In this document: positions 1 to 64,000 of the stretch, in pieces
How the letters are laid out: the number at the start of each line of letters is the position of its first letter
Position numbering within the stretch: the first letter of the stretch is position 1
Assembly: GCA_964631415.1 (NCBI GenBank)
Contig: CAZVZC010000002.1
Span: 79,362 to 143,361, forward strand
DNA from: an uncultured archaeon
GTDB taxonomy: Archaea > Asgardarchaeota > Thorarchaeia > Thorarchaeales > Thorarchaeaceae
Length of the DNA: 64,000 nt
Reading direction: 5' to 3'
Program-made: the position numbers and the translations under genes
The notes under the pieces: model-generated
What the model was told of the DNA's origin: nothing
The model's input: only the letters and a program-made list of their open reading frames with translations
Database searches by the model: none

Positions 1-127
1 CCAAGTCAACACAGTTCGTGGCCCATCTTGGCTTCATGGCAGCACGACTCATCTCAGCTCTGCTTCCTGTCTTGCCAAGAGGTAGAACTGGAACCTGCCC
101 CTCACACATAGTTGGCTTGCTGTATAT

Positions 128-1210
128 CTAGCGGGCCGGTTTTAGCAGCTCCCTAAGCTTCCTACCCTTGTACATCTCCATTCTCTTGCGAACGAACATC
201 AAAGCGACTATCCTGTGACTGAAGAGGATGGTCATGCGAGGGGTGAGGTATGTAACATTGGCACCTCCGAAGGCGCTAGGGAATCTTTCTCTGTAGCCAT
301 CGTCCCATTTCAGATAGTCGCCAATACTGTAGTGGTTGCCAAGCAGAAGGAGATTGTACCTGCCTTGCACTGTCCTAAAAGCAACAGGAACATGCGGGTC
401 GACCATGATATCGCGCATGATCTTTTCCGATTGTTTCTTTACTTCGACCAATGAGAGGGTCAGCATGCAATCTGGAGGAACGAAGTAACTGGGGAAGCTG
501 CAAACCGGGCGAGCGATGTACCCTTCGTCCATCAGCGAGGCAATCCGCTTTTCAACCGTCTTTCGATGCAAGCCGGTCTTCTTACATAGATGAGCCTCAT
601 TGATCTTGAGGCCAACTCCCGAACATAGACAATTCAGTATCTTGAAGTCTAGATCATTGAGCATGAACCCGCCGTTATTGTTAGTACCGTTTATTCGAGC
701 CTTTTCAATCATGAGAGCCAATCCAGAAGACGGTTCGTGCTTGATCGTTAGCTCGTTTGAGTGGTAGAATGAACTCGAAAGAAATGATGTAAGTTCCTCA
801 GGGATATTGTACTCTGTCCTCATGACTGACGGAAGTGATTCTCTCCAGCGGAGATAGCTTGTCAGGTTCTCATGGTATAGGAAGAGCAGGGTGTTGAAAT
901 CAGACTGTCTGGTTCGGAAGGCTGCGAATATGTATGGGTCTTCTCTTATCCACTTCTCGAACCGGACGTCATCTGGAGCCTCGAGATAAAGAATCACGAA
1001 CAGCGGATAGACCTTGCCCAATCCGACGAATGGAACGTATGGAGTATCCAGAATCCCATTGTCAATTATGGCCTTGACTCTGCCCATAATCGTGTGCCTG
1101 TGATGACCCAGTTCGCGAGAGAGCTCGCTAAGGTTTACACGTACAGCATCCCCGGACAACAACTCCTCTAGGATTACTAGATTGTTCTTGTCAGCTAGAA
1201 GATCTGGCAC
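128..1210 (-). CDS. Tandem (double) Lrp/AsnC-family transcriptional regulator
   Basis: Two internally homologous wHTH+RAM units (ILEELL..NLSELSRELG..TI..RV / ILNCL..INEAHLCKKTG..TVEKRI); divergent from gdh. Confidence 0.75.
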   Translation of the reverse strand: MPDLLADKNNLVILEELLSGDAVRVNLSELSRELGHHRHTIMGRVKAIIDNGILDTPYVPFVGLGKVYPLFVILYLEAPDDVRFEKWIREDPYIFAAFRTRQSDFNTLLFLYHENLTSYLRWRESLPSVMRTEYNIPEELTSFLSSSFYHSNELTIKHEPSSGLALMIEKARINGTNNNGGFMLNDLDFKILNCLCSGVGLKINEAHLCKKTGLHRKTVEKRIASLMDEGYIARPVCSFPSYFVPPDCMLTLSLVEVKKQSEKIMRDIMVDPHVPVAFRTVQGRYNLLLLGNHYSIGDYLKWDDGYRERFPSAFGGANVTYLTPRMTILFSHRIVALMFVRKRMEMYKGRKLRELLKPAR

Positions 1211-1465
1211 GCGACGGATGCCTCCGTGACATAATTAATACTTTCGCGTAGATGCAATGCCGGAAATGTCAGAAGACCGGCGGCGCTGCTGGGTGATATT
1301 CTTTACACATAGAATCTGGGGGAATGGTACGCAAGTGCACTCTCTGTGGCCCGATTGTACGCTTTCTGACACCACGGCTTGTCTGTGGGTCCGCCGGCCT
1401 TAAGTGTATTCCACTTGCCCGAAAAATCACAAGCTCTTGTAAACAACCCAAAGGAGCTAGAGAAC

Positions 1466-2692
1466 ATGGCAACATTGAAAGATGCATCGACAGAAGTCCA
1501 ATCGCAGCAGCTGGCTATGCTCGAGCGCATGCTCGAGGATGTTAACATTGCTGCTTTCAGTGACAAATGGGGCCCTGAGAAGGTCATTCGTGTCTATGAC
1601 CCACAACTCGGGATGGAAGGAATCCTTATCATAGACAACACCGCCCTAGGTCCCGGTAAGGGCGGATTCAGAATCAGAGCAGGCCTCACTCCACTTGAGG
1701 TGTTTGGTCTGGCCAGAACCATGACGTGGAAGTGCGCGCTTGCCAATCTTCCTTTCGGGGGAGCGAAGGGAGGAATAAGTGCAGATCCCTATTCGATCGA
1801 TAAGCAATCATACGTCAGAGCATTCGCGAAAGCGGTTTCGGCTCATGTACCAAACGAGTGGGTTTCTGCACCGGACATGAATGTCGGTGAGGAAGAAATC
1901 GCCGCCTTCGTTGAAGTGATTGGTGACAGGAAGGCCGCCACAGGAAAACCAGAGAGAATGGGAGGAATACCGCACGAGCTCGGAACGACTGGATTCGGAC
2001 TTGGAGTCACCATAGAAACAACCCTGAGCATGCTATCCGAATTCGTGCCAATCAAAGACACAGTTGATGGTCTAACCGTCGCAGTCCATGGATTCGGAAA
2101 TGTCGGGTCAGAGGTTGCTAAGTATCTCTCCCGAAAGGGTGCGAAAATCGTGGCTATAGGAGACTATTGGGGAGGAGCTTACAACTCAAAGGGCATTGAC
2201 ATTGATCAGGCAATGAAACATGCTTACGCAACCGATGATGCGCACTCCTGCAAGCACTGCAAAGGGGCCAAAGAGATTGGCAGGGACGATGTCCTCGAAG
2301 TGGAATGTGATGTACTGATACCAGCAGCAGTCGGAAACGTCATCACAGAGCGGAACGCGTCCAAGGTGAAGGCCGGACTCATTGTCGAAGGTGCAAACAA
2401 CCCGACAACATCAGCAGGCGAAGAGATACTCTTCAAGAGGGGAATCCTGGTGCTCCCGGACATGCTGGCTAACGCGGGAGGTGTGATAGGCTCCTACGCT
2501 GAGTATCTTGGCAAGAATATCGATGAGGCATTTGCAATGATTGATGCCAAGATTAGGGAGAACACAAAGCTAGTCCTGAGCAGCTCGATTAGCGGTGATG
2601 TCGTGATGCTTCCGAGGGCTGTCGCATTGATGATTGCCAAGGAGAGGGTCCTGAAGGCAACCGAGCGACGCATGAACAAGGGGAGTCATTGA
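1466..2692 (+). CDS. gdhA: Glu/Leu/Phe/Val dehydrogenase, likely glutamate dehydrogenase
   Basis: GPGKGGFR, MTWKCALANLPFGGAKGGI, APDMN, GFGNVG, EGANNP, PDMLANAGGV motifs; ATG 1466 after AAGGAG preferred to 1379. Confidence 0.92.
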   Translation: MATLKDASTEVQSQQLAMLERMLEDVNIAAFSDKWGPEKVIRVYDPQLGMEGILIIDNTALGPGKGGFRIRAGLTPLEVFGLARTMTWKCALANLPFGGAKGGISADPYSIDKQSYVRAFAKAVSAHVPNEWVSAPDMNVGEEEIAAFVEVIGDRKAATGKPERMGGIPHELGTTGFGLGVTIETTLSMLSEFVPIKDTVDGLTVAVHGFGNVGSEVAKYLSRKGAKIVAIGDYWGGAYNSKGIDIDQAMKHAYATDDAHSCKHCKGAKEIGRDDVLEVECDVLIPAAVGNVITERNASKVKAGLIVEGANNPTTSAGEEILFKRGILVLPDMLANAGGVIGSYAEYLGKNIDEAFAMIDAKIRENTKLVLSSSISGDVVMLPRAVALMIAKERVLKATERRMNKGSH

Positions 2693-2716
2693 GCAAGAAC
2701 AAGACGAGGTGAAAAA

Positions 2717-3001
2717 ATGGAAAAGAAGATGACTGTTGTGCTTCAAGCGCTAGATATGGCCAAGGGCTCTTGTCCACTGGGTTTCATTTCGCTGCACACA
2801 AACATAGCTGAGCCACTGCCGATTCTCGAGGCTCTCGAGAAGGCAGGGCTAGCTCGACGTGTCGAGTCTAGAGAGTGGTCGTTGGCTGCTGGCCCGCGAT
2901 TCGAGATCACCGAAAAGGCTCGCAAGCAGTTGAGAGAGATGGAGTCGGCCAGCCCTAAGGTTTCACTCAGCGTTGTTGAAGAGGCTCTAACTCATCATTG
3001 A
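2717..3001 (+). CDS. Small winged-helix protein
   Basis: LEALEKAGLARR...FEITEKAR wHTH pattern; GAGGTGA RBS; co-directional with gdh. Confidence 0.6.
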   Translation: MEKKMTVVLQALDMAKGSCPLGFISLHTNIAEPLPILEALEKAGLARRVESREWSLAAGPRFEITEKARKQLREMESASPKVSLSVVEEALTHH

Positions 3002-3448
3002 GCAGCCGAACGTGTCGATAGAACTTAGAACAGTGAGTGCCCCGAGGACGCTCGAATTCCCTGCGACAGCCGCTTCCTGAGTGCGCCCAAGTCGCGAGGA
3101 ATACCGGCGTCCTCCACATTATTCTCTCCAGCATACCGGGTGTGTTCTTGTTTCCAGTGCAAAGCCATGTGAGCCGCAGGAAGATTTGCTGACAATCATG
3201 CTTTTTCTCTGGCATTAGCAGGAACGGAAAGAATCCCTCAATGAGTCATTCTGATTGTGATTTTCGCGACCGTTGCTGTTGCCCTTCCTTCCAAGGTCTG
3301 AGAAGAGCAGCGATAAGATGCCCTGAGTGATTCCAAAATGCGCAACGTCAGATTGGCTGGACCCGTTGCGTGCAATGAATGTCAGCGAGTAGGGCTGATG
3401 AATCAATGACAATGGGAACAGTCATTAGCAACTGAAGATGGAGAAAGC

Positions 3449-4108
3449 GTGGGTTTCGATATTATGCCAGTGTTCGAGCAGGAGTGGATCTCTCCGATTC
3501 TCGAGGTATACAAGAAGAGGAAGATTGAGGACCCTCTCACCGTCATCCTTGGGCTCAATCCCATCGGTCAAGTCCTATGCAGACGCCTGTATGAAGAGAT
3601 TCATTTCGAAACCGTCTTGGTGTTCAATTCCCCACAGTTCACAACATGGAACCGCTATCCGGCTGACGTCAGGCCGCCAGTCGTCCCTGTGCATGGAATG
3701 ATATCTAATGATCTCATGATGGTCTTCGGCGACGTTGTGATCAAAGACTACGAGTGGCTTGCTGATATGCTGTTCTACCTGCGTGGCTGCGTGCCAATCA
3801 ATCACACAATTGCCTTCATGACTCATGACGGTCCCACTTGTGGATTGGCGCTCTCTAGGAAGGGGGAGAGACTGCTCAAACGTATGGAGGTTTCAGCAGG
3901 GAGACCTAACTTCTATGATGGGCTTACTGGACCCTTGATTAGTGTGGGAGATGTCGCGGACATTGATCCAGTCGTCATATTCCTAGAAGAGGAGCCGGAA
4001 ACAGAAGTGATCCTCCAGGTGGATGAGATAGTCGTGACTCAGGCTGATCTTGACAAAGCCAGGCTGCTGCTCTCAAAAGGACTGGACTTGAAAATTCCAA
4101 CACTGTAG
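3449..4108 (+). CDS. Divergent PAC2 (proteasome assembly chaperone)-like protein
   Basis: VILGLNPIGQVLCRRL, MMVFGD, GLTGPLISVG..IDPVVIFLEE follow the PAC2/PbaB layout; weak similarity judged by eye. Confidence 0.45.
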   Translation: MGFDIMPVFEQEWISPILEVYKKRKIEDPLTVILGLNPIGQVLCRRLYEEIHFETVLVFNSPQFTTWNRYPADVRPPVVPVHGMISNDLMMVFGDVVIKDYEWLADMLFYLRGCVPINHTIAFMTHDGPTCGLALSRKGERLLKRMEVSAGRPNFYDGLTGPLISVGDVADIDPVVIFLEEEPETEVILQVDEIVVTQADLDKARLLLSKGLDLKIPTL

Positions 4109-4158
4109 GTCCGATGCCCAACACTCGATAGCGTAGACATGTCGCTGGAATCGGAATC

Positions 4159-4884
4159 TTATTCCACAGGGTTGCCATCTTCGGCCCGACCATAGCCGAC
4201 ACGTTCTCTTTCCTTTGGCGAAGACAAGCCCATCCCAGGAAGGGCGTGGGCCATTCTCGCGTCACACTGCGGACACACCAGTGCCCTCGTTTCACCCAGC
4301 CCGACTATTCTGCCGCATGAAATGCATGTCCAGAGCCCTCCCTGGTACAGTTTGGTCTTGCGAAAAACAGACCGGGCCATTGGAACCAAAGACTCGGGGC
4401 AGTTTCTTGCCACGCCGTGAATTCCATCCTTGGACCACTCACATACTAGAGACACTAGAGTTGTGAGCAGCTCTATTATCCTAGTTGTGTCCTCATCCAC
4501 TTCCAACGATACTCCGTCAGCAATGTTACGAGGTGCATCGGGAATCGCTGACAGAAGTTCGAGGAAAGCGAAGAAGGCTGGAGGTGGCAGAGCGTCTTTG
4601 CCCTTCGACTCCATCATGCGCGCAAGGACTGCAGACATCATGAGAGTACGTGAGTAGTTCCTCTGCAGGATACCCAAGGCCTCGTCTGCAATCGACTTGG
4701 GGTTCAGCTTGTATCCGTCAGGATCCAGGCCGACCTCCCGTGCTATCGAATCCACAGAGTGGACAAAGCTCTCTCCTCTTCTCATCTCTTTGTTCACACG
4801 CAGAGCCAATTGCCTGTAGTCTAGGCCCGAGTCATTTGCGAGCTTTCGGAGCAAGTCACGAGCAGTAACACTCAATGGACACAC
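4159..4884 (-). CDS. Hypothetical helical protein with C-terminal zinc ribbon
   Basis: 241-aa ORF with WTCISCG...VCPQC. Confidence 0.65.
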   Translation of the reverse strand: MCPLSVTARDLLRKLANDSGLDYRQLALRVNKEMRRGESFVHSVDSIAREVGLDPDGYKLNPKSIADEALGILQRNYSRTLMMSAVLARMMESKGKDALPPPAFFAFLELLSAIPDAPRNIADGVSLEVDEDTTRIIELLTTLVSLVCEWSKDGIHGVARNCPESLVPMARSVFRKTKLYQGGLWTCISCGRIVGLGETRALVCPQCDARMAHALPGMGLSSPKERERVGYGRAEDGNPVE

Positions 4885-5047
4885 GTACCTGCGGCGGCAT
4901 GTGCTCTAGCGACAGGAGTCACTTTAGGTTGTCGTATGGGAAGAGTGCACTGACCGGGAATCGCAGCGGGCCATCTAGTCCAACCGAAGGACACACCCAG
5001 TTGTGGGGCAACTCTCATAAAGGGGGATGTCGCGCGAGTAAGTCAGT

Positions 5048-6034
5048 ATGAAGAAGTACGACGTAGTTCTTGCCAGCGGGGCTGACCATCTGAGAACGAG
5101 ATTCGAGAAGCTCGGATATCGTGTGTTCGGCTGTGGAATGAACTACGACGGGCGCCACATGTTCCCGAATGCAGACATATACGCCCGAATACCTGATGTG
5201 ACCCAGATGTCGGACCGGAGAGTCGTGGTTATCCAGAGCTGCACTGGTTCAAGTCCTGTTGAGAAAGAGGTGTTCACAACCTCTGATCGCCTAGTTGAGC
5301 TACTGCTGATGCTGGACAGTCTGACTCACCCCGTGGAAGTGGAGGAAATGGCCCACAAGGAATACAGGACGAGGTCCATTCCTCCGCCCTCACATGTGGA
5401 AGTCGTGCTGACATTCCAGCCATTTGCTCTGCAGGACAAGGCATTCAAGACAGGAGAAGCGGTTTCCTGCAGGTGGGCCGCAAACCAGATAGCAGGTGCC
5501 TGCAACAAGGTGTGGGTAGTGAATCCTCACGCACCGGATAGCTTGGATTGGGTCAAGGCCCTAGACGGCAAAGGCCTCTACGAAGAGATAGACATAACAC
5601 ACGACCTTGTGAAGTTCGGAGCAGCAAAGTTTGACTTTCATGACTATACTGTCATCACCCCTGATGAAGGCGGCCAAGAGCGATTCGCTGTCGAGGGGTT
5701 CGGAAAACACCGTCGCGACTCCTATACCGTGGAGCTTGAGGGGGAGGTTGGGGTCAAAGGCAAGAACGTCATAGTCCTAGATGACTTGACAAAGAGCGGA
5801 AGTACTCTGCTGAAAGCATCCGAGAAGATCTATGCCCAAGGGGCCTCAGATGTTGGACTCGCGGTTGTTCATGTAATGCCGCTTCTTGAGAAGGGTGAAC
5901 AACTGCTTGAGAACCTTGTCGAAAAGAGCAAGGGAAGGATTGTGACGTCCAATACAATCAGAACTCGGACTTTCTGTGATTGCAGGCCAGACAGCACATA
6001 CAACGTGGTCGATTCACTGGTCAAGGTTCTCTGA
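5048..6034 (+). CDS. prs: Ribose-phosphate pyrophosphokinase (PRPP synthetase), divergent
   Basis: FPNADIYARI, PFALQDK..GEA, VNPH, TPDEGG, VIVLDDLTKSGSTL (PRPP loop), IVTSNTI. Confidence 0.8.
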   Translation: MKKYDVVLASGADHLRTRFEKLGYRVFGCGMNYDGRHMFPNADIYARIPDVTQMSDRRVVVIQSCTGSSPVEKEVFTTSDRLVELLLMLDSLTHPVEVEEMAHKEYRTRSIPPPSHVEVVLTFQPFALQDKAFKTGEAVSCRWAANQIAGACNKVWVVNPHAPDSLDWVKALDGKGLYEEIDITHDLVKFGAAKFDFHDYTVITPDEGGQERFAVEGFGKHRRDSYTVELEGEVGVKGKNVIVLDDLTKSGSTLLKASEKIYAQGASDVGLAVVHVMPLLEKGEQLLENLVEKSKGRIVTSNTIRTRTFCDCRPDSTYNVVDSLVKVL

Positions 6035-6140
6035 TTCGTGTGAGAAGGCACTCGCCTGTCGGCAACAATAAATAACCAGCTGCGCCAAGACGCATCATTG
6101 ACCAAGCACCTCTCCAGATTGGGTGAATGTGGTGGTCTAA

Positions 6141-7733
6141 ATGGTCCGACAGATAGGGATGTGTTACCTTGGCTCAAGGTCCGCAGCAGACCTTACGCCT
6201 GAACCAGCCAGAGTTGCCCTTGTCATTGCTTTCATGCTCGCAGAGTCGCATGGGGGAGGGAGTAAGATCTCAATCCTCGCTCCTGTTTCAATCCCCTACT
6301 GGTTGGTCCAGGTGTCGGCTAGGGAGTCCATTCTCCTTTCCGGAGTGACAGATCGGACGCAGAGCATTGAGTTCACTGACAACACTGCACTGAACACTGT
6401 CAGGAAGATACTCAGCAGCGAAACAGCTGAAGCGAAGAACATACCAGATGTGGTAGAGCGGGTGTTGGCGGCTCTGGGCAGTGTTGAGAGGAAGAAGCAA
6501 TACGTCAAGCACATCGAACAGGCAGGCTCCTTGGCACGTATCGGTAGATGGATGCAAGAAACAGAGATGACGGCGAAGCCTCGCAGACTTGATCTCAAAC
6601 TTGATTCTCAGGGGGCACTCGCTATCAGTGAGCAGTTCAGGCAGCTGAAAGACACAGCGGAGAGGCGGCTCGCCACCATGGAAGAGATTCAGAAGCTGAT
6701 GAAGGAGAAGGTTGGTGCTCAAGCGGGCACTCTCGCAAGCATTGTCAAGAGAGACCGGGAGCGCAAGAAGAAACAGTCTCAGTCTTTGGAGGAGATTGCA
6801 GAACTCGAAACATCTGAGATTTCAGATAAGACAAGAGACATCCTGCAGGCCCTTGAGGAGAAGCACAGGATGGAACTCCGGGCCCTCACGGCCGAGTTCG
6901 CAAGAACGAGTTCGTCGCTTGAACAGTTCTTCAGCCAGGTTCTTGAAAGCATACGACAATCAAGGATAGTGATTGGTCAGAAGGCAGAAAACGTCGTTGG
7001 CGCGGTCGAGGAGTTCAGGAAGCTGGCAAGCCTCCTCGCTCAGAATGTGCCAAAGTATGCGGACTCATTGCGTGGACTGGAGGAGAAGGCTCAGGACATG
7101 CTCAACCGCTCAAGACAACTCGCAGAGGCCCTGAAAGAGCAGAAAGTCAAGGCCACACAGTCTCATGATGCTCTGATAAGGGAGCACAGACATCGTATTG
7201 TCGACTTTGACCTCGAAAGGAATCAAAGCGAAAACGAATCCGAGGAACTGCTAGATCGCGTGAAGACTTCCGTCGCAAGGATTGAAACAGCCTTGGAACA
7301 GAGAGTGCAGGAACTAAGAGCAGAGCTCCGTCAGCTCTCGACATTCGCATTCGAGAGCAGCCTTGTCAGGGGAGCAGCGCCACTGACACTGGTCGACATC
7401 AACACATATGTGGCATTGTACCAAAACGGGGACCTGAGAGTGTTCGGCCCGAACATCCTGCCATCCGACAGGTTTGGCATCCCATTCACAGAGTTGCCTG
7501 TTGAGCCCGCTTTAGATGACTACTTGCAGAAGGTAATTGTGGATCTCTCTGAAGCGAGTACTGAGTTCAAGAACGGTCTGAGGAGGGCACTCAACGAGTG
7601 CAACCTGCTTGGAGATGCCAAGGCGCGGGAAGAACTTGCAGACGGTCTGCAACAGCTACAGGCTAGGCAGCTGCTGAAGGAAGGAGTGGCAGAAGCTGTG
7701 TCAGCAGCTTGGAACAGGCAAGCTGGCAGATGA
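6141..7733 (+). CDS. Long coiled-coil protein with globular ends; C-terminal zinc ribbon apparently lost
   Basis: Heptad-rich central ~270 aa; in-frame degenerate zinc-ribbon remnant after the TGA (7734-7802). Confidence 0.75.
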   Translation: MVRQIGMCYLGSRSAADLTPEPARVALVIAFMLAESHGGGSKISILAPVSIPYWLVQVSARESILLSGVTDRTQSIEFTDNTALNTVRKILSSETAEAKNIPDVVERVLAALGSVERKKQYVKHIEQAGSLARIGRWMQETEMTAKPRRLDLKLDSQGALAISEQFRQLKDTAERRLATMEEIQKLMKEKVGAQAGTLASIVKRDRERKKKQSQSLEEIAELETSEISDKTRDILQALEEKHRMELRALTAEFARTSSSLEQFFSQVLESIRQSRIVIGQKAENVVGAVEEFRKLASLLAQNVPKYADSLRGLEEKAQDMLNRSRQLAEALKEQKVKATQSHDALIREHRHRIVDFDLERNQSENESEELLDRVKTSVARIETALEQRVQELRAELRQLSTFAFESSLVRGAAPLTLVDINTYVALYQNGDLRVFGPNILPSDRFGIPFTELPVEPALDDYLQKVIVDLSEASTEFKNGLRRALNECNLLGDAKAREELADGLQQLQARQLLKEGVAEAVSAAWNRQAGR

Positions 7734-7804
7734 TCCGAGTCCGATTCGGCTATGGTCACCGGAACCGATTTCAACTCCAGTTGCGGCACGAGGCTGAGTT
7801 GAAC

Positions 7805-8038
7805 TCACTGGGCTTCTGACTGGCCTTTTGAAGTGGCCACCCAAGTCTTCGCGGTGAACCTCTCCACAAGGCCTCTCTTCTCGAGCTCCAGCAGAGCCTG
7901 GGTCACTTGATTCTGATCGCAGGGGAATCGATGGGAAACGAGCACTCTCGTTATCGCAGACGGCCTGTGGCTGTCTTTGCTAACCAGAGTGAGAACTCTC
8001 TGCTGAATGTCTGTCAGATCGGTGCTCATGGTCGTCAC
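7805..8038 (-). CDS. Small winged-helix protein
   Basis: LTDIQQRVLTLV...QVTQALLELEKRGLVE...WVATSKG. Confidence 0.7.
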   Translation of the reverse strand: MTTMSTDLTDIQQRVLTLVSKDSHRPSAITRVLVSHRFPCDQNQVTQALLELEKRGLVERFTAKTWVATSKGQSEAQ

Positions 8039-8216
8039 TCAAGCCCGACCCCGGTCTGATTCTTTTAAGGGTGTCGGAGTGGAAGCATGTGCTAGGAGGG
8101 GAGAATCGCAGCGGCATGGTCAGATTGATGGGATGCATCTTTCCAAGTGCTTTGGTGAGCATGCTGCGAAATCCTTTTTATCAGACCTCATGACGCCGAC
8201 AAGGGTGGATGCCCCG

Positions 8217-8969
8217 ATGACCCAAGAAAGAGAGTATCACATATCGATTGCACCTGGAGAGATGCCGCCCTCAGTGCTGCTACCGGGAGACCCTGATAGG
8301 GCCCGACTGATTGCAGAGAAGTTCTTCAAGAAGCCAACGGAAGTCGCGCACAAGAGAGAGTACTGGAGCTTTAGAGGTGAGTACGAAGGAGTACCTGTGG
8401 GTGTCTGCTCGACGGGCATAGGATGCCCTTCTGCGGCAATCGCCCTCGAAGAGCTCATCAGAGTTGGTTGCAGGACATTCATACGAGTCGGGACTGCTGG
8501 CGCAATCGATCCGTCATTGAACGCTGGTGACCTCGTGATATTCACAGGGGTTGTGAGAGACGACGGCACATCCAGGCAATACGTCCCCATTGAGTTCCCG
8601 GCAGTGGCCGATCCCGGGCTGGTGATGGCGCTCAGCGATTCGGCCGGAAGAAGAGGGGCAAGATATCGAACGGGTATCGGTCATACCAAGGATGCATTCT
8701 ACAGCGAGCACCCGGGACTGGTTGCTGACCCGGACCAGATGAAAGGCCGATGGGATATGCTACGCCGGGCAAACGTCATAGCGACAGAGATGGAGTCTGC
8801 CGCACTTTTCGTCATAGGGCAGCTGAGAGGTGTCAGGGTAGGCTCTATCTGCGTTATAGTTGGCGAGCCAATAGACAAGGAGTCCAGAATCACCGGAAAA
8901 CCTCGCATAGATGAGCTCACGTACATCGCTCTTGATGCTCTCAAGAAGGTTGGAACAGGCCCGAAATGA
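8217..8969 (+). CDS. udp: Uridine/nucleoside phosphorylase
   Basis: YHI, LLPGDPDRA, STGIGCPSAAIALEEL, IRVGTAG, ATEMESAALF; start ATG 8217. Confidence 0.92.
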   Translation: MTQEREYHISIAPGEMPPSVLLPGDPDRARLIAEKFFKKPTEVAHKREYWSFRGEYEGVPVGVCSTGIGCPSAAIALEELIRVGCRTFIRVGTAGAIDPSLNAGDLVIFTGVVRDDGTSRQYVPIEFPAVADPGLVMALSDSAGRRGARYRTGIGHTKDAFYSEHPGLVADPDQMKGRWDMLRRANVIATEMESAALFVIGQLRGVRVGSICVIVGEPIDKESRITGKPRIDELTYIALDALKKVGTGPK

Positions 8970-8986
8970 GCTTGTCAACGCGGTGG

Positions 8987-9766
8987 CTAGATGCCGCCAA
9001 ACCACACTCTCTTCTGCGCAGCCATGAGTAGGGCGTCGGCAGTCTTCTTGTCTACACCTATCATGGTGGCCAGCTGATCCGGACCAGTTCCGACAAGGTC
9101 CTCCACAGTGGCAATGCCTGCACCTATGACGCCTTTTATGATCCCATCAGGTGCACCAATCTCTGTCAGTAGATCCCTCAACTTCGTCACACTCTTCTCA
9201 TCGGCCACCGGCGCCGCAACACCCGGCATCTCAGCCTCAATCGATTCTTCCTCGGTATCAGGCTTCGGTTCGACAGGTACTGGTTTGGCAGGTTCCGCTG
9301 CAGATGTCTTCCTTCTTATGAAGGACGGGCGCAGGATAAGAACCCCCAGCAATGGAAGCACGATGAATGCAGGAATCAGCAGCACAGAGTCGATTCGGCC
9401 ACCGATGATACTACCTCCCGGTCCGAGAAACGGCAGACCTTCGACTCCAGCAAGCAACACTTGAAGCCACGAGTCGCCAGACAGTTCTGTGGCAAGTGCA
9501 AACCAGAATGGCGTGAACAGAGCTAGGCCGCCAATCTCGAACAGGAACGCTTCCTTGAGAATGCTCCGACGTGCAAAGTACAGAATCAAAAGCGGAGCTA
9601 TTAAGATCACGACGGACACGACAACCCAGATCATGAAGATATCCCAAATCGCCACCAACACATCAGGGTCGGTTTCACCCACTCCCATCAGTTTGATGAA
9701 AGCACTTACCATGAAAACAATCCCAGGCAAAAGAGCACCGTAGAGAACTCCTAGTGCGTACCTCAA
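8987..9766 (-). CDS. Four-TM membrane protein with C-terminal helix-hairpin-helix domain
   Basis: Four hydrophobic segments, Pro/Glu linker, GIATVEDL...LATMIGVDKKTA (HhH); TTG start after GAGGTG. Confidence 0.7.
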   Translation of the reverse strand: MRYALGVLYGALLPGIVFMVSAFIKLMGVGETDPDVLVAIWDIFMIWVVVSVVILIAPLLILYFARRSILKEAFLFEIGGLALFTPFWFALATELSGDSWLQVLLAGVEGLPFLGPGGSIIGGRIDSVLLIPAFIVLPLLGVLILRPSFIRRKTSAAEPAKPVPVEPKPDTEEESIEAEMPGVAAPVADEKSVTKLRDLLTEIGAPDGIIKGVIGAGIATVEDLVGTGPDQLATMIGVDKKTADALLMAAQKRVWFGGI

Positions 9767-10140
9767 GTAGTTACACCTCAACCTCTCTGGGGTTGGCTAG
9801 TGTCGGTCCACGGACTTAAAGACATTGCGAGAAAAGTGGCCCCGATTCTCCAGACCATCGATGGATGTCCGCGAAGAGGCGCCAGAAAAATAGCAGGTTC
9901 GCTTCGTGGTTGCTTGAGGGGGAAGATGTGTGCATTCTCTGTAGGGAGAACTCGTCGCTGCAGGACGAGAAACGCTTGATTGGCGCCTCCTCGACAGGAC
10001 TGTATGTAGAAACTGGAACACAAATATAGACTTTGTGATATATTCGCGACAATTCGGGCACCGTATTGCGAATCCCGCAGTATCCTCAGCTAGGTCAAGG
10101 CGCTAATCGTAACCTTAAATATCGTTCATGACGAGTGGTT

Positions 10141-10485
10141 TCCACAGAAGAAAGGCACGGGAGTGGGCCTGTTTATCACATGATCTCGCTCTTCACTTCC
10201 TCCTTCCAGCCGCGTTCTTTCACCCCCGTGCCTTTACGACCCCCCAGTTCTCGGTTGACAGGCCCGCTGATCTGCTGTATTGTTGTTCGCACCTGCAAGC
10301 AGTGTCAACCAACTGATGAGTAAATACAGATTACACTTATCTATGAAATATGCGATAATATTAGCTGTCTGGGGACCTGTGTTCCACTCACGACTCTCTC
10401 CTCCTAAGCGAACACGAGTATGCTCTGGAAAATCTCCTCCTTTCTCGAAGGTCCCCACTCACTCATTCTCGTGAGAGAGAGTGCG
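10141..10485. ncRNA. Candidate structured non-coding RNA(s): three long hairpins with cross-pairings
   Basis: Inverted repeats 10151-10165/10221-10235 (14/15), 10245-10260/10303-10315, 10370-10378/10449-10457; cross-pairs 10165-10172/10258-10265 and 10387-10393/10469-10475; no credible CDS. Confidence 0.45.
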
Positions 10486-10605
10486 GCATGATTATGAATA
10501 CAACTTCGCAACTGAATCGACCTGTTGCTTGACTTCGGCCTCTAGAGCCGAAACCAGCAGCAAGTTTTAAAGGCTCATCCAGACGGGCAGCACCAGGAGC
10601 CAGAC

Positions 10606-11064
10606 ATGTCAGTAGCAAGGAAAGTGGTTGACAGCACATTTCAGAGAGTCTTAAGCCACATCGGTGAGATTGTGAGGTCTATCATCCTCCTGATCATCAT
10701 CTGTATTCCGCTTGCCTATGCCGTGCCGATGTGGATTCAGCACGTTGCGTTTGGCGTACCCTTCTCGAGCCTTATCATTGACCCAGTGGCATGGTTTGGG
10801 ACCAATGGTGCTGTCCTCGTGATCTTGTTGCTTGCGGCCGTAAGCCTGGTTTTAGGATACGCATACGTTTCAAAGATGGCCCCGAAGCCAGAGGTAACCC
10901 CGTCAGCCAAGAAGACAGCTCCTGAAGAAGAAGGAGCCGAGGAAGAGGAGCCAGAGATCGAAGCTGAAACCGTCGCCGAAGAAGCAGAAGAAGTGGGCGA
11001 AGTAGAGGCTCCTTCGGAAGAGGCAGGCGAGGACGACACAGACACTTCCGACTCGGAGAGCTGA
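10606..11064 (+). CDS. Two-TM membrane protein with highly acidic disordered tail
   Basis: Two hydrophobic helices then an E/D-rich tail; TTTTAAA box and AGGAG upstream. Confidence 0.75.
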   Translation: MSVARKVVDSTFQRVLSHIGEIVRSIILLIIICIPLAYAVPMWIQHVAFGVPFSSLIIDPVAWFGTNGAVLVILLLAAVSLVLGYAYVSKMAPKPEVTPSAKKTAPEEEGAEEEEPEIEAETVAEEAEEVGEVEAPSEEAGEDDTDTSDSES

Positions 11065-11188
11065 TATATCGCTACGGGTCGTCCACGTTCCGAACTGGAA
11101 TCGAACCTTGAGCAATCGATCTCCGCGACACTTCTGCCACTGCTTTGCCTTTGTGCTTCATGACAACCCGATGTGCCAAAGTACACCT

Positions 11189-12076
11189 TCATGCACTCGA
11201 AAGGTCGCGCTTAAGGAAAAGTCGCACAACCTCCAGTGCCAAGTCCTTGGATGAGGCAGCAACGAAGGCCATTCTCTGCTGCATGTCTATCGGGAGCCTG
11301 AGTCTTTTGCCAAGCATGTCGACAACATAGCCTTGGCCCTCTACCACCATGTGGGTTCCAGACACATGGACTATAGGTAGTACTCTCCGAAGGTCAGCCA
11401 TCGCATCCAAGGCGCCAGTTGCGGTCCAGCAGAGATCGAGCAGGTTGCTGCCACTCCTGCGTATATCCTTCGCTGAAGATATCACCCTCCGTGAGCCCGA
11501 TGCGAAGTCGTCATGCCATGGAGCTTTTGTGTCGTAGGAAATGACTGCCTGTGCAAGAGGCTTCGGAGTTGCCACTCTGGCCGGCTTGCCGTTCCTCTGG
11601 AGACCCTTTCCTCTCTGTGCAACATAGGTCTCGTTCGTGAAATATGACTCGATAACACTGATCTCAATGTTGTCTGTGGTCATTCTTTCGGAAAATGGCA
11701 CTACGGAGATACCGCCAGAACACAAGGGTATGCCGCGCTCAAGATTGGCAGAACCGTCGACAGGGTCTACAATCGCGAGGTATTCTGGTTGTCTGCCCGA
11801 GTCAATCAGGCCGCGTTCCTCGGTCACAATCATGAATGACGTGCCTGATTCATCCAGCACTCTGACAATCTCATCTTCAGACACTCTGTCTGCTAACAGT
11901 GTCTGGTCACCAAAAGGGTTCATTGTCCCGGTGGTTTCCGACCTGCGAGACAGGTTGTCGACGACCGCTCTGCGTGCCGACAGCAGTGCATTCTTCAGGA
12001 TTCGGACGAGTGTCAATCTGATACCTCCGGTGCTCTGCGTGCGCTGTGGCGTTGTCAGCCACTCAGCGAAGCTCAA
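11189..12076 (-). CDS. Inositol monophosphatase / FBPase family protein
   Basis: VTEERG, IVDPVDGSAN, RRSGS..LDLCWTATGALD. Confidence 0.88.
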   Translation of the reverse strand: MSFAEWLTTPQRTQSTGGIRLTLVRILKNALLSARRAVVDNLSRRSETTGTMNPFGDQTLLADRVSEDEIVRVLDESGTSFMIVTEERGLIDSGRQPEYLAIVDPVDGSANLERGIPLCSGGISVVPFSERMTTDNIEISVIESYFTNETYVAQRGKGLQRNGKPARVATPKPLAQAVISYDTKAPWHDDFASGSRRVISSAKDIRRSGSNLLDLCWTATGALDAMADLRRVLPIVHVSGTHMVVEGQGYVVDMLGKRLRLPIDMQQRMAFVAASSKDLALEVVRLFLKRDLSSA

Positions 12077-12131
12077 ATCCTTTAAATGTGTCAGGGTAGG
12101 AGTTCATTCGATAAGGGCAATACCGGTGAAG

Positions 12132-12794
12132 ATGATGGGCTTCCTAAGCGGTAAGAAGAAAGTCGATGCCGAACGGGGAATCCTCGAGATCAAGGGCACC
12201 ATGAATGCAATGACGCTGAGGATTCGAAGACTTGAGACACGGATGGGTGAAGAGAGGAAATCCGCAAAGGAGGCGATGGCGGAGGGCGACAGGTCAGCGG
12301 CGAGATCGCACCTTTCGATTGTGACTGACCTAGAAACCAGAAGAGGAAGATACCACCAGCAATACCTCACTTTGGAGACCGCGCTCCTGAACATCGAGGA
12401 AGCGAAGGACCAGACAGAGGTTCTGAGAGCATTCAAGACAGCCAACAATGCTTTGACACAAGCGAGGGCTATGCTCAGCCCTGTTGAAATCCAGGCACAG
12501 CTGGAAAGGCTGTCTCAGTCATTTGAGCAGATCTCAATCGCCGGCGAACTCCTGTCAGAGGATCTATCAACGACAGGCAGCACTGTTGAGATGGACGAGA
12601 AGGTCGAACGCGAACTGCAGGCTATGGAGGCTGAGATACTGCTTGAGAAGGAGGGAGTGCTTCCACCTCTTCGGGCAGAGAGAGGAAAACAGCCGGCCGC
12701 AAAGAAGACTCCCGAGGAAAAGCGCGTTGACGAGATGCTGGCTGACCTTGAGAGAGAGGCTAAGGAAGAGAGGGAAAAAGAGGCTCAAGGATAG
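12132..12794 (+). CDS. Snf7-family ESCRT-III subunit (Vps20/32/60-like)
   Basis: MGFLSGKKK N-terminus, basic helical hairpin (AKEAMAEGDRSAAR), LETALLNIEEA..EVLRAFKTANNAL, acidic C-half, VLPPL tail; true start 12132/12135, not 11637. Confidence 0.88.
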   Translation: MMGFLSGKKKVDAERGILEIKGTMNAMTLRIRRLETRMGEERKSAKEAMAEGDRSAARSHLSIVTDLETRRGRYHQQYLTLETALLNIEEAKDQTEVLRAFKTANNALTQARAMLSPVEIQAQLERLSQSFEQISIAGELLSEDLSTTGSTVEMDEKVERELQAMEAEILLEKEGVLPPLRAERGKQPAAKKTPEEKRVDEMLADLEREAKEEREKEAQG

Positions 12795-12830
12795 CCGATG
12801 CGGCTCTGCGACTCCTTCGCTGGTGCATTC

Positions 12831-13478
12831 ATGAAGATCAGGCTAGTGGTTTTTGACGTCGACGGTACGTTGACCCGCCACAACAGCATATGGTGGCGCC
12901 TTCACGAAGTCTTCGGAACTGAGAAGAAGGGCAAGGCCTTCTTTGACCAGTTCTTCGCAGGAGAGATCACATACGACCAGTGGGCGCACTACGATGCGGC
13001 CCTGTGGTCTGGGAAATCTCTGAAGGAAGTCATGAGGGTGGTTCGTGAAACAGAACTGGTCCCTGGAGCCATAGAAACAGTCCGAGCATTGAAGAACGCT
13101 GGGATATCAGTCGCAATCCTGTCGGGAGGAGTGGACCTGCTCGCAGATGATGTTGCTAAGCGTGTTGGGATCGACTACGTCCTGACTAACAAGCTTCAGC
13201 ATTCAAGAGGACGGCTGACCGGTGAGGTCGAAGTACATGTGGGATGGGGCGAGAAAGTGCAAGAGATCTCCCAGATAGTCGATCACTTCGGTGTTACCCT
13301 TGATGAAACGGCATTCATTGGTGACGGTCGGAACGATGTGAGCGTCTTCAAGTGCGTGGCTCTCTCCATTGCTTTCAGACCAGAACACAGGGAAGTTGCA
13401 GAGGCGGCTCATGTGGCCGTTCAGGAAGACGACCTCAGGGGAATCCTTCCATTCATCTTGGGGAAGTACCCCGTGTGA
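12831..13478 (+). CDS. serB: HAD-family phosphoserine phosphatase-like protein
   Basis: VVFDVDGTL, ILSGG, FIGDGRND motifs. Confidence 0.8.
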   Translation: MKIRLVVFDVDGTLTRHNSIWWRLHEVFGTEKKGKAFFDQFFAGEITYDQWAHYDAALWSGKSLKEVMRVVRETELVPGAIETVRALKNAGISVAILSGGVDLLADDVAKRVGIDYVLTNKLQHSRGRLTGEVEVHVGWGEKVQEISQIVDHFGVTLDETAFIGDGRNDVSVFKCVALSIAFRPEHREVAEAAHVAVQEDDLRGILPFILGKYPV

Positions 13479-13698
13479 ATAGGTTCGTCGCATAGACCTG
13501 CATTAGAAGCATAGAAACCGCTTCGAAGATACCGAGCCTATTATTATCAGTGATGGGGCGCTTCATGAACCACCGGCTCCTTCGGGGTCAGATTCGTACA
13601 CTGATCCGTACCTTGAGATTGACTTAGGACAGACTTCCTGCGAGAGCTTTGCAGCAACTGCTCACAAGGATCTCGGCAAAGCACGTCATTAGGGTTCA

Positions 13699-14877
13699 CT
13701 AGCCCGTCAAGGCTCTCCCGTTATGGCGATATCTGTTGCCTGAGCCAGTGTTCAGCATCACTACGGTTTCATCACGGTCGATGGCTGCTGATTGGACCAA
13801 TTCCTTCAGACCGGCCAGACCAATGGCAGCCTCAGGGCAGATGTCGAGCCCTTCCATGCGCGCAGCCCCCAACTCCATGAGCCTAATCTCCTTGTCAGGG
13901 ACTGACACTGCAGACCCGTGCGAAGACCGAATTGCGTCCAAGATGAGCTTCCCCGCAAAAGGCCGGGGCACCCTTAGTCCAAGTGCTTGAGTGTTGCATC
14001 CAGACCAAGGCTCAAGATCATCAGACCTGCCATGAATTGCTTCTACTATGGGCGCGCACCCCTCACTCTGAACCGCATACATGCGAGGTCTGCCAGACCC
14101 CACCAGTCCAATCTCCTCAAGCTCTTCCATCGCTTTCCAGATCCCGATGAGTGCTGTGCCGCCACCGGTGGGGCATATCACGGCATCCGGGACTCTCCAT
14201 GCAAGCTGTTCGGAGATCTCGAAGCCTAGCGTCTTCTTTCCCTCAATACGATAGGGCTCCTTGGTGGTGGATAGGTCGGTCCAATCTCCACCCGAGGTCT
14301 TCATCTTCGCCGAACAGTCTGCGATGGTACCTTTCACCTCAGTCGTTTCTGCCCCGTACAGACTGCACTCGTCAAAGAAAGAAGACGGAGTGTCAGCAGG
14401 CATGAACACATGCGCCTTAACACCAGCAGCTGCGCAGTAGGCACTCATCGATACTGCTGCATTGCCTGCTGATGGCAGAGCAAATGACTGTGTTCCCAGT
14501 TCAACGTGTTTCGACACAGCAGCACAAAGCCCCCTGTCCTTGAACGAGGAGGTGGGGTTTCGCGATTCATCCTTTATCATTAGGCTCCTGAGTCCAAGCT
14601 CTGTCTGCAGCCTTCTAGTTCGTATCAAAGGCGTCCAACCCTCGCCTAGGCTGACAATGGAGGACTCGGAGTGGACCGGCAGCAGTTCCGAGTAACGCCA
14701 CATGGTTGACACAGCGGATGGGAAACCCGCTGATGACACTAGTTCCCTAACATGCACCGTGTCGTATCTGGCGAACAAAGGTGAACCACAAGAACAGTAT
14801 GACACAGTCTTGCTTTCTTGATACTTGCGTCCGCAAGCTGGACACTGGAGTCCTATGAAACACGAGGCCGATCGCAT
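13699..14877 (-). CDS. thrC: Threonine synthase
   Basis: N-terminal CxxC, SLGEGWTPL, NPTSSFKDRG (PLP Lys), PSAGNA, EGKKT, PTGGG, NTGSG. Confidence 0.9.
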   Translation of the reverse strand: MRSASCFIGLQCPACGRKYQESKTVSYCSCGSPLFARYDTVHVRELVSSAGFPSAVSTMWRYSELLPVHSESSIVSLGEGWTPLIRTRRLQTELGLRSLMIKDESRNPTSSFKDRGLCAAVSKHVELGTQSFALPSAGNAAVSMSAYCAAAGVKAHVFMPADTPSSFFDECSLYGAETTEVKGTIADCSAKMKTSGGDWTDLSTTKEPYRIEGKKTLGFEISEQLAWRVPDAVICPTGGGTALIGIWKAMEELEEIGLVGSGRPRMYAVQSEGCAPIVEAIHGRSDDLEPWSGCNTQALGLRVPRPFAGKLILDAIRSSHGSAVSVPDKEIRLMELGAARMEGLDICPEAAIGLAGLKELVQSAAIDRDETVVMLNTGSGNRYRHNGRALTG

Positions 14878-14950
14878 ACTGCGACTTACAGCAAACCTCA
14901 GAGATATATGTGGTTGTCTTCTATTTCAGCTTGTCTAAGACCGAGTTGGT

Positions 14951-16144
14951 GTGCCCTTGACTGAGTTGGGAAGACCAGTAATGCCCTTCGCCGCTATTGT
15001 CGGAATGGAGAAGCTGAAACTGGCTCTCATGCTGAACGGAGTCAACCCCAAGATTGGGGGTGTGCTCATCTCAGGACCCAAAGGCACCGGTAAGACGACT
15101 GCGGTCAGGGCACTCGCGGATCTACTGCCAGACGTGGAAGCTGTGGAAGACTGCCGTTTCGGCTGTAACCCTTCAAGTGAGTCATTGTGTCCTGAGTGCA
15201 AGAAAAGCAGCGAACAAGGCGAGGAGCTCAAGAGCCTGAGAAGGAAGATGCGAGTAGTCAACCTTCCCTTGTCCACAACCGAAGACCGACTCATTGGTGC
15301 TCTCGATATAGAGCGAGTTCTGAAGGACGGCATTCAGGCGCTGAAACCGGGCATACTGGCTGAGGCGAATCAGAACATACTCTATGTGGATGAGGTGAAT
15401 CTCCTTCCTGACCATCTGGTCGATGATCTGCTTGATGCGGCCGCCACGAAAGTGAACGTGATCGAAAGGGAGGGGGTTTCAGTCTCGCATCCCTCAGACT
15501 TCGTCTTGGTTGGCACCATGAACCCCGAGGAGGGTGAACTGCGACCGCAACTCCTTGACAGATTCCCCCTTCACGTTGAAGTTGGCACCGGGCTGTCTGT
15601 CGACCAGAGGATGGAACTCGTCAGAAGGAACCTCGCATTTGAGAGAGACCCCGCAGCATTCAGAGAACAGTGGGCTGAGGAACAATCCCTACTGAGGGGG
15701 AAGATTGTCACTGCTAGGGAACTTCTAGAGCATGTCGTTCTCCCTGAGGCCGGACTCAGAGCGATTGCGATGGCATGTGACGCGCTGGAGGTTGACGGCG
15801 TTAGGCCGGACATAATCATCAGCAAGACCTCCATCACCAATGCGGCCTTCGATGGGCGAAAGGAGGTTTCCTTGGACGACCTGAAGCTTGCAGCACAGCT
15901 CGCACTCAGTCATAGGACAAGGAGAGGCGGACTGCTCGAACCTCCATCGTCAGAGGAGATTGACCGGGCGATTACAAGAGCTGTAGACGTCACAAGGAAA
16001 GAAGACAAGCGGGCATCTCCGTCGGAGGCTCCTGCAGAGCCCGGGGAAAAACCGGAAAGGCGAGCCAAAGGAGTGTTCGGTCGACAAGCAGGAATGGCTA
16101 AGGCCGGCAGCGACGACGCAAAAAAAAAGATCCTCGGCACATAA
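14951..16144 (+). CDS. ChlI/BchI-like AAA+ ATPase (chelatase ATPase subunit family)
   Basis: [15 protein letters not shown] (Walker A), LYVDEVNLL (Walker B), [18 protein letters not shown]; ends just after an A9 run. Confidence 0.92.
16120..16129 (+). other. Putative -1 programmed frameshift / transcriptional slippage site (A9G, contains A_AAA_AAG)
   Basis: GCA AAA AAA AAG in the ChlI frame; the -1 frame AAA GAT CCT CGG CAC ATA ATG is open into the vWA ORF. Confidence 0.7.
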
Positions 16145-17622
16145 TGGCGCCACGAGGTAATCCCTTCAAGGGAACCATCTGCGCAATCATGTTGGTAGTG
16201 GCGACCACGTATTTTGCCTGGGTGTTCTTTAGTCCCGTCAACACTTATTTCGGACAACGGCCAGGCGTGCTTCCATCCCTGCCAGTCATTCTCGTAGACA
16301 CATTGGTGTATGCGCCCATCATGTATCTGGTAGTCCGTAGATGGCTGAGGACTATGATGAGAAGGAAGGGAGGTCTCGCGGCAGGTATCGACTTTGTCGA
16401 GCCAGGAAACGCCAGACCTGAACCGGGAGATCAGTGGGGACGAGCAACGCGACCGTACAGCCCCATGACACCGTCTAGAATCACAGGGTCCAAGTCTGAC
16501 ATACGCAGTACGCCTGAAGGACTGGATATCGACTTCTACTCCACAATACCCGATTTCACAGCAGGCGAGGAACTCTTCGACCCTTCAGAACTGAGATCCA
16601 GAGCAACGAAACGAGCGTCCGTTGCATCGGGAGGTAGGCTGCGCATGCGTGTGAGTTCGAGAGCCATGGGTTCACTGAAGGCTTCCGAGAGCGCGCAGAG
16701 AGGCAGATTGCTACGTTCGAGAATACCGCGGGGTGAATGGTTCAGCCTTCACGTTCCGTCCACTCTTGTAGCAGCGTTGCTCAGGAGAGGCATGACCGGG
16801 GAAAAGCAGGGGACTCTAATCCAGCGGGGAGACCTGAGGGAGAAGGTGTTCTCCGGAAGAGCACCCCTGACGATCATCTTGGTCATCGATGTCAGCCTGT
16901 CGATGAAGGGCAGCATGAGCGAGGTTCGGAAGATAGTGAACAGGATAGAACAAGAAACACGGGGCTCCAGAGATCGGGCAGGGATAGTAGCTTTCAAAGA
17001 CAGTGGCGCTGTCGAGGTTCAGGCGCCGACGTCAAACTGGAACAGAATCTACAGAGCGCTTGCTGGTCTTAGGATCTCAGGGTTGACACCATTAGCCCAG
17101 GCACTGATGAAAGCTCTGGATACGATAAAGCGAGAGAGGATGAGGAATAACAGCATCGAGCCCCTAGTAGTGCTCATATCAGACTTCGCCCCGAACATAC
17201 CTCTGGCGCGGCCATTAGATGGAAGTGCGACCATATACTCACCTGTAGAAGACATGGTCAGAGCTGCCAGACTTCTTCGAAGAGAGAGAGTGCGACTAGT
17301 CGCCGTCAACGTTGACATACAGGAATCGACATGGTCAAGGTTTCTTAAGAGGCCCTATCACGAGGCTGTGGAGCTGGCCGCAATGCTCCGGGCAAGAAAG
17401 GAGGGCTTGGCTGATCCTGTGGAAGCCGTTCTGGCTGTTCCAGAGTTCCGCAAGTCCTTTGGTGCATACCTTGTTGCCAAAGTCGGTGGCGGGAAGGCAT
17501 TCCTTTCAAGCGAACTCACCGCTAAGAGGTCAGTCTTGGGCACCTTTCTGAGTGCAACCAGCAGCCAGACGCGACACAAACCTGAAGATTTGCGCAAGGC
17601 CGAGTCATATATCGCACGGTAG
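16144..17622 (+). CDS. ChlD C-terminal-like vWA protein with two N-terminal TM helices
   Basis: IQRGDLREKVF..LTIILVIDVSLSM (MIDAS), GLTPLAQAL, VLISD; two hydrophobic helices in the first ~65 aa; TAATG overlap with the upstream gene. Confidence 0.85.
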   Translation: MAPRGNPFKGTICAIMLVVATTYFAWVFFSPVNTYFGQRPGVLPSLPVILVDTLVYAPIMYLVVRRWLRTMMRRKGGLAAGIDFVEPGNARPEPGDQWGRATRPYSPMTPSRITGSKSDIRSTPEGLDIDFYSTIPDFTAGEELFDPSELRSRATKRASVASGGRLRMRVSSRAMGSLKASESAQRGRLLRSRIPRGEWFSLHVPSTLVAALLRRGMTGEKQGTLIQRGDLREKVFSGRAPLTIILVIDVSLSMKGSMSEVRKIVNRIEQETRGSRDRAGIVAFKDSGAVEVQAPTSNWNRIYRALAGLRISGLTPLAQALMKALDTIKRERMRNNSIEPLVVLISDFAPNIPLARPLDGSATIYSPVEDMVRAARLLRRERVRLVAVNVDIQESTWSRFLKRPYHEAVELAAMLRARKEGLADPVEAVLAVPEFRKSFGAYLVAKVGGGKAFLSSELTAKRSVLGTFLSATSSQTRHKPEDLRKAESYIAR

Positions 17623-17835
17623 TCACCAATTCCATATCCTTGGTGGGACTGACATCGCGATTGTTTTATCAGGATGGTAGAACACCCAGACAGAGGCGCA
17701 CTCAGCCCGACACTTGCCTGGTGTCATAGTGAGTGAGGAGAGCCCAGAGCGGGTTTTCGATGAATCCACTTTTCATGCATCATGGCACAGGGCTGGTGCG
17801 CCCCTCGCAGAAGACCAAGTAAGGAGTCGCTTCAG

Positions 17836-18894
17836 TTGATACATGGTAAGCTCCCCTCAGACGTGCTAGAACGCCTGGTGTTCAATCACCTTGGCAAGAC
17901 AGACCCGGACGTAATACTCGGACCCGGCACGGGCAGAGACGCCGCACTGTTGCGCGTTGGGGACATGGTCCTTGTCGCGTCCACTGATCCGATTACGGGC
18001 TCCATAGAGGACGTCGGCTGGCTCTCGGTACACGTGAACGCAAATGATGTGGCTACCTTTGGAGTGGCTCCGAGTTGGTTCTTCCTGTCAATCATGCTAC
18101 CATCAGGCAGTCAGGCGTCATCCGTCGGACGCATAATGGAGCAGGTTGATGAAGCGGCGAGGTTTCTGAACGTATCTGTGGCAGGAGGACACACAGAGGT
18201 GACCCCGGGCATTGACAGACCAATCGTGGCGGGTTTCATGTTAGGCCTCGCGAAAGAGGGCGAGTATGTGATGCCGGCGGGGGGCCGAGCAGGTGACTCG
18301 ATAATCCTTACAAAGACCATCGGTATTGAAGGCACTGCCATAGTTGCTGCTGAGGGAACTCCGCTGCTGGTGCAAAGACTCGGGCAGAAGGTCATCGACG
18401 ACGGGCGTAGTCTTCGGAGCCAGATTAGTGTGGTCAGAGAAGGAGTGGCCGCATTTCAGAGCGGGTACGTGACAGCCATGCATGACCCCACCGAGGGAGG
18501 CGTGGCTGGTGGAGTCCATGAGCTATGTGACTCAAGCAATGTTGGGTGCGAAATACACTCCGATCTGCTTCCTGTCCACCCATCGACTGAAGCATTGTGC
18601 CAAGAACTCGGCATCAATGTCCTTGAGCTCATTAGCAGCGGGTGCATGTTGATTACCTGTAGCCCGGAACACGCTGTCGATGTCATAGGTGCGGTTCAGT
18701 CAACAGGAGTCAGTGCCACGGTGATCGGTGCCCTTGTACACGACCCGACTCGTCGCGTCCTAATCTCGCGGAATGGTTCAGAAGAGCTGCCTCGGCCACA
18801 GACCGACGCACTGTGGGATGCACTCAGAAAGATAAAGGACGCACGAAGTCACGCAAGAGGTCGGCCAAGGAGTCATTCACGCCCTCGACAGTGA
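17836..18894 (+). CDS. AIR synthase-related (HypE/PurM-like) protein
   Basis: GKLP, GPGTGRDAA, STDPIT, NANDVA, GGHTEVT, MHDPTEGG, LISSG. Confidence 0.88.
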   Translation: MIHGKLPSDVLERLVFNHLGKTDPDVILGPGTGRDAALLRVGDMVLVASTDPITGSIEDVGWLSVHVNANDVATFGVAPSWFFLSIMLPSGSQASSVGRIMEQVDEAARFLNVSVAGGHTEVTPGIDRPIVAGFMLGLAKEGEYVMPAGGRAGDSIILTKTIGIEGTAIVAAEGTPLLVQRLGQKVIDDGRSLRSQISVVREGVAAFQSGYVTAMHDPTEGGVAGGVHELCDSSNVGCEIHSDLLPVHPSTEALCQELGINVLELISSGCMLITCSPEHAVDVIGAVQSTGVSATVIGALVHDPTRRVLISRNGSEELPRPQTDALWDALRKIKDARSHARGRPRSHSRPRQ

Positions 18895-19612
18895 ACGGTG
18901 ACAAAGAGACATTCCCGTTCACTAACACCTCATACGCGTCTGTGCCCGGCTTCGGCTTAATCTCAATGCCGCGAACCCAATAGTATGGACTGCCGTTAGG
19001 ATCCACTCTGCGTTCAACCTCATTCACCATTCGGGCAGATGTGGGTTTCGTGATCACTAGTCTGGTGGTCTTCTTGATTTCATGGGGGAAGTTCAGGTTC
19101 AAGACATCTACCCCTTTAGGCATGCCGAGCTGAAGGACCAGATTGATGAGTCTGCATGTGAACCCACAGACATGCTGGCTGTCACTCTTGGAACCAGACG
19201 ATGCAAACCACTCATCTGAATGGACCTCTTGCGAAACCGCAATCGCGGGAAATCCTCGAATGGCGGCCTCGATGGCCCCACAAACGGTGCCACTCGTCAG
19301 AATACTCTGATATCCGACGTTGGCACCAGAGTTGATGCCGGACACAAACATGTCGATATCCTTGGCGAAGTACTGGGCTATCACAACAGAGTCAGCCGGC
19401 ATACCATCGTGGGCGATCAGGCTGTACCCATCCATCTTAGACTCGCGAGTGAACCGTATCGGACGATTGAAAGTAAGTGCCTTCCCTGTGGCACTACGTT
19501 GCCCATCGGGTACGACCACAATTAGATCCACTTGGCCCTTGAGCGAGTCTGCCAAGCTAAGCAGGCCTTGACTCAGGGGACCATCATCATTGATTAGGCA
19601 GACCTTGTGCAA
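18824..19612 (-). CDS. surE: 5'/3'-nucleotidase SurE
   Basis: LINDDG, VVP..QRSATG, DGMPAD, VSGINSGAN, SGTV.GA.EA, LNLNFP. Confidence 0.92.
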   Translation of the reverse strand: MHKVCLINDDGPLSQGLLSLADSLKGQVDLIVVVPDGQRSATGKALTFNRPIRFTRESKMDGYSLIAHDGMPADSVVIAQYFAKDIDMFVSGINSGANVGYQSILTSGTVCGAIEAAIRGFPAIAVSQEVHSDEWFASSGSKSDSQHVCGFTCRLINLVLQLGMPKGVDVLNLNFPHEIKKTTRLVITKPTSARMVNEVERRVDPNGSPYYWVRGIEIKPKPGTDAYEVLVNGNVSLSPFTVEGVNDSLADLLRDFVRPLSF

Positions 19613-19676
19613 GAATTAGCTCTCCGGCGAATGGTTGTCACCGGGCTCGATTACTCTGCTGATAAGAATGACGGAC

Positions 19677-19722
19677 AGAAAAAGGAAAGGGAGGAGAGAA
19701 GCAGCCCTTGGTTGCCTCTCCA
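19677..19722 (-). terminator. Hairpin plus U-rich terminator after the histone gene
   Basis: GAGAGAAGCAGCC..GGTTGCCTCTC imperfect stem next to a purine-rich run (pyrimidine/U tract on the minus strand). Confidence 0.5.
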
Positions 19723-19754
19723 CCCACCTCAATAGTCGTACGCTTAGGTCTGTT

Positions 19755-19925
19755 CTACAGATCCTCAGGCTTCAGAGTCTTCCTCTTGTTGCCTTCGGTC
19801 CGCTTCCCTGCGTGTTCAAGCAGTTCCTTGACCTTTGCGTCTAGAGCACCATAGAACTCAGAACTGACCTGCAGGTCATGGCTCTTAGCGAATTCCTGCA
19901 CCTTTGATTTGACTATAAAGCTCAT
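19755..19925 (-). CDS. Short histone-fold protein (56 aa), absent from the ORF track
   Basis: Manual translation MSFIVKSKVQEFAKSHDLQVSSEFYGALDAKVKELLEHAGKRTEGNKRKTLKPEDL; RKTLxxED histone L2/alpha3 motif; CTTATAAG box upstream, terminator downstream. Confidence 0.9.
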   Translation of the reverse strand: MSFIVKSKVQEFAKSHDLQVSSEFYGALDAKVKELLEHAGKRTEGNKRKTLKPEDL

Positions 19926-20106
19926 TTTTGCACTTCGCTCCTAGAGGAATGCTGGGCAGACTAGGCTGGCGCTCCCCTTATAAGCCTTATCAGAAGACAG
20001 TCGTCAGCGGCGCTCTTGCACCTGCTTTGGGGCATTTTTGGTCCATTGATGTTTGTTGCATTGCTGAGTTGCTAGTATCAACGGTTCGCGACACTAATCG
20101 GCATTG

Positions 20107-21192
20107 TCAAACGAGTTTTTGTTGAAGAATGCTGAGGATCTTCTCGGATGCATCGCCAGACCCAAACGGACAAGGCCTAGTCCCTAGTTGTCCTGATGCT
20201 AGAACATCCCTGACCATTCTTGGAAAGACCTCAGGATCCACTCCAACCACTGTCGCGTGGCCGGACTCAACGGCCTCAGGCCGTTCTGTAGAAAGCCTGA
20301 GGACGAACACTCTCTTGTTGATAGAAGGAGCGGTCACCTCCTCCTGTATCCCTCCTGAGTCAGTGACAACATATGAGCACATGTCCATCAGATACAGGAA
20401 GTCGAGGTAGCCCACTGGTTCTATCATCTGAATCTGACTTGCACTCCCTAGGAGACCTAAGAGCCCGAACTCTCTCAAGCGCCCGACAGTCCTGGGATGC
20501 GCAGGGAATATGATTCTCGTGCGAAGTGACAAGAGGCCTCGAATCAGACCCTCAAGAGTAGGCTTGTCGTCGACATTCTCAGCCCTGTGAAGTGTCAGAA
20601 GCACGAATCCCCCGCGCTTGACCCCATCCAATGGGCTTTTCCGTTTGCGAGCCACCGGCAGGCTGGCCTCAATAGCGTCTATGACCGTATTGCCTGTCAC
20701 GAAGATCTCACCCATGACGTTCTCATGTCTCAGAGTCTCGGCTGAATGCTCAGTGGGTGCAAAGAGGAAGTCCGAGGCGTGGTCTGTGAGCCGTCTGTTG
20801 TACTCCTCAGGCATTCGTTTGTCATAGCTCCTTAGACCTGCTTCGACATGAGCCAGTGGTATCCTCATCTTCACGGCTGCTAGTGCAGCTGAGAGAACTG
20901 CATTGGTGTCGCCCAGCACAACAACAACGCTTGGCGTTTCGACAAGCAGCTCCTTCTCTATCCCAACAAGCGCCTTGGCTGTCTGTTCTGAATGCGTTCC
21001 CGACCCGATGTTCAGGTTCGTGTCGGGCTCGCGGAGGCCCAAGTCCTCAAAGAAAGAGTCACTCATGTATGAGGTATAGTGCTGGCCAGTATGTACGAGG
21101 AAGTAGTCTACTCCTCGTCTGTCACACTCCTTGATGATTGGTGACATCTTTACTATCTCGGGTCTTGTCCCGACAACAAAGCACGGCTTCAA
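20107..21192 (-). CDS. wecB: UDP-N-acetylglucosamine 2-epimerase (non-hydrolysing)
   Basis: VGTRPEIVK, HTGQHY, LGDTN, HVEAGLRS, PEEYNR, TLHRAEN, TDSGGIQEE, TERPE. Confidence 0.95.
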   Translation of the reverse strand: MKPCFVVGTRPEIVKMSPIIKECDRRGVDYFLVHTGQHYTSYMSDSFFEDLGLREPDTNLNIGSGTHSEQTAKALVGIEKELLVETPSVVVVLGDTNAVLSAALAAVKMRIPLAHVEAGLRSYDKRMPEEYNRRLTDHASDFLFAPTEHSAETLRHENVMGEIFVTGNTVIDAIEASLPVARKRKSPLDGVKRGGFVLLTLHRAENVDDKPTLEGLIRGLLSLRTRIIFPAHPRTVGRLREFGLLGLLGSASQIQMIEPVGYLDFLYLMDMCSYVVTDSGGIQEEVTAPSINKRVFVLRLSTERPEAVESGHATVVGVDPEVFPRMVRDVLASGQLGTRPCPFGSGDASEKILSILQQKLV

Positions 21193-21246
21193 GCGAATCG
21201 GCCCGGACCATTTAGACGGACCGCACTTCATAAGGATGGCGGAGCG

Positions 21247-21933
21247 CTAGCTCCCACGCTTCGACAGACGGCAATCGATTATTGGCAGTATGCCATCCAG
21301 GGAACTAACAACAATCTTCGCGCCAGCAGAGAGCAAGGTCGCTCGATCGGTTTCACCAGTCGTGACCCCCCAGAACTCGATGCCAGCCCTGGACGCTGCA
21401 GCCCCATCTATGGACGCGTCTCCGACATATACGACCTGATTAGAACGTACTCCAAGATTCCTCACGATTGTCCTAAGACCATCAGGGTATGGCTTGGGGC
21501 TAGGTGACTCGTTTCGTGTCTGTATGATATCAAACAGATGCTCCAATGGGATGACCTTCAGCATGATATCCACTGCAAACCGTCCATTGTTTGTGAGTAT
21601 AGCTGTCTTGAGGCCACGTGCTCTGACCTTTCGCACAGTTTCTAATGCCCCCTCTATCACCTTGGCTTCACCTGCCACACTGCCCTCGTACTCACTCAGC
21701 ATCAAGTCCACCTCCGCTTCCATTCGTTCCCAATCGGCAAGTGTCGTGCCCTGGGAGAGAAAATAGCTCTTTGCTTTCATTGTGGAACTGGAGATTCCGT
21801 CCGATTGGTCGAAGACTCCCGGAGGCAGGCCTCTGGCCAAGTAGTACACCTTTGTGTCCTCACGCATCGCCTCTAGAGGGAGAGTCAAGACGGTCAGGGT
21901 CCCATCGAGATCGAATACCATGGCCTTCAGCAT
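21247..21933 (-). CDS. HAD-family hydrolase (phosphoglycolate phosphatase-like)
   Basis: VFDLDGTL, ILTNN, KPYPD, YVGDASID. Confidence 0.88.
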   Translation of the reverse strand: MLKAMVFDLDGTLTVLTLPLEAMREDTKVYYLARGLPPGVFDQSDGISSSTMKAKSYFLSQGTTLADWERMEAEVDLMLSEYEGSVAGEAKVIEGALETVRKVRARGLKTAILTNNGRFAVDIMLKVIPLEHLFDIIQTRNESPSPKPYPDGLRTIVRNLGVRSNQVVYVGDASIDGAAASRAGIEFWGVTTGETDRATLLSAGAKIVVSSLDGILPIIDCRLSKRGS

Positions 21934-22073
21934 GGCTTTTCCCGTGCCCGATTCATGCTGACCCGCACTTAAGGCTAGCCTCGCTTGGTTCGTAACAATC
22001 GCAGGCCAGCCCGCCTGCATCTGAACCAGAAATGTGCAATTCGACCCAGTCATCAATCGGTGGCGCAAGCAAA

Positions 22074-22586
22074 TCACGGTGAGTAAACCAGTGCCTTGAC
22101 GCAGGTAGCATCCATGTTCGCTGCTCGGACGACTTCCATCTTGACTTTGGGTGATACACCTTCAGCGATCGCTCTCACGTATGGCAGACACACGGAATCA
22201 CAGTAGAGCTTGCCCTGCTTTGCAAACGCTTCATACTGAGGACAATACGGATGGTTTGTTTCAACCCGTGTCGTTGAAACCCATTTTGGTACCATCTTAG
22301 CACCCATGACATTGCCCACTACTATCCATGCATCTAGCGAGTCGCGCAGGGTGTCACCGAGTCCCAGACGAGCTTTCATTGTCGCGGCACCCTCCGTGCC
22401 CAAGTTCCGGAAGATCTCTGCGACAGCATCGAGGCCAGCTTGCCCAAACCTCTCTTCGAGCACAGCTGGCATCTCGGTCATGAGCCTATTCAGGTTGCCC
22501 CTGAGTTCCTTCACCTTGCTTCCAGCGGGGATTAGCCCCTTCACAGCGGCGGTCTTCGTGATTCCCATTTGTGGATCCTCCAGCAT
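22074..22586 (-). CDS. V4R/ATC-hydrolase-like small-ligand-binding protein
   Basis: LEERFG..A, YCPQY..F, C..VC, C-terminal TC pattern. Confidence 0.55.
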   Translation of the reverse strand: MLEDPQMGITKTAAVKGLIPAGSKVKELRGNLNRLMTEMPAVLEERFGQAGLDAVAEIFRNLGTEGAATMKARLGLGDTLRDSLDAWIVVGNVMGAKMVPKWVSTTRVETNHPYCPQYEAFAKQGKLYCDSVCLPYVRAIAEGVSPKVKMEVVRAANMDATCVKALVYSP

Positions 22587-22769
22587 TCAGAGCTTCACTG
22601 TCAGAGGGACCGCAGTCTGCTAATGGGTCGTATTAGTCTTCCTCTTAGACAAGTCTGGCAAGCGGGTCGTCCCTATAGGCCCTCGGTACTGTCAGTTTCT
22701 TCTAGCTGACGGCTGAGATGTTCATTCTCGTCCTCTCTGGACAATGTTCTTTAGATAAGAATCGGTCGC

Positions 22770-23807
22770 ATGAACGGCGAAAGGATCTTGGAGCTCGAAG
22801 GTGTTGATTTGACAAGCATGAGGAGCATGGTCCTCAGGTTTCCTGAGCTACTCGTTGCCAAGAAGCCCGACAGCCGTTTCCTAGAGAGAGCAAGGAGAAC
22901 AGGAGAGTCCGGCATCGATGGAATCTGCCTAGTCGGCATGGGGGGCAGCTCCATTGCCGGAGAGATCTGCCGCGGGCTTCTGCTCGACCAGTCCAGTGTA
23001 CCGATACTCACGGTGAAGAACTACAGCTTGCCCAACGCGGTTGGCAGGAAGTGGGCTGTTGTTGTAGTGAGCTACTCTGGTGACACAGAGGAAACACTGT
23101 CTTCTTTTGAGGATGCCCGCTCGAGAAGAGCAACCATCTTTGTCATCACAACAGGAGGAACTCTGGCAAAGCGTGCTCAAAGTGCGAGCATGCACGTAGT
23201 CCCGAAGGGACTTCAGCCACGGGCGGCTTTGCCGCTGATGTATTCTGCCGTACATCCCACTGTTGAAGCGCTCTCAGGTCTTGAGGCAACAGACCTAGAG
23301 CGAGTGGCAACGACTCTTCGGCAACAAGCTCAGGACTGGGGAGCGAGAGCCGACTCTCCATCAACACTGGCGGAGAAACTAAAGGATTCCATACCCCTGT
23401 TCATAGGATGGAAGCACTTGGTCCCGATTGCCTACAGAGCAAAGTGTCAGATAAACGAGAATGCAAAAACCGTTGCGTTTCATTCAGAGCTGCCAGAGGC
23501 AGACCACAATGAGATTGAAGCCGCCATGTCTTATGGTAGACACTCCGTCGTTCCAGTCTTCCTCAGAAGCTGTTTTGAGGAGAGTGCAATCCGGAGGCGT
23601 TTCGACGTGACTTCCGAAGTGTTGTCTGGGGCCGGATGTGAATCAATTCATCTCAGAATCAGGACTGACTCACTGCTTGAGGAGTCACTGGCGATGACTC
23701 ACTTCCTTGACATGACATCAGTTGATCTTGCAGAACGTCTTGGCGTTGACCCACTGAGGGTTGACAGGATTGCTCATCTCAAGAAAGAACTCGCGGCCGA
23801 CGCTTAG
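22770..23807 (+). CDS. Bifunctional phosphoglucose/phosphomannose isomerase
   Basis: VGMGGSSIAG, SYSGDTEET, ITTGG, QPRAAL, QINENAK, PEADHNEI. Confidence 0.93.
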   Translation: MNGERILELEGVDLTSMRSMVLRFPELLVAKKPDSRFLERARRTGESGIDGICLVGMGGSSIAGEICRGLLLDQSSVPILTVKNYSLPNAVGRKWAVVVVSYSGDTEETLSSFEDARSRRATIFVITTGGTLAKRAQSASMHVVPKGLQPRAALPLMYSAVHPTVEALSGLEATDLERVATTLRQQAQDWGARADSPSTLAEKLKDSIPLFIGWKHLVPIAYRAKCQINENAKTVAFHSELPEADHNEIEAAMSYGRHSVVPVFLRSCFEESAIRRRFDVTSEVLSGAGCESIHLRIRTDSLLEESLAMTHFLDMTSVDLAERLGVDPLRVDRIAHLKKELAADA

Positions 23808-23871
23808 CCACTTGAATCCTCTGAGCTGAATATATCGCAATCGGGAGACGGCAGCATTGTCCTTGGTTGGA

Positions 23872-23908
23872 TAAGAAAAGAAGGAGAGGGAGCCAAAGCC
23901 CCCTCTCT
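23872..23908 (-). terminator. Hairpin plus U tract downstream of OppA-1
   Basis: GAGAGGG..CCCTCTC stem next to AAGAAAAGAAG, just past the stop codon. Confidence 0.6.
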
Positions 23909-23915
23909 GCCAAAA

Positions 23916-25745
23916 TCACTTCTGCCTTAGCAGGACGTATCCACCGACTAGGATGACGACAGCCGCGCCTACTGCACCCGCGACAACTGCCATTGTGAAG
24001 TCAGGTCCGGTCGGATTTGCTTCTGGTGTAGTCGTGGGTGGGACCGTTGCTGGTCTGTAGAAGTAGCTCGGGTTGCGTGTTTGCTCACAGAACTCGCCTG
24101 CAACATACTCAGACACATTAAACGGCCCTGAGGTCACCATCACCTCGCCAGGAGGCTGTGGGTTCCAACTGTTCCAGTTGGCTGGGCCAATCGATTCGAA
24201 GACGTGCTTCGGAATGACAGGCTTGTAGGCAACTGTGTGCAGGTGCCAGTATGACTCAGTGCTGAACTCAACCACAAGCTGGTATGTTGTTGTCTGATAG
24301 GCTGCAGTCATCTCAGTCAAATCAGAACCATACACGTTGCCGTGGGCGTCACGATAGTAGTTCAAGGTGAATGCCGCATCCTCAGCTGTCAGAGGGTGAC
24401 CATCAGTCCAGGTCGCGTTCTGAATCATGTTGAACACGAATCTGGTATGACCTTCTGGCACGCTATCGTCGTCTGCGTGAGTGCCGGCTGTGTACGACTC
24501 AGCCAACCACATCACATCGCGACCCTGCGGGTCTTGCACAATCAGACTGTCGTACAGTTGATTCAGAACATTCTGAGTGTATGCAGACGTGCTGGTCATG
24601 TGGTTGAACGTGTCAAGATCCAACGGGTTGCTCCATCGGAATGTCCCTCCAAACGGACCACCCTGAGACTGCTTCAGATGTATCTTGTAGTTGGTCCAGA
24701 AGCTGGGCACGCCATCGTTCACATCGTTGACGAAGCCCTCGAACTTGTCAGTCCTGTATGCTGAGAGCAGGATGTTCTCGTAGCAGATGATTTGAGGGCA
24801 CTCATAGACCCAGATTCTCTGCATCTCTATGGCTGCCTCGTAAACGTCCTCATATTGCGTCGAGTGAAGCAGCTGATCTCTCCATGAGTCGTATGAGGCA
24901 TTTCTGAAGTTGCAGAAGTTCCAGTACGGTTCGTCTGCATACTCAGACCAGAACTCATATGCAAGCCAGTCAACATCCATTGAGTTGAACCCTGAGCCCA
25001 AGAACACTATGTCATAGTCGCCGTGGAAGTAGAGACGGTTCAAGTATTCGTAGAAATCAGTAGCCTGAGAATCCGCCTGGACGTGCAGGGCCGTAAGGGC
25101 GTCCGCTACAACTTCACCCACTTCGATGGCGATGTTCGAGCTCTGGGAGCATTCGACAAGAATGTCAAAATCACTGCCGTCAGGTGCTTCTCTGAATCCA
25201 TCCATGTCGACATCTGCAAAGCCTGCAGCGTCAAGCATCTGGTTGCCCGCAGCGACATTGGCTTCGTAGTATGTGTAGGCCAGGAGACCTTCACAGGAGA
25301 ATGGGTTTACCTTGGGCACACATGAGTCAAGTGGCTCCGACAGCCCGTCCCAGACCTGGTCGGAGATCCTTTCCTTGTCTACGGCGAAGGCGAGAGCTCT
25401 TCTGAAAGCTGTCACGTTGAGTGGGTACTTAGCTGTGTTGATGGTCACGTACCCGTACCCGTTCCTGAGTACATTTGTGACCTCGATGTTGTCTGCCGCC
25501 TGCAGAGATGGCAGGTAGGCAGGATCTATTTGTTCACCAATGAGATCGATCTCATTGTTTTGCAGCGCGAGGACTTGCTGGTCATCGCCTGTGATGACCC
25601 GAAAGACGAGCTTGTCCACAAAAGGTCCCGTCTTCAGGCCAAACAGTTCTGTCTGCGCTGTGACGAAAGCCGGTGAGACTGCCATCAGCGCAAACGCGAC
25701 GACAAGAGATAGAGAGAGAATCCTCTTTGCAGCCGTGCGATTCAC
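23916..25745 (-). CDS. oppA: Peptide ABC transporter substrate-binding protein (family 5), paralogue 1, C-terminal TM anchor
   Basis: Signal peptide; VDKLVF, FRRALAFAVD, WTDG.PLTAED, SGPF; Thr/Pro linker + TM + RQK. Confidence 0.9.
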   Translation of the reverse strand: MNRTAAKRILSLSLVVAFALMAVSPAFVTAQTELFGLKTGPFVDKLVFRVITGDDQQVLALQNNEIDLIGEQIDPAYLPSLQAADNIEVTNVLRNGYGYVTINTAKYPLNVTAFRRALAFAVDKERISDQVWDGLSEPLDSCVPKVNPFSCEGLLAYTYYEANVAAGNQMLDAAGFADVDMDGFREAPDGSDFDILVECSQSSNIAIEVGEVVADALTALHVQADSQATDFYEYLNRLYFHGDYDIVFLGSGFNSMDVDWLAYEFWSEYADEPYWNFCNFRNASYDSWRDQLLHSTQYEDVYEAAIEMQRIWVYECPQIICYENILLSAYRTDKFEGFVNDVNDGVPSFWTNYKIHLKQSQGGPFGGTFRWSNPLDLDTFNHMTSTSAYTQNVLNQLYDSLIVQDPQGRDVMWLAESYTAGTHADDDSVPEGHTRFVFNMIQNATWTDGHPLTAEDAAFTLNYYRDAHGNVYGSDLTEMTAAYQTTTYQLVVEFSTESYWHLHTVAYKPVIPKHVFESIGPANWNSWNPQPPGEVMVTSGPFNVSEYVAGEFCEQTRNPSYFYRPATVPPTTTPEANPTGPDFTMAVVAGAVGAAVVILVGGYVLLRQK

Positions 25746-26058
25746 TTTTAGTTAGCCTCCTCACTACCGAGTCAGAATGACACACCAGTGATTTACCAGA
25801 CATAATTAAAGCGTGCTTATGTTTTATTCAGCACATTAACGGCCTGAATGAGTAGCCTTAATAACAAACGGCCGTATCAGTGCCGATTTGCGTCGACACG
25901 AACGCTTAAAAGGCGTATTTCTGTCCTCGGTCGGCCTCTTGTGAGTGATTCGAGCACGTTGCGCGTATCGACATAGATGATCGGGTGTGTCTGGGAACAC
26001 GCACAAAGATTCGTCTAGTCTGAGCATCCAAGTAGTACCGGCCATGACTGAGCTTGTT

Positions 26059-26598
26059 TCATCCCGCAGTGTAGCCTTCGTGACTGAAAACCAATACACG
26101 AAAAGACTCGGCCCGCGAATGGAACAGGTGATAGAACATAGTGACGCGCACACCGAAGATCCACTCTCCTAGGCTCGAGGCGTTGTACAGAATCAGTTTA
26201 TCGAGCCGTTCTGTGATTGTACCACTCACTGTGATGTTCCTGTCGTACCCCGATGTTAGGATACGTTCAGCACCTATGATTGACCTTTCGAAGGATGTGT
26301 AGGCCAAGGTCTTATTGTCGACATAGACCGTCGTCGAAAGATACATCATATACGCCTCGCCACTTGCCACCTGCGGCGCCCTCACATTGAAAATCAAGAC
26401 CATGCTTGGATTTACAGACTCATTCGCTGGGTCCAATGCATAGATCAGGACATCCTCAAGGTCAAAGTGAAGGTGCTGAATGATGATGCCGCTCCCTGTG
26501 TAGAAAGAAGTGGTCGAAACGAGACCAATGCCACTCATCACGCCAAGAATGACTGTGATGGCAATCACTACGTTTTGGGGTCTCGTGTTAGATAGCAT
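26059..26598 (-). CDS. Membrane-anchored beta-rich hypothetical protein
   Basis: N-terminal TM followed by a beta-strand-rich domain. Confidence 0.6.
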   Translation of the reverse strand: MLSNTRPQNVVIAITVILGVMSGIGLVSTTSFYTGSGIIIQHLHFDLEDVLIYALDPANESVNPSMVLIFNVRAPQVASGEAYMMYLSTTVYVDNKTLAYTSFERSIIGAERILTSGYDRNITVSGTITERLDKLILYNASSLGEWIFGVRVTMFYHLFHSRAESFRVLVFSHEGYTAG

Positions 26599-26666
26599 CG
26601 TTCGTCAGACAGTCGCTTCATCCCGATGAATATCACCCTTGCGCTTGGCGCATCAAGAACATGCTG

Positions 26667-27536
26667 TCAAGAGGCATAGAGAGCAAGTGCCACTATGTGT
26701 ATGAGCCAAGGGAAAACGCCCAACAACGCAGGCAATGGTATCGCGGGCAGGGGTTCTCCCGGACGTGCAATCACTGTAGCATTGATGAAGATGCCGAGTC
26801 CAGTCAGGGCCAACGTCATCGCTGACACATAGGGTGGAAAGAACACAAGTGAATGAGTAGCGATGAGCGAGTAGACAATGTAGTCGCCAACTCCGACAGA
26901 CACTAGACCTGACTTGATGCGAGTGTAGTCAAACGGATCAGACCCTATATGATCGATGACCTGCTCTGTCTGGGTTGCTGGTGAGAACCGGATCAGGGAA
27001 TAATCCTCCACTATGATCGATGCTATGAGCACAACCATACTACTGGTGACCATCGTAATGCCTAGGAATGTGCCAAAGATGCTTCCATAGAATGCCACAA
27101 GCACGTTTCTCAGAACTGGCGGAACGACATCTATCATGACGAGCACGATGGATATCATGGAAACACCCAACGACAGAAACAGTACGACGCCCTGCAATAC
27201 ATCTGTCGACCCTTTGAACAAGACGAGAAGCAATGCTTGACTCAGAAAAACAGAAACAAATCCAAGAATCGGCGAAACAAGAAACGCCACGACAAGGCGT
27301 CTGGCACCGTGCCCGCCCCTTTCAACAACCCAGAACAGGGCCAGCACGACGATCATCCCCAGAGCGGTAGACACAATCGCCTGTGTCGCCAGCTCAATTG
27401 GAGTGAAGCTGTAGGTGCTGCTCACTATCTCTCCAATCAACGAACTGTCAAGCACAGAAACCACTATGACGGAGCCTATGAACAAGGGCAACAGGGACAG
27501 TAGTAGAAGCAAACCGCGCTCCTTGTCCAGTTTCAT
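26667..27536 (-). CDS. Presenilin/SPP-like (A22) GxGD intramembrane aspartyl protease
   Basis: About 9 TM; IIVED at the YD position, VGVGD (GxGD), LPAIPLP (PAL-like); start ATG 27536. Confidence 0.72.
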   Translation of the reverse strand: MKLDKERGLLLLLSLLPLFIGSVIVVSVLDSSLIGEIVSSTYSFTPIELATQAIVSTALGMIVVLALFWVVERGGHGARRLVVAFLVSPILGFVSVFLSQALLLVLFKGSTDVLQGVVLFLSLGVSMISIVLVMIDVVPPVLRNVLVAFYGSIFGTFLGITMVTSSMVVLIASIIVEDYSLIRFSPATQTEQVIDHIGSDPFDYTRIKSGLVSVGVGDYIVYSLIATHSLVFFPPYVSAMTLALTGLGIFINATVIARPGEPLPAIPLPALLGVFPWLIHIVALALYAS

Positions 27537-27657
27537 GTCGAATCTCCTGTAAGACCGTAGGCAGTTGGTCATAAAGAGGATGCCTTTGAAGCAATCCGGA
27601 GCCAAATGAGCAATACTTAGAACCTTACCACTACTCGAGAAACCACAGTCACAGGCC

Positions 27658-27697
27658 AAAAAAAAAGAAACAAAGAAGGGGACTGAAGTCCCCTTCT
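27658..27697 (-). terminator. Hairpin plus U tract downstream of OppA-2
   Basis: Perfect AGAAGGGGAC-TGAA-GTCCCCTTCT stem followed on the minus strand by a long U run. Confidence 0.75.
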
Positions 27698-27705
27698 GCA
27701 CTAGT

Positions 27706-29532
27706 CTACTTCTGCCTCAGAAGGATGTATCCACCAACGAGGATGACTACAGCTGCACCAACTGCACCTGCAACAACAGCAAGTGTGAAGTTGGCCGGCG
27801 TTGTGGTGGTTGTCGTTATGGTTGTGGTTGGTGTCCTGTCCAGACCGTAGAAGTAGTTCGGGTTCCAACTCTCCTCACAGAACTCGCCTGCGATGTACTC
27901 AGACACGTTGAACGGTCCTGAGGTCACCATTTCCTGAGTTGGAGGCTGTGGGTTCCATGTGTTCCAGTTGGCTGCGCCAATCGCCTCGAATACGTGCTTC
28001 GGAATGATAGGCTTGTAGGCAACTGTGTGCAGGTGCCAGTATGACACGGTAGCGAACTCGACCACAAGTTGGTAGGTGGTTGTCGAATACGCTGCTGTCA
28101 TATCGGTCAGATCTGCACCATATGGATTACCTGGTGCCTCACGGAAGAAGTTCAGGGAGAACGCTACATCTTCAGCTGTCAGAGGCACACCATCAGTCCA
28201 GGTTGCATTCTGGAGGATATTGAATGTGAACCTAGTGTGACCTGCCGGCACAGCCGGATTGTCGGTGTGAGTCTCGGCAACATACGACTCAGCCAGCCAG
28301 TTCACGTCAACACCCTGTGAGTCCTGGATGATCAGACTGTCGTATAGCTGGTTGAGCACGTTCATGGTGTATGCTGATGAGCTCGCCATGAAGTTGAACG
28401 TGTCAAGGTCCAACGGGTTGCTCCATCGGAATGTCCCTCCAAACGGACCACCTTGAGAATCCTTCAGGTTTACCAAGTAGTTGGTCCACCATCCGGGCAC
28501 ACCAGCGTTGACGTCGTTGACGAAACCTTCGAACTTGTCAGTCCTGTACGCTGAGAGCAGAACGTTCTCGTAGCAGATGATTTGAGGGCACTCATAGACC
28601 CAGACCTTCTGCATCTCTATTGCAGCTTCGTAGACGTCGTCGTAGTCTGTCGAGTGAAGCAGCTGGTCCCTCCATGCGTCATAGGAGGAGTTGGCCCAGC
28701 AGGGGAAGTTCCAGTATGGTTCGTGGGCGTACTCAGACCAGAACTCGTACCCAAGCCAGTCAACGTCCATGTTGGTAAAGCTTGCACCGAGGAATACGAT
28801 GTCGAAGTCGCCGTGGAAGTAGAGACGGTTCAGGTACTCGTAGAAGTCAGTTGGCTCGGACGTTGCTTGGACGTGTAGAGCGACTAATGCCTGAGCAACT
28901 TTCTGGCCAACCTCAATGGCTATGGGTGAGGACGAAGCACACTCGACAAGGACATCAAAGTCGTCGCCGTGAGGTCCCTCACGGATGGTGTCGTTGTCAA
29001 CGTCAAGGAAATAGGCTGCGTCCAGCAGCTGGTTGCCCTTGGCGACATTCGCCTCATAGTAGGTGTAGGGCAGAAGACCCTCAATTGAGAATGGGTTCAC
29101 CTGTGGCACACAGGAGTCCTGTGGCGAGGATAGACCATCCCATACCTGATCCGATATCGCTTCCTTGTCAAGAGCAAAAGCGAGTGCTCTCCTGAAGGAC
29201 GTGTAGTTGAATGGATACTTGTCGGTCTTGATCACGACGTAGCCGTACCCATTCCTGAGTACGTTCACTACGTCGATGCTCTCTGCCGCCTGTAGAGCTG
29301 GCAGATATGTGGGATTGACCATCTCACCGATAAGGTCAATCTCGTTGTTCTGGAGCGCTAGCACCTCTTGGTCTTCTCCTGTTATGACCCTGAAGACAAG
29401 CTTGTCCACATACGGTCCACTCTTTGAACCGGACACTGTGAGTGAAGTCACAAACAGTGGTGAAACTGCCATCAGGGCAAAAGCAGCGACCAGCGAGATA
29501 GCAAGCACTCTCCTTGCACGACTGCTAAACAT
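27706..29532 (-). CDS. oppA: Peptide ABC transporter substrate-binding protein (family 5), paralogue 2
   Basis: Highly similar to 23916-25745; poly-Thr linker and TM anchor. Confidence 0.9.
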   Translation of the reverse strand: MFSSRARRVLAISLVAAFALMAVSPLFVTSLTVSGSKSGPYVDKLVFRVITGEDQEVLALQNNEIDLIGEMVNPTYLPALQAAESIDVVNVLRNGYGYVVIKTDKYPFNYTSFRRALAFALDKEAISDQVWDGLSSPQDSCVPQVNPFSIEGLLPYTYYEANVAKGNQLLDAAYFLDVDNDTIREGPHGDDFDVLVECASSSPIAIEVGQKVAQALVALHVQATSEPTDFYEYLNRLYFHGDFDIVFLGASFTNMDVDWLGYEFWSEYAHEPYWNFPCWANSSYDAWRDQLLHSTDYDDVYEAAIEMQKVWVYECPQIICYENVLLSAYRTDKFEGFVNDVNAGVPGWWTNYLVNLKDSQGGPFGGTFRWSNPLDLDTFNFMASSSAYTMNVLNQLYDSLIIQDSQGVDVNWLAESYVAETHTDNPAVPAGHTRFTFNILQNATWTDGVPLTAEDVAFSLNFFREAPGNPYGADLTDMTAAYSTTTYQLVVEFATVSYWHLHTVAYKPIIPKHVFEAIGAANWNTWNPQPPTQEMVTSGPFNVSEYIAGEFCEESWNPNYFYGLDRTPTTTITTTTTTPANFTLAVVAGAVGAAVVILVGGYILLRQK

Positions 29533-29838
29533 TTTCTCTCTCTATCTCCTCCGAGTCGAAGACGGATTAGTCTTCCTGACAAGGTACGCCTAATAAAAGG
29601 CTTATGTAGGGTGGGATACACATAGGAAGGACTCGATTTGGGGGGTCACTGCATCGGGTCGCCAGAGAAAGCCCAGTCGGACAACGTGAGCAGAACACGA
29701 ACTTACAGCTTATAGAAGGCGTTGACTCGAGGCCTGCATCTTGCTGCATGAAATACGGGAAATGGACAAAGCCAGAACAGGCGTAGCTGTGGATTCCGCC
29801 TGTGGTGGTGATCTCTGTGTGCCTGCGTTCCTTGCCGC

Positions 29839-31419
29839 CTATCGCTCCCTGAGCCGCGGGTTGAGAATTTGATCAAGAGTATGGCCAACAAACGTAAAGG
29901 ACAGCGAGAGGATGGTTATCATGAGGCCCGGGAATATCACAATCCACCAAGCTCCATTACTAAAACCTCCCGAGCCCTGAGCATCGGCCAACATTCGACC
30001 CCAGCTGGGTTGACTTGGATCGGTCAGGCCGAGAAACGCCAGTCCAGACTCGGAGAGGATAGCACCTACTACACCAAGAGTCACATCGGCGAACAAGATG
30101 GGCGTGACGTTTGGGAAGATGTGACGGTAGATGATGTAAGTGTCCGACGCCCCAATCGCGCGAGCTGACTCCACATAGGCCTTGTTCTTTTCGGCCATGA
30201 CTTGAGACCGTATGAGTCTCGACGTCCCAGTCCACCCTAGCAATGAAATCACAATAATGATGTTTATGATTGTTGGTCCCAAGAAAGCGGCCAATACCAT
30301 CATCAGGGGGAGTCCAGGTATCACAAGAAGGAAGTCGACAATACGCATCAGAATCTCGTCAGTCTTCCCTCCAAAGTAACCTGCGGTCATTCCGACAGCA
30401 ACACCAACTATCGAGGACAGAGCAGTCGCGAGGATGCCAATCAATAGAGAAACCCTACTACCATACACTAGCTGACTCCAAGCGTCAGCACCTTTGTCTG
30501 TCGTACCGAGGATTCCGAAGTAGTCTCCAAACGCGATCAGACTGAGCTTACGCACGCTGACTGTAACTGACCCGTTGTAGTCCATGTTTGTGCGCATGTT
30601 TCTGGACGGCACAAGACCAACTGCAAGGGTGAGTTCATTGCTGGGATCAGTATCCTTCACTATGCCTTCCCACCCCTCAAGAATATCGAAGTAGTTGAGG
30701 TCAACTGCACGTGTTTGGTAGATGGGAGCATAGGGAGGGTATGACTGGTAGATTCGCCACCAGTTGTCAGCCGAGTCGACAAGCCACATGTACAGCTTGA
30801 ACATTAACCCACCCTCTTCACGAGAGGCGAAGTCCCCTGTGGTTTCCATCGCAAATTCTATCGTGACGTTGACATCACTCGGCAGTTTAGCGTAATTCCA
30901 GTCGAATGAATACGAGAAGTACACGAAGTCAAGGCAATCAGGCAGGTTGCCTGTGCTGTCAATGGGCGTGCGAAAGTGTATTGTTTCGTTTGCCAGATGA
31001 GTCCAGGTCATCTCCGCTCGGTTGAAGTCAGTTCCGCCCCCTGACAGCAGATGAGAGTATGAAAACTGGTTCGGGACCGTCCCATTGATAACAAACTCAG
31101 GGGTCAAGCCCATATTGGGGTCTCTGATGACCTCAGATGTCACGACTCCGCCCGGATCGAAGACCTGCGTCCAAGCCGGGGCCAAGAAGCTCGGCGCAAC
31201 CTTGGCACCTGGTGAAGGGCTATACTGAACCAGATACGGGGCTCCAATAGCCATGCCGACGTATGCCAACAGAAGTGCTAAGCCAATGATACCGATTTTG
31301 TGCCGCTTGTACTCCTTCCAGAACGCCGTAGATGAAGTGTACCAGTTGCTGTCACGCCAGCTTTTCTTCGTCCTTTTCTCGAGCGTCAAACCCAACACCT
31401 GCGGATTCATGAGGAGCAA
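29839..31419 (-). CDS. oppC: Peptide ABC permease OppC, paralogue 1, with large extracellular insertion
   Basis: LGTTDKGAD..QLVYGSRVSL, YVESARAIGA (EAA loop), SWGRML, LNPRLR. Confidence 0.9.
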   Translation of the reverse strand: MLLMNPQVLGLTLEKRTKKSWRDSNWYTSSTAFWKEYKRHKIGIIGLALLLAYVGMAIGAPYLVQYSPSPGAKVAPSFLAPAWTQVFDPGGVVTSEVIRDPNMGLTPEFVINGTVPNQFSYSHLLSGGGTDFNRAEMTWTHLANETIHFRTPIDSTGNLPDCLDFVYFSYSFDWNYAKLPSDVNVTIEFAMETTGDFASREEGGLMFKLYMWLVDSADNWWRIYQSYPPYAPIYQTRAVDLNYFDILEGWEGIVKDTDPSNELTLAVGLVPSRNMRTNMDYNGSVTVSVRKLSLIAFGDYFGILGTTDKGADAWSQLVYGSRVSLLIGILATALSSIVGVAVGMTAGYFGGKTDEILMRIVDFLLVIPGLPLMMVLAAFLGPTIINIIIVISLLGWTGTSRLIRSQVMAEKNKAYVESARAIGASDTYIIYRHIFPNVTPILFADVTLGVVGAILSESGLAFLGLTDPSQPSWGRMLADAQGSGGFSNGAWWIVIFPGLMITILSLSFTFVGHTLDQILNPRLRER

Positions 31420-31627
31420 TACAATGCCGGAGGCTGAAAGGCATGTCTTGCCAGTCGGCCAAGTCAGCTAGGACCCCCGGTAAGGAGCCTGCGGCCTTTG
31501 GCATCCTTATCAACGTTATGTATTGAGCCATTCAAACCGCATCAGTTTTCACGATGAGGGATTGCAGGATAAGGATGGGAGAGGAAGAGCAGAGCCCAGC
31601 CGGGCTCCGCATTTCACTGCTCCTTGT

Positions 31628-32677
31628 CTACGCGTACTTGATGCGCGGATCAAGCACACCGTACAGCAGGTCCGCCACGAAGTTCGCCAGTATCGCAGTG
31701 ATGGCGATGATCATGAAGATTGACTGTACGACCGGATAGTCCAATGATAATAGGCTGGTGAAGATATATCGTCCCAAGCCGTACCATGTGAACACCGTTT
31801 CAGTCAGTGTCGCTCCATTGATGAGAAAGCCAAACGTGAGAGCGATTACCGTGACCATCGGCAACATGGCATTCTTCAGGCCATGCTTGTACAGAACTTG
31901 GTTCTCATCTAGCCCCTTGGCCCTCGCTGTGAGGATGTAGTCTTCCGTCATCACGTCAATCAGGTTGTTGCGCATGTAGAGGAAGTAACCACCATAGCCA
32001 CCAACGCCAAGAGCAATCATTGGAAGGAACAGATGGTGTAGAATGTCAGCAGCTATGATGAGACCTCCGAACGGACTCGCCTTCGCTATCGGCCACAGCT
32101 CGGTGTCAATCGTGCCATAGAGGGGAAACGAAATCCACCCACCTGTGATCGACGGTAAGTAGACCGCGAAGATCATCAGCAGCATCATTCCAAACCAGAA
32201 GATCGGCAGTGCATAGATGAAGAGTGCAACCGTGACTGCACTCACGTCCTTTCGAGAACCGGGGTCAGCAGCGACCTTCACACCAGTCCAGATGCCAAGC
32301 AGGATTGCTACAAGAGATGATGTGCCCATGAGCAGCAAGGTGTTAGGCAGTCGTGCCATTATCTCATCGATAACAGGCTGCCCGCTGATGAAGGACAGAC
32401 CGAAGTTGCCTGTGAACATGTTGACTAGGTAGCGCCAGAACATGTAGATCCAGTCGAAGATGTCGGGGTCAGGCACTAGACCGAATCTGAAGTAGAGCTG
32501 CTGAAGCATCTCTCGTGTGAGATTGCGTCGCATCTCTTCACTGATCATCAGGTCCACAGGGCTGACACCAAGCACAAGTGTCGGGAGTCTGAAGAGGAAG
32601 AAGTTGAAACATACCACAGCCACGATGAGTAGGAACATGTAGATGCTCCGTCTGATGACGTACTCTCGCAGACCCAA
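31628..32677 (-). CDS. oppB: Peptide ABC permease OppB
   Basis: GNFGLSF, RLPNTLLL, DYILTARAKGL, ETVFTWYGLG, DYPVVQ, LDPRIKY; TTG start after AGGAGTGA. Confidence 0.93.
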   Translation of the reverse strand: MGLREYVIRRSIYMFLLIVAVVCFNFFLFRLPTLVLGVSPVDLMISEEMRRNLTREMLQQLYFRFGLVPDPDIFDWIYMFWRYLVNMFTGNFGLSFISGQPVIDEIMARLPNTLLLMGTSSLVAILLGIWTGVKVAADPGSRKDVSAVTVALFIYALPIFWFGMMLLMIFAVYLPSITGGWISFPLYGTIDTELWPIAKASPFGGLIIAADILHHLFLPMIALGVGGYGGYFLYMRNNLIDVMTEDYILTARAKGLDENQVLYKHGLKNAMLPMVTVIALTFGFLINGATLTETVFTWYGLGRYIFTSLLSLDYPVVQSIFMIIAITAILANFVADLLYGVLDPRIKYA

Positions 32678-32868
32678 TCTTGTCACTCCTGTACTTACTA
32701 CTAGAACAGTACCTAGCCTCACGAGGTACTGACGGCATAACTGGTGCTTAGGTCCCTAATAAGTCTGACGTTCAGAGAATTCATGGCAGCCCGACAATCC
32801 GGTATGAGAGAATCCTGTAAAAGTGGGAGTCCGGGCCTAGTGGGCCCAGACTGCACACCCAAGAGATT

Positions 32869-34449
32869 CTACCGCTCTCGGAGCCGCGGGTTGAGGACTT
32901 GGTCAAGAGTGTGGCCGACAAACGTGAAGGCCAACGAGAGGCTAGTGATCATAAGGCCAGGGAAGACCACGACCCACCATGCCCCATTGGAAAATCCTCC
33001 TGACCCCTGGGCATCTGCGAGCATTCGTCCCCAGCTGGGTTTACTCGGATCAGTCAGACCGAGAAAAGCGAGTCCCGACTCAGATAGAATCGCGCCCACA
33101 ACACCCAGTGTGATGTTGGCAAAGAGGATTGGTGTGACATTGGGTAGGACATGTCTGAAGATGATGTAAGTGTCTGAAGCCCCAATCGCTCTCGCAGACT
33201 CCACGTAGGCCTTATTCTTCTCGGCCATAACTTGGGACCTGATTAGCCGCGAAGTGCCCGTCCACCCTAATATTGCTATGACAATAATGATATTCTCAAC
33301 GGTCGGCCCCAGGAATGCAGCCAAGACCATCATCAGTGGCAGACCAGGAATGACCAACAGGAAGTCCACAACACGCATTAGTATCTCGTCTACCTTGCCG
33401 CCGAAGTAACCCGCCACCAGACCCACTATCACGCCAACGACTGTAGAGAGAGCAGTGGCAAGGACACCGATTGTCAGAGAAACGCGGGAGCCATAGATGA
33501 GCTGGCTCCAAGCGTCAGCACCCTTGTCTGTCGTTCCAAGCAGTCCGTAGTAAGCGCCATAGCAAAACACGCTCAGCTTTGTGAACTTCGCGGTGACCGA
33601 GCCATTGTATGACCTCCACGGATACTCACCCCCGAAGTACCTGAACTCCTTCGTTGGAGCGATACCTACTCCGATCGTCAACGTATCTGTCGGGTCCTCT
33701 TGCGGAGCGCCCGTCTTCGAGTCTGGTACCATTCCACCCCAGCCAGCAAGCATGTCAAGCCAGCTCAGGTCAATGTTTCGGCTCTGTAGATCAGAAGAGT
33801 AAGGCGGGTACGACTTGTAAACCATCTTCCAGTTCCCTGACGAGTCTATCAGCCAGATGTAAATCTTGAACATCAGACCGGCATACTCACGAGTGGCGAA
33901 GTCTCCAGTTGTCGTCATGGAGAACTCAATAGTGATGTTAACATCGTTAGGCAGCCTTTCGGGCGTCCAGTCGATTGTTTCATTGAAGAACACGAAGTCG
34001 CGACAGTCAGGCATATCGCTCAATGGAATTGCCGGCACAACGAAGTCAAGCGTGTGGTTGGCCTCATGTGTCCAAGTGAGGTTCACATAACTGGGATCAG
34101 AGCTGCCTGTCGAGGCGTGGTGAGCATAGCCGAATTCATCCGGGTTTCCTCTGTACTCGAACACAGGTGCATTCGCCAGATATGGGTCAGACATGTACTC
34201 CCTCGATACCACTCCATTTGGGTCAAAGACCTGCATCCAAACAGGAGCCATAAAAGTCGGCGCAATCGTCGCGCCTGGAGAAGGGTCATTAGTGGCAATC
34301 CATGGTGCGCCCACAGCCATCACAAGGAAAAAGATCATCAAGATGATTCCAAAGACTCCAATTCGGTGCTTGCGGTACTCTCTGAAGAAACCGCTAAGAC
34401 TGACGTACCAGTTGCTGTCTTTCCAGCTACCCTTTCGCGTTTCGGACAA
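32869..34449 (-). CDS. oppC: Peptide ABC permease OppC, paralogue 2
   Basis: Same motifs as paralogue 1; membrane domain nearly identical, insertion divergent. Confidence 0.9.
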   Translation of the reverse strand: MSETRKGSWKDSNWYVSLSGFFREYRKHRIGVFGIILMIFFLVMAVGAPWIATNDPSPGATIAPTFMAPVWMQVFDPNGVVSREYMSDPYLANAPVFEYRGNPDEFGYAHHASTGSSDPSYVNLTWTHEANHTLDFVVPAIPLSDMPDCRDFVFFNETIDWTPERLPNDVNITIEFSMTTTGDFATREYAGLMFKIYIWLIDSSGNWKMVYKSYPPYSSDLQSRNIDLSWLDMLAGWGGMVPDSKTGAPQEDPTDTLTIGVGIAPTKEFRYFGGEYPWRSYNGSVTAKFTKLSVFCYGAYYGLLGTTDKGADAWSQLIYGSRVSLTIGVLATALSTVVGVIVGLVAGYFGGKVDEILMRVVDFLLVIPGLPLMMVLAAFLGPTVENIIIVIAILGWTGTSRLIRSQVMAEKNKAYVESARAIGASDTYIIFRHVLPNVTPILFANITLGVVGAILSESGLAFLGLTDPSKPSWGRMLADAQGSGGFSNGAWWVVVFPGLMITSLSLAFTFVGHTLDQVLNPRLRER

Positions 34450-34609
34450 ACACTGACCTCCATCTTTACAGTGGTAGGCAAGCGACGTTTCTCGCGCTGG
34501 ACCTCAACACGTCGCTCCTATTCGGTTCGAACGCCACCCCGCATGAGGAAGTCCCCTAAAAAACAGTTTGGTTTGAGTAAGGCTAGATGACAGTAGCCAA
34601 GTACTGCTA

Positions 34610-34927
34610 CTAGTCCTTCTCCCTGCCCACTTCCTCCTCGAACGGATCTTGGACAGTCATGTCGGTCTTAGCGGATGGGCTCCTAGCCTGTCGGGCCTTC
34701 ACTATGTCCTTTGTTCTCCTAGAAGCGGCCCACAGGTCTGCAAAGACCATGCCTACTAGAAAAATGGATAGGACGCCGGCCAGTGAAATCACAGCTCCGA
34801 TGAAGCCAGTCGACAACCACGGATGCATGTACACCAAGAGCATTCCCACGATAATCAGTACAACTGGCACGAGGAGTATGCGCTTGCGGGGTTCGCTGTG
34901 TGTTTCAGGAAACGACCTTACTGACAT
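34610..34927 (-). CDS. Small two-TM membrane protein
   Basis: Two hydrophobic helices, charged tail. Confidence 0.6.
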   Translation of the reverse strand: MSVRSFPETHSEPRKRILLVPVVLIIVGMLLVYMHPWLSTGFIGAVISLAGVLSIFLVGMVFADLWAASRRTKDIVKARQARSPSAKTDMTVQDPFEEEVGREKD

Positions 34928-35204
34928 ATTACCTGGAGCAGTCGAAGAGCACTGCTTTTACTCTTTTCGACCCGAGCCCTTGTCGGAAACACACTCCAGC
35001 CCTTTGTTCCTGCCCAACGGTCATCATTCAGCCAAGCGTCCTCTGATGACTCATCTGAGGCGGCTCATCCTTGACGAACAGACTGGTCTTCGGTCTGTCG
35101 TCGAAAGGAACATATTTAAGCCGACTGAAAAGCATCGACACTCCAGAAGGGTGAGTAAGGACCACACCCATGGTGACTTGAGAGCCCTGGCGGAGAATAC
35201 CAAC

Positions 35205-36194
35205 ATGCCTTTGCTCGATATCAGATCCCTACGCATGTATTATCAGACACAGAAAGGTCTGGTCAAGGCTGTGGACAATGTTTCGCTGCAACTAGAGGCC
35301 GGTGAGTCGCTTGGTCTCGCAGGGGAGAGTGGCTGCGGAAAGAGCAGCTTGGCGTACAGTGTTATGCAGCTTCTGCCTCCAGCCGCGAACATCGTTGGCG
35401 GCAACTGCTACTTCAAGGGTGAGGACCTTCTGCGAAAGAGCGCAAGGGAGATGCGTGACATCAGATGGAAGAACATCGCCATCGTCTTCCAAGGAGCCAT
35501 GAATGCTCTCAACCCAGTGTTTGAGATCGGTGCCCAGATCGCAGAAGCCATTCTGATGCATGAGAACGTGACCGAGGAAGAGGCCCTAGACCGCTGCGCA
35601 AAACTGTTCGAGATGGTCGGGCTTGACCCGGGTCGGATTCACAACTACCCACATGAGTTCAGCGGAGGAATGCGTCAAAGAGCCATGATCGCAATGGCGC
35701 TCGCCTGTAACCCGGACTTGGTCATTGCAGACGAGCCAACGACAGCACTAGACGTTACAATCCAGGCGCAGATACTGAAGCTTATGCAGAAGCTGCAGAA
35801 GGACTTGGGGCTCTCGCTCATGCTGATCACCCACGACCTCAGTGTTATCGCCGAAACCTGTGACAAGGTCGCAATCATGTACGCCGGACGGATTGCGGAA
35901 CTGGCAGATGTCGTTTCGGTCTTCAAGGATCCGATTCATCCATACGCCACAGGGCTCGTGGGTGCGATCCCAAGCATGGTGAAGGCTGAGAAGAAGACGC
36001 TCAGCTCAATCCCAGGTTCTCCACCTGATCTCATTGACCCACCAACTGGTTGTAGGTTTCATCCTAGGTGCCCATATGCCCAAGACATATGCTCCAAAGA
36101 GGAACCCAGCTTCGATGAGATTGAGCCAGGCAGATTCGTGTCATGTCACTTCGCTGCAAAGCTCAAGGGCCAGATCAAGTTGGAACTGGATTAG
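35205..36194 (+). CDS. oppD: Peptide ABC ATPase OppD
   Basis: [27 protein letters not shown]-terminal GCRFHPRCP...CH; true start ATG 35205. Confidence 0.95.
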
Positions 36195-36205
36195 GAGGAT
36201 AGATA

Positions 36206-37267
36206 ATGACAACGCAAGAAGGCAGATACCTAACCCAGATCGCTGAGGTGTCCGAGGGGCAGACTCTAGTGGCTGTAAAGGCTATGCGGAAGTGGTTCCC
36301 AGTCAATACGGGATTCCTCTCATCACTGCTATACAAGCAAGAGATGTACGTTAGAGCCGTGGACGGAGTCACCTTCGACATCAAGAAGGGTGAAATCCTT
36401 GTTCTTGCCGGCGAGTCAGGCTGTGGCAAGACGACAACTGGTCGATGCGTGCTCTACTTGGAAACCCCTACAGACGGCCAAGTAGTATACTCGGGGGTAG
36501 ATCTCTCCACACTGGACAGAGCTGAGATGAAGGAACTCAGAAAGAGAATGCAGATCACCTTCCAAGACCCCTACGAATCGTTGAACCCCAAGCAAAGCAT
36601 CTTCAGCATCGTTTCCGAGCCACTCACGATTCACAAGATACCTATGACTCCCAGTCAGAGAAGACAGAGAGTTCTGGAGGTGCTCGAGAGTGTCGCACTG
36701 ACCCCCCCTGAAGACTACATCGATAGGTATCCCCACGAACTGTCTGGTGGGCAGCGACAGAGGATATCGGTCGCGAGAGCGCTAATCCTTCACCCCGAGT
36801 TCATGGTCGCTGATGAGCCAGTATCAATGCTAGACGTTTCAATCAGAGCCGAAATCCTCAACCTGCTGCTGAAGCTCAGAAAGGATCTGGGTCTGACCTA
36901 CCTCTTCATCACTCACGATCTTGCTGTGGCAACCTACATCGCGGATCGCATAGCTATCATGTATCTGGGCAGAATCATGGAGATAGGGCCTGCCCACGAT
37001 GTGGCCTTCAGTCCCATGCACCCCTACACACGCGCATTGATATCAGCTGTACCGTCCGGGGACCCGACAGTGAAGCGTCGTGTCGAATCCTTGAAAGGTG
37101 AGCCGCCAAGCCCAATCAATGTACCTCCGGGTTGTAGATTTCATCCAAGGTGCCCATATGCCCAGGAGATCTGCGTCAGGGAGGTACCTGCCGACAGGGA
37201 CATGGGCGACGAGCACTATGTCGCATGCCACTTCGCTGGCGAGCTAGGCGAAAGTCCAATGGCGTGA
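36206..37267 (+). CDS. oppF: Peptide ABC ATPase OppF
   Basis: [35 protein letters not shown]. Confidence 0.95.
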
Positions 37268-37345
37268 CAGGTTTCTGCCGCTTTCAGGATGATTGCGCTC
37301 AGCGTTCAGTGCATACGTCGTTGAAAATCACTGGGAGGCACACAG

Positions 37346-37774
37346 GTGTCAGAACGACTCAGAGTATTGAAGGCAATAAGGAAATGCCTCTCGGACGCCC
37401 ACAGCTCCTTCCAAGAAGCCATGGATGTACTGGACGAGATGGGGAGAGGATCGGTCGGGGTGGGAATGACCCCACTTGTTGGAGGATTCGCCATGAAGGA
37501 TCCCAAGAGTGGCTACAGAACAGCTCTCATAAGCCTCGACTGTGCAGAAAAGGCTCTTCAGCCTCTAGCTGTGCGCCTACGTGATGGCAGGGTCAATGCG
37601 ACTCACTTCAGAGAGGAGCGAGCCATGAGCCTGCTTGGAGACCTGATCAACTTCGACTACGACGTGCTGATTAGCATGTTGTCCGAACGAAGAGGAAGAG
37701 AGTCTGTTTGGTACCGACTGAGTGAGCTCAGCAAGATAGCAGAGCAAGCCTACCAGCTGGTCTTGACAGAGTAG
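37346..37774 (+). CDS. Hypothetical alpha-helical protein
   Basis: 142-aa ORF with GGGAGG RBS; no recognised motif. Confidence 0.6.
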   Translation: MSERLRVLKAIRKCLSDAHSSFQEAMDVLDEMGRGSVGVGMTPLVGGFAMKDPKSGYRTALISLDCAEKALQPLAVRLRDGRVNATHFREERAMSLLGDLINFDYDVLISMLSERRGRESVWYRLSELSKIAEQAYQLVLTE

Positions 37775-37864
37775 CCTGCAGTCTACTTCGTACCAGCTGA
37801 CAAACATAATAACGCTACTATGCCCATGGGCATGTGAAAGCCAGAAAGGTGTGCGAAAGCATCG

Positions 37865-38536
37865 ATGACCATGCGACCTACTGAGGAAGAGCTCGTCACA
37901 CAGCTCCGCAGAGCATCTCGTCTTCTTGAACGACTGATTCAGTCGGTCCCCCGTATGAGCAGTGAACTGAGCCGCATGGAACAGGACTATGTCTTGAGAG
38001 AGGCTCCACCCAAAGTCGTCTACAAGCGTCGTAATCCGAGAGCCATCGTGTGCATCACTTCCGCTCTCATCCATAACGACCCGCTCGCGGCATCGTTGTC
38101 ACTCATCACCTACGGTGCTTCTTGGCCATCCCTCCTACGGGCTGGCGATCCCACCGAGTCGCCAGATACCTGCGAAACCATTGTGGACACCGTATTGCCC
38201 GAGGTCGCGAAACTGAGCGGCGATATCCTCGTGATGAACCTGAAGTGGGGGCGCATGCCAGACGATTTGGAGAAGGCCAAAGCCGCAATAGTCGGAACCA
38301 GGTTTATACTGGCAAGTAAAGAGAAGCTCGAGTCAATAAGGAAGTCGATCAGTGGCGCTGGCATGGAAGTCTTCTATGACGACGGGTTGTATGGTGGAGG
38401 ACTCCTTGCCTACGACTTGGTGAGAGCCCTCAACGAGAAAGCCGATGCTACTGTGGTTGAAGTCACACTCTCTAGGACTGCTGCTGAGAGTGCCAACATG
38501 ATTCAGTCTCTGCTTCGGGCAGTCACATCAATCTAG
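37865..38536 (+). CDS. Hypothetical alpha/beta protein, possibly a degenerate N-formylglutamate amidohydrolase / gamma-glutamyl hydrolase fold
   Basis: IVGT, GLYGGG, VVEVTLSR echo FGase motifs; metal-binding His residues not evident; 4 nt from the next gene. Confidence 0.4.
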   Translation: MTMRPTEEELVTQLRRASRLLERLIQSVPRMSSELSRMEQDYVLREAPPKVVYKRRNPRAIVCITSALIHNDPLAASLSLITYGASWPSLLRAGDPTESPDTCETIVDTVLPEVAKLSGDILVMNLKWGRMPDDLEKAKAAIVGTRFILASKEKLESIRKSISGAGMEVFYDDGLYGGGLLAYDLVRALNEKADATVVEVTLSRTAAESANMIQSLLRAVTSI

Positions 38537-38540
38537 GTGC

Positions 38541-41500
38541 ATGACCATGCCAGCGGAGCTTTCTGACAAGAAGGAAACGAAGCTGCCGTTTCCTCACGGT
38601 ATCGAGGTCGAGCTCCAGGTCATCAGAAAAGACGGCTCATGGATGAGAGGAGATGAGATCCTCAACGTCTTTGACAAAATGGTTTCTGGAGCCAAGGGGC
38701 TTCTGGACAAGAGAATACGAGCCGCCCAAGTGGACTCAGTGAGAAGGAAGTACAAACAGTCTTCCCAAACCGAAGAGGGCGAGAGAGGATCGAGAGTTGT
38801 GGCAAGCTACGAAGACCCTCAGGGAAGCATGAAGGAATACACACTCATCGGCCACGACCCGAACGTCACCAGCCTGACATGGATTCTCGAGGTGGCGACG
38901 CCCCCATGTACCACTCTGGAAGAACTAGCGTGGTGGGTACAGACTCTGGTTGCAATAACTCACGAGTCAATCCCAAAAGAGTCACGCGCAATCGTGGTTT
39001 CCACTGGCCTCAACCCGACGCAGGAGTATCTGAAGAACCTCTCATTTGGTGAACACCACCATATCCTGAGCAGTAGTGTGGATGACAAGGTCAGAATAGC
39101 AGTATACAACATGATACGCAACTTCGTCCCCCATCTCATCGCAATCTCGGTGAACTCACCCTTCGAGAGCAAGAAGCCGACAGACATTGTGAGCATTGAC
39201 GGCGATGGCCTAACACGGGCCCCCAAATGCAAACGATCAATACGACTGCTCAAGAACACAACGCAAATGGGTCCCGTCAACGAGTTCGAATTCATTCCCT
39301 ATATCAACAGTACGGACAAGGAGTCCTTTGCAAGGCATGTAAACAGAAGCTATGCACGCATGGTGGACGTCTATCCCTTCACTAACTACGGGACGATTGA
39401 AGTTCGCGTTTTCGACACTCAACTGTCCGTCCCTCGAAGAGTGAGTCTCGCGCTCATACTCCAAGCCCTCGCCCTGAGAGCGAAGAGGATGGTCGAGGCG
39501 GGACAGGAAATACCCGATGTCGGAGCTCGTTCACTTGCGGCAAACCGTGAGTCGGCAGTCGCAGCTGGACTCTGGGCGCCATTCAAACCCGGGGTCAGCG
39601 AGAAGAACGAGGAGTACATGGCAAGCTACAACGGCGCAGTGAAGGAGGACGGTACGTACGACAAGTCCCACCGTAGCAGATTCATCGGCGATGCAGTCGT
39701 TTCGATGTTTCACATGATCAGACAAGAGATGGAAGAACTCGGACTACTCGACAATCCGTTCATGCAGCCGTTATTTGTGTCCATCTTTGGCAGTGACTTC
39801 GTGACAGCCAAGACAACGGAGGCGGACTTCCAGCTTGAGGTTTATGCTAAGTCAGACATGAACATGATGGTTCTGTTGAACCGGCTCGCGGACATAACAC
39901 GGGAGTGCTGCACCAACTGGCTCTACGACCCGCTAGAGGGCACTCCTCATCTGCCAACATGGCTCTGCTGGTGGAAAGGACTTGAACCTGAGATAACTAC
40001 GGATTCCGAAAGGACGTTCGGAGGTCAAGAGGCAGAGTTCTCAATCTCACTCAAGAACTCAAGTGACAGGGACATCTCCGATCTGACGATAACATACACG
40101 GTTGAGGACTCGGACAGACATGTCGTGGACCAAAATGTTATTCCCATAGCCGAGCTTGAAGCGGGCGAAGTCCATGTGGCCAGAGTTTCGTTCAAGACGA
40201 GGAGCACGGCCTCCGCCTACAACGTCATAGCTGTTGTCGAGGCCGCGGGGAAGAGAATCAACAAGACCGCAACAATCAACATATTCTGGTTGAGAGCAAC
40301 CGTGCGACCCTCCGCCACAACGCAGTATGCGGATGGTCGGAGCCACATCAGCTTCTCGGGTGAGATTGAAACCAACTACCCCCACGTCACTAAGTTAACA
40401 GCAAAGATAGCAGTGGTTGCTCAGGCCAGAGGGAGTCTGTTGGGAGAGGTGACGCGCTCGATTGTTGTGGAGATAGGTGAGGTGTTCATCTTTGATGAGT
40501 CGGGCATCCCGCCAATCATCGTACCACCAGATCCGTCGCTGAGTGTTGAGAGATGCTTCCTCCGCATGACTCTGTCAGACCAGAGTGGCAATGAAATCAC
40601 GACGGCCACGTCGAGACCGTTCTACATAGGGTTCATCCAACGGGGACCACGAGTCTTGCTCCGAACTGATGCCAAAACCGTTCATACACCCGGTGATGTG
40701 TTGCACGGAGAAACGGAGCTGAAAGGGAGAGGAGCAGGTCTCCCCGAAGGTACGCGGCTAACGATATCGTTCGTTACAGAATCAGGTGTTTCTCACTCCA
40801 TCACGGACGTAAGTGCGTCAAGACTGCTTTCCGAGTCAATCAGGTTCGAGTGGCGAATACCCGCAATCGAATCAGATGAGATCTCTGACAGAACAGGTGT
40901 GGTCGTCGCCTCGCTTAGAAGTGGGAGCGGCGAAATCTCACATGCAGAGTCAGCAAGGCTGCGGATTGCGGATCTGGGCGTCAGAATCAGCATCCTTTCT
41001 CTTAGGGCACCTGAGATGTCACACGTTGGAGGTCCCATATCCGGATGGCTGAGGATAAGGAGGAGCTCTGACTTGGGAGAGCCGGCCACCCTTGTAATGA
41101 AGTTCGTGTTTCCGGACGGCGAGGAGCACAAGGCCTTCACCCAAGCCATCAAACAGAACCGGAACCTCTCAGTTGCCTATGGTCCTATTCTGATCCCGAT
41201 GCCGCAGGCATCAAATGCAGACAAGGTGACACTTGTGGCCGAGGTCCTCTATGCCGGTGCCTTGATGGACCGGCAAGCTGCCGACATCATGCTGGCAGGC
41301 GGGCCGGTTGATGAGAGACTGAGCCTGAGCTTCAGTGGAGTGTCAAAGTTCGTGATCCCTGACGAGCTTGTACACGCGGCGGTCCACCTTACGAACACTT
41401 CTTCGGAGCGGGTGAACTGTCATCTTTCATTGGTGCTCGAGTCGATAGCAGAAACAGAGAATCTGCTTGACCAACAGGTCGAACTTGGTCCCGAGCAGAC

Positions 41501-41984
41501 AAGGGCATTCGGCGTCCCTGTGAGAATACCCTTGACTGCCGAGATGAGTACGGCAGAATTGAAAGCAGTTGCATCCTGTGAAGAGGGTACATATGAAGCG
41601 AAACATGTGTTCAAGGTGAAGGCCATTGACAAACCGCTTTTCTTTATCGACTTCTCAGCTAGGAATGAGAGAGGTGAGGACATTCATGGGCTCGTCCCGA
41701 GGGAATCACCAGTCGACATCGGTGTGCGCTTGCGCTGTCCGAGAGAGGACGTTGAGGGGCTTACTCTTGCTGTTCGAGTGTTGTCGAAAAGAGACGTTGT
41801 TAAGGAGTTCATGATCCCAGTCACAGGCAGCGAGAGCGCTGACTTCAAGCGCACGCTCAGCTGGATCACCCCAACGGTAGAGGTTGTAACCGGCTACTAT
41901 ATCGATGCACTTCTCCTTCTAGGCGGCACTCCTCTTCCCAGCCGTTCGATCGACGTTGTCCGAAAACAGATCACTGTCTACTGA
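38541..41984 (+). CDS. GCS2/glutamate-cysteine ligase-family carboxylate-amine ligase fused to multiple Ig-like domains
   Basis: HGIEVELQ, LEVATPPC, STGLNP, FGEHHH, IAISVNSPF, GTIEVRVFDTQ; then ~660 aa of repeated beta-sandwich units. Confidence 0.85.
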   Translation: MTMPAELSDKKETKLPFPHGIEVELQVIRKDGSWMRGDEILNVFDKMVSGAKGLLDKRIRAAQVDSVRRKYKQSSQTEEGERGSRVVASYEDPQGSMKEYTLIGHDPNVTSLTWILEVATPPCTTLEELAWWVQTLVAITHESIPKESRAIVVSTGLNPTQEYLKNLSFGEHHHILSSSVDDKVRIAVYNMIRNFVPHLIAISVNSPFESKKPTDIVSIDGDGLTRAPKCKRSIRLLKNTTQMGPVNEFEFIPYINSTDKESFARHVNRSYARMVDVYPFTNYGTIEVRVFDTQLSVPRRVSLALILQALALRAKRMVEAGQEIPDVGARSLAANRESAVAAGLWAPFKPGVSEKNEEYMASYNGAVKEDGTYDKSHRSRFIGDAVVSMFHMIRQEMEELGLLDNPFMQPLFVSIFGSDFVTAKTTEADFQLEVYAKSDMNMMVLLNRLADITRECCTNWLYDPLEGTPHLPTWLCWWKGLEPEITTDSERTFGGQEAEFSISLKNSSDRDISDLTITYTVEDSDRHVVDQNVIPIAELEAGEVHVARVSFKTRSTASAYNVIAVVEAAGKRINKTATINIFWLRATVRPSATTQYADGRSHISFSGEIETNYPHVTKLTAKIAVVAQARGSLLGEVTRSIVVEIGEVFIFDESGIPPIIVPPDPSLSVERCFLRMTLSDQSGNEITTATSRPFYIGFIQRGPRVLLRTDAKTVHTPGDVLHGETELKGRGAGLPEGTRLTISFVTESGVSHSITDVSASRLLSESIRFEWRIPAIESDEISDRTGVVVASLRSGSGEISHAESARLRIADLGVRISILSLRAPEMSHVGGPISGWLRIRRSSDLGEPATLVMKFVFPDGEEHKAFTQAIKQNRNLSVAYGPILIPMPQASNADKVTLVAEVLYAGALMDRQAADIMLAGGPVDERLSLSFSGVSKFVIPDELVHAAVHLTNTSSERVNCHLSLVLESIAETENLLDQQVELGPEQTRAFGVPVRIPLTAEMSTAELKAVASCEEGTYEAKHVFKVKAIDKPLFFIDFSARNERGEDIHGLVPRESPVDIGVRLRCPREDVEGLTLAVRVLSKRDVVKEFMIPVTGSESADFKRTLSWITPTVEVVTGYYIDALLLLGGTPLPSRSIDVVRKQITVY

Positions 41985-42258
41985 TGAGCCGCTCACATCC
42001 CATCATAGCAACAGCCGCCATAGTCAGATGAAGTTCATTAGCAGGATCGCTCGCACCAATCCATATCTGGAGAAGGCAAACTGCGATTCTGCCCGCTTTC
42101 TGGCCTTTCTACCGCACGACCCATGGCAAAGGTATAAAAAGGGCGAGAGGAATGCCACACGATAAGAAGAGTCGCTAGCCACTACCTGATGTATATGTAT
42201 AGAATACTACGGAAAACATCATACGAGTCACAAACGCGAAAAACAGACGCTCGGATGG

Positions 42259-43185
42259 ATGACATGTATGTTGGATTTGTTGATGCACCCGGTTGTTTCA
42301 GGACTGCTCATAATGAGCTTCATCGGGGCACTCAGCTACAAGTTGCATTTCGTTGACATCTCGGGACTGATCAGTGCTTTTGCCGTGGGGTTCATAGTGT
42401 GGTATTGCGGAGGACCCGCAGCCTTTACGATTCTGCTCTTCTTCTTCATGAGTTCCGGAATAGCTACCAAGTTTAAGTACAAGGCAAAAGCCAAGAACGG
42501 AGTGGCGCAAGAGGGGAAGGGAAAGAGATCTTGGAGAAACGTCACCGCCAGCGGGATTGTACCCACTCTGTTTTCTGTCGGCATGTACCTTGCTCCGCGC
42601 CTGAGTTCCAATCCAGACCTTGCATTCTACATGTTTGTCGGGCTTGTTGGTTCGGTGGCCACTACAACGTCAGACAACTTGGCGAGTGAGATTGGAGTCT
42701 TCAGCAAGAGAAAACCCCGGCTGATAACCAATCTCAGGAGGAAGGTGCCCCGCGGTACGATTGGTGCTGTTTCCCTTCTAGGTGAGGGAGTTGCGCTGGC
42801 TGCAGGCTTCGGCATCGGCATTCTCGTTGTCATCTTTGGTATCTTTGCACCCTCGACGGTGCCGATAACCACCGTCGACCAGCTCACAATCATACTTCCC
42901 CTTGCAGTCTTGACAGGATTCATTGGGTGCAACATCGACAGTGTACTCGGCGCCACCCTACAAAACAAGTTCGTGTGTGAGATATGCGGTGCAGTCACAG
43001 ACAAGGAGTTCCACTGCAACTACGAAACCAAGTATCTTGGCGGCTATAGATGGTTCTCGAACATGCATGTCAATCTGGGTTCATCAGGGCTTGGGGCGAC
43101 TCTTGCAATCGTACTCGGCGGCGGTCTCTTCGTGTGGATACTTGGCGGGATCTTCTTCTGGATACTTGCTTCATCAACTAGCTAG
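42259..43185 (+). CDS. DUF92/TMEM19 membrane protein with CxxC..HC insert
   Basis: FFMSSGIATK, RSWRNV, SDNLASEIG, GAVSLLG, DSVLGATLQ, CEICG..HC. Confidence 0.88.
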   Translation: MTCMLDLLMHPVVSGLLIMSFIGALSYKLHFVDISGLISAFAVGFIVWYCGGPAAFTILLFFFMSSGIATKFKYKAKAKNGVAQEGKGKRSWRNVTASGIVPTLFSVGMYLAPRLSSNPDLAFYMFVGLVGSVATTTSDNLASEIGVFSKRKPRLITNLRRKVPRGTIGAVSLLGEGVALAAGFGIGILVVIFGIFAPSTVPITTVDQLTIILPLAVLTGFIGCNIDSVLGATLQNKFVCEICGAVTDKEFHCNYETKYLGGYRWFSNMHVNLGSSGLGATLAIVLGGGLFVWILGGIFFWILASSTS

Positions 43186-43322
43186 TGGGCGGGAGAGCCC
43201 CATAGGGTTGCACATCTCACTTTATCGAATGGATACTCTCAAATATGAAACGCCTTGAACGCCTGCATCAGCAATAGGCCGGGCTGCACCTGACGCCTCC
43301 ACGAGCCAAGCATGGTGATTCT

Positions 43323-44129
43323 ATGGCACATAGTTCTCGCGGTCTGACTTACCAGTGGGCCCTGACCGGCGTGTTCGCTGCTCTGCACTTCGTGGTTTCA
43401 ATGCTGCCAGCCGCAAGCGCGGTTGGGGGCACTATCACTTGGGGCTGGGTCTCCGCACCGCTCATCGGTTTCTTGCTAGGACCCTTCTGGGGCATTATAT
43501 CAGTGGGAATCGGATCTACTTTGGCTATGTTCGCTTTCCCTGGGATGGCCCTGATGTCCGTCCTCACTCCTCTTGCTCCGATGGCTGGAGCGTTCACAGC
43601 AGGAACAATAAAGATGAGAAGACCACTTCGGGTCTATCTTCTGTTCGTTGGCGCGATTGTTATGTTCCTGATAGGGCCGATTGGGACCCTTGCCTCTGGG
43701 TTTCTCTGGCTTCACGTGGTTACCTTGTTCCTCTCATTGGCCTTCGTTTTGCCAAGAGTGTCGCCGAAACTGAACAATGGGCTCTCCTTCTCGCATGAAA
43801 CAAGCACTGCGGCAACAACTCTTGCTGTGTGGCTCATGGGCTTCACTGCAGTCATGGCAGACCACTTGGTTGGATCTACGCTCTTCGTGTACTACATGTT
43901 CTACATCGGCTCATATAGCAGCATCGTACTTGCAGGATGGTTTTTGCCTATCACTTTCATCTACCCCATCGAACGAGCTATCGCATCAGTAGTCTTCGCT
44001 GTACTGGGACTGGTAATTGGCAAGTCCGTTGCCGGTGCTCATTTTGAACTCCCTGCTTGGCCGGCGCACACGACAGATTCTGAAACCACCACATCAGACA
44101 GTTATTCACTGGCAGGTGAGCACACGTAG
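43323..44129 (+). CDS. ECF transporter S-component-like membrane protein
   Basis: GVFAAL, APLIGFLLGP.WG, ADHLVGS, YPIER. Confidence 0.7.
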   Translation: MAHSSRGLTYQWALTGVFAALHFVVSMLPAASAVGGTITWGWVSAPLIGFLLGPFWGIISVGIGSTLAMFAFPGMALMSVLTPLAPMAGAFTAGTIKMRRPLRVYLLFVGAIVMFLIGPIGTLASGFLWLHVVTLFLSLAFVLPRVSPKLNNGLSFSHETSTAATTLAVWLMGFTAVMADHLVGSTLFVYYMFYIGSYSSIVLAGWFLPITFIYPIERAIASVVFAVLGLVIGKSVAGAHFELPAWPAHTTDSETTTSDSYSLAGEHT

Positions 44130-44271
44130 GCCTTAGGCACAGATGGGGATGAAATGCAACTTCGAAACGAAGCTTCATATGCATTTGATTCGAACTGAGC
44201 TTGGAACTGGGGTTTCAGGCCGGTTCAGAAGCTGAACCACACCCCGTGTGTGGAGAAAGGAGAAGTTCAGA

Positions 44272-45105
44272 TTGCAGCTGGAGATGTTATTTACATTCAC
44301 CATTATTGCATTAGCATTCTTTGTGCTGATGTTTGTTGTTTCAGGGATCAAGGTTCTCAAGGAATGGGAACGGGTCGCGGTGCTGAGACTGGGCAAGTTC
44401 AAGCACATTAAGGGGCCCGGTGTCATTTTCATCGTCCCAATCCTCGACCGGATTGCCATGAAGGTTTCTCTGAGGCTACAGACATATGCCTTCAAGACAG
44501 AGAGATCGCTGACAAAGGATAACGTCCCCGTTGTTGTTGACGCTGTCATGTACTCAAGAGTCGTTGATGTAGAGAAGGCGATTCTCAGCGTGGAAAGATA
44601 CACTATCACGGTGGAACTCGCCGCACAGACGACTCTGCGGGAAACAGTTGGTAAGGTAACACTGGATGAGGTGCTCTCGGAGAGAGACAAAATCGCCGCC
44701 CACCTGCAGGAACTCATCGATGAGAAGACTGAGCAATGGGGCATTAAGGTGACGGCAGTTGAGATACGGGATGTGGTCATTCCAACCCAGCTTCAGGACG
44801 CAATGAGCAGAGAGGCACAGGCAGAAAGGGAGAGAAGGGCAAGAGTAACACTGGCTCAGGCAGAGCTTGAAGCCTCGGAGGCTATGCTTAAGGCAGCAAA
44901 GACCTACGAGGAGTCGAGTGTGGCCTTCGCTTTGCGTATCTGGAACGTCATTCAGCAGATCAGCACGAACGCTAGTCTGATTCTGATGGTACCCACAAGC
45001 ATTCCTGAGGTTGGCTTGAGTGCTGCTACTGCAGCGGCCTTCAGTGTTGGCACTGGTGGCTTCAGGCTACCGCAGAAGAAGAAAGCCGTGGAGGAGCAGA
45101 GCTAG
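44272..45105 (+). CDS. SPFH/band-7 (stomatin-like) protein
   Basis: EWERVAVLRLG, GPG, LTKDNV..VDAV, AQTTLR, WGIKVTAVEIRDV, AQAERERRA. Confidence 0.93.
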   Translation: MQLEMLFTFTIIALAFFVLMFVVSGIKVLKEWERVAVLRLGKFKHIKGPGVIFIVPILDRIAMKVSLRLQTYAFKTERSLTKDNVPVVVDAVMYSRVVDVEKAILSVERYTITVELAAQTTLRETVGKVTLDEVLSERDKIAAHLQELIDEKTEQWGIKVTAVEIRDVVIPTQLQDAMSREAQAERERRARVTLAQAELEASEAMLKAAKTYEESSVAFALRIWNVIQQISTNASLILMVPTSIPEVGLSAATAAAFSVGTGGFRLPQKKKAVEEQS

Positions 45106-45139
45106 GTTCGGACACCTATGAAGAGGGGGCTCTAAGAAA

Positions 45140-45838
45140 ATGGACGCGTGGATCAAGATCGTTGTCGTCTTGATGTTGATCTCGGCTATGAGCATGGTCC
45201 TTGGGTATCTGATATTCGATCCGTTCGTTGGTCTGATACTCCTGGGAGTCATCCTCACGCTCATGATCATGACACTCGACCCGGCTACTGGTAAAGCGAT
45301 GTCTCAGGTGATAATCCCGATAGTTATCATTCTGTTCGTCTTTCAGGTTTTCCTCTATCCCGGGGATATCGCATGGTGGATGCCGTTCGTTGTTGGAGCG
45401 GTGCTCTACATGCTCTTCATACTCTTCACTGGTGGCGGTGGAAGCCTCGAAGGAGGATTGATTGATGCAGGGGTTTCAATCAAGCTGTTCCCACTGTACG
45501 GGCTTGCAGTTTTCCTATCGGCCCTAGCGGACCCGACCAGGAAGACCACGGTCTACATCATGGTTGGGACTGTTAGCTGCTTGATGATTCTCTACATGGC
45601 GTTCCTGCGCAACTATGACAAGTGGCCATTGCACTCGTATGAGAAGCAATCCGGAGTCATCGCCCTGAGTGACATCAACCCGAGAGGCAAGGTCAAGGCA
45701 GGTGCAGAGATCTGGTGGGCAAAGACGACAGGACCACCCATCAGGGAAGGCGAAAGAGTCATTGTGCAAGGGGTGACAGGACTCACGATGATCGTTACTA
45801 AGGAAGGGCTTGATGCCGTGCCTGGGAGCGAGCAGTAG
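45140..45838 (+). CDS. NfeD-like membrane protein (C-terminal OB fold)
   Basis: Six TM then INPRGKVK.GAEIWWA...IREGERV.V..V.GLT.IV; adjacent to SPFH. Confidence 0.85.
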   Translation: MDAWIKIVVVLMLISAMSMVLGYLIFDPFVGLILLGVILTLMIMTLDPATGKAMSQVIIPIVIILFVFQVFLYPGDIAWWMPFVVGAVLYMLFILFTGGGGSLEGGLIDAGVSIKLFPLYGLAVFLSALADPTRKTTVYIMVGTVSCLMILYMAFLRNYDKWPLHSYEKQSGVIALSDINPRGKVKAGAEIWWAKTTGPPIREGERVIVQGVTGLTMIVTKEGLDAVPGSEQ

Positions 45839-46688
45839 TCCGTCCGGGTCGGCCTAGTGCCGACTCACCCCCATTCTTCTTTTTCATCACTACCATGATG
45901 AGCAACAGCATCACGATTAGGCCAAGGGCAAACCCAGGTAACGTTGTGATTCCCCACTCTATCTGAAACAGCTCGGGGGCCGTCACGGGTTCACTTGGGT
46001 ATAATGGAAAGAGAATGTAAGCCATCATGTTCCACGAGAAATGGAACCCTACCGGTGCCCAAAGGCGATGTCCCGAGAAGTGGTAGCCCAGCCCTAACAC
46101 TACGCCACCCACAAACAGATTCAGGCTGAAGAGGGTCACCAAGTGATACGGCACTGATCCTAGCGGAGACCACCAACCGAAGTGAACAATGGAAAACACA
46201 ATCGAGCTGACGATTAATCCTCCGGGAAGACCCCATAAGCGGGTCATCCTTGACACCATGTAGCCACGATAGCTCAGCTCTTCAAACAGAGCCACTGGCG
46301 CAGTGATAATGGCTTCCGATAGCACAAGGTCAGCAGTGATCTCTGATAGTGGACGGAGCTGACCTCCTAGATTGGCAGCTAGCAACACGACGAGCCCCGC
46401 AGCCAGTAGTCCAGCGAACGCACCGACTGCCGTGAGCGGGACTGCGTTTGAGTCCATGGTAAGACCTAACTCAGTGATTGAGTAGCGCCCTTCCCATCTT
46501 AGGAACACCTTCAGCACGAAGTACATCAAGCCAAAGGTCAGGAAGAAAAGCAGCGTCGCAGCCAGCTCTTGGAGCTGCACGCTCCAGCTCAGTGCATTTG
46601 TCACGAGGGGGGAAAGCTCAACAATCAGCAGCATCGTTAGGCAGAACAAGACGACTCTAGCTACCTGAGTTGCTCGATCATCGCTCAT
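45798..46688 (-). CDS. CPBP/Abi (CAAX protease II) intramembrane metalloprotease
   Basis: EELSYRGY, FSIVH, HFSWN. Confidence 0.9.
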   Translation of the reverse strand: MSDDRATQVARVVLFCLTMLLIVELSPLVTNALSWSVQLQELAATLLFFLTFGLMYFVLKVFLRWEGRYSITELGLTMDSNAVPLTAVGAFAGLLAAGLVVLLAANLGGQLRPLSEITADLVLSEAIITAPVALFEELSYRGYMVSRMTRLWGLPGGLIVSSIVFSIVHFGWWSPLGSVPYHLVTLFSLNLFVGGVVLGLGYHFSGHRLWAPVGFHFSWNMMAYILFPLYPSEPVTAPELFQIEWGITTLPGFALGLIVMLLLIMVVMKKKNGGESALGRPGRTTARSQARHQALP

Positions 46689-46988
46689 GGGAGGTCCAGT
46701 TCTCTCATCCGCTTTCCCCTAAAATCTCGTGTGGTCCAGTCCTCCTCTGGGACTGTCTGCCCAAGATGCCAAAAGCACATCAAGCCTGCCCAGCCGTTGT
46801 GGCTCTTTGAACTCAGCTCTGGGAACCACCCGCCGTCAAGCCATACACCTCCCTGCAGGTGGTACATATGGTCAATTCATTTAAGTAGTTGGCAATACTC
46901 AAAGAACGAGAACGACCCGCGAGTCCATCATAGGGCTACCTGTGCAGGTTATCTCAACGGTGTAATGGCTCAAGGAGTGAGAGTCTGC

Positions 46989-48224
46989 TTGTCAGAGACA
47001 AGGCGGCTGCTGTTAGAGTTCGAAACTGACGAAGTGGGAAAGCTCGCCAAGAAGGACGCGAGGATTCGACAGGAACTCGTTCAGGCCTTCTCCGACTCAT
47101 CTGAGATCGTAAGGGAAAGAGCTCTGATTGCTGCCGTTGAGTTGGGTGATCCTCGTGTAGTCACAGATGCAGTCAAAGCTCTGGGCGACGAAGAAGAGGA
47201 CGTCAGGATAGCTGCCGCTCAACTTGTGGCTTGGTTTGGCCAACCCCGGACGGTCCCGGACCTGCTCAATGGTCTGAAGGACTCGAATACTTGGGTCAGG
47301 TCTCACTGTGCATCGGGTCTTTCGAAGATACTGCACGGTCCCATTTGGGCGCGAGTCCCGGCTAAGGACGTTGATCTGCTCCTGTCTGGTCTTCCGGGCA
47401 TGAGTGACCAGCAGATCGAGCAATACATGATTGGGCTCAAGGTCGAGTCAGAAATGGTTGACCGCTTCATCCAGTGGAAGGAAGCCAATTTCAATGTAGA
47501 GATCGACATGACCAAGATGGTTGAAGAGCTTGAGGCCAAGCCGATAGTCTTAGGAGAAGAGAGCAAGCCAGCAGAGTACAGACCGCCTGAAGCGGTGCCT
47601 GCACCCAGAGGGTCAGGCCTGTCCCCTGGGGTCGAGGATATTCTGTCCGAGCTTCCCGAGGATATCAGGATGACTCTTCCCCCGGAAGACCTGAAGCGCT
47701 TGAATGCCACCACTGCGAGAGAACTTGTCGACTCCCTGAAATCGTCCTTTCCTGCCGCAGCAGTTGAAGCCGCCAGGAAGAAGCCGGTGAAAGTGAGACG
47801 CGTCAAGAAAGTCCGCAAGGTCAGGAAGGGACAGACGAGAGAGGAGCTGATTGCCGGTCTCCCGGACGAGGTGAAGGACTCCGTCACGCCAGAGATACTA
47901 GATAGTTTGAGTACTGACGAACTGGAGGCTCTCGTCGGTGCCTCCGCCGAGGAGCATGAAGCAGAACCCGAGGCAGGAGAAGAGGCGCCTCCAAAGGCGA
48001 CCACAACAAAGCCGGCGTCGGGTCGGGCTGAGGCACCAGAAGCGAAGACTGGACGGTCTGATCCACGTTGGGAGGAATACTCCAGTCAGTATGGTCAAGC
48101 GAAGGCCGATCTGCTTGTGATGGTTCCACCCGATATGATTCAGGGTCTTCCAGCTGAACAGATACGTGAGATGGACTTGGAAACGCTGAAAGGTCTGATA
48201 GACGCACTGAAACCACGGGAGTAG
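46989..48224 (+). CDS. HEAT-repeat protein with three C-terminal LP(E/D)D-type repeats
   Basis: DSSEIVRERA, DEEEDVRIAAA, DSNTWVRSHCA; TTG start after AAGGAGTGA. Confidence 0.8.
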   Translation: MSETRRLLLEFETDEVGKLAKKDARIRQELVQAFSDSSEIVRERALIAAVELGDPRVVTDAVKALGDEEEDVRIAAAQLVAWFGQPRTVPDLLNGLKDSNTWVRSHCASGLSKILHGPIWARVPAKDVDLLLSGLPGMSDQQIEQYMIGLKVESEMVDRFIQWKEANFNVEIDMTKMVEELEAKPIVLGEESKPAEYRPPEAVPAPRGSGLSPGVEDILSELPEDIRMTLPPEDLKRLNATTARELVDSLKSSFPAAAVEAARKKPVKVRRVKKVRKVRKGQTREELIAGLPDEVKDSVTPEILDSLSTDELEALVGASAEEHEAEPEAGEEAPPKATTTKPASGRAEAPEAKTGRSDPRWEEYSSQYGQAKADLLVMVPPDMIQGLPAEQIREMDLETLKGLIDALKPRE

Positions 48225-48227
48225 CTC

Positions 48228-49505
48228 TTACTGCGCTCCCCTTATCACCACGGCAAACTCAGTCGCAAGTCGACCATACCATTCAAGCAGATCTCGCATG
48301 TTGTCAACATGACGGTACGTGCCGTTGCCGTATTGTGCCATGGCAAGCATCAGTTCCTCATCGATTTCACTGCGCTCTCCGAGACCAATACAGTACATCA
48401 CAAGCCTTCGTCTATCCGAGAACTTCTCCTTCAAGACCTTGAGAGGAGGAGGCCCGGACGTCGTCATCCCATCGGTGAGGAGGATCAGCATTGTAGGCTT
48501 CTTGGGGTCTCCAAACGCATCAAGTGTTTCGCTCGCCTTGATTAGAGCTGAACCCATGTCAGTCAGAGTGCCTCCCTCTTCCACCTTGTCGATGACATGT
48601 GTGCTTATTATCTGAAGACCCAAGGCCTTGTCCTTGCCTGTACATTCCACATAGGGTCTTACATCACCGGACTCCGGGTCCATGAATGTCATCTCGCTCA
48701 CTTCCTTCTCGAAAGTGATCACGGCGACCTTCTCCCCGTATCCGCGACCAACCTTCTCTGCTAGGTACAGCAGCACAGCCATGGCAGCTGCTTCACCCCG
48801 GCTCACATTGGACCCCTCTTCAAACCTGTCGAGAAAGGCCTGAACATCCGGGTTGTCACCCGCAAGGTCCTTGAGCCCCTCTCGTGCATGGGCCACATCC
48901 CTGACTGGCACGTCATTAGTCTTCATCGACCCACTTGTGTCGATGCATAGGATTGCATTGAAGGGAGTGGATATCCCCACCGTCTTAAACTGGTAACCAG
49001 TCTTGTCCCTCAGTGCCTCAAAGGCAAGCTTCGCAAAGCTCTTGCCAGTAAGCGATGGGCGCGTATTCATTATCTCAACTTTCACTTCCAGCTCGGGCCA
49101 GTTGAAGGACATCCCCGGATACACTAGGCGGCCGCCAATCATCTTCTCCAACAGGTGGACCTTTTCTGCTGCTCTCGGGACTAGGTCTTCTGTGTTTGCT
49201 CCCTCGGCTAGCGGCTTGAGACCAAACTCCACATACTCAAGTGCAATCATCGGTTGATCATAGAGTGTTACCTCGACCATGTCGCCCTCCATGAGCAGGG
49301 AGGCCTCTAGTACAAGGCTGTCAACTACAATTCTGTCCTGCGGGACATCTGCACTCTTGCGGACTTCGGCTGCCCCCCAGAAACTGCTCTGAGGATCCTC
49401 AAATAGCACAATGGAACCCATTTCTGCCTTTAGAGTGTCGGCGGTCCTAGGGTTCAGGTTTGCATACCCTTTGAGATCTCCTCCATCTACGATCTCCAGT
49501 TTCAT
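48228..49505 (-). CDS. CDC48/NSF N-domain-like (DPBB + domain 2) fused to vWA domain
   Basis: GYANLNP..ADTL...RIVVD....LMEGDMVEV; IDTSGSM, TDMGSAL, LLTDG (intact MIDAS). Confidence 0.8.
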   Translation of the reverse strand: MKLEIVDGGDLKGYANLNPRTADTLKAEMGSIVLFEDPQSSFWGAAEVRKSADVPQDRIVVDSLVLEASLLMEGDMVEVTLYDQPMIALEYVEFGLKPLAEGANTEDLVPRAAEKVHLLEKMIGGRLVYPGMSFNWPELEVKVEIMNTRPSLTGKSFAKLAFEALRDKTGYQFKTVGISTPFNAILCIDTSGSMKTNDVPVRDVAHAREGLKDLAGDNPDVQAFLDRFEEGSNVSRGEAAAMAVLLYLAEKVGRGYGEKVAVITFEKEVSEMTFMDPESGDVRPYVECTGKDKALGLQIISTHVIDKVEEGGTLTDMGSALIKASETLDAFGDPKKPTMLILLTDGMTTSGPPPLKVLKEKFSDRRRLVMYCIGLGERSEIDEELMLAMAQYGNGTYRHVDNMRDLLEWYGRLATEFAVVIRGAQ

Positions 49506-49582
49506 CTTCTTAGTAATGGTGTATTCCTCCGAGAGAGCAGTATGATTCCGTCTGACCGAGTTGATATAAACGATTTCACGCG

Positions 49583-51097
49583 CTATGGCACTTCGAGCAG
49601 TGTAAGAAGCGCTGCCGGTATCCCGTCCGTTGATTCAATCTGCACGCCATGTTCGGCCAAAGTACTGAGCAGAATGGGGTCGACCCTCTGAGATGCGAAC
49701 TCAGTGGTATCTAGAGTGTGTTCGGCCCTTGAACTCATGACTGCGCAAGTCACAATCTTGCCAGATTGCTGCCGCACCCAGATGTGAACTTCACGTGCCC
49801 CTTTGTTCGCGACAAGCGTAATGACGTAGGAATTGTCGTAAACGCCACTGAAACCGGCGGTTGAGTACGGTCGCACATCGGGCCAAGTTCCCTTGGGTGG
49901 TATCATGAAGTCAATTGATGCAACGTCCCATTGCCTATCTCGGACAAGAGTCAGTACAAGCGACTCGAGAGTATCAACACCTCGACGATGCTCGTCGCTG
50001 AATACAACTTGCCGGGGAGATTCTCCGCTCGGACCACGTGTTGTGTATGGTTTCTGCACAAGCGAGAGAGCATTGCCGCCTAGAATGCGCTGGATGTCAG
50101 CGAGTGTCCCAGAGAATGACTTCGAGAGCAGGTACATTATCAGTTCTGCGGCTTGCATAGATAGGAAGCTATAGTCAGTGCCAAAGAGTAGCTTCTCAGA
50201 CCATGAACCCCTAGTCGTTCCCACTCGCTCTTGGGCTGTCTTGAACAACACTGGGATGTCTTGGCCGTGCAGGCCCGACGTTTCCGCATAGATCAATGGG
50301 TCCCTTAGAATCTCGTGGAGAAGGGGATCGCCAGGACTCATAGCGCAGTGGCCGAGGATGATGCGCATGCCACGCAGAGCTTCAGTGCACGAGTTGTCGG
50401 AACGTATGTCATCAACCAGTGCTTTGATCTTCCTTGCGGTGCGAATGTTCCTTGTGTCGAATATGACCGGAACACGGAGTTCTCCTGCTCTCTTCACCAC
50501 ACGCTTGGTGATGTCGTCCTGAATGTCATCTAAGAATAGCTGGGCTAGGGGATGGAGCTTGAGGCCGCGCAAACCCAGATTGTTGACCGCCCTATTCAGC
50601 TCATTGACTGCGGTGTCAGGGCTCTTAGTCTTGCCATCCGTAGGGTCGACTCGGGCGAAACCGATGAGTCTCGTTGAGTTGGGTGCATGCGTTGTCCAGC
50701 TCGCTATCTTGTCGTTTGAGAGTCTGAACGATGCAGTCGTGCGGTCGGTTGATTTGGCGTAGTCATCGGAGTAAGGAAAGACTATCGTCCTGTCGACTAG
50801 CCAGCCATTGTTCATCCGCTCCCAGCTGTCCCTCAAGTTGAAACACTTCCAAGGCAGGCTCGGAGGCTCCACTTGTATTGGCTCGAAAAGGAGACCTTCC
50901 TTCTCCAGGCGCTCCTTCGCCATCCGTCGAAGCTCAAACCACAGAAGGGCATAGTATGAGTAAGCACCCGCAGGTGTGTTTCTGTGACTACCTTCGCGAC
51001 CCATGTGATGATGTCCATCGACCAAGTATATGCGGAAGATGTCACCTCTTCTTATTCCATGGGATGGTTGATCTTCCACGGCTCGGACTACTAACAT
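49583..51097 (-). CDS. Amidohydrolase_2-family TIM-barrel metallohydrolase with C-terminal extension
   Basis: VDGHHH, RLIGFARVDP, GLRGLKLHP, IILGH, LLFGTDY, RILGGNA. Confidence 0.85.
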   Translation of the reverse strand: MLVVRAVEDQPSHGIRRGDIFRIYLVDGHHHMGREGSHRNTPAGAYSYYALLWFELRRMAKERLEKEGLLFEPIQVEPPSLPWKCFNLRDSWERMNNGWLVDRTIVFPYSDDYAKSTDRTTASFRLSNDKIASWTTHAPNSTRLIGFARVDPTDGKTKSPDTAVNELNRAVNNLGLRGLKLHPLAQLFLDDIQDDITKRVVKRAGELRVPVIFDTRNIRTARKIKALVDDIRSDNSCTEALRGMRIILGHCAMSPGDPLLHEILRDPLIYAETSGLHGQDIPVLFKTAQERVGTTRGSWSEKLLFGTDYSFLSMQAAELIMYLLSKSFSGTLADIQRILGGNALSLVQKPYTTRGPSGESPRQVVFSDEHRRGVDTLESLVLTLVRDRQWDVASIDFMIPPKGTWPDVRPYSTAGFSGVYDNSYVITLVANKGAREVHIWVRQQSGKIVTCAVMSSRAEHTLDTTEFASQRVDPILLSTLAEHGVQIESTDGIPAALLTLLEVP

Positions 51098-51263
51098 CTG
51101 GACGCTTCTCCGTCGGGTTAAGGCGCACCAACTCGTGATAAACCATCTCATACTAGTCATCGGATGGGTTCAAGTCAGTGACACGACATAATGTCCATTT
51201 GCACTATGGATATATCGATTGGTGTGCTGGTCCACGACAGCCGCCTATGCGGAGTATGACGCA

Positions 51264-53897
51264 ATGATAGTGGTTGAAGATACAGCAAGCAACGAGATCA
51301 GACAGTTCTTCGTTGTGGACGCCCTGCTCCAGATAGGTATGGTCAAGGCTGGAACACAAGTCCGCGTCTTCGACCCAGGGAGGGCACTGTCATACTTCAC
51401 AATGGTTGAGGACCATCTGCATGATCTGGCCACTCAGTACCCGGGAGCCTTCCGATATCTTCCTCGCAGGGCATATGACTATCTCAAGAAGCCGCTAATC
51501 CTGAGTGAGCTCTGTGCCAGCACTCTCGATCCGTCGGCTGCAAGCTGGCTGGTGGACATGTTTTTTGCAAGGCCCCTGATGGCAGTTGCAGGGAGGTCGC
51601 TCCCTGACTCACAGCAGGACAGGAATGCAGAACTCGCTCAAAGATGGTCAGTCGTACTGCCGCACAGTCCGAGACTCTATCATGTTCAAGACATGCGCAA
51701 TGGACGCAGAAGCGGCCCAGGTTGGGGCTGCGCCTTGACAGTTTCCGATTTGCAGGACACCATGAGAGGAACAAACGGCGCCGATATATTGAACTACGTC
51801 AAATCTGGTCTGCCCTTCTTCATAGAACTGAACGCACCTGACGACATCGACCCCCTTCTCAGATGGCTGATCGTCTTGAGAAACACCGGCCTAGCCAGTC
51901 CCAACCTATTCCTCGCCATCAGGGCACACAAGGTTTGGGGGCCCAAGATAACACAGTTACTGGAAATCCCTAACACGAAACTGCTCACCTGTGGAGCAAC
52001 CATATCGTCGCTTACGACGGTAATATCCCATCTTCGTAAGAACGGTCAGAATCCGTTATGGTCCACTAGACTCGTGTTCGCAAGCGCCTACCCCGAAACA
52101 CATGAGGGGGAGAGCATCTCGGAGATCCTCAGTTACCTGTTCAGTAGGAACTTGGCCGCTTCTCCGGAGGACCTGCAGAGAATCCTTGGCACTAATCTAC
52201 TCTCTATTCTTCCTCCAAGACCCCCATTCCTGAGCTATGTCGATAACGATGAAACCGTCATATCTGAGGCACAGTTTGGAAGACTATGTCTGAAGGAATT
52301 GGCCAGGGTTCTCATGCTGCTAGGCACAAAGGGAAAACAGAATATCTTGTCTGTCGACCACATGCTGTCAAACGAAGGCTCCGTCAGCGCCAACAGCGCA
52401 GTAATAACGCTGGGAGAGTCATCACCTAAGGCCGCAACCTGCCTTGCTGTTTTGGTGGAACGTGATGGAACACTGAGGGTGTCAGGCTGGAAGCGCACAT
52501 TCACCGAGAGCCTCAGCTCAAGGAAGAACGACATATACACAACTCTCGTCAGGGCATCAACAAACTCTTCAGGCCCTGTACTGGATTCGCCGGCTCACTT
52601 GAACCAGTTCGATCTTTCTGTGCTCAAGTGCCTGCAAGTCAGAAACCCACAGGAGATTCTATCTGGACTCCACTTTGCGGTTGACACCCGAGAAATCGAA
52701 CCTGGTATCATGTTGATCTCAGCTGACGATATGAAGGCTCTAGGGGTTGCAGACGGTGAGATAGTCCTTGCCCTTGAAGGGGGCAGCGGTCAATGGTGGT
52801 CAGCACGAGGCGAAGAAGGCGATGCACCGAACCGGAGAGTCGTGCTCTCGCGCTCAGACGCACAGCTTGTCGGACTGGATGGCTCGACTCCAGTCGACCT
52901 AGTGAAGCATGAGGGCCACGTCGTAAACCTTCGAGAGATGATCTTCGCTTATGAAGCACTAGACCCTTGGACGAGTGGCGAACTTGCTTCCCATGTACAC
53001 CTTCACGAAGAGTCCATCAAGAAGACAATCGCGGGCCGCCCATTCGGTTTCGGCACAAGGTTGTACCTTGGAGAGCGAGGCCAGAGGTTCACAATGAATC
53101 TCGTCCGCACAGAACCAGGACTGAGTTCGGGAGAACTTGGTGAGGCCCCATCTGAAGGGTTGGTGTTCAGACCGGCTCAAGCATTCGAGGAGATCAATGT
53201 CATACTGTGTTTGTTCATGGATCAGAGCATGGCAGTGAAGGATGTGAATCTGTCAACAGACGCCTCAGTTCGGAGAAGGCTATCCTCACTCAGTGACAAG
53301 ATGCCCGAACTGGTGGACTTCCTGTCTGGCTTGGAAACACAGGTCACAAGGGCGCAACTGGCAGCACTAATCTCCTTGCTGACTATAGGCCAGATGGCTG
53401 TGAACCGCACTGAAGGACACCTGGGGTTTGTTGTGGTTTCCGAAGAAGCTCACAAGTACTGTATTCAGAAGGGCAATTCAATCCAATCCTCCGCCGAATT
53501 CGCCGAAGACCTACCGTCTCACGAGGTCATGACCTCACTTCTATTGTCTATCTTTGATGCAGCGCGAGAGGTTGGTGGGAAACTCAATGCCTCTGCTGCT
53601 TACCGCTCGGTAGCAGAACTGCTTGAAGACTTCGGCCAAGACAGACCAACCCTAGTCATTCTGATCGGAAGTCGATTGGGTGGCCAAGAGGAAGAGAGCG
53701 CGCCCTTCCTTAAGGCCATATCTGATCATGAGAGATATCGACTGGACTTCTTGGGAGTTGGTGAGAGTTTCGATGACAGAGAGGCCCGTAGACTTCTCAG
53801 GTCCGTCAATAGCAGCATAGTACCAATCAGGTCGTTCTCTGCGCAGGTCTTCGATGACTATCTTCTCTCTGCAATACGGAAACTCCTTCCTCGATAG
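51264..53897 (+). CDS. Fusion protein: inactive amidohydrolase + CDC48-N-like + MIDAS-less vWA
   Basis: Collinear similarity to both divergent neighbours with catalytic motifs replaced (VDALLQ, FASAY, LFMDQSM). Confidence 0.8.
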   Translation: MIVVEDTASNEIRQFFVVDALLQIGMVKAGTQVRVFDPGRALSYFTMVEDHLHDLATQYPGAFRYLPRRAYDYLKKPLILSELCASTLDPSAASWLVDMFFARPLMAVAGRSLPDSQQDRNAELAQRWSVVLPHSPRLYHVQDMRNGRRSGPGWGCALTVSDLQDTMRGTNGADILNYVKSGLPFFIELNAPDDIDPLLRWLIVLRNTGLASPNLFLAIRAHKVWGPKITQLLEIPNTKLLTCGATISSLTTVISHLRKNGQNPLWSTRLVFASAYPETHEGESISEILSYLFSRNLAASPEDLQRILGTNLLSILPPRPPFLSYVDNDETVISEAQFGRLCLKELARVLMLLGTKGKQNILSVDHMLSNEGSVSANSAVITLGESSPKAATCLAVLVERDGTLRVSGWKRTFTESLSSRKNDIYTTLVRASTNSSGPVLDSPAHLNQFDLSVLKCLQVRNPQEILSGLHFAVDTREIEPGIMLISADDMKALGVADGEIVLALEGGSGQWWSARGEEGDAPNRRVVLSRSDAQLVGLDGSTPVDLVKHEGHVVNLREMIFAYEALDPWTSGELASHVHLHEESIKKTIAGRPFGFGTRLYLGERGQRFTMNLVRTEPGLSSGELGEAPSEGLVFRPAQAFEEINVILCLFMDQSMAVKDVNLSTDASVRRRLSSLSDKMPELVDFLSGLETQVTRAQLAALISLLTIGQMAVNRTEGHLGFVVVSEEAHKYCIQKGNSIQSSAEFAEDLPSHEVMTSLLLSIFDAAREVGGKLNASAAYRSVAELLEDFGQDRPTLVILIGSRLGGQEEESAPFLKAISDHERYRLDFLGVGESFDDREARRLLRSVNSSIVPIRSFSAQVFDDYLLSAIRKLLPR

Positions 53898-53907
53898 TCG
53901 TGAGTCA

Positions 53908-54201
53908 TCAGACGCGGACTTCGAGTGCCTTGATCCGCGACTCCAATGCATCCGTTTCGAGTTCCAGTCTGTCAATCATACCCCTAACCAGCCCCAAGAC
54001 GCCTGTAATCTGCTCGACACCCGGGCGACCAACTTGGCTCTTCCTGTCCGCACTAGATTGGACGCAGCCCGTTTCCAACGAGTTCAGGAGATACAGCCGT
54101 CCTTCTAGGCTCTTCACTCTGGCAGGCAGACTCCGGAAGTTCATAAGGACATCCTCGGCTCGTTCGACTATTGCCGGTAGTGTTTCCTCATCAGAAGGCA
54201 A
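53908..54201 (-). CDS. Small coiled-coil protein
   Basis: RVKSLEGRL...IDRLE....LESRIKALE; GAGGTGA RBS; 7 nt from the upstream gene. Confidence 0.7.
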   Translation of the reverse strand: MPSDEETLPAIVERAEDVLMNFRSLPARVKSLEGRLYLLNSLETGCVQSSADRKSQVGRPGVEQITGVLGLVRGMIDRLELETDALESRIKALEVRV

Positions 54202-54208
54202 ATGACAC

Positions 54209-55102
54209 TCACCTCTTCTTCCTTTCAGCTAGAGTCTCAATCCGGCGCTCCAGATCCTCCAGTCTAGACGAAAGAGACTCAAGACGGTCAACTACTTCCT
54301 TCAGTCGAACATAGAGATTCTTGGACGGTGCCCCGGAAACAACTGGCAAGTCCTGTACTCCTTCAGTTCCTGCGTCCGAAACCGCTCGTCCCTCTGTTCC
54401 TGCTAGCGAAGACATGCGGCCTTCGAGGGCCTCAATCCTTCTTTGAAGGTCAAGAGTTTCGATCTCGTCCAGCTCCCGGCTCACCTCTGCCAAGCGCTGC
54501 AACAGGTTATCCGTAGTGTCGGCCTTCCGCTCTGTAACACTCTCAAGCACTCCCGTGCTGGAAAGAGAAGAAGGCACAGTGTTCCCGTCTCCAACAGGAG
54601 CGGGTAGATCTTCATCGCCGGGACGGACCTCGATTCGAGGAGGCCGTTTCCATCCTACTCGTGCGGCCTGCGTTGAAGCAGCAGTCGGACGAATTCGCTC
54701 AACTCTGAATCTGATCCCGCGCTCCGGGAGCGCGAACTTCTGGCCGGTCTTCAGGATGCGGCCATCGAGGTATGGTCTGAGGTCCTCTGAGCGCATCGAT
54801 ATCGCGCGACTGACATCGTCCGACGCCCAATAAACCAACTCAATCTCCTTGCAGAATGGCAAATCCTCAGTGACCTGTTCGACCTCCACCTCGGATTCAT
54901 TTTCCAAGTGGAGATCATCAAAGAGTCGTGAGTCGAGCACTATTGTCTGCTCGGGAACGCCCTTGGAAGGCCGAAGGTCACTGAGCAAGCAACGGCCCTC
55001 GTATGAAACCATCACAGTCCTCCCGAGAAGTGACGCTCCTGACGAGGAACTCAGGAATGAAAGCCCCTTCTGGTCGCGTCCGCGCATTGCTCTGATCTTC
55101 AA
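54209..55102 (-). CDS. CDC48-N-like domain + coiled-coil protein
   Basis: VPEQTIVLDSRLFDDLHLENESEVEV; LDGRILKTGQKF...FRVERIRP; C-terminal heptads; TTG start after GAGGAG. Confidence 0.72.
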   Translation of the reverse strand: MKIRAMRGRDQKGLSFLSSSSGASLLGRTVMVSYEGRCLLSDLRPSKGVPEQTIVLDSRLFDDLHLENESEVEVEQVTEDLPFCKEIELVYWASDDVSRAISMRSEDLRPYLDGRILKTGQKFALPERGIRFRVERIRPTAASTQAARVGWKRPPRIEVRPGDEDLPAPVGDGNTVPSSLSSTGVLESVTERKADTTDNLLQRLAEVSRELDEIETLDLQRRIEALEGRMSSLAGTEGRAVSDAGTEGVQDLPVVSGAPSKNLYVRLKEVVDRLESLSSRLEDLERRIETLAERKKR

Positions 55103-55115
55103 CGTCAGCCACTCC

Positions 55116-56243
55116 TCAATAGATTCGCGTTTCGTAGATCCTAGTGGCCATTGACCTGGATCCATAGAGGACCTCGACTCTGAGGCTTGCTTTCTCTTTC
55201 ACATCCGACATTGGTGTCAGCTTCAACTCGATTTGTTGATCGGACTTCGGACCAACGTCCCTTGATTCGTTGGCAACTTCGGAGATGCCCTCGGATGTCA
55301 CCAGTGTCACAACGACCCGGATGCTTGCGGCCGTAGGACTCGGGTTCTTCACTCTGATTCTGTAGTTGAAGGCCTTCCCGGGCAACAGGGCACTCGGCAC
55401 TTCACCTAGTTCCACTGATAGACCCAGCTGGGATGGAACGAGGGGGCGACCTTTTGGCCACGCAGGTATACGCCCAAGCTCCATCAGCCTTGACAGGGAT
55501 GTCTTCAGCTCTCTTAGGCCCAAGGCGAGCACGGTTGCGGCCTCGACCAAGTCAAAGGAGCCATCGTGCGAAGCATAGTAGGCGAGGACACGGCGGTCTT
55601 CCTCGATGAGGTCACTCACTCCTTCGAGTATGCGTAGAATCGCGTCGGGCAGCTCGGGTGCGTTCAACAACGAATAGTACTTCCCGTCCTCCACAGACTC
55701 TGCTATGCTTCTGAAAGATGGCTCGACTAGAGGATTGCACCCACACACAAAAATAAAGACAGTGTTGCCATATGTCTTCTTCAGTTCCTGGACCTCGGTC
55801 TTGGGGTCATGGCCATCCGGACACCCATTGGGAAAGTAATCGTCAGCAAGTGAGTTGTAGGCTCTGCCGTGAGGGGGTGCATCCCCCACAAGAAGGAGGA
55901 CTTTGTAGGAGCTCTTCTCCCATGAGAGTTTCGTCCGAGCATCATATAGACCGTCGGCAACGGCCTCAGGTGTGTCTCCTCCCTCGGAAGGATTCAGGTC
56001 TGATATTTCCTTGTGAACCACTTTGATCTTGTTGGTGAAGTCAAACACACGTGTCACGTAGGTGTGGTCTTGGGGTGGATGGTCACGATAGGACACGATA
56101 CCGAATCTGATCTGGAGTCCCGACGTCCGTGCCACTATCTTGTCGACTATGCTGAAGAGATTGTCCCTCACAGCCACTATGTCGTCTTTCATTGAGCCTG
56201 TTGTGTCTACCACAAAGGCGATGTCCAGGTTGGTTTCGGGCAG
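55116..56243 (-). CDS. vWA domain + wHTH + Ig-like protein, probable CTG start
   Basis: LDIAFVVDTTGSM, SYRDH, GGDTPEAV, VGDAPPHG; FDLVEAATVL...LSRLMELG; C-terminal beta-sandwich. Confidence 0.82.
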   Translation of the reverse strand: MPETNLDIAFVVDTTGSMKDDIVAVRDNLFSIVDKIVARTSGLQIRFGIVSYRDHPPQDHTYVTRVFDFTNKIKVVHKEISDLNPSEGGDTPEAVADGLYDARTKLSWEKSSYKVLLLVGDAPPHGRAYNSLADDYFPNGCPDGHDPKTEVQELKKTYGNTVFIFVCGCNPLVEPSFRSIAESVEDGKYYSLLNAPELPDAILRILEGVSDLIEEDRRVLAYYASHDGSFDLVEAATVLALGLRELKTSLSRLMELGRIPAWPKGRPLVPSQLGLSVELGEVPSALLPGKAFNYRIRVKNPSPTAASIRVVVTLVTSEGISEVANESRDVGPKSDQQIELKLTPMSDVKEKASLRVEVLYGSRSMATRIYETRIY

Positions 56244-56350
56244 CCCAGATCACTCCGTGTGCCACTCGTGTTGTGCCGCAATTAAGGTTTTGCAGGATTC
56301 GGAGCGCAGCACATTTTAAGGTGACCGTACAACCGCATCACAGTGATCTC

Positions 56351-56749
56351 ATGAGCGAGAGTGACTTGGACGTTGAGCTTGAGTTTGAGGGCGGACCGAC
56401 TATCACGGCTGTCATTGACAGAGTGTTGGGTCCACTGATCGTCGAAGAGATCAAGTTCCGACTGCCCATTGTTGCGAAAGCGGCGGTCATGGCCGGGCAG
56501 GTGAAGATGACCCTTGGCATATCCAAGGGGAACCTCAAGGCTACTAGTGAGGTTAAGCGGGGGGACATGGCATACAACCCGCTAGGAGACTCCCTCGATG
56601 TTTACCTCAAAGACATGCACACCTTTGGGCCGGTAAATCTGATCGGCAGGATAACATCGAACAGTGAGGCCCTACAAAGGCTGGGCACGATAAGGCGCGG
56701 GGGAAGGGTCACAATAAGAGCGGCACACGATGCAAAAACGAGGAAATGA
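56351..56749 (+). CDS. Cyclophilin-like fold protein (DUF369/TM1367 type)
   Basis: RLPI, VKRGDMAYNPLGDSLDVY, PVNLIGRI; TTTTAAG box upstream. Confidence 0.8.
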   Translation: MSESDLDVELEFEGGPTITAVIDRVLGPLIVEEIKFRLPIVAKAAVMAGQVKMTLGISKGNLKATSEVKRGDMAYNPLGDSLDVYLKDMHTFGPVNLIGRITSNSEALQRLGTIRRGGRVTIRAAHDAKTRK

Positions 56750-56755
56750 AACTGA

Positions 56756-57307
56756 CTAGACGCGTTCCAAGTTTCGAATCACGGCCTCGGCCTCATCCAC
56801 TCCCATAACCGACGGGTCTACTGTCATTCCTGGATCCTGAGTTTCGATGACTACCTCCATGCCCGAGTCAGTCACCCTCTTGAACCCCATGCTGGATACA
56901 GGTCGAACCCGGAGCTGAGTTGTATCGAACTCTGCCTTACGAACAGCTTCGACAGTCATGGTCTCCTTGCGAATCTTCGACCTCGCGACACGCAGTCGCT
57001 CATTCAGCTCGGCTACTTGGTCTTGGAGCTTGTTCTTCGTCATTATTGCTTCGCTCAGATTCGTCTTGAGCTCCTCATACTGAGCGCGCTCAACCAGACC
57101 GGCCTTGGGGTCGACCCAAGTCAAAGTAGTGCCGTCAGACCTACGCTTTGTAGATACGAAGCCCAAAGCCTTGAGTATCGCAACAATGTCGTAGACTCTC
57201 CGCTTGGGACTCTGGAGATTCTCAGCCAGAACATCGCTTCGTATACCTTGGGTACCGCACTCCTCAAGCAGACGTATCGACTCCTGAGCAAGGTCCACGA
57301 GCTTCAA
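56756..57307 (-). CDS. E2F/DP-like winged-helix transcription factor with coiled coil
   Basis: LAENLQSPKRRVYDIVAILKALGFVS...LTWV, then a leucine heptad and a beta-rich C-terminus. Confidence 0.8.
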   Translation of the reverse strand: MKLVDLAQESIRLLEECGTQGIRSDVLAENLQSPKRRVYDIVAILKALGFVSTKRRSDGTTLTWVDPKAGLVERAQYEELKTNLSEAIMTKNKLQDQVAELNERLRVARSKIRKETMTVEAVRKAEFDTTQLRVRPVSSMGFKRVTDSGMEVVIETQDPGMTVDPSVMGVDEAEAVIRNLERV

Positions 57308-57583
57308 TGTTTCACCCCGACAGTGCGAAATAGTCTCCTCAGAGCAGCTCCGGAACGATTACCGACCTGACGTATTTAGATGTTGTTATTATGTTTCGAT
57401 TTTGCGAAAGACGGTTCTAGAAACCAATAGCTCGGTTTTTTGGCATGTCATTTTTCGACGGACTCAAGCTCAACTCGAATCCTAGAGCGAGCCCGTCCTT
57501 CCGAGTGGGGAGTGCTTGACAACACCAATAGCTTATTACGTACGACAAAGGCTCGTCGGCCGACCAACAAGGAGGTTCATACC

Positions 57584-58933
57584 ATGGCGGCTAAATCAAT
57601 GAGCAGGACTAGGGTGATCATCATGGGCGCAGCGGGCCGTGATTTCCATAACTTCAACGTCTTCTTCAGGGACAACGAACAGTACGAGGTTGTGGCGTTC
57701 ACTGCGGAGCAGATACCCGGCATTGAGGACAGGATCTATCCTCCAGAGCTCTCAGGGAAGCTCTATCCCAAGGGTATCAAGATATACCCCGAACAGAAGC
57801 TACCGGAACTCATACAGAAGTTTGATGTTCATCAGTGTGTTCTGGCCTACTCCGATCTGCCCTACGAAACAGTCGGGCACAAGATAGCTTGGGTGAACTC
57901 TCTCGGTCCAGACTTTCGAATCATGGGTCCCAAGACCACCATGCTGAAGAGCAACAAACCGGTCATTGCCGTCTGTGCGGTAAGAACTGGGTGCGGGAAG
58001 AGCCAGACATCCAGAAAGATCAACACTCTACTCGTCCAGATGGGTTTCAAACCTGTGAATATCAGGCACCCAATGCCCTACGATCCGGATTTGACGACAC
58101 AGATAGCACAAAGATACGCCACGTTGGCTGACATGGACCGCTACAACTGCACCATCGAGGAACGCGAAGAGTATGAACCCATGATAACCGCAGGTGTCAC
58201 TTTGTACGCAGGCGTTGACTACGGCAAGATACTCGATATGGCGCAGAAGGAGGCGGACGTCATCACATGGGACGGTGGAAACAATGACTTCTCCTTCTAC
58301 AAGCCCGACCTGCTCATTGTCGTGACCGACCCGCACAGAGCAGGTCACGAAGTCACATATTATCCCGGTGAGACTAACCTGAGAATGGCAGATGTTGTCA
58401 TCATAAACAAGATTGATACAGCAGACTATGAAAACGTCGAGAAGGTCAGGGCAAACATAGAGAGAGTGAACCCCAAGGCAATCGTCATTGATGCCGCCTC
58501 TCCTCTGACCGTTGGGGATGTGTCGGTGATCCGTGGGAAGAGAGTCATCGCCATTGAAGACGGCCCAACTGTCACGCACGGCGGCATGGCCTACGGAGCG
58601 GCGTACATTGCGGCACGCAAGTTCGGAGCCACGATTGTTGACCCCAGACCTTTCGCTGTCGGCACGATTCAGGCCACGTTTGAGAAGTACAAGCATCTCA
58701 GAGACGTGCTGCCTGCCATGGGCTATGGGAAGGCACAGATGAAGGAACTAGAAGAAACCATCAACAAGGCAGACGTGGACGCCATTGTTGTGGGGACACC
58801 TATTGACCTGACGCGTCTTCTGAAGATTAACAAGCCCAGTACCAGAGTGAGGTATGATCTGCAGGAGATAGGGAAGCCCGACCTTCTAGATGTTCTGACA
58901 GATTTCGTAAAGAAGCACAAGCTCAAGAAATAG
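57584..58933 (+). CDS. COG2403 P-loop protein ('cyclic 2,3-DPG synthase/GTPase'), likely arginine synthetase ArcE type
   Basis: IMGAAGRDFHNFN, AVRTGCGKSQ, RHPMPY, TIEEREEYE, WDGGNND, EDGPTVTHGG, LPAMGY; ATG 57584 after GGAGGT. Confidence 0.8.
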   Translation: MAAKSMSRTRVIIMGAAGRDFHNFNVFFRDNEQYEVVAFTAEQIPGIEDRIYPPELSGKLYPKGIKIYPEQKLPELIQKFDVHQCVLAYSDLPYETVGHKIAWVNSLGPDFRIMGPKTTMLKSNKPVIAVCAVRTGCGKSQTSRKINTLLVQMGFKPVNIRHPMPYDPDLTTQIAQRYATLADMDRYNCTIEEREEYEPMITAGVTLYAGVDYGKILDMAQKEADVITWDGGNNDFSFYKPDLLIVVTDPHRAGHEVTYYPGETNLRMADVVIINKIDTADYENVEKVRANIERVNPKAIVIDAASPLTVGDVSVIRGKRVIAIEDGPTVTHGGMAYGAAYIAARKFGATIVDPRPFAVGTIQATFEKYKHLRDVLPAMGYGKAQMKELEETINKADVDAIVVGTPIDLTRLLKINKPSTRVRYDLQEIGKPDLLDVLTDFVKKHKLKK

Positions 58934-59103
58934 AGCAGACGAGGGACTTGAGGACTGTCACAACTAGGCTCGATAGTCCTCACCCTGCAGTCGACATAGC
59001 GAATGGTCAGACTGAGCACGACCGAGGAAGACATAATAGGAAGCTGACGAACGCCGGACTAAGATTCCCATACTTGGAGGAACAACTGTTGGCAGAGATA
59101 CCT

Positions 59104-59445
59104 ATGGCTGGAGAAGGAGCCCAGCCCAGTCGGAGCGGTGAGAGACCTCTTGGGGTCACGCTGATAGCAATCTTGCAGTTCCTGCAGTCTATTGTGCTAC
59201 TTGCAGCCGGTGCACTGTCATTGCCAGCGGCAATCGGCATCGGCTTGGCAGTCATCGGTCTTATAGGCTTCTATGTTGGGTTAGCTCTCTTGAACCTCCG
59301 ATCCTGGGCATGGACATGGGCAGTGTTGCTCAACATCCTTGGGCTCATCATCAGCATAGCAGACCGAAGCTGGGTAAGCGTTCTGCTCTCGTTCGTGATT
59401 GTGATCTATCTCTTCCAGCCAGGAATAAGGGCCCGGTTCAAGTGA
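59104..59445 (+). CDS. Small four-TM membrane protein (RPxGVT type)
   Basis: RPLGVTLIAIL...LRSWAW...IVIYL..P.IR..F. Confidence 0.75.
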   Translation: MAGEGAQPSRSGERPLGVTLIAILQFLQSIVLLAAGALSLPAAIGIGLAVIGLIGFYVGLALLNLRSWAWTWAVLLNILGLIISIADRSWVSVLLSFVIVIYLFQPGIRARFK

Positions 59446-59637
59446 TGAGCATACCCTGAATGAGTTGACCCTGTTGCAGTCCAAGTCGCTAGCCTGGACT
59501 CCGGCTTCCTTTGTTATCAACAGCCCTGGCCGAGTCCTGACAACAGCCGCTCCCCGTTCGTCAATTGCAGCAATGACTCATGAACACGGGCAGCATGGGA
59601 AAGATGGAGGAGAGGAATCCGGAGGCGCCTCGGCAAG

Positions 59638-60531
59638 TCACTGCCACACTTCCCCCTGAGCCACGCTGACCCTAGAAACCAGATCCCTATACAGCACTGC
59701 CTGGAAGATGTACCCAAGAGGATCTAGGAGCACTGAAATGAATAAGGTCCAGACCGCTAAGACCCAGATTCCAGTCAAGATGAAGATAGGCAGAAAAACA
59801 AACGCCAAGATGTATCGGATTATGTTCACTGCAATTGTAAGCAGGATTCTGCCTCCGAAGATATGCCAGAAACATCCACCTGTGATTGAGTACGCCCTTA
59901 CCACGGATTCGTATGCGGAGAGGTTCTCACCGATTACGACCCCTAGCACAGGAGAGAGCCTGACGGTCACATAGAAGAACAACACCAATCCTCCAATGAG
60001 ACCCACCAGACCGATGGCGAAAGCTGCGAGTGCCACCAGAAGAGCCAAGCCCATCAGTGCTAGAATCGACAGTACCGAAGCCCCCATGAGCGTGGGCAAT
60101 CTGCTTAGTGCGAATGACAGACTGGAGCGAATCGCTCCCTTCTCAGGGGTCCCGTAGTTGTCAAGTGCAAGCTTCGTCGCGGCACCGCCCACGACTGCAT
60201 ACAGCAGAATACCTGCTATCGTGAGCAAGACCAGGATAAGGACAAAAGATGGGGTCCACCCCGTACCCGTCAAGATGCTAATCAGCAATTCCAGTGAGTC
60301 TACCGTTGCTACACCAATGAGCACGAGCCCAATAGGACCGAACAGAGCTACGAAGACGATTGCCTGTATGCCGACAAAGGCGATTGCTCCAAGTGCCAGT
60401 ATTATCGCATACTGGTGCAGCCTTCTTGACCATAGGCTGAACGTCCGTGACACCAGGCCCAGAAAGCTCACTATGAAGTTCGGTTTCGCGGCTTCTGGAA
60501 ACGCCTGGCTGTTATCAGGACCTATCTCCAC
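59638..60531 (-). CDS. Multi-TM membrane protein (GDPD membrane-domain-like), paralogue 1
   Basis: LVSRTFSLW, GGAATKLALDNYGT, FWHIFGGR, YIFQAVLYRDL. Confidence 0.75.
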   Translation of the reverse strand: MEIGPDNSQAFPEAAKPNFIVSFLGLVSRTFSLWSRRLHQYAIILALGAIAFVGIQAIVFVALFGPIGLVLIGVATVDSLELLISILTGTGWTPSFVLILVLLTIAGILLYAVVGGAATKLALDNYGTPEKGAIRSSLSFALSRLPTLMGASVLSILALMGLALLVALAAFAIGLVGLIGGLVLFFYVTVRLSPVLGVVIGENLSAYESVVRAYSITGGCFWHIFGGRILLTIAVNIIRYILAFVFLPIFILTGIWVLAVWTLFISVLLDPLGYIFQAVLYRDLVSRVSVAQGEVWQ

Positions 60532-60683
60532 AACGAATCCTCCGAGTCAGGGTTGGTCCGATGACAATGATATAAGTACTCCGATGAAAGCTGAACATGG
60601 ATGGGAGCGTCAACATTCATGAGGGGTGAAAGATGAACAGGCGCTGTTCCATGACCATCACCACGCATCCGAGAATGCTTGTT

Positions 60684-61610
60684 CTACCACAATTGCTGCT
60701 CGGGCCCAGACTCGATTCTTGACATAAGGTCCTTGTAGAGTACAGCTTGGAAGACATAGTTCAGTGGACCAGTCGTCACTGTGCTGACAATCAACAGGAC
60801 AACATTGAACAACCATTGACTGTGCAGGACCACAGGAGCGAGCACAATTTCGATTACCCATCCGATCAACAGGACTGCGAAGCCAAGCATGAACCTCCCC
60901 CCAAAGACGTGCCAGAATCGGCTCTTTGTTATCTGGAAGGTTCTCTTGAAGGCGCCCACAACCGACAATTCCTCAGCAACGACTAGTGCCACCAACGGGG
61001 CCATTCGGACTGACAGGTAGACGACGATGGCGAAGCTGATGAACAGCAGCGGCGCAAGCGCCAGAAACTGACTCACAACAGCAGGATCCATTAGGTCGTC
61101 GGGAAGCTCCGCCAACATCAGGTTAGCTGGCAACAGCACACCTGTCGTCACAAGACTGAATACGAGTTGGACACCTATCAGTTTCCACAACCGACCAAAG
61201 GCAAATCTGACGCCGAATCCAGCGTCCCCGGGGTTTCCTGTCCCATAATTGTCCAACGCTAGTTTCGTCACTGCACCACCAAAGATGGCAAACATGATTA
61301 TGCCAAACAGCATCAGGGGGACATTGACAAGAACAGCAGTACTGTCCCAACCACTCACAAGGAAGCTCGAAAGTAGTGACAAAGGGTCTGTGGATACGCT
61401 GATGGGTCCACCCGCGCCATAGATTGCCCCTAGCACTGCGGCTTCTATCGGAATGAGACCCAAGCCCACTATGCATGATATGACAAAGTAGTATATCAGC
61501 CCTCGCGACCACAGCGCGAATGTTCTCGAAACAAGACCAAGCGCATTGACCCTGAACCGGGACCGCCCGGAATCTGGCTTTGCGACACCGGGTCCTTCAT
61601 CTATTTCCAT
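60684..61610 (-). CDS. Multi-TM membrane protein, paralogue 2
   Basis: LVSRTFALW, GGAVTKLALDNYGT, FWHVFGGR, YVFQAVLYKDL. Confidence 0.75.
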   Translation of the reverse strand: MEIDEGPGVAKPDSGRSRFRVNALGLVSRTFALWSRGLIYYFVISCIVGLGLIPIEAAVLGAIYGAGGPISVSTDPLSLLSSFLVSGWDSTAVLVNVPLMLFGIIMFAIFGGAVTKLALDNYGTGNPGDAGFGVRFAFGRLWKLIGVQLVFSLVTTGVLLPANLMLAELPDDLMDPAVVSQFLALAPLLFISFAIVVYLSVRMAPLVALVVAEELSVVGAFKRTFQITKSRFWHVFGGRFMLGFAVLLIGWVIEIVLAPVVLHSQWLFNVVLLIVSTVTTGPLNYVFQAVLYKDLMSRIESGPEQQLW

Positions 61611-61931
61611 GCTGACGTCTCCTAGAGGATTGGACTGAAACACGTCTTATGACTGCTTCGATGTGTCGACTCATGGTATGACTGCGGACTCATCTACGCT
61701 GGCTTCGGACGGACGTCCGCGATCTCCATGAACTTCATCAAAGACACGTTCAAGGAGGTTCAGAGAACAGAGGAGGGAATTGCTCGTCAAAGTTGTTCTC
61801 CACAACGCAGGACGCCAGAGCTTCTTGGAACACATTAGTCGATGACGCTTCAAGCAGCTCCTCAGTCCCTCAAGAAAAAAGAGCGACAGGTTTAAGCATT
61901 TCAAGATAAACCAGATAACCGGGGACTGGTC

Positions 61932-62171
61932 ATGGAGAACAGATGGTGGGGCGTTTCTTTGGTTATCATTGGTGCACTCGGTCTGGTTGCATGGTCCTTC
62001 GGTGCTAATATGCTGTTCCAGTACCTAATCGCTGAAGTGTACAATGGTGACCCAGGTGAACCCATTTGGGTGCTTGCACCTGAGTATGCACTCTTGGCCC
62101 TAATACCGGCTTCATTCCTGTTATATGGGTCATGTGTCCTACTGTTTTCAAGAGTGCTGTCACCAGAGTAG
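61932..62171 (+). CDS. Small two-TM protein
   Basis: Two hydrophobic helices; TTTAAG box upstream. Confidence 0.55.
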   Translation: MENRWWGVSLVIIGALGLVAWSFGANMLFQYLIAEVYNGDPGEPIWVLAPEYALLALIPASFLLYGSCVLLFSRVLSPE

Positions 62172-62268
62172 GAAACCGAAAACAGAAGGGTTCCGATAGT
62201 CTGAGTCCGAATTCTTTCTACATTCATGATTATCATATTGTAGACTGTGTGCACAATGTGGAATGCTC

Positions 62269-63861
62269 TTATGCCGGTTTGGGCCGCACATCAGCGATTT
62301 CCATGAACTTCAGGCCGCCAGCCTTCTCCATCAGGTCCTCAAAAGCGATAATCACGACTCTCGGAGTTATCTCAGTGGCATTCTTCGTAATCCTCTGGAT
62401 CTCGTACACCAACGAATCGTGGTCACCGCTGACGGGTCCTCGCGGGGCGACGTACATGTTTAGGACATCCATGCTGTATGGATCATTCATGTCCTCCTTT
62501 GCGACTTCAACCTGAACCTCCTCGACGTCCCTGAGGCTGAGTATGTCTGTCCTCAGGGCAGTCAGATTCACAGTAGCCCCCTTGACCTTCTTCTCAGCCA
62601 GACCCATCACGGCGATCTGTGCTTCAGCATCATTCTCGCGGCCGATGTCCCAGAAGAAGGGTCCATCCATGCCACATATAGAACACTTCGCATTCTCGTG
62701 TCGTGATGCAAGATCGCCCAACAGAAATCCCTCAAAGATCGTGCCAGTGCCGTCCAAGTGGAAGAGAGTCACGTGCCCAGGTTCATTCTCGCCGACGAAA
62801 TCGTAAGAGCCGTCCTTATTGATCTTCACGAAGTCAAATGATATCTCCAGAGGGCTTACATTGTGATATGGGCCTTTGTAGTCACACTGCACAGCGAAGG
62901 ATATCTTGCTCTCGGAAGACGCATATCCGCCGATGACGCGGACCTCTTTTGCACCCTTGTCAGTCAGTATCTGGACAATGTCGCTGGCAACGCGGTCGTA
63001 GATCTTCTCACCAGCGAGCAGAACCACTACTTTCTCAGGCGCAGTGTAGTCCGCCTCAGCCATGGCCTTGAAGAAACGGTTTCTCAAGTAGCTCGGCATG
63101 CCGGCGAATCCATTGGCCTTGAACACCTTTGCCAGCTCGACAAGCTTCTCAGTTGGGATTGCGCCGCCTGCACTCGTGGCTACGTAGAACTTGGACATCT
63201 GCCTCAGACCAAGATTGACTGCATGCCAGCCAAGATGAGGGGCGTAAGGAAACAGATTCATGCTTATGAGTTCCCAACCGCTGGACACCCAGGGATCCAC
63301 TGCCATCTGTCCGACCTTCACACAGTTCTGATACAACATGTCATGGTCGTATCGCGTCAGAAACACAGGTGATGGTAGACCTGATGCCCGGCCTGAACTC
63401 AGCCAGAACTGGAGCGGTGCGTACATGAAAGTCATTCGCTCCTTGAGTCGGTCCATTGCTCCCTTGGCCCCGACATGGAGCTTGACCTTGACACCATTGT
63501 TTCGGATGAACTTGTAGTCGGCGTCGTGTCCTGTGGCCTTTGAGTATGTCATTAGGGTCCTGACAATCTCTGCAGGCGGCCGACTTGCTCCATCTACCTC
63601 AGACGGGTTCAGTACAAAGGACCTGAGATTGTCCTTGTACTCAGCCTTCTTCACCAGTGGAATCTTGAACTTCGCCCAGTCTTCGATGCACGTTATGTTG
63701 AACGGGTCGATATTCATCTGCTTGAAGAGCTTGCGATAGTAAGGATGATTGGGCCAAACCTGGTACCTGATGAACGCCCTGAACTTCTTGTCCTGTATCT
63801 CCTTAATCTCTTCATGGTTCGTTCTCTTCAGTTCCTGAAACGTGAAGGTGGACCGGGTCAT
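62269..63861 (-). CDS. Phenylacetate-CoA ligase (PaaK)-like ANL adenylating enzyme
   Basis: HPYYRKLF, IPLVKK, SSGRASGLP (P-loop-like), GMPSY, AGEK, GYASSE, LLGD, KVKGATV. Confidence 0.78.
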   Translation of the reverse strand: MTRSTFTFQELKRTNHEEIKEIQDKKFRAFIRYQVWPNHPYYRKLFKQMNIDPFNITCIEDWAKFKIPLVKKAEYKDNLRSFVLNPSEVDGASRPPAEIVRTLMTYSKATGHDADYKFIRNNGVKVKLHVGAKGAMDRLKERMTFMYAPLQFWLSSGRASGLPSPVFLTRYDHDMLYQNCVKVGQMAVDPWVSSGWELISMNLFPYAPHLGWHAVNLGLRQMSKFYVATSAGGAIPTEKLVELAKVFKANGFAGMPSYLRNRFFKAMAEADYTAPEKVVVLLAGEKIYDRVASDIVQILTDKGAKEVRVIGGYASSESKISFAVQCDYKGPYHNVSPLEISFDFVKINKDGSYDFVGENEPGHVTLFHLDGTGTIFEGFLLGDLASRHENAKCSICGMDGPFFWDIGRENDAEAQIAVMGLAEKKVKGATVNLTALRTDILSLRDVEEVQVEVAKEDMNDPYSMDVLNMYVAPRGPVSGDHDSLVYEIQRITKNATEITPRVVIIAFEDLMEKAGGLKFMEIADVRPKPA

Positions 63862-64000
63862 ACCTACGACAACCTCCAAACTGGACTTCGGCGGTAAGCG
63901 CAGTAGGCTAGGAACGGCTGGAATCCCCCCGATAAACGTTCCGAGCCCCTAGACAGAGGAAACAACGGCTCGATTCATCAAGAGTAGAAACCCATAATAG

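What the first reader, a model, noticed from the sequence alone, without database searches (positions are those of the whole stretch)
14951..17622. Probable programmed -1 frameshift joins the ChlI-like ATPase to the vWA ORF
Seen: A9G at 16120-16129 (A_AAA_AAG in the correct phase) lies five codons before the ChlI stop, after a flexible linker. The -1 frame is open into the vWA ORF, and a modest hairpin is possible at 16132-16157. Known: chlD genes with poly-A frameshift signals yield both a short ChlI-like and a long ChlD-like subunit. Inference: one locus makes a 397-aa ATPase and a ~890-aa AAA-vWA protein. TAATG translational coupling is the alternative explanation.
Basis: partly seen in the sequence, partly recalled or inferred. 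Interest (0 to 1): 0.8.

Follow-up and report, generated by a model that had tools for sequence, protein, structure and literature searches.

The report
Poly-A slippage site in chlD-like gene
A run of nine A's lets one gene of a Thorarchaeota (Asgard) archaeon make a short soluble ATPase and, after a one-base slip, a long membrane-anchored ATPase-plus-vWA protein; the site is real and kept across the whole family, but this trick is already published for chlD-type genes.

Summary
A9 lies at 16120-16128, followed by G. It reads GCA AAA AAA AAG in the frame of a 397-aa ChlI-like AAA+ ORF, four sense codons before its TAA. The 492-aa vWA ORF lies in the -1 frame, which is open from 16102.

Comparative evidence shows programmed recoding:
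- Of 47 orthologous junctions from Thorarchaeaceae genomes (16 genera, 52-92% protein identity), 45 keep a run of 9-11 A's at this spot.
- In 42 of the 47 the vWA ORF is in the -1 frame.
- Most have no ATG/GTG/TTG before a conserved peptide that starts right after the run. Only this genome and its 92%-identical relative have the TAATG.
- In 11 of the 31 fully analysed loci the -1 frame opens inside the run itself.
- Three genomes carry one extra A and a single in-frame ORF of about 890 aa, as do more distant Asgard relatives.

Ribosomal -1 frameshifting and transcriptional slippage cannot be told apart here. No CobN/ChlH was found in 61 family genomes, so this is probably not a chelatase.

This is a new member of the published fs-chlD recoding class (Antonov 2013; Kuznetsov 2022). 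This scan has already reported the same device on other DNA, including Thorarchaeota.

The parts
14951..16144 (+). ORF1, zero frame: ChlI-type AAA+ ATPase, 397 aa (GTG start; ATG at 14981 is a possible alternative). Walker A 15074-15097, Cys4 insert 15152-15199, Walker B 15377-15406, Arg-finger region 15542-15565. A low-complexity tail precedes the run.
   Evidence: TIGR02442 positions 2-347 (463 bits), TIGR02030 BchI-ChlI (401 bits), Pfam Mg_chelatase/AAA_5/AAA_lid_2.
16099..16101 (+). TAA that closes the -1 frame upstream. The -1 frame is open from 16102, only 18 nt before the run.
16120..16129 (+). Shift site: A9 followed by G. The heptamer A_AAA_AAG (16123-16129) is in phase.
   Evidence: a run of 9-11 A's in 45 of 47 orthologous junctions; mean column identity of the run 0.955 against 0.66 for the alignment.
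16132..16157 (+). It is present here but not conserved, so it is probably not a stimulator.
16142..16144 (+). TAA stop of the zero frame. It ends the short product four sense codons after the shift codon.
   Evidence: The stop lies 10-13 nt after the run in most relatives.
16144..16146 (+). ATG overlapping the stop (TAATG). It is specific to this lineage, seen only here and in the 92%-identical L005/L034, so independent initiation is possible here but is not the conserved route.
16129..17622 (+). -1 frame part of the long product (497 codons from GAT at 16129, then TAG). The annotated ORF2 is 16144-17622, 492 aa.
   Evidence: TIGR02442 positions 403-616 (109 bits) and TIGR02031 BchD-ChlD 343-594. 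Codon periodicity in this frame starts directly after the run.
16171..16368 (+). Two hydrophobic helices (16171-16239 and 16279-16335) followed by the basic patch RRWLRTMMRRK (16336-16368). With KKK on the other flank, this is a predicted transmembrane hairpin with both flanks in the cytoplasm.
   Evidence: Hydropathy. Conserved in relatives, and also present in the in-frame Asgard homologues L038-L040. The topology is inferred.
16873..17328 (+). vWA domain with an intact MIDAS motif DxSxS (DVSLS, 16888-16902).
   Evidence: VWA_2 (2.3e-13) and VWA (1.6e-7).

Best explanation
This is one chlD-type gene interrupted by a programmed recoding site. Standard reading gives a 397-aa soluble ChlI-like AAA+ ATPase that stops four codons after the A-run. 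A fraction of expression changes to the -1 frame on the A9 run and gives an 890-aa protein. The change comes either from a ribosome slipping back one base on A_AAA_AAG or from RNA polymerase adding one A to the transcript. The long protein has the same AAA+ module, a two-helix membrane hairpin and a ChlD-type vWA/MIDAS domain.

Shown: the anatomy, the family-wide conservation of the run and the frame relation, coding selection in the -1 frame from the run onward, and the lack of a start codon in most relatives.

Inferred: that both products are made, their ratio, the membrane anchoring, and that the short and long forms assemble into a ChlI/ChlD-like two-ring AAA+ motor. Because no CobN/ChlH exists in the family, that motor probably acts on some membrane-associated target rather than inserting metal into a tetrapyrrole.

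My odds within this explanation: ribosomal -1 frameshifting or sliding about 45%, transcriptional slippage about 40%, and the remainder both contributing.
For: 1. TIGR02442, a single 641-position chlD-type model, is split across the two ORFs: positions 2-347 on ORF1 and 403-616 on ORF2.

2. Of 47 Thorarchaeaceae junctions, 42 have ORF2 in the -1 frame and 45 have a run of 9-11 A's at the same place, despite 52-76% protein identity.

3. In most loci the first ATG/GTG/TTG in the ORF2 frame is Met16/17, inside the first hydrophobic helix. The peptide (T/S)PxK(I/V)R(N/R)PRG(D/N)PIKGTICAI upstream of it is nevertheless conserved. Nucleotide identity by codon position is 0.67/0.75/0.40 from the run onward and 0.78/0.80/0.35 after the ORF1 stop.

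4. In 11 of the 31 loci analysed, the -1 frame is closed by a TAA made of a T plus the first two A's of the run. The shift must then happen within the last 7 A's plus about 12 nt.

5. Three family genomes with one extra A (G032, G014, G067) encode an uninterrupted ORF of about 890 aa. In the tree, G032 and G014 are each sister to a -1 genome (G067 was not included). More distant Asgard relatives are in-frame fusions of 642-888 aa, several with the hydrophobic hairpin.

6. A-runs are strongly avoided in this genome, and AAA is the minor Lys codon.

7. Precedent: Mg-chelatase fs-genes shift -1 on poly-A, with 10% at A7, 40% at A9 and 63% at A11 in E. coli reporters (PMC3711429). Fs-chlD genes also occur in genomes without cobN/chlH (PMC9227772).
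Against: - There are no expression data: no reads, transcripts or peptides for this organism.
- No conserved downstream RNA structure or Rfam element was found.
- This genome has an ATG overlapping the stop, so some ORF2 could start independently here.
- Met16/17 is conserved and could serve as an internal start.
- Distant Asgard genomes with in-frame fusions have no separate ChlI gene. The long form alone may therefore suffice, which weakens the argument that two subunits are needed.
- Five of the 47 junctions are not in the -1 state.
Confidence: 0.87

Rival explanations
1. These are two separate genes. ORF2 is translated on its own, either by termination-reinitiation at the overlapping TAATG (or at GTGA/ATAA in relatives) or from the conserved Met16/17. 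On this reading the A-run is merely a lysine patch.
For: TAATG is present in this window. Three relatives have GTG overlapping TGA, and three have the ORF1 stop overlapping Met16/17. Antonov 2013 saw some downstream initiation alongside frameshifting in certain constructs (PMC3711429).
Against: - Twenty-six of the 28 -1 loci in the first set lack the ATG, and most have no ATG/GTG/TTG before residue 16.
- The peptide between the run and Met16 is under coding selection in the ORF2 frame.
- A pure A run of 9 or more is kept even where AAA is almost never used for Lys.
- In-frame fusions exist.
Confidence: 0.05
2. The run is a DNA-level contingency tract (slipped-strand phase variation), or a fixed frameshift mutation, or an assembly error. 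On this reading the long protein is made only in cells whose genome carries the in-frame run length.
For: Run length varies among close relatives (A8 to A11). Three genomes are in frame and two are in the +1 relation. Each of the three exceptions placed in the tree (G032, G014, G003) sits next to a -1 sister. Poly-A is also slippery for DNA polymerases (PMC3711429).
Against: - Forty-two of 47 independent assemblies share the same -1 state. Length changes from A9 to A11 are compensated so that the -1 relation is kept.
- ORF2 shows no decay across 16 genera.
- The 'off' state still yields a complete ATPase, unlike typical contingency genes.
- Random sequencing errors cannot recur in 42 assemblies.
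Confidence: 0.06

Closest known systems
Frameshifted chlD genes (fs-chlD; the 'magnesium chelatase' recoding cluster): Antonov et al. 2013 (PMC3711429), Atkins et al. 2016 (PMC5009743), Antonov 2020 MBE (cited, not held here), Kuznetsov et al. 2022 (PMC9227772)
   Same: A ChlI-type AAA+ ORF is followed in the -1 frame by a ChlD-type vWA ORF. A poly-A / A_AAA_AAR run sits at the domain boundary and the zero-frame stop follows shortly after. In-frame fused homologues occur elsewhere. Archaeal members are known (Methanocaldococcus, Methanococcus), and members occur in genomes without cobN/chlH.
   Different: This clade is Asgard (Thorarchaeaceae). The long product carries a two-helix hydrophobic hairpin between the AAA+ and vWA parts, which the papers read here do not describe. 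No large subunit was found in any of 61 family genomes. The nearest relatives are in-frame Asgard fusions, so the site may have arisen independently of the methanogen and bacterial ones. That point was not tested.
dnaX gamma/tau: E. coli A_AAA_AAG -1 ribosomal frameshift, and Thermus thermophilus A9 transcriptional slippage (as summarised in PMC3711429)
   Same: The shift motif is the same (A_AAA_AAG inside A9). One AAA+ gene gives a short and a long product that share the ATPase module.
   Different: In dnaX the slip makes the short product and the standard frame makes the long one. Here the standard frame gives the short product. No SD-like or stem-loop stimulator conserved as in E. coli dnaX was found.
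Canonical ChlI/ChlD (BchI/BchD) and CobS/CobT motor of Mg- and Co-chelatases
   Same: The domain families are the same (TIGR02030, TIGR02031 and TIGR02442 hits), with intact Walker motifs and an intact MIDAS.
   Different: No ChlH/CobN partner was found. Scores are below the equivalog cut-offs. A membrane hairpin is predicted. There are no tetrapyrrole genes next to it: the neighbours are threonine synthase and an AIR-synthase-related gene.
Sulfolobus (Saccharolobus) solfataricus fucA1 -1 frameshift, the verified archaeal cellular case (PMC8211752, PMC8037382)
   Same: It is an archaeal gene split into two ORFs and joined by a -1 shift on an A-rich heptamer.
   Different: The protein family is different. 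In fucA1 only the joined product is functional, whereas here the unshifted product is a complete ATPase.

Membership tests
fs-chlD (frameshifted chlD / Mg-chelatase recoding cluster) | Upstream ORF is a ChlI-type AAA+ module with intact ATPase motifs | tested here: met
   TIGR02442 positions 2-347 (463 bits) and TIGR02030 (401 bits). Walker A GPKGTGKT, Walker [11 protein letters not shown] and RPQLLDRF are present.
fs-chlD (frameshifted chlD / Mg-chelatase recoding cluster) | Downstream ORF in another frame is the ChlD-type C-terminal vWA part | tested here: met
   TIGR02442 positions 403-616, TIGR02031 positions 343-594 and VWA_2. MIDAS DVSLS is present. ORF2 is in the -1 frame.
fs-chlD (frameshifted chlD / Mg-chelatase recoding cluster) | A-rich slippery run (A_AAA_AAR / poly-A) at the domain boundary, conserved among orthologues | tested here: met
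   a run of 9-11 A's in 45 of 47 junctions. An in-phase A_AAA_AAR is present in every run of 9 or more.
fs-chlD (frameshifted chlD / Mg-chelatase recoding cluster) | Homologues exist as uninterrupted fusions of the two parts | tested here: met
   G032, G014 and G067 (about 890 aa), P0003 (880 aa) and distant Asgard fusions of 642-888 aa.
fs-chlD (frameshifted chlD / Mg-chelatase recoding cluster) | Frameshifted product actually made (reporter assay or protein evidence) | not testable with these tools
   No expression data are available. The precedent is limited to E. coli reporters of other members (PMC3711429).
Mg- or Co-chelatase (ChlIDH / CobNST) motor subunits | A large ChlH/CobN subunit is encoded in the genome | tested here: not met
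   PF02514 was not found in the own genome (85% complete) or in any of 61 family genomes, 23 of them at least 90% complete. The controls gave hits.
Mg- or Co-chelatase (ChlIDH / CobNST) motor subunits | Scores above the curated equivalog cut-offs for BchI/ChlI, BchD/ChlD or the putative cobaltochelatase | tested here: not met
   463 bits against a cut-off of 779 (TIGR02442), 401 against 467 (TIGR02030), and 238 and 76 against 500 (TIGR02031).

The most novel reading that the evidence does not exclude
The slip acts as a localisation and stoichiometry switch in a non-chelatase machine. Unshifted expression gives soluble ChlI-like rings, and shifted expression gives membrane-anchored AAA+-vWA subunits that tether the motor to a membrane target. 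The shift would be made by the archaeal RNA polymerase stuttering on the A-run, which to my knowledge would be the first programmed transcriptional slippage described in an archaeal cellular gene, in the lineage closest to eukaryotes.
Probability: 0.25. Interest if true: 0.6.

Novelty: new member of a known kind. Interest (0 to 1): 0.4.

Why it matters
Verified recoding in archaeal cellular genes is rare; PMC8037382 lists only stop-codon readthrough and the fucA1 frameshift as unequivocal. This is a family-wide and very cleanly delimited candidate in Asgard archaea, so it is a good substrate for asking whether archaeal ribosomes or RNA polymerases slip on poly-A.

It also corrects annotation. 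The 'two genes' are one gene with two products. In most relatives the vWA ORF has no start of its own, so gene callers will truncate it.

The absence of any CobN/ChlH, together with the predicted membrane hairpin, indicates that the 'magnesium chelatase' names on these ORFs are misleading. Orphan ChlI/ChlD-type motors have an unknown, probably membrane-linked, role.

The principle itself is already published, so the gain is incremental.

Tried and rejected
- **Downstream stimulator.** RNAalifold on 31 junctions predicted no pairs. The window's own 101 nt fold only modestly better than shuffles (z = -2.15). I dropped the stimulatory structure.
- **Rfam.** A scan of 15700-16600 at E up to 1 found nothing.
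- **Functional link through neighbours.** The neighbours are threonine synthase (divergent) and an AIR-synthase-related gene below every NCBIfam cut-off. The synteny is conserved but gives no clear functional tie.
- **'Two subunits needed because no chlI gene exists.'** This is weakened because distant Asgard genomes with in-frame fusions also lack a separate ChlI gene.
- **Separating ribosomal from transcriptional slippage by phase or run length.** Any run of 9 contains an in-phase heptamer, so phase does not help. The exceptions point both ways. L024 (broken run plus an A7 next to the stop) favours the ribosome. G003 and G069 (+1 relation) favour RNA polymerase.
- **Search for longer relatives.** `search for homologous proteins` with 'longer' returned only one fused protein.
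- **Antonov 2020 (MBE).** The paper is not held.
- **Origin of the site.** I did not test whether it shares ancestry with the methanogen fs-chlD sites, because no methanogen sequences were fetched.
Full report
**Observation.** The window carries A9 at 16120-16128, followed by G.
- ORF1 (14951-16144, 397 aa) reads GCA AAA AAA AAG ATC CTC GGC ACA TAA. The dnaX-type heptamer A_AAA_AAG (16123-16129) is therefore in phase, and the stop follows four sense codons later.
- ORF2 (16144-17622, 492 aa) is in the -1 frame. That frame is open only from 16102, after a TAA at 16099-16101.
- A -1 shift joins ...DDAKKK to [10 protein letters not shown]... and gives 890 aa.

**What the two ORFs are.**
- ORF1 is a ChlI-type AAA+ ATPase with intact Walker A and B motifs and an intact arginine-finger region. 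It also has a Cys4 insert.
- ORF2 has two N-terminal hydrophobic helices followed by a basic patch, then a ChlD-type pre-vWA segment and a vWA domain with an intact DxSxS MIDAS.
- One NCBIfam model of a single chlD-type protein, TIGR02442 (641 positions), is covered by both ORFs. ORF1 matches positions 2-347 (463 bits) and ORF2 matches positions 403-616 (109 bits).
- The genome is a Thorarchaeota (Asgard) MAG. A 92%-identical locus lies in PRDI01000087.1, 'Candidatus Thorarchaeota archaeon OWC3'.

**Is the run more than chance?**
- The 2.16-Mb genome has only three A/T runs of 9 or more and twenty of 7 or more, against about 136 expected from base composition.
- This is the only such run inside a long ORF. 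The second one in the window (27658) is a T9 on the minus strand after a hairpin, which looks like a terminator.
- Outside the run, Lys is coded by AAA in only 39% of cases across the orthologues (576 of 1461). The figure is 0 of 27 in L032 and 2 of 28 in L010, yet the run stays pure A in both.

**Comparative test.** ORF2 orthologues occur in 52 of 61 genomes sampled from the same family, covering 15 of 16 genera at 52-92% identity. I examined 47 junctions.

| Configuration | Junctions | Run length |
|---|---|---|
| ORF2 in the -1 frame | 42 | mostly A9, some A10 or A11; L024 has a broken run plus an A7 against the stop |
| Single in-frame ORF of about 890 aa | 3 (G032, G014, G067) | one A more |
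| ORF2 in the +1 relation | 2 | G003 has A8; G069 lost one base just 5' of the run |

- In a quick ML tree of ORF2, each of the three exceptions included (G032, G014, G003) sits beside a -1 sister, with SH-aLRT support of 97-100. The -1 state with 9 or more A's occurs in all major clades, so it is ancestral to the family. G067 and G069 were not in the tree; each has -1 congeners in its genus.
- In the nucleotide alignment the run is the only long near-invariant block. Its mean column identity is 0.955, against 0.66 overall.

**Why this is recoding and not two coupled genes.**
- The TAATG is peculiar to this genome and its close relative. In most loci the ORF2 frame has no ATG, GTG or TTG before Met16/17, which lies inside the first hydrophobic helix.
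- The peptide (T/S)PxK(I/V)R(N/R)PRG(D/N)PIKGTICAI upstream of that Met is conserved. Nucleotide identity there shows coding periodicity in the ORF2 frame. By codon position it is 0.67/0.75/0.40 from the last A of the run to PRG, 0.78/0.80/0.35 after the ORF1 stop, and 0.76/0.89/0.40 further on.
- At the first codon after the run, the -1 frame keeps Thr through synonymous ACG/ACT/ACC. The zero frame changes between Arg, Leu, Pro and Ala at the same place.
- In 11 of the 31 loci, the -1 frame is closed by a TAA formed from a T plus the first two A's of the run. The frame change must then occur within the last seven A's plus the roughly 12 nt before the ORF1 stop.
- More distant Asgard homologues are uninterrupted fusions of 642-888 aa. 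Three of them (L038-L040) have hydrophobic segments in the same place.

**Mechanism.**
- I found no conserved stimulatory RNA structure. RNAalifold predicts no pairs. Rfam has no match.
- The signal therefore seems to be the run itself. This matches the published Mg-chelatase constructs, in which efficiency in E. coli rose with run length: A7 10%, A9 40%, A11 63% (PMC3711429).
- Runs longer than 7 A's are also the known substrate of transcriptional slippage, as with the A9 of Thermus dnaX (PMC3711429).
- Any run of 9 contains an in-phase A_AAA_AAR, so phase does not separate the two mechanisms.
- Retention of 9 or more A's when 7 would do for a ribosome, together with the two +1 variants (which a one-base deletion in the transcript would rescue), leans towards RNA polymerase. 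L024 has a broken run but an A7 directly before the stop, which leans towards the ribosome.
- I leave the mechanism open, at about 45% ribosomal, 40% transcriptional, and the rest both.
- In every frame other than ORF2's, a stop follows within 4-13 codons. Every non-productive event therefore still gives the short ATPase.

**Function.**
- No CobN/ChlH (PF02514) was found in the own genome (85% complete) or in any of 61 family genomes. The controls gave hits.
- The neighbours are threonine synthase and an unassigned AIR-synthase-related gene. This arrangement is conserved across the family but is not informative.
- The locus therefore fits the 'orphan' fs-chlD genes that Kuznetsov et al. 2022 describe in genomes without chlorophyll or B12 pathways, whose function is unknown (PMC9227772).
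- I infer, but have not shown, a ChlI/ChlD-like two-tier AAA+ motor whose long subunit is tethered to the membrane by the hairpin and presents a MIDAS domain to an unknown partner.
- The distant in-frame Asgard genomes have no separate ChlI gene. The short form is therefore an addition made by this family, not an ancestral requirement.

**Comparison with the known, and novelty.**
- Poly-A -1 recoding of 'magnesium chelatase'/chlD genes has been published since 2013, with archaeal members in Methanocaldococcus and Methanococcus (PMC3711429, PMC5009743, PMC8211752, PMC9227772).
- The library held no paper on Asgard or Thorarchaeota recoding of this gene.
- This scan has already reported the same device on other DNA: 29 notes in at least 28 genomes, including a followed-up Thorarchaeota case (e1-5544172) and another Asgard case (e1-5455056). 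My independent tests agree with those notes.
- This is a new member of a known kind. The membrane hairpin in the long product and the complete lack of a large subunit in the family are its particular features.

**Limits.**
- There are no reads, transcripts or peptides.
- Antonov 2020 was not available.
- The tree is the quick version.
- Common ancestry with the methanogen and bacterial sites was not tested.

Noticed in passing
window 27658-27666: This is the only other A9 in the window. On the minus strand it is a T9 directly after a GC hairpin (ggggacttcagtcccc), just downstream of the minus-strand ORF that ends at 27706. It looks like a terminator, not a recoding site.
   Followed up: partly
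whole genome G000 (window = C2:79362-143361): Homopolymer A/T runs are strongly depleted: 20 runs of 7 or more and 3 of 9 or more in 2.16 Mb, against about 136 and 7.6 expected from composition. The third run of 9 or more is a T9 at C26:176.
   Followed up: partly
window 15152-15199: There is a Cys4 (CxxGC...CxxC) insert inside the AAA+ module of ORF1. It is conserved in the Asgard homologues (CRFGCNP...C.EC) and is a possible zinc ribbon.
   Followed up: no
window 13699-14877 (-) and 17782-18894 (+): Threonine synthase (divergent) and an AIR-synthase-related gene flank the chlD-like gene in almost all family genomes. The AIR-synthase-related gene is HypE/ThiL/SelD-like but below every NCBIfam cut-off. 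The reason for this conserved synteny is not explained.
   Followed up: partly
L043 (G041:C14) about 1836-1842: A distant Asgard in-frame chlD-like gene changes frame inside the AAA+ module (GSLDM|EKAIREG) at GATATGAAAAAG, with no long homopolymer there. It is probably a one-base deletion or an assembly error.
   Followed up: partly
L024 (G026) and L022 (G012), junction region: Genus g10 has a second A7 directly against the ORF1 stop (CCAAAAAAATAA). In G026 the main run is broken (AAAAAGAAA), so the shift site may have moved 14 nt downstream in that genome.
   Followed up: partly
family genomes of genus g3: The gene was found in only 4 of 10 genomes of genus g3, and G029 keeps just a 70-residue remnant with two stops. 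This suggests loss of the gene in part of that genus.
   Followed up: no
window 11637-12794: An Snf7/ESCRT-III family ORF lies about 2 kb upstream, which is consistent with the Asgard origin.
   Followed up: no

Follow-up and report, generated by a model that had tools for sequence, protein, structure and literature searches.

The window considered here, i.e. the whole 64,000-nucleotide stretch of DNA that was analysed, derives from a member of the Thorarchaeota. The original prediction concerned positions 46989–57307, and all of the ORFs proposed for that range are present at approximately the positions first assigned to them, on mixed strands. The absence of an AAA-type ATPase from this range was also confirmed. 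A ligase operon, lying beyond the range of the original prediction, is situated 6 kb upstream of the A/B cluster in the same window. The genes of both blocks, and those flanking the second, are as follows.

37865..38536, + strand: helper X, a fast-evolving protein encoded directly upstream of the ligase gene
38541..41984, + strand: core ligase, a GCS2/YbdK-family carboxylate-amine ligase (residues 1–470), then a C-terminal array of Ig-like domains
46989..48224, + strand: HEAT-repeat protein, HEAT_2 above the Pfam cut-off; conserved flank
48228..49505, − strand: core A, a CDC48-N-like domain (1–177) and a vWA domain (178–425)
49583..51097, − strand: core B, a TIM-barrel amidohydrolase (Amidohydro_2) with an intact metal site and a variable C-terminal domain
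51264..53897, + strand: accessory C, a catalytically dead protein in which a B-like half is fused to an A-like half, in that order
53908..54201, − strand: accessory D, a poorly conserved 97-residue coiled-coil protein
54209..55102, − strand: accessory E, a deletion chimera of E1 and E2
55116..56243, − strand: accessory F, with vWA, winged helix-like and Ig-like domains; probable CTG start at 56243
~56351..56749, + strand: cyclophilin-like protein (PF04126, Cyclophil_like), above the Pfam cut-off; conserved flank
56756..57307, − strand: E2F/DP-like winged-helix protein, PF02319 (E2F_TDP) above the cut-off; conserved flank

The ligase scored above the Pfam cut-off for GCS2. A search of the PDB returned YbdK (1r8g and 1tt4, E 2e–14) as its closest solved relatives; PafA and Dop were not listed at E<=1 in this search, which compared sequence profiles only. 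The protein has the GS fold with the ExE, third Glu, HxH and ExR motifs of the GCS2/YbdK group, and residues E22, E24, D106, E117, H172, H174, R235, E287, R289 and D292 are invariant among 12 homologues. Its clade is distinct from that of YbdK, with 104 cluster representatives at E<1e–30, and Ig arrays or 2000-residue helical extensions are appended to its homologues. Helper X matched the corresponding upstream gene of Loki (hhalign 89%, E 2e–6) and in Loki and Hel is fused with an Ig-like domain. A degenerate N-formylglutamate-amidohydrolase (FGase) fold, scoring 0.86, provides a weak lead for this protein; no match supporting that assignment was found in Pfam or the PDB.

In the model of A (pLDDT 93.9), the N domain consists of a double-psi barrel followed by domain 2, as in CDC48-N-like folds. 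Its best match was CDC48A-N (Z 15.4, rmsd 2.6, 157 residues aligned), and Pfam CDC48_N was matched by 7 of 16 members. The MIDAS residues D189, S191, S193, T315 and D345 are 97–100% conserved in 37 sequences, a KxGRGxGE motif is specific to the family, and the protein ends right after the vWA domain. As regards a Pup-like tag, A offers no more than a lead: of 120 homologues, most of them from Thor, 64 end in Glu (RG-A/S-E), and the protein of this genome ends in Gln, but Gly, Asp and extended termini occur commonly and lineages outside Thor differ. B exceeded the Pfam cut-off for Amidohydro_2 and displays the HxH, strand-5/6 ligands and strand-8 Asp of the amidohydrolase superfamily, with Asp replacing the usual His in strand 6. 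Its metal ligands (H29, H31, K180, H182, D214, H250 and D308) are invariant among 15 Asgard homologues.

The halves of C matched B and A in hhalign (99.95% and 100%, respectively). It is apparent from the alignment that both the metal ligands and the MIDAS have been replaced, so that C lacks the ligands expected of the superfamily; judged by these residues, it is a catalytically dead pseudo-enzyme fusion. The pairing of an active with a dead amidohydrolase, as originally proposed, was thus borne out. C is restricted to Thor, Jordarchaeia and kin, and weak homologues of D were found in some Thor loci. BLAST matches to E were split between two neighbouring genes of its relatives, residues 1–163 corresponding to the N domain of E1 and the remainder to the coiled-coil tail of E2. 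In those relatives, E1 comprises an N domain and a vWA domain lacking the MIDAS. The chimeric form is also present in the closest genome, and E, as read from its sequence, is a lineage-specific deletion chimera of genes that relatives keep separate. E had been taken for an independent module; it does carry an N-domain paralogue of A, but is a product of two genes. A single low-confidence Atlas match (TM 0.50, model pLDDT 0.44) related E2 to a tandem roadblock/longin protein, with no profile support. F, with an intact MIDAS according to Pfam and alignment, occurs only in Thor and two sister families; genus g12 and genome G013 have lost both F and the core.

Both C (99.5%) and E (98.8%) have an N module that matched A's in hhalign and is a paralogue of it, the three copies being nearer to one another than to the genome's own CDC48. 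The CDC48-N folds originally proposed were therefore recovered, in A by the model and in C and E by hhalign. All three predicted vWA domains are likewise present, with the MIDAS intact in A and F but lost in C.

The HEAT, cyclophilin-like and E2F-like genes do encode the domains foreseen for them, but they are not members of the system. The HEAT gene is retained beside the cyclophilin-like gene in genomes that lack the entire module, as is the E2F-like gene in module-less genomes, and because of this retention all three are regarded as flanks. Natural deletions that leave them in place rule them out as subunits. The cluster proposed earlier is indeed a conserved multi-gene system, but its boundary omitted the ATP-using GCS2 ligase and included these three bystander genes.

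A was found in 151, the ligase in 148 and B in 150 of 251 Asgard genomes, in the same families, although the genomes are mutually related and such counts overstate independence. X, present in 119 of the 251, is restricted to module-bearing families. Within Thorarchaeota, identity of the module reaches up to 80%. The genes are co-located in relatives as well: the core genes are adjacent in loci of Jordarchaeia, Hodarchaeales, Gerdarchaeales, Helarchaeales, Loki and Thermoplasmata. The trio recurs in Thermoplasmata with ubiquitin-fold genes in the operon; X- and Z-like domains among the Thermoplasmata neighbours were unsupported by hhalign. Roadblock, gelsolin-like and small-GTPase genes lie near the module in some lineages, the GTPase and roadblock neighbours varying by lineage. 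Two Thor lineages have cleanly lost both separate blocks with the flanks intact; in genome G016 the flanks are absent as well, which makes it uninformative here. A second copy in Jordarchaeia clusters with Gerdarchaeales and Hodarchaeales in each of the three trees, always with 100% support. Two natural fusions were observed, one joining B to A (the dead copy, C) and another, found elsewhere, joining the N-vWA protein to the ligase. This comparative evidence shows that the ligase, the amidohydrolase and the N-vWA protein constitute one inherited unit, duplicated and lost jointly.

Complex prediction for the ligase with A gave a score of 0.76, the best control scoring 0.00; the threshold applied was passed by 58 of 80 solved pairs and by 2 of 110 mismatched pairs. 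The runs had at least 64% of contacts in common, with partner pLDDT of at least 82. In this model, which was built from alignments made in the present analysis, A is predicted to dock onto the ligase via its CDC48-N-like domain. Conservation of the ligase-side interface residues was below average (0.34 vs 0.49).

The original prediction coupled the hydrolase, in a quality-control complex, to an AAA machine encoded elsewhere (CDC48, PAN or MoxR). The N domain of A does have a true CDC48-N fold, vWA domains serve as AAA adaptors in other systems, and CDC48 is universal, so that co-occurrence is uninformative against such a link. The proposal was nevertheless unsupported. Among 140 core-gene loci no AAA neighbour is conserved; CDC48 is near the core in one Jordarchaeia genome, where it lies two genes from the ligase, and PAN was seen once. 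The genome's only MoxR/ChlI-type ATPase already has its own vWA partner. In CDC48 itself the N domain is the cofactor-binding part rather than an ATPase-binding tag, and the model places that of A on the ligase. An AAA coupling is considered improbable. The gene that shares location, losses and duplications with the core, is found fused to it and is predicted to encode its binding partner is the GCS2 ligase, not one for an AAA protein. Chance neighbourhood, in which unrelated genes are kept together by Thor synteny, holds for the three flanking genes; for the core it is refuted by the co-loss of two separate blocks, the co-duplication and the fusions, and as an overall explanation it deserves almost no credence. 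The archaeal system is best explained as split in two, the cluster noted earlier forming its hydrolase/adaptor half and the ligase operon the other.

GS-fold ligases act on a carboxylate, as a rule a glutamyl γ-carboxylate, which they phosphorylate with ATP and Mg and then couple to an amine; TIM-barrel amidohydrolases cleave C–N bonds at a metal centre. The favoured reading, held with about even confidence, is a reversible γ-glutamyl-amide protein modification system. A would act as the subunit that confers specificity, holding a protein client by an acidic side chain bound at its MIDAS; the ligase would write a γ-glutamyl amide on that client; and B would erase the amide or, in the manner of Dop, prepare the donor by deamidation. 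C, E1/E2, D and F may adjust the system as pseudo-enzyme and scaffold subunits particular to certain lineages. The ligase's Ig arrays and helical extensions, the two interaction domains in A and the ubiquitin-fold genes of Thermoplasmata are all protein-directed features, and the module is likely to attach a chemical mark to proteins and to take it off again. The modification removal suggested originally is compatible with this reading, but the writer enzyme had been missed.

Counter to protein modification, the nearest solved relative, YbdK, is a small-molecule-type ligase, and GS-fold ligases mostly act on small molecules (PMC2588565). The module could instead be a small-molecule or lipid-headgroup pathway, in which the ligase would γ-glutamylate a metabolite amine, B would hydrolyse the intermediate and A would scaffold or regulate both. 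Known γ-glutamyl protection routes (PuuA/PuuD and EgtA/EgtC) offer analogues. The weak FGase lead for X is consistent with such a pathway, as is the tag search, in which no small gene conserved across lineages was found near the ligase. Against it, the neighbourhood comparison revealed no conserved transporter or metabolic enzyme accompanying the trio, and large interaction arrays and Ubl neighbours would be unexpected in metabolism. This pathway is judged unlikely. Alternatively, the A family may be the ancestral DEPDC5/Iml1 NTD-SABA within a sensing scaffold, the enzymes sensing or turning over an amino-acid-derived signal and passing it on to small-GTPase/roadblock circuits. The top seven Foldseek matches for the whole of A were DEPDC5/Sea1 chains (E 1.5e–13 to 9e–12), the DEPDC5 NTD covers the N domain of A end to end (Z 12.0), the module is present in Hodarchaeales, and some lineages have the neighbours described above. 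The whole-chain rmsd between A and DEPDC5 is, however, ~12 Å; when the domains are compared singly, higher scores than those of DEPDC5 go to p97-N (Z 15.4) and to unrelated vWA domains (Z 21); the IML1 profile (PF12257) gave no match; those neighbours are lineage-dependent; and the module occurs in Thermoplasmata as well. Such a sensing role is considered improbable.

The literature search found no published description of the module, in agreement with the original view of its architecture, although an entry in a supplementary table may have escaped it. NCBIfam gave no relevant match, and no core gene matched the anti-phage models of PADLOC 2.0, where the sole match was a weak HEAT one. Its proteins, present in ~60% of the sampled Asgard genomes, Hodarchaeales included, are annotated merely as hypothetical or 'VWA domain'. 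If it does modify proteins, the lineage closest to eukaryotes has a post-translational system that is new, and three soluble proteins would suffice to rebuild it. A bolder and distinctly unlikely version would make it a third archaeal protein-tagging system, independent of ubiquitin and Pup, in which a CDC48N-vWA adaptor, ancestral to the front half of DEPDC5/Iml1, steers a GS-fold ligase, with a TIM-barrel eraser.

Among known systems, the pupylation of Actinobacteria (PafA, Dop, Pup and Mpa/ARC) likewise combines a GS-fold carboxylate-amine ligase bearing the GhExE signature with an amide-cleaving enzyme, and its writer/eraser logic is that proposed here for the archaeal trio. The archaeal module differs in having no Pup-like tag, an invariant C-terminal Glu/Gln being absent from every component, and no proteasome or AAA linkage; its hydrolase is a TIM barrel rather than a ligase paralogue, it has an obligatory CDC48N-vWA partner, and its ligase is YbdK-like in sequence. 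The ligase domain has its fold family and its catalytic residues in common with the YbdK/GCS2 ligases (PF04107; 1r8g, 1tt4), but YbdK is a stand-alone 370-residue enzyme, in contrast to the Ig arrays, giant helical fusions and fixed partners of the archaeal clade. MoxR-vWA chaperone pairs resemble the module in that a MIDAS-intact vWA domain is the likely client-binding site, but no MoxR gene accompanies it. The N domains of CDC48/p97, NSF, PEX1/6 and Ufd1 share with A the DPBB and four-stranded barrel, whereas a vWA domain or coiled coil here takes the place of the AAA modules of the CDC48/p97 ATPases. The layout of A matches the front half of DEPDC5/Iml1 (Sea1), i.e. the NTD-SABA of GATOR1/SEACIT, in which a CDC48/NSF-N-like domain is directly followed by a vWA fold with no ATPase. 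A lacks SHEN, DEP and CTD but retains the MIDAS, identity is 10–18% with no profile match, and the known NPRL2/3 partner belongs to the DEPDC5 side. Common ancestry is unproven, but the A family provides a candidate, open to testing, for where the DEPDC5 N-terminal module came from; a published search of Asgard genomes had reported nothing beyond NPRL2-like proteins (10.1101/2020.10.19.343400).

The genes for A (a CDC48-N-like plus vWA protein), B (an amidohydrolase) and a GCS2-family ligase are the basis of a real, undescribed system, and a literature search for this trio found no paper describing it. The novelty claimed in the original prediction is upheld; the cluster boundary and the AAA partner proposed with it are not. 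The observation is confirmed, and its interpretation supported, only in part. The nearest relatives of the window's genes are in Thorarchaeota MAGs, and the initially delimited cluster comprises the following:

HEAT protein gene, + strand, Pfam HEAT match
48228-49505, − strand, A, Pfam vWA match
49583-51097, − strand, B, Pfam Amidohydro_2 match
51264-53897, + strand, C, a fusion gene, no Pfam match
53908-54201, 54209-55102 and 55116-56243, all − strand, accessory genes D, E and F, Pfam vWA match for F
cyclophilin-like gene, + strand, Pfam Cyclophil_like match
56756-57307, − strand, E2F-like gene, Pfam E2F_TDP above the cut-off

The predicted structure of A has two domains. Its N domain, modelled alone, gave a confident fold (pLDDT 93.9), which structure comparison matched to CDC48A-N (Z 15.4, rmsd 2.6, 157 residues), to Sec18-N, PEX1-N and NSF-N (13.8) and, more weakly, to the DEPDC5 NTD (Z 12.0, rmsd 5.1) and Ufd1 (10.9). 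The N modules of C and E are paralogues of that of A, all three being mutually far closer than to the genome's single CDC48; the CDC48-N modules predicted from the sequence are borne out. Many vWA structures match the second domain at Z about 21, and its MIDAS is 97–100% conserved in the alignment. The metal site of B is invariant, and C, in which the residues of both the metal site and the MIDAS are replaced, consists of a B-like half joined collinearly to an A-like one, in agreement with the proposed active and dead amidohydrolases.

Outside Thorarchaeota the cluster dissolves, and B and A remain beside the ligase; the three are neighbours in Jordarchaeia, Hodarchaeales, Gerdarchaeales, Helarchaeales and Lokiarchaeia. 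The thorarchaeal ligase orthologue lies at 38541-41984, with all GS-fold catalytic residues present and YbdK as its nearest solved relative. Among 251 Asgard genomes, A was found in 151, the ligase in 148 and B in 150. All three occur in the same families, and the search of the remaining families of that set yielded none of them. A fourth member, X (37865-38536), is found upstream of the ligase in most lineages. The ligase and hydrolase occur twice in Jordarchaeia, the second copy clustering with Gerdarchaeales and Hodarchaeales (100% support) in all three trees, whose deeper branching is unresolved and differs from tree to tree.

Several neighbours were also recorded. A conserved thorarchaeal block (SPFH/NfeD pair and CAAX protease, 44248-46688) separates the module's two halves. 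In Loki- and Jordarchaeia, roadblock genes and weakly gelsolin-like genes are immediate neighbours of A or B (L049:7067-8542, L067:7278-8670, L064:6544-7425). In Hodarchaeales (L084:7471-8997), four of four loci have a small GTPase gene and a 300-residue gene that lacks annotation ahead of B-ligase-A, all within a single run. A coiled-coil protein of ~800 residues with a C-terminal EAP30/Vps36 (ESCRT-II) domain (G000:C2:45450-47870, L095:8462-10879, L042:15560-17944) is encoded immediately ahead of X and the ligase in two sister families; beside the second Jordarchaeia module lies the gene of a shorter relative. At a same-genus locus (L031, genome G003), many genes, including housekeeping neighbours, are split by apparent frameshifts, probably through assembly error.

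A, B, F, X and the ligase are absent from three genomes of one thorarchaeal genus (96–99% complete) and from one other genome, both gaps being closed on a single contig in three of the four. At the first gap DUF92 now directly adjoins the gene formerly before X; at the second, the HEAT gene abuts the cyclophilin-like gene or, in G013, C alone. Two separate blocks were lost together. Because the HEAT, cyclophilin-like and E2F-like genes are retained where both are gone, they are flanks, and these paired deletions rule them out as module members; of the original cluster, the HEAT, vWA (A and F), amidohydrolase, cyclophilin-like and E2F calls stand by Pfam, but not the membership of these three. 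The E2F-like gene (an E2F/DP-type winged helix, then a coiled coil), convergent with the cyclophilin-like gene, is retained in Thorarchaeota regardless of the module.

C is limited to Thorarchaeota, Jordarchaeia and kin, and F to Thorarchaeota and two sister families. C is intact in G013 (L196:11987-14545), which suggests either a separate role or recent loss of the module. Most long thorarchaeal loci have two genes at E's place, E1 (N module and MIDAS-less vWA) and E2 (tandem globular repeat and coiled coil); E is a deletion chimera, the start of one joined to the end of the other. Since nine thorarchaeal loci lack both E1 and E2, these are dispensable.

A profile search gave 104 cluster representatives at E<1e-30, Thermoplasmatota and Korarchaeota proteins among them. 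In some of these the ligase carries a fused helical part of at least 2000 residues. The loci of these non-Asgard proteins likewise contain the amidohydrolase gene as well as one or two N-vWA genes. Two Thermoplasmata loci have two ubiquitin-fold-headed genes between ligase and hydrolase (best E 2e-4, below the Pfam cut-off). In one protein, N-vWA is fused directly to the ligase; its gene (L187:10001-12889) ends a region with DNA methylase, TGT/QueC-like and TIR genes that looks like a defence island.

The predicted complex of the ligase and A scored 0.76 over three runs, whereas the highest-scoring of three controls got 0.00; of 80 solved pairs 58 attained this mark, and of 110 mismatched ones 2 did. 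The runs agree in at least 64% of their contacts, and partner pLDDT was at least 82. On A, the modelled interface involves N-domain residues 40-43, 70-72, 97-104 and 153-154, together with the GRG motif typical of the family (253-255); on the ligase, interface residues are of below-average conservation. The prediction supports, rather than demonstrates, binding of A by the ligase.

GS-fold ligases phosphorylate a carboxylate and then join it to an amine (PMC2588565). The trio may handle a reversible protein mark, which the ligase would write and the amide hydrolase would oppose, with A as obligatory partner. Such a mark fits better than a metabolite pathway, because a ligase with large interaction arrays is set against an opposing amide hydrolase and because A is built of two protein-binding domains. 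Small-molecule chemistry is unlikely, as no gene for a transporter or a metabolic enzyme accompanies the trio in the neighbourhoods of its loci. The protein mark is given only an even chance, since the termini of the module components revealed no protein tag or target. That the trio is a signalling scaffold is distinctly improbable. Slightly less probable still is the quality-control complex first proposed, coupled to an AAA machine encoded elsewhere: a survey of 140 partly redundant loci, 2.2 Mb in all, showed CDC48 close to the module in a single genome and PAN a single time, and the MoxR/ChlI-type AAA gene of the window already has its own vWA partner. That gene overlaps the vWA gene (14951-17622), a pair unrelated to the module. 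A transient CDC48 link may exist, but no result here requires one.

Among known systems, PafA derives from the GS-fold ligase group (PMC2588565). A ends in RGAQ (48228-48245), and many thorarchaeal orthologues end in RG-A/S-E, which recalls the terminus of Pup but is not invariant. In Foldseek searches with whole A, DEPDC5/Sea1 were the first matches (E 1.5e-13), because A and DEPDC5 (PMC8534245) both place a vWA fold after an N domain. Each domain of A alone is, however, better matched elsewhere, and the IML1 profile did not match A-family proteins. The likeness of A to DEPDC5 works as an architectural match, not as demonstrated descent.

Follow-up and report, generated by a model that had tools for sequence, protein, structure and literature searches.

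The window analysed here, a 64,000-nucleotide stretch of the genome of an uncultured archaeon of the family Thorarchaeaceae, carries a gene whose product, in what we consider the quite probable reading, is an Asgard representative of the E2F/DP family of winged-helix proteins: a small regulator that binds DNA and acts as a homodimer. In eukaryotes the G1-S transition is driven by E2F/DP, and among prokaryotes this family is, to our knowledge, found only in Asgard archaea; the workings of an archaeal E2F-like protein bear on the origin of cell-cycle transcription. The presence of the family in Asgard archaea is already published, and this locus adds no new member of note. The literature is extended here in modest, testable ways, by the prediction that the tail pairs with itself and by the finding of a cyclophilin-like gene as conserved neighbour. 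The gene and the features around it are as follows.

56756..57307, minus strand: E2F/DP-like gene, 183 aa, TTG start, stop codon at 56756-56758 (open reading frame list and translation)
57110..57307, minus strand: winged-helix (wHTH) DNA-binding domain, residues 1-66, E2F/DP family (PF02319, family profile, hhalign)
57188..57202, minus strand: RRVYD recognition-helix motif, residues 36-40, invariant in Asgard relatives
56939..57088, minus strand: coiled coil, residues 74-123, a single helix in the AlphaFold2 model (pLDDT up to 96), predicted to form a parallel in-register dimer zipper
56807..56935, minus strand: four-strand beta domain, residues 125-167, conserved and specific to Asgard E2F-like proteins (AlphaFold2)
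56762..56794, minus strand: C-terminal helix, residues 172-182 (AlphaFold2 models)
57313..57318, minus strand: Shine-Dalgarno-like GGGGTG, 5 nt ahead of the TTG codon and equally placed in Thorarchaeia orthologues
57397..57407, minus strand: conserved upstream element TCGCAAAATCG, about -100 from the E2F-like start, upstream of a TATA-like CTAAATA
56351..56749, plus strand: cyclophilin-like gene (PF04126), 132 aa, ATG at 56351, convergent with the E2F-like gene, 6 bp between the stop codons

In the orthologues MKL marks the start at the same position, 5 nt after the conserved GGGGTG, and this supports the TTG start. The first-pass annotation of this stretch had described a wHTH with RRVYD encoded at 57188-57202, a wing ending in LTWV, and then a coiled coil and a beta-rich segment. 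This description holds throughout: residues 36-40 map to 57202-57188, the wing reads TLTWV (residues 61-65), and it is followed in the AlphaFold2 models by the helix of residues 74-123 and by four strands. In the run on an alignment of 31 orthologues, the wHTH consists of helices at residues 3-17, 24-31 and 35-48 and a hairpin at 51-64, with residues 125-167 at low confidence. A second run, on residues 104-183 and an alignment of 68 more diverse sequences, gave strands at 131-136, 142-147, 152-156 and 161-166 (strand pLDDT 88-92) and the C-terminal helix. Thorarchaeia have this last helix; in other classes it varies or is missing.

The assignment of the DNA-binding domain (DBD) was approached with profile comparisons. 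The Pfam model E2F_TDP (PF02319) matches residues 6-56 of the query with 34.7 bits (E 1.5e-8), above the curated cut-off of 25.7, which sets it apart from a chance resemblance. All 41 Asgard relatives also exceed this cut-off (best E 6.5e-11). When a profile of the 41 relatives was run against 177,635 PDB sequences, it found E2F8 (1.3e-11), E2F4 (1.2e-6) and DP2 (0.013), the remaining matches being coiled coils; no wHTH family other than E2F/DP was matched among these PDB sequences, and no TrmB, ArsR or MarR chain appeared at E up to 10. The long proteins retrieved by the family profile are PF02319 proteins only, and no NCBIfam model matches the query. Profile-profile alignment (hhalign) of the Asgard family with a eukaryotic E2F gave a probability of 96.3% and an E of 1.8e-9 over 102 columns. 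R36, R37, Y39 and D40, together with the wing residue W64, are invariant among the 41 Asgard relatives, and the RRVYD of the query aligns with RRIYD of E2F4 and E2F8 and with RRVYD of DP2. Foldseek of the wHTH was led by generic winged helices (Z-alpha, MepR, ArsR, AspA), with E2F4 at rank 45 (TM 0.74, 27% identity). The wHTH fold is too common to discriminate, and E2F/DP membership thus rests on sequence. The first-pass annotation, which had called the DBD E2F/DP-like, had weighed this against the possibility that generic wHTHs would be the best matches and RRxYD variable. The E2F/DP call is borne out by the HMM match, the E2F8, E2F4 and DP2 hits and hhalign; the alternative outcome does not occur at the level of sequence, where RRxYD is invariant, and the fold matches are generic wHTHs, as expected for such a fold. 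These profile comparisons show the N-terminal 66 residues to be an E2F/DP-type wHTH, with the invariant base-contact motif RRxYD in its recognition helix.

The first-pass annotation also suspected that Asgard surveys might already have recorded E2F-like domains, and this proved right. Section 4.1.5 of the supplement of Eme et al. 2023 (Nature 618:992, PMC10307638) reports E2F/DP homologues (arCOG02749) in most Asgard groups, absent from other archaea and with conserved base-contact residues; according to the same section, the homology is restricted to the DBD, regulator-binding and dimerisation domains being lacking, and the first mention is credited to de Mendoza & Sebé-Pedrós 2019. A 2024 review (PMC7617429) repeats the presence of E2F/DP in Asgard archaea. 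The sequence table of Eme et al. 2023 (supplementary file 5, E2F/DP PF02319) contains a near-identical orthologue from the same genus, Thorarchaeota OWC3, 8505-9056, which is G333:C47 in our set, as well as many Thorarchaeia orthologues, and several of the homologues found here (Sif, Thor) are among its entries.

The close homologues, about 183 aa long, stem nearly all from Thorarchaeota MAGs. A search of 1.8 billion representative proteins gave 37 matches, the named ones coming from Thor-, Hel-, Loki-, Odin-, Baldr- and Ranarchaeia, and one of them carries the NCBI name 'E2F family transcription factor'. A 4736-aa fish 'tenascin-X-like' protein (P0123; E 1e-31 in 15 stretches) was rejected as a false positive, in which the weak matches of FN3-like repeats are summed and RRxYD is absent. 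Among 400 Asgard species genomes, the family profile was found in 140 and PF02319 above cut-off in 136, against 0/14 control genomes; several large Asgard families in this 400-genome scan are without an E2F-like gene. Orthologues of the same length are present in 76/85 genomes of the window's own family, usually as a single copy, and a single PF02319 gene is the rule in nearly all Thorarchaeia genomes, including that of the window. These counts show a gene that is kept in many Asgard lineages and is present as a single copy.

The position of the Asgard proteins relative to the eukaryotic ones was examined in a maximum-likelihood tree of 41 DBDs, in which a branch with support 94/90 has all 28 Asgard sequences on one side. 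The eukaryotic DBDs fall into an E2F/first-domain group and a DP/second-domain group, and the Asgard sequences lie outside both. The tree speaks against a recent transfer from one eukaryotic subfamily, as judged from these DBD sequences. Both the single copy and the tree are compatible with an origin before the E2F/DP duplication, in a tree that has three groups and few eukaryotic sequences, is unrooted, and in which a pre-duplication and a sister-to-E2F-type position are not separable. The proposal that the protein is a homodimeric pre-duplication relative of E2F and DP can thus be taken in two parts: the homodimer is backed by the complex prediction with controls described below, and the pre-duplication origin fits the single copy and the tree, which cannot be rooted.

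Prediction of a homodimer complex gave a score of 0.47, whereas the best of 3 controls scored 0.00. A score of 0.47 is reached by 20/30 proteins solved as one-chain pairs and by 1/23 solved as single chains, and the pass may partly reflect likeness to solved coiled coils. Contact agreement between the runs was at least 87% and partner pLDDT at least 77. The best-defined contacts are in register (84:84, 87:87, 94:94, 98:98, 101:101, 105:105), which indicates that the coil is parallel, and the contact residues are hydrophobic and heptad-patterned (Y77, L80, L84, I88, L94, V98, L101, L105, I112). Between-chain strand pairing joins 130-132 with 153-155 in the dimer model, where the two wHTHs touch via helices 1 and 3. 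The coiled coil and the beta module are therefore predicted by the model to be the protein's own dimerisation module; if so, this would correct the statement of Eme et al. 2023 that a dimerisation domain is lacking. With a dimerisation module in Asgard E2F-like proteins, a symmetric DNA site would be the expected target.

In the mechanism we propose, residues 74-123 of two chains would wind into a parallel, in-register, leucine-zipper-like coiled coil, residues 125-167 would form a small beta module with strands paired across the two chains, and the two wHTH domains would be in contact via their helices 1 and 3. Such a dimer would set two identical RRxYD helices on a symmetric or pseudosymmetric DNA site and would regulate transcription, possibly from its own promoter among others, and the protein may act together with the cyclophilin-like protein encoded by the adjacent gene.

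The tail is not uniform across Asgard archaea. Some families have a short form in which the wHTH is joined straight to the beta module with no coil (P0132, P0136, P0143, P0146, P0148, P0149, P0153, P0155; L027, L040-L042), and in others only the winged helix is in common and the tail is different (L026, L028, L043, L044). Since the coil-less forms keep the beta module, this module, rather than the coil, is the constant companion of the DBD.

An alternative to a tail peculiar to Asgard archaea is the full ancestral E2F architecture suggested in the first-pass annotation, in which the coiled coil and beta segment would be a true homologue of the coiled-coil/marked-box (CC-MB) region and the protein a homodimeric forerunner of E2F-DP in all three domains. 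The order of the domains and the coil right after the wing match this proposal, and in the hhalign alignment with a eukaryotic E2F the match continues in line from the DBD into the beginning of that protein's PF16421 CC-MB region, though collinearity over a coiled coil is weak evidence. A parallel coil followed by strands paired between chains is the general plan of the E2F1-DP1 CC-MB structure 2AZE, and the predicted Asgard dimer, parallel and with strands paired between chains after the coil, has this arrangement. That the gene is single-copy and that the Asgard sequences lie outside both eukaryotic groups also fit. Against this, PF16421 and PF08781 were without a match in all 41 relatives (E up to 10), and a genome search with PF16421 did not match the E2F-like locus. 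Alignment by hhalign of the tail, with or without the coil, to the C-terminal regions of one E2F and two DP proteins gave scores like those of shuffled sequences. A profile of the beta module had no Pfam match and no match among PDB sequences, and fold searches with the monomer model of the beta domain (Foldseek and two VIA-align runs) were empty. Moreover, the beta module has only about 45 residues and is present without the coil in some lineages. The identification of the beta-rich segment as a marked box thus found no backing; its homology to the marked box is unsupported by sequence or monomer fold, and is unproven rather than excluded. The tail may be called analogous, in position, to the E2F/DP coiled-coil/marked-box region. 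We regard the full ancestral architecture as rather unlikely and retain the reading of a homodimeric regulator with an E2F/DP-type DBD and a tail specific to Asgard archaea.

The gene next to the E2F-like gene encodes a cyclophilin-like protein (Pfam PF04126, 31.8 bits; cut-off 27). The two genes adjoin in 16/16 Thorarchaeia genomes and in 16/21 informative genomes of other families, that is in 32/37 genomes and 11 GTDB families in total. Their orientation is mostly convergent; in two genomes they run in tandem, the cyclophilin-like gene leading, and next to a coil-less form they run in tandem with the cyclophilin-like gene second (tandem arrangements in G123, G124 and G042). No other neighbour is conserved outside Thorarchaeia. 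PF04126 as such has a wider distribution, being found in 289/400 genomes, including those of families without an E2F-like gene. An adjacency kept through rearrangements suggests a functional tie between the E2F-like and cyclophilin-like genes and, with at least 11 Asgard families and three orientations, offers experimenters a concrete candidate partner.

A bolder version of this tie is that the two proteins make up an ancient two-part regulatory module of Asgard archaea. By binding or modifying the conserved beta domain, the cyclophilin-like protein would govern the dimer, and the tail would represent the archaeal precursor of the pairing domain of E2F-DP, the later point of action of eukaryotic regulators such as Rb. 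We hold this elaboration to be quite unlikely.

The other neighbours have a narrower distribution. Genes for vWA, Cdc48N-like and amidohydrolase proteins on one side and for a CobW-like P-loop protein on the other are neighbours of the E2F-like gene within Thorarchaeia only. The link to the adjacent vWA cluster, which the first-pass annotation had thought worthy of study, did not extend further: the synteny is confined to Thorarchaeia, and the vWA cluster is missing in one Thorarchaeia genome (G389). On these two grounds, we rejected a functional tie to the cluster of vWA, Cdc48N-like and amidohydrolase genes as a general feature. Two observations on gene structure were made in this neighbourhood. 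The CobW/HypB/UreG-like P-loop open reading frame at 57440-58933 (plus strand), listed from a TTG at 57440, probably starts at the ATG at 57585 behind AGGAGG, and its orthologues cover the last 89-90% only. In another locus of the same genus (L016, G334:C3:783642-796187), the vWA, CobW-like and long Cdc48N-vWA fusion genes are each split into several consecutive pieces, perhaps through frameshifts or errors in assembly; both the E2F-like and the cyclophilin-like gene are intact there.

The motif scan suggested in the first-pass annotation for promoters covered the window's genome, with its intergenic DNA taken separately, and five other Asgard genomes, and revealed no E2F-type regulon. Canonical E2F and DP proteins bind TTTSSCGC-type sites ahead of genes for replication and dNTP synthesis. 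The words TTTSGCGC, TTTSSCGC and TTSGCGCSAA were no commoner than composition-matched control words in the window's genome. The canonical E2F-type words were not concentrated in its intergenic DNA, where the fraction found (8-10%) equals the genome's intergenic share, and in the five other Asgard genomes they were no commoner than a reversed-pattern control. The few intergenic E2F-type sites precede unrelated genes (MetRS, EamA transporter, M1 peptidase, Elp3 and others), and no such site was found upstream of ThyX in the window's genome or of ribonucleotide reductase (RNR) at 30 Thorarchaeia loci. RNR (PF02867) itself was detected in 31/85 genomes of the window's family and was not found in the window's genome or genus. 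Several of the Thorarchaeia RNR frames (among L058, L066-L068, L071, L073, L078, L079 and L084) are 1000-1400 aa long versus about 670, with the Pfam match split in two, a pattern resembling that which inteins would cause.

Most upstream regions of the Thorarchaeia orthologues contain TCG(N1-2)AAAATCG on the same strand, at -83 to -152 and just upstream of a TATA-like box. This element is unlike a GCGC palindrome. Its frequency in the window's genome is at chance level, the other copies lying inside genes, and it is about as frequent in Thorarchaeia genomes without a detected E2F-like gene, so that the element is not assignable to the E2F-like protein. As the 11-mer TCGRAAAATCG, the element was enriched in five other Thorarchaeia genomes, with 33 sites versus 4 for the reversed control. 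Inverted pairs of this 11-mer about 600 bp apart, apparently at one conserved locus, were seen in four genomes (G313:C7:119194/119789; G324:C44:4831/5435; G364:C14:36444/37062; G351:C114:1352/1956), and in G313 the copies lie mostly between genes or at gene 5' ends. Elsewhere, a conserved GC-rich block, GGTTGTGTTGGCGCC, lies about 130 nt upstream of the E2F-like gene in two loci of one family (L024 and L029, in G007 and G006), in otherwise AT-rich DNA, and L025 has GGCGCC 25 nt before the E2F-like start; the GGTTGTGTTGGCGCC block and this GGCGCC may represent E2F-like sites or else belong to an unannotated RNA.

That no regulon-like motif was found also bears on whether the protein is a gene-specific transcription factor at all. 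It might instead be a dimeric wHTH and coiled-coil protein with a chromosome-level role in replication timing, segregation or nucleoid organisation. The plasmid centromere-binding protein AspA is among the top Foldseek matches of the wHTH, one JGI record bears the name 'regulator of replication initiation timing', and several relatives have weak coiled-coil matches to YabA, ZapB and DivIC. These matches are, however, below cut-offs and lie in the coiled coil, where such matches are common, whereas the sole significant family is E2F/DP, whose known members are transcription factors; in addition, no replication or segregation gene adjoins the E2F-like gene in the loci examined. A chromosome-level role is in our view highly improbable. 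The reading as a generic archaeal wHTH regulator of the TrmB/Lrs14/ArsR type, with the likeness to E2F/DP a matter of convergence on a short motif, is largely refuted and keeps next to no probability: TrmB (PF01978) is the second-best Pfam match in 34/41 relatives (best E 5.2e-6) and the structural matches are generic wHTHs, but the query scores 17.2 bits with TrmB, under the cut-off of 25.6, while E2F_TDP is above its cut-off in 41/41 relatives, the PDB profile search gave E2F and DP and no TrmB, ArsR or MarR at E up to 10, PF02319 is found in 0/14 control genomes, three archaea among them, and the hhalign likeness to E2F spans the whole domain, beyond the motif.

Compared with known systems, the Asgard E2F-like protein shares with TrmB/Lrs14-type regulators the general wHTH fold, small size, archaeal origin and weak secondary Pfam and NCBIfam matches. 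Those regulators are without the RRxYD signature, the query falls under their family cut-offs, and the PDB search with the Asgard profile misses them. The Asgard homologues of Eme et al. 2023 belong to the same family, and the DBD and base-contact reading of their section on E2F/DP agrees with ours. They differ in that this section denies them a dimerisation domain, whereas a coiled coil and a beta module are predicted here to homodimerise, and in that the conserved cyclophilin-like neighbour reported here is absent from its text on E2F/DP.

The atypical E2F7, E2F8 and DEL proteins (4YO2) provide another comparison, E2F8 being the best PDB match of the Asgard profile (E 1.3e-11). The Asgard protein lies outside the E2F7/8 groups in the DBD tree. 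E2F7/8 have two tandem DBDs per chain and no coiled coil, whereas the Asgard protein has one DBD per chain and is predicted to pair via its tail; both would obtain two RRxYD helices without a DP partner.

Relative to the eukaryotic E2F1-6 and DP1/2 proteins (PF02319 with PF16421 or PF08781; 1CF7, 2AZE, 5TUU), the Asgard protein has no N-terminal arm before helix 1, no detectable marked-box similarity and no visible E2F-site regulon. Since its chain stops at residue 183, a single helix past the beta module, it would also lack a C-terminal transactivation or pocket-protein (Rb)-binding region. What the two have in common is the winged helix, RRxYD, the wing tryptophan and a coil right after the wing. 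In both, two DBDs are joined by a parallel coil, as predicted in the Asgard case; the eukaryotic E2F-DP is a heterodimer of two paralogues, whereas the Asgard protein is the product of one gene and a predicted homodimer.
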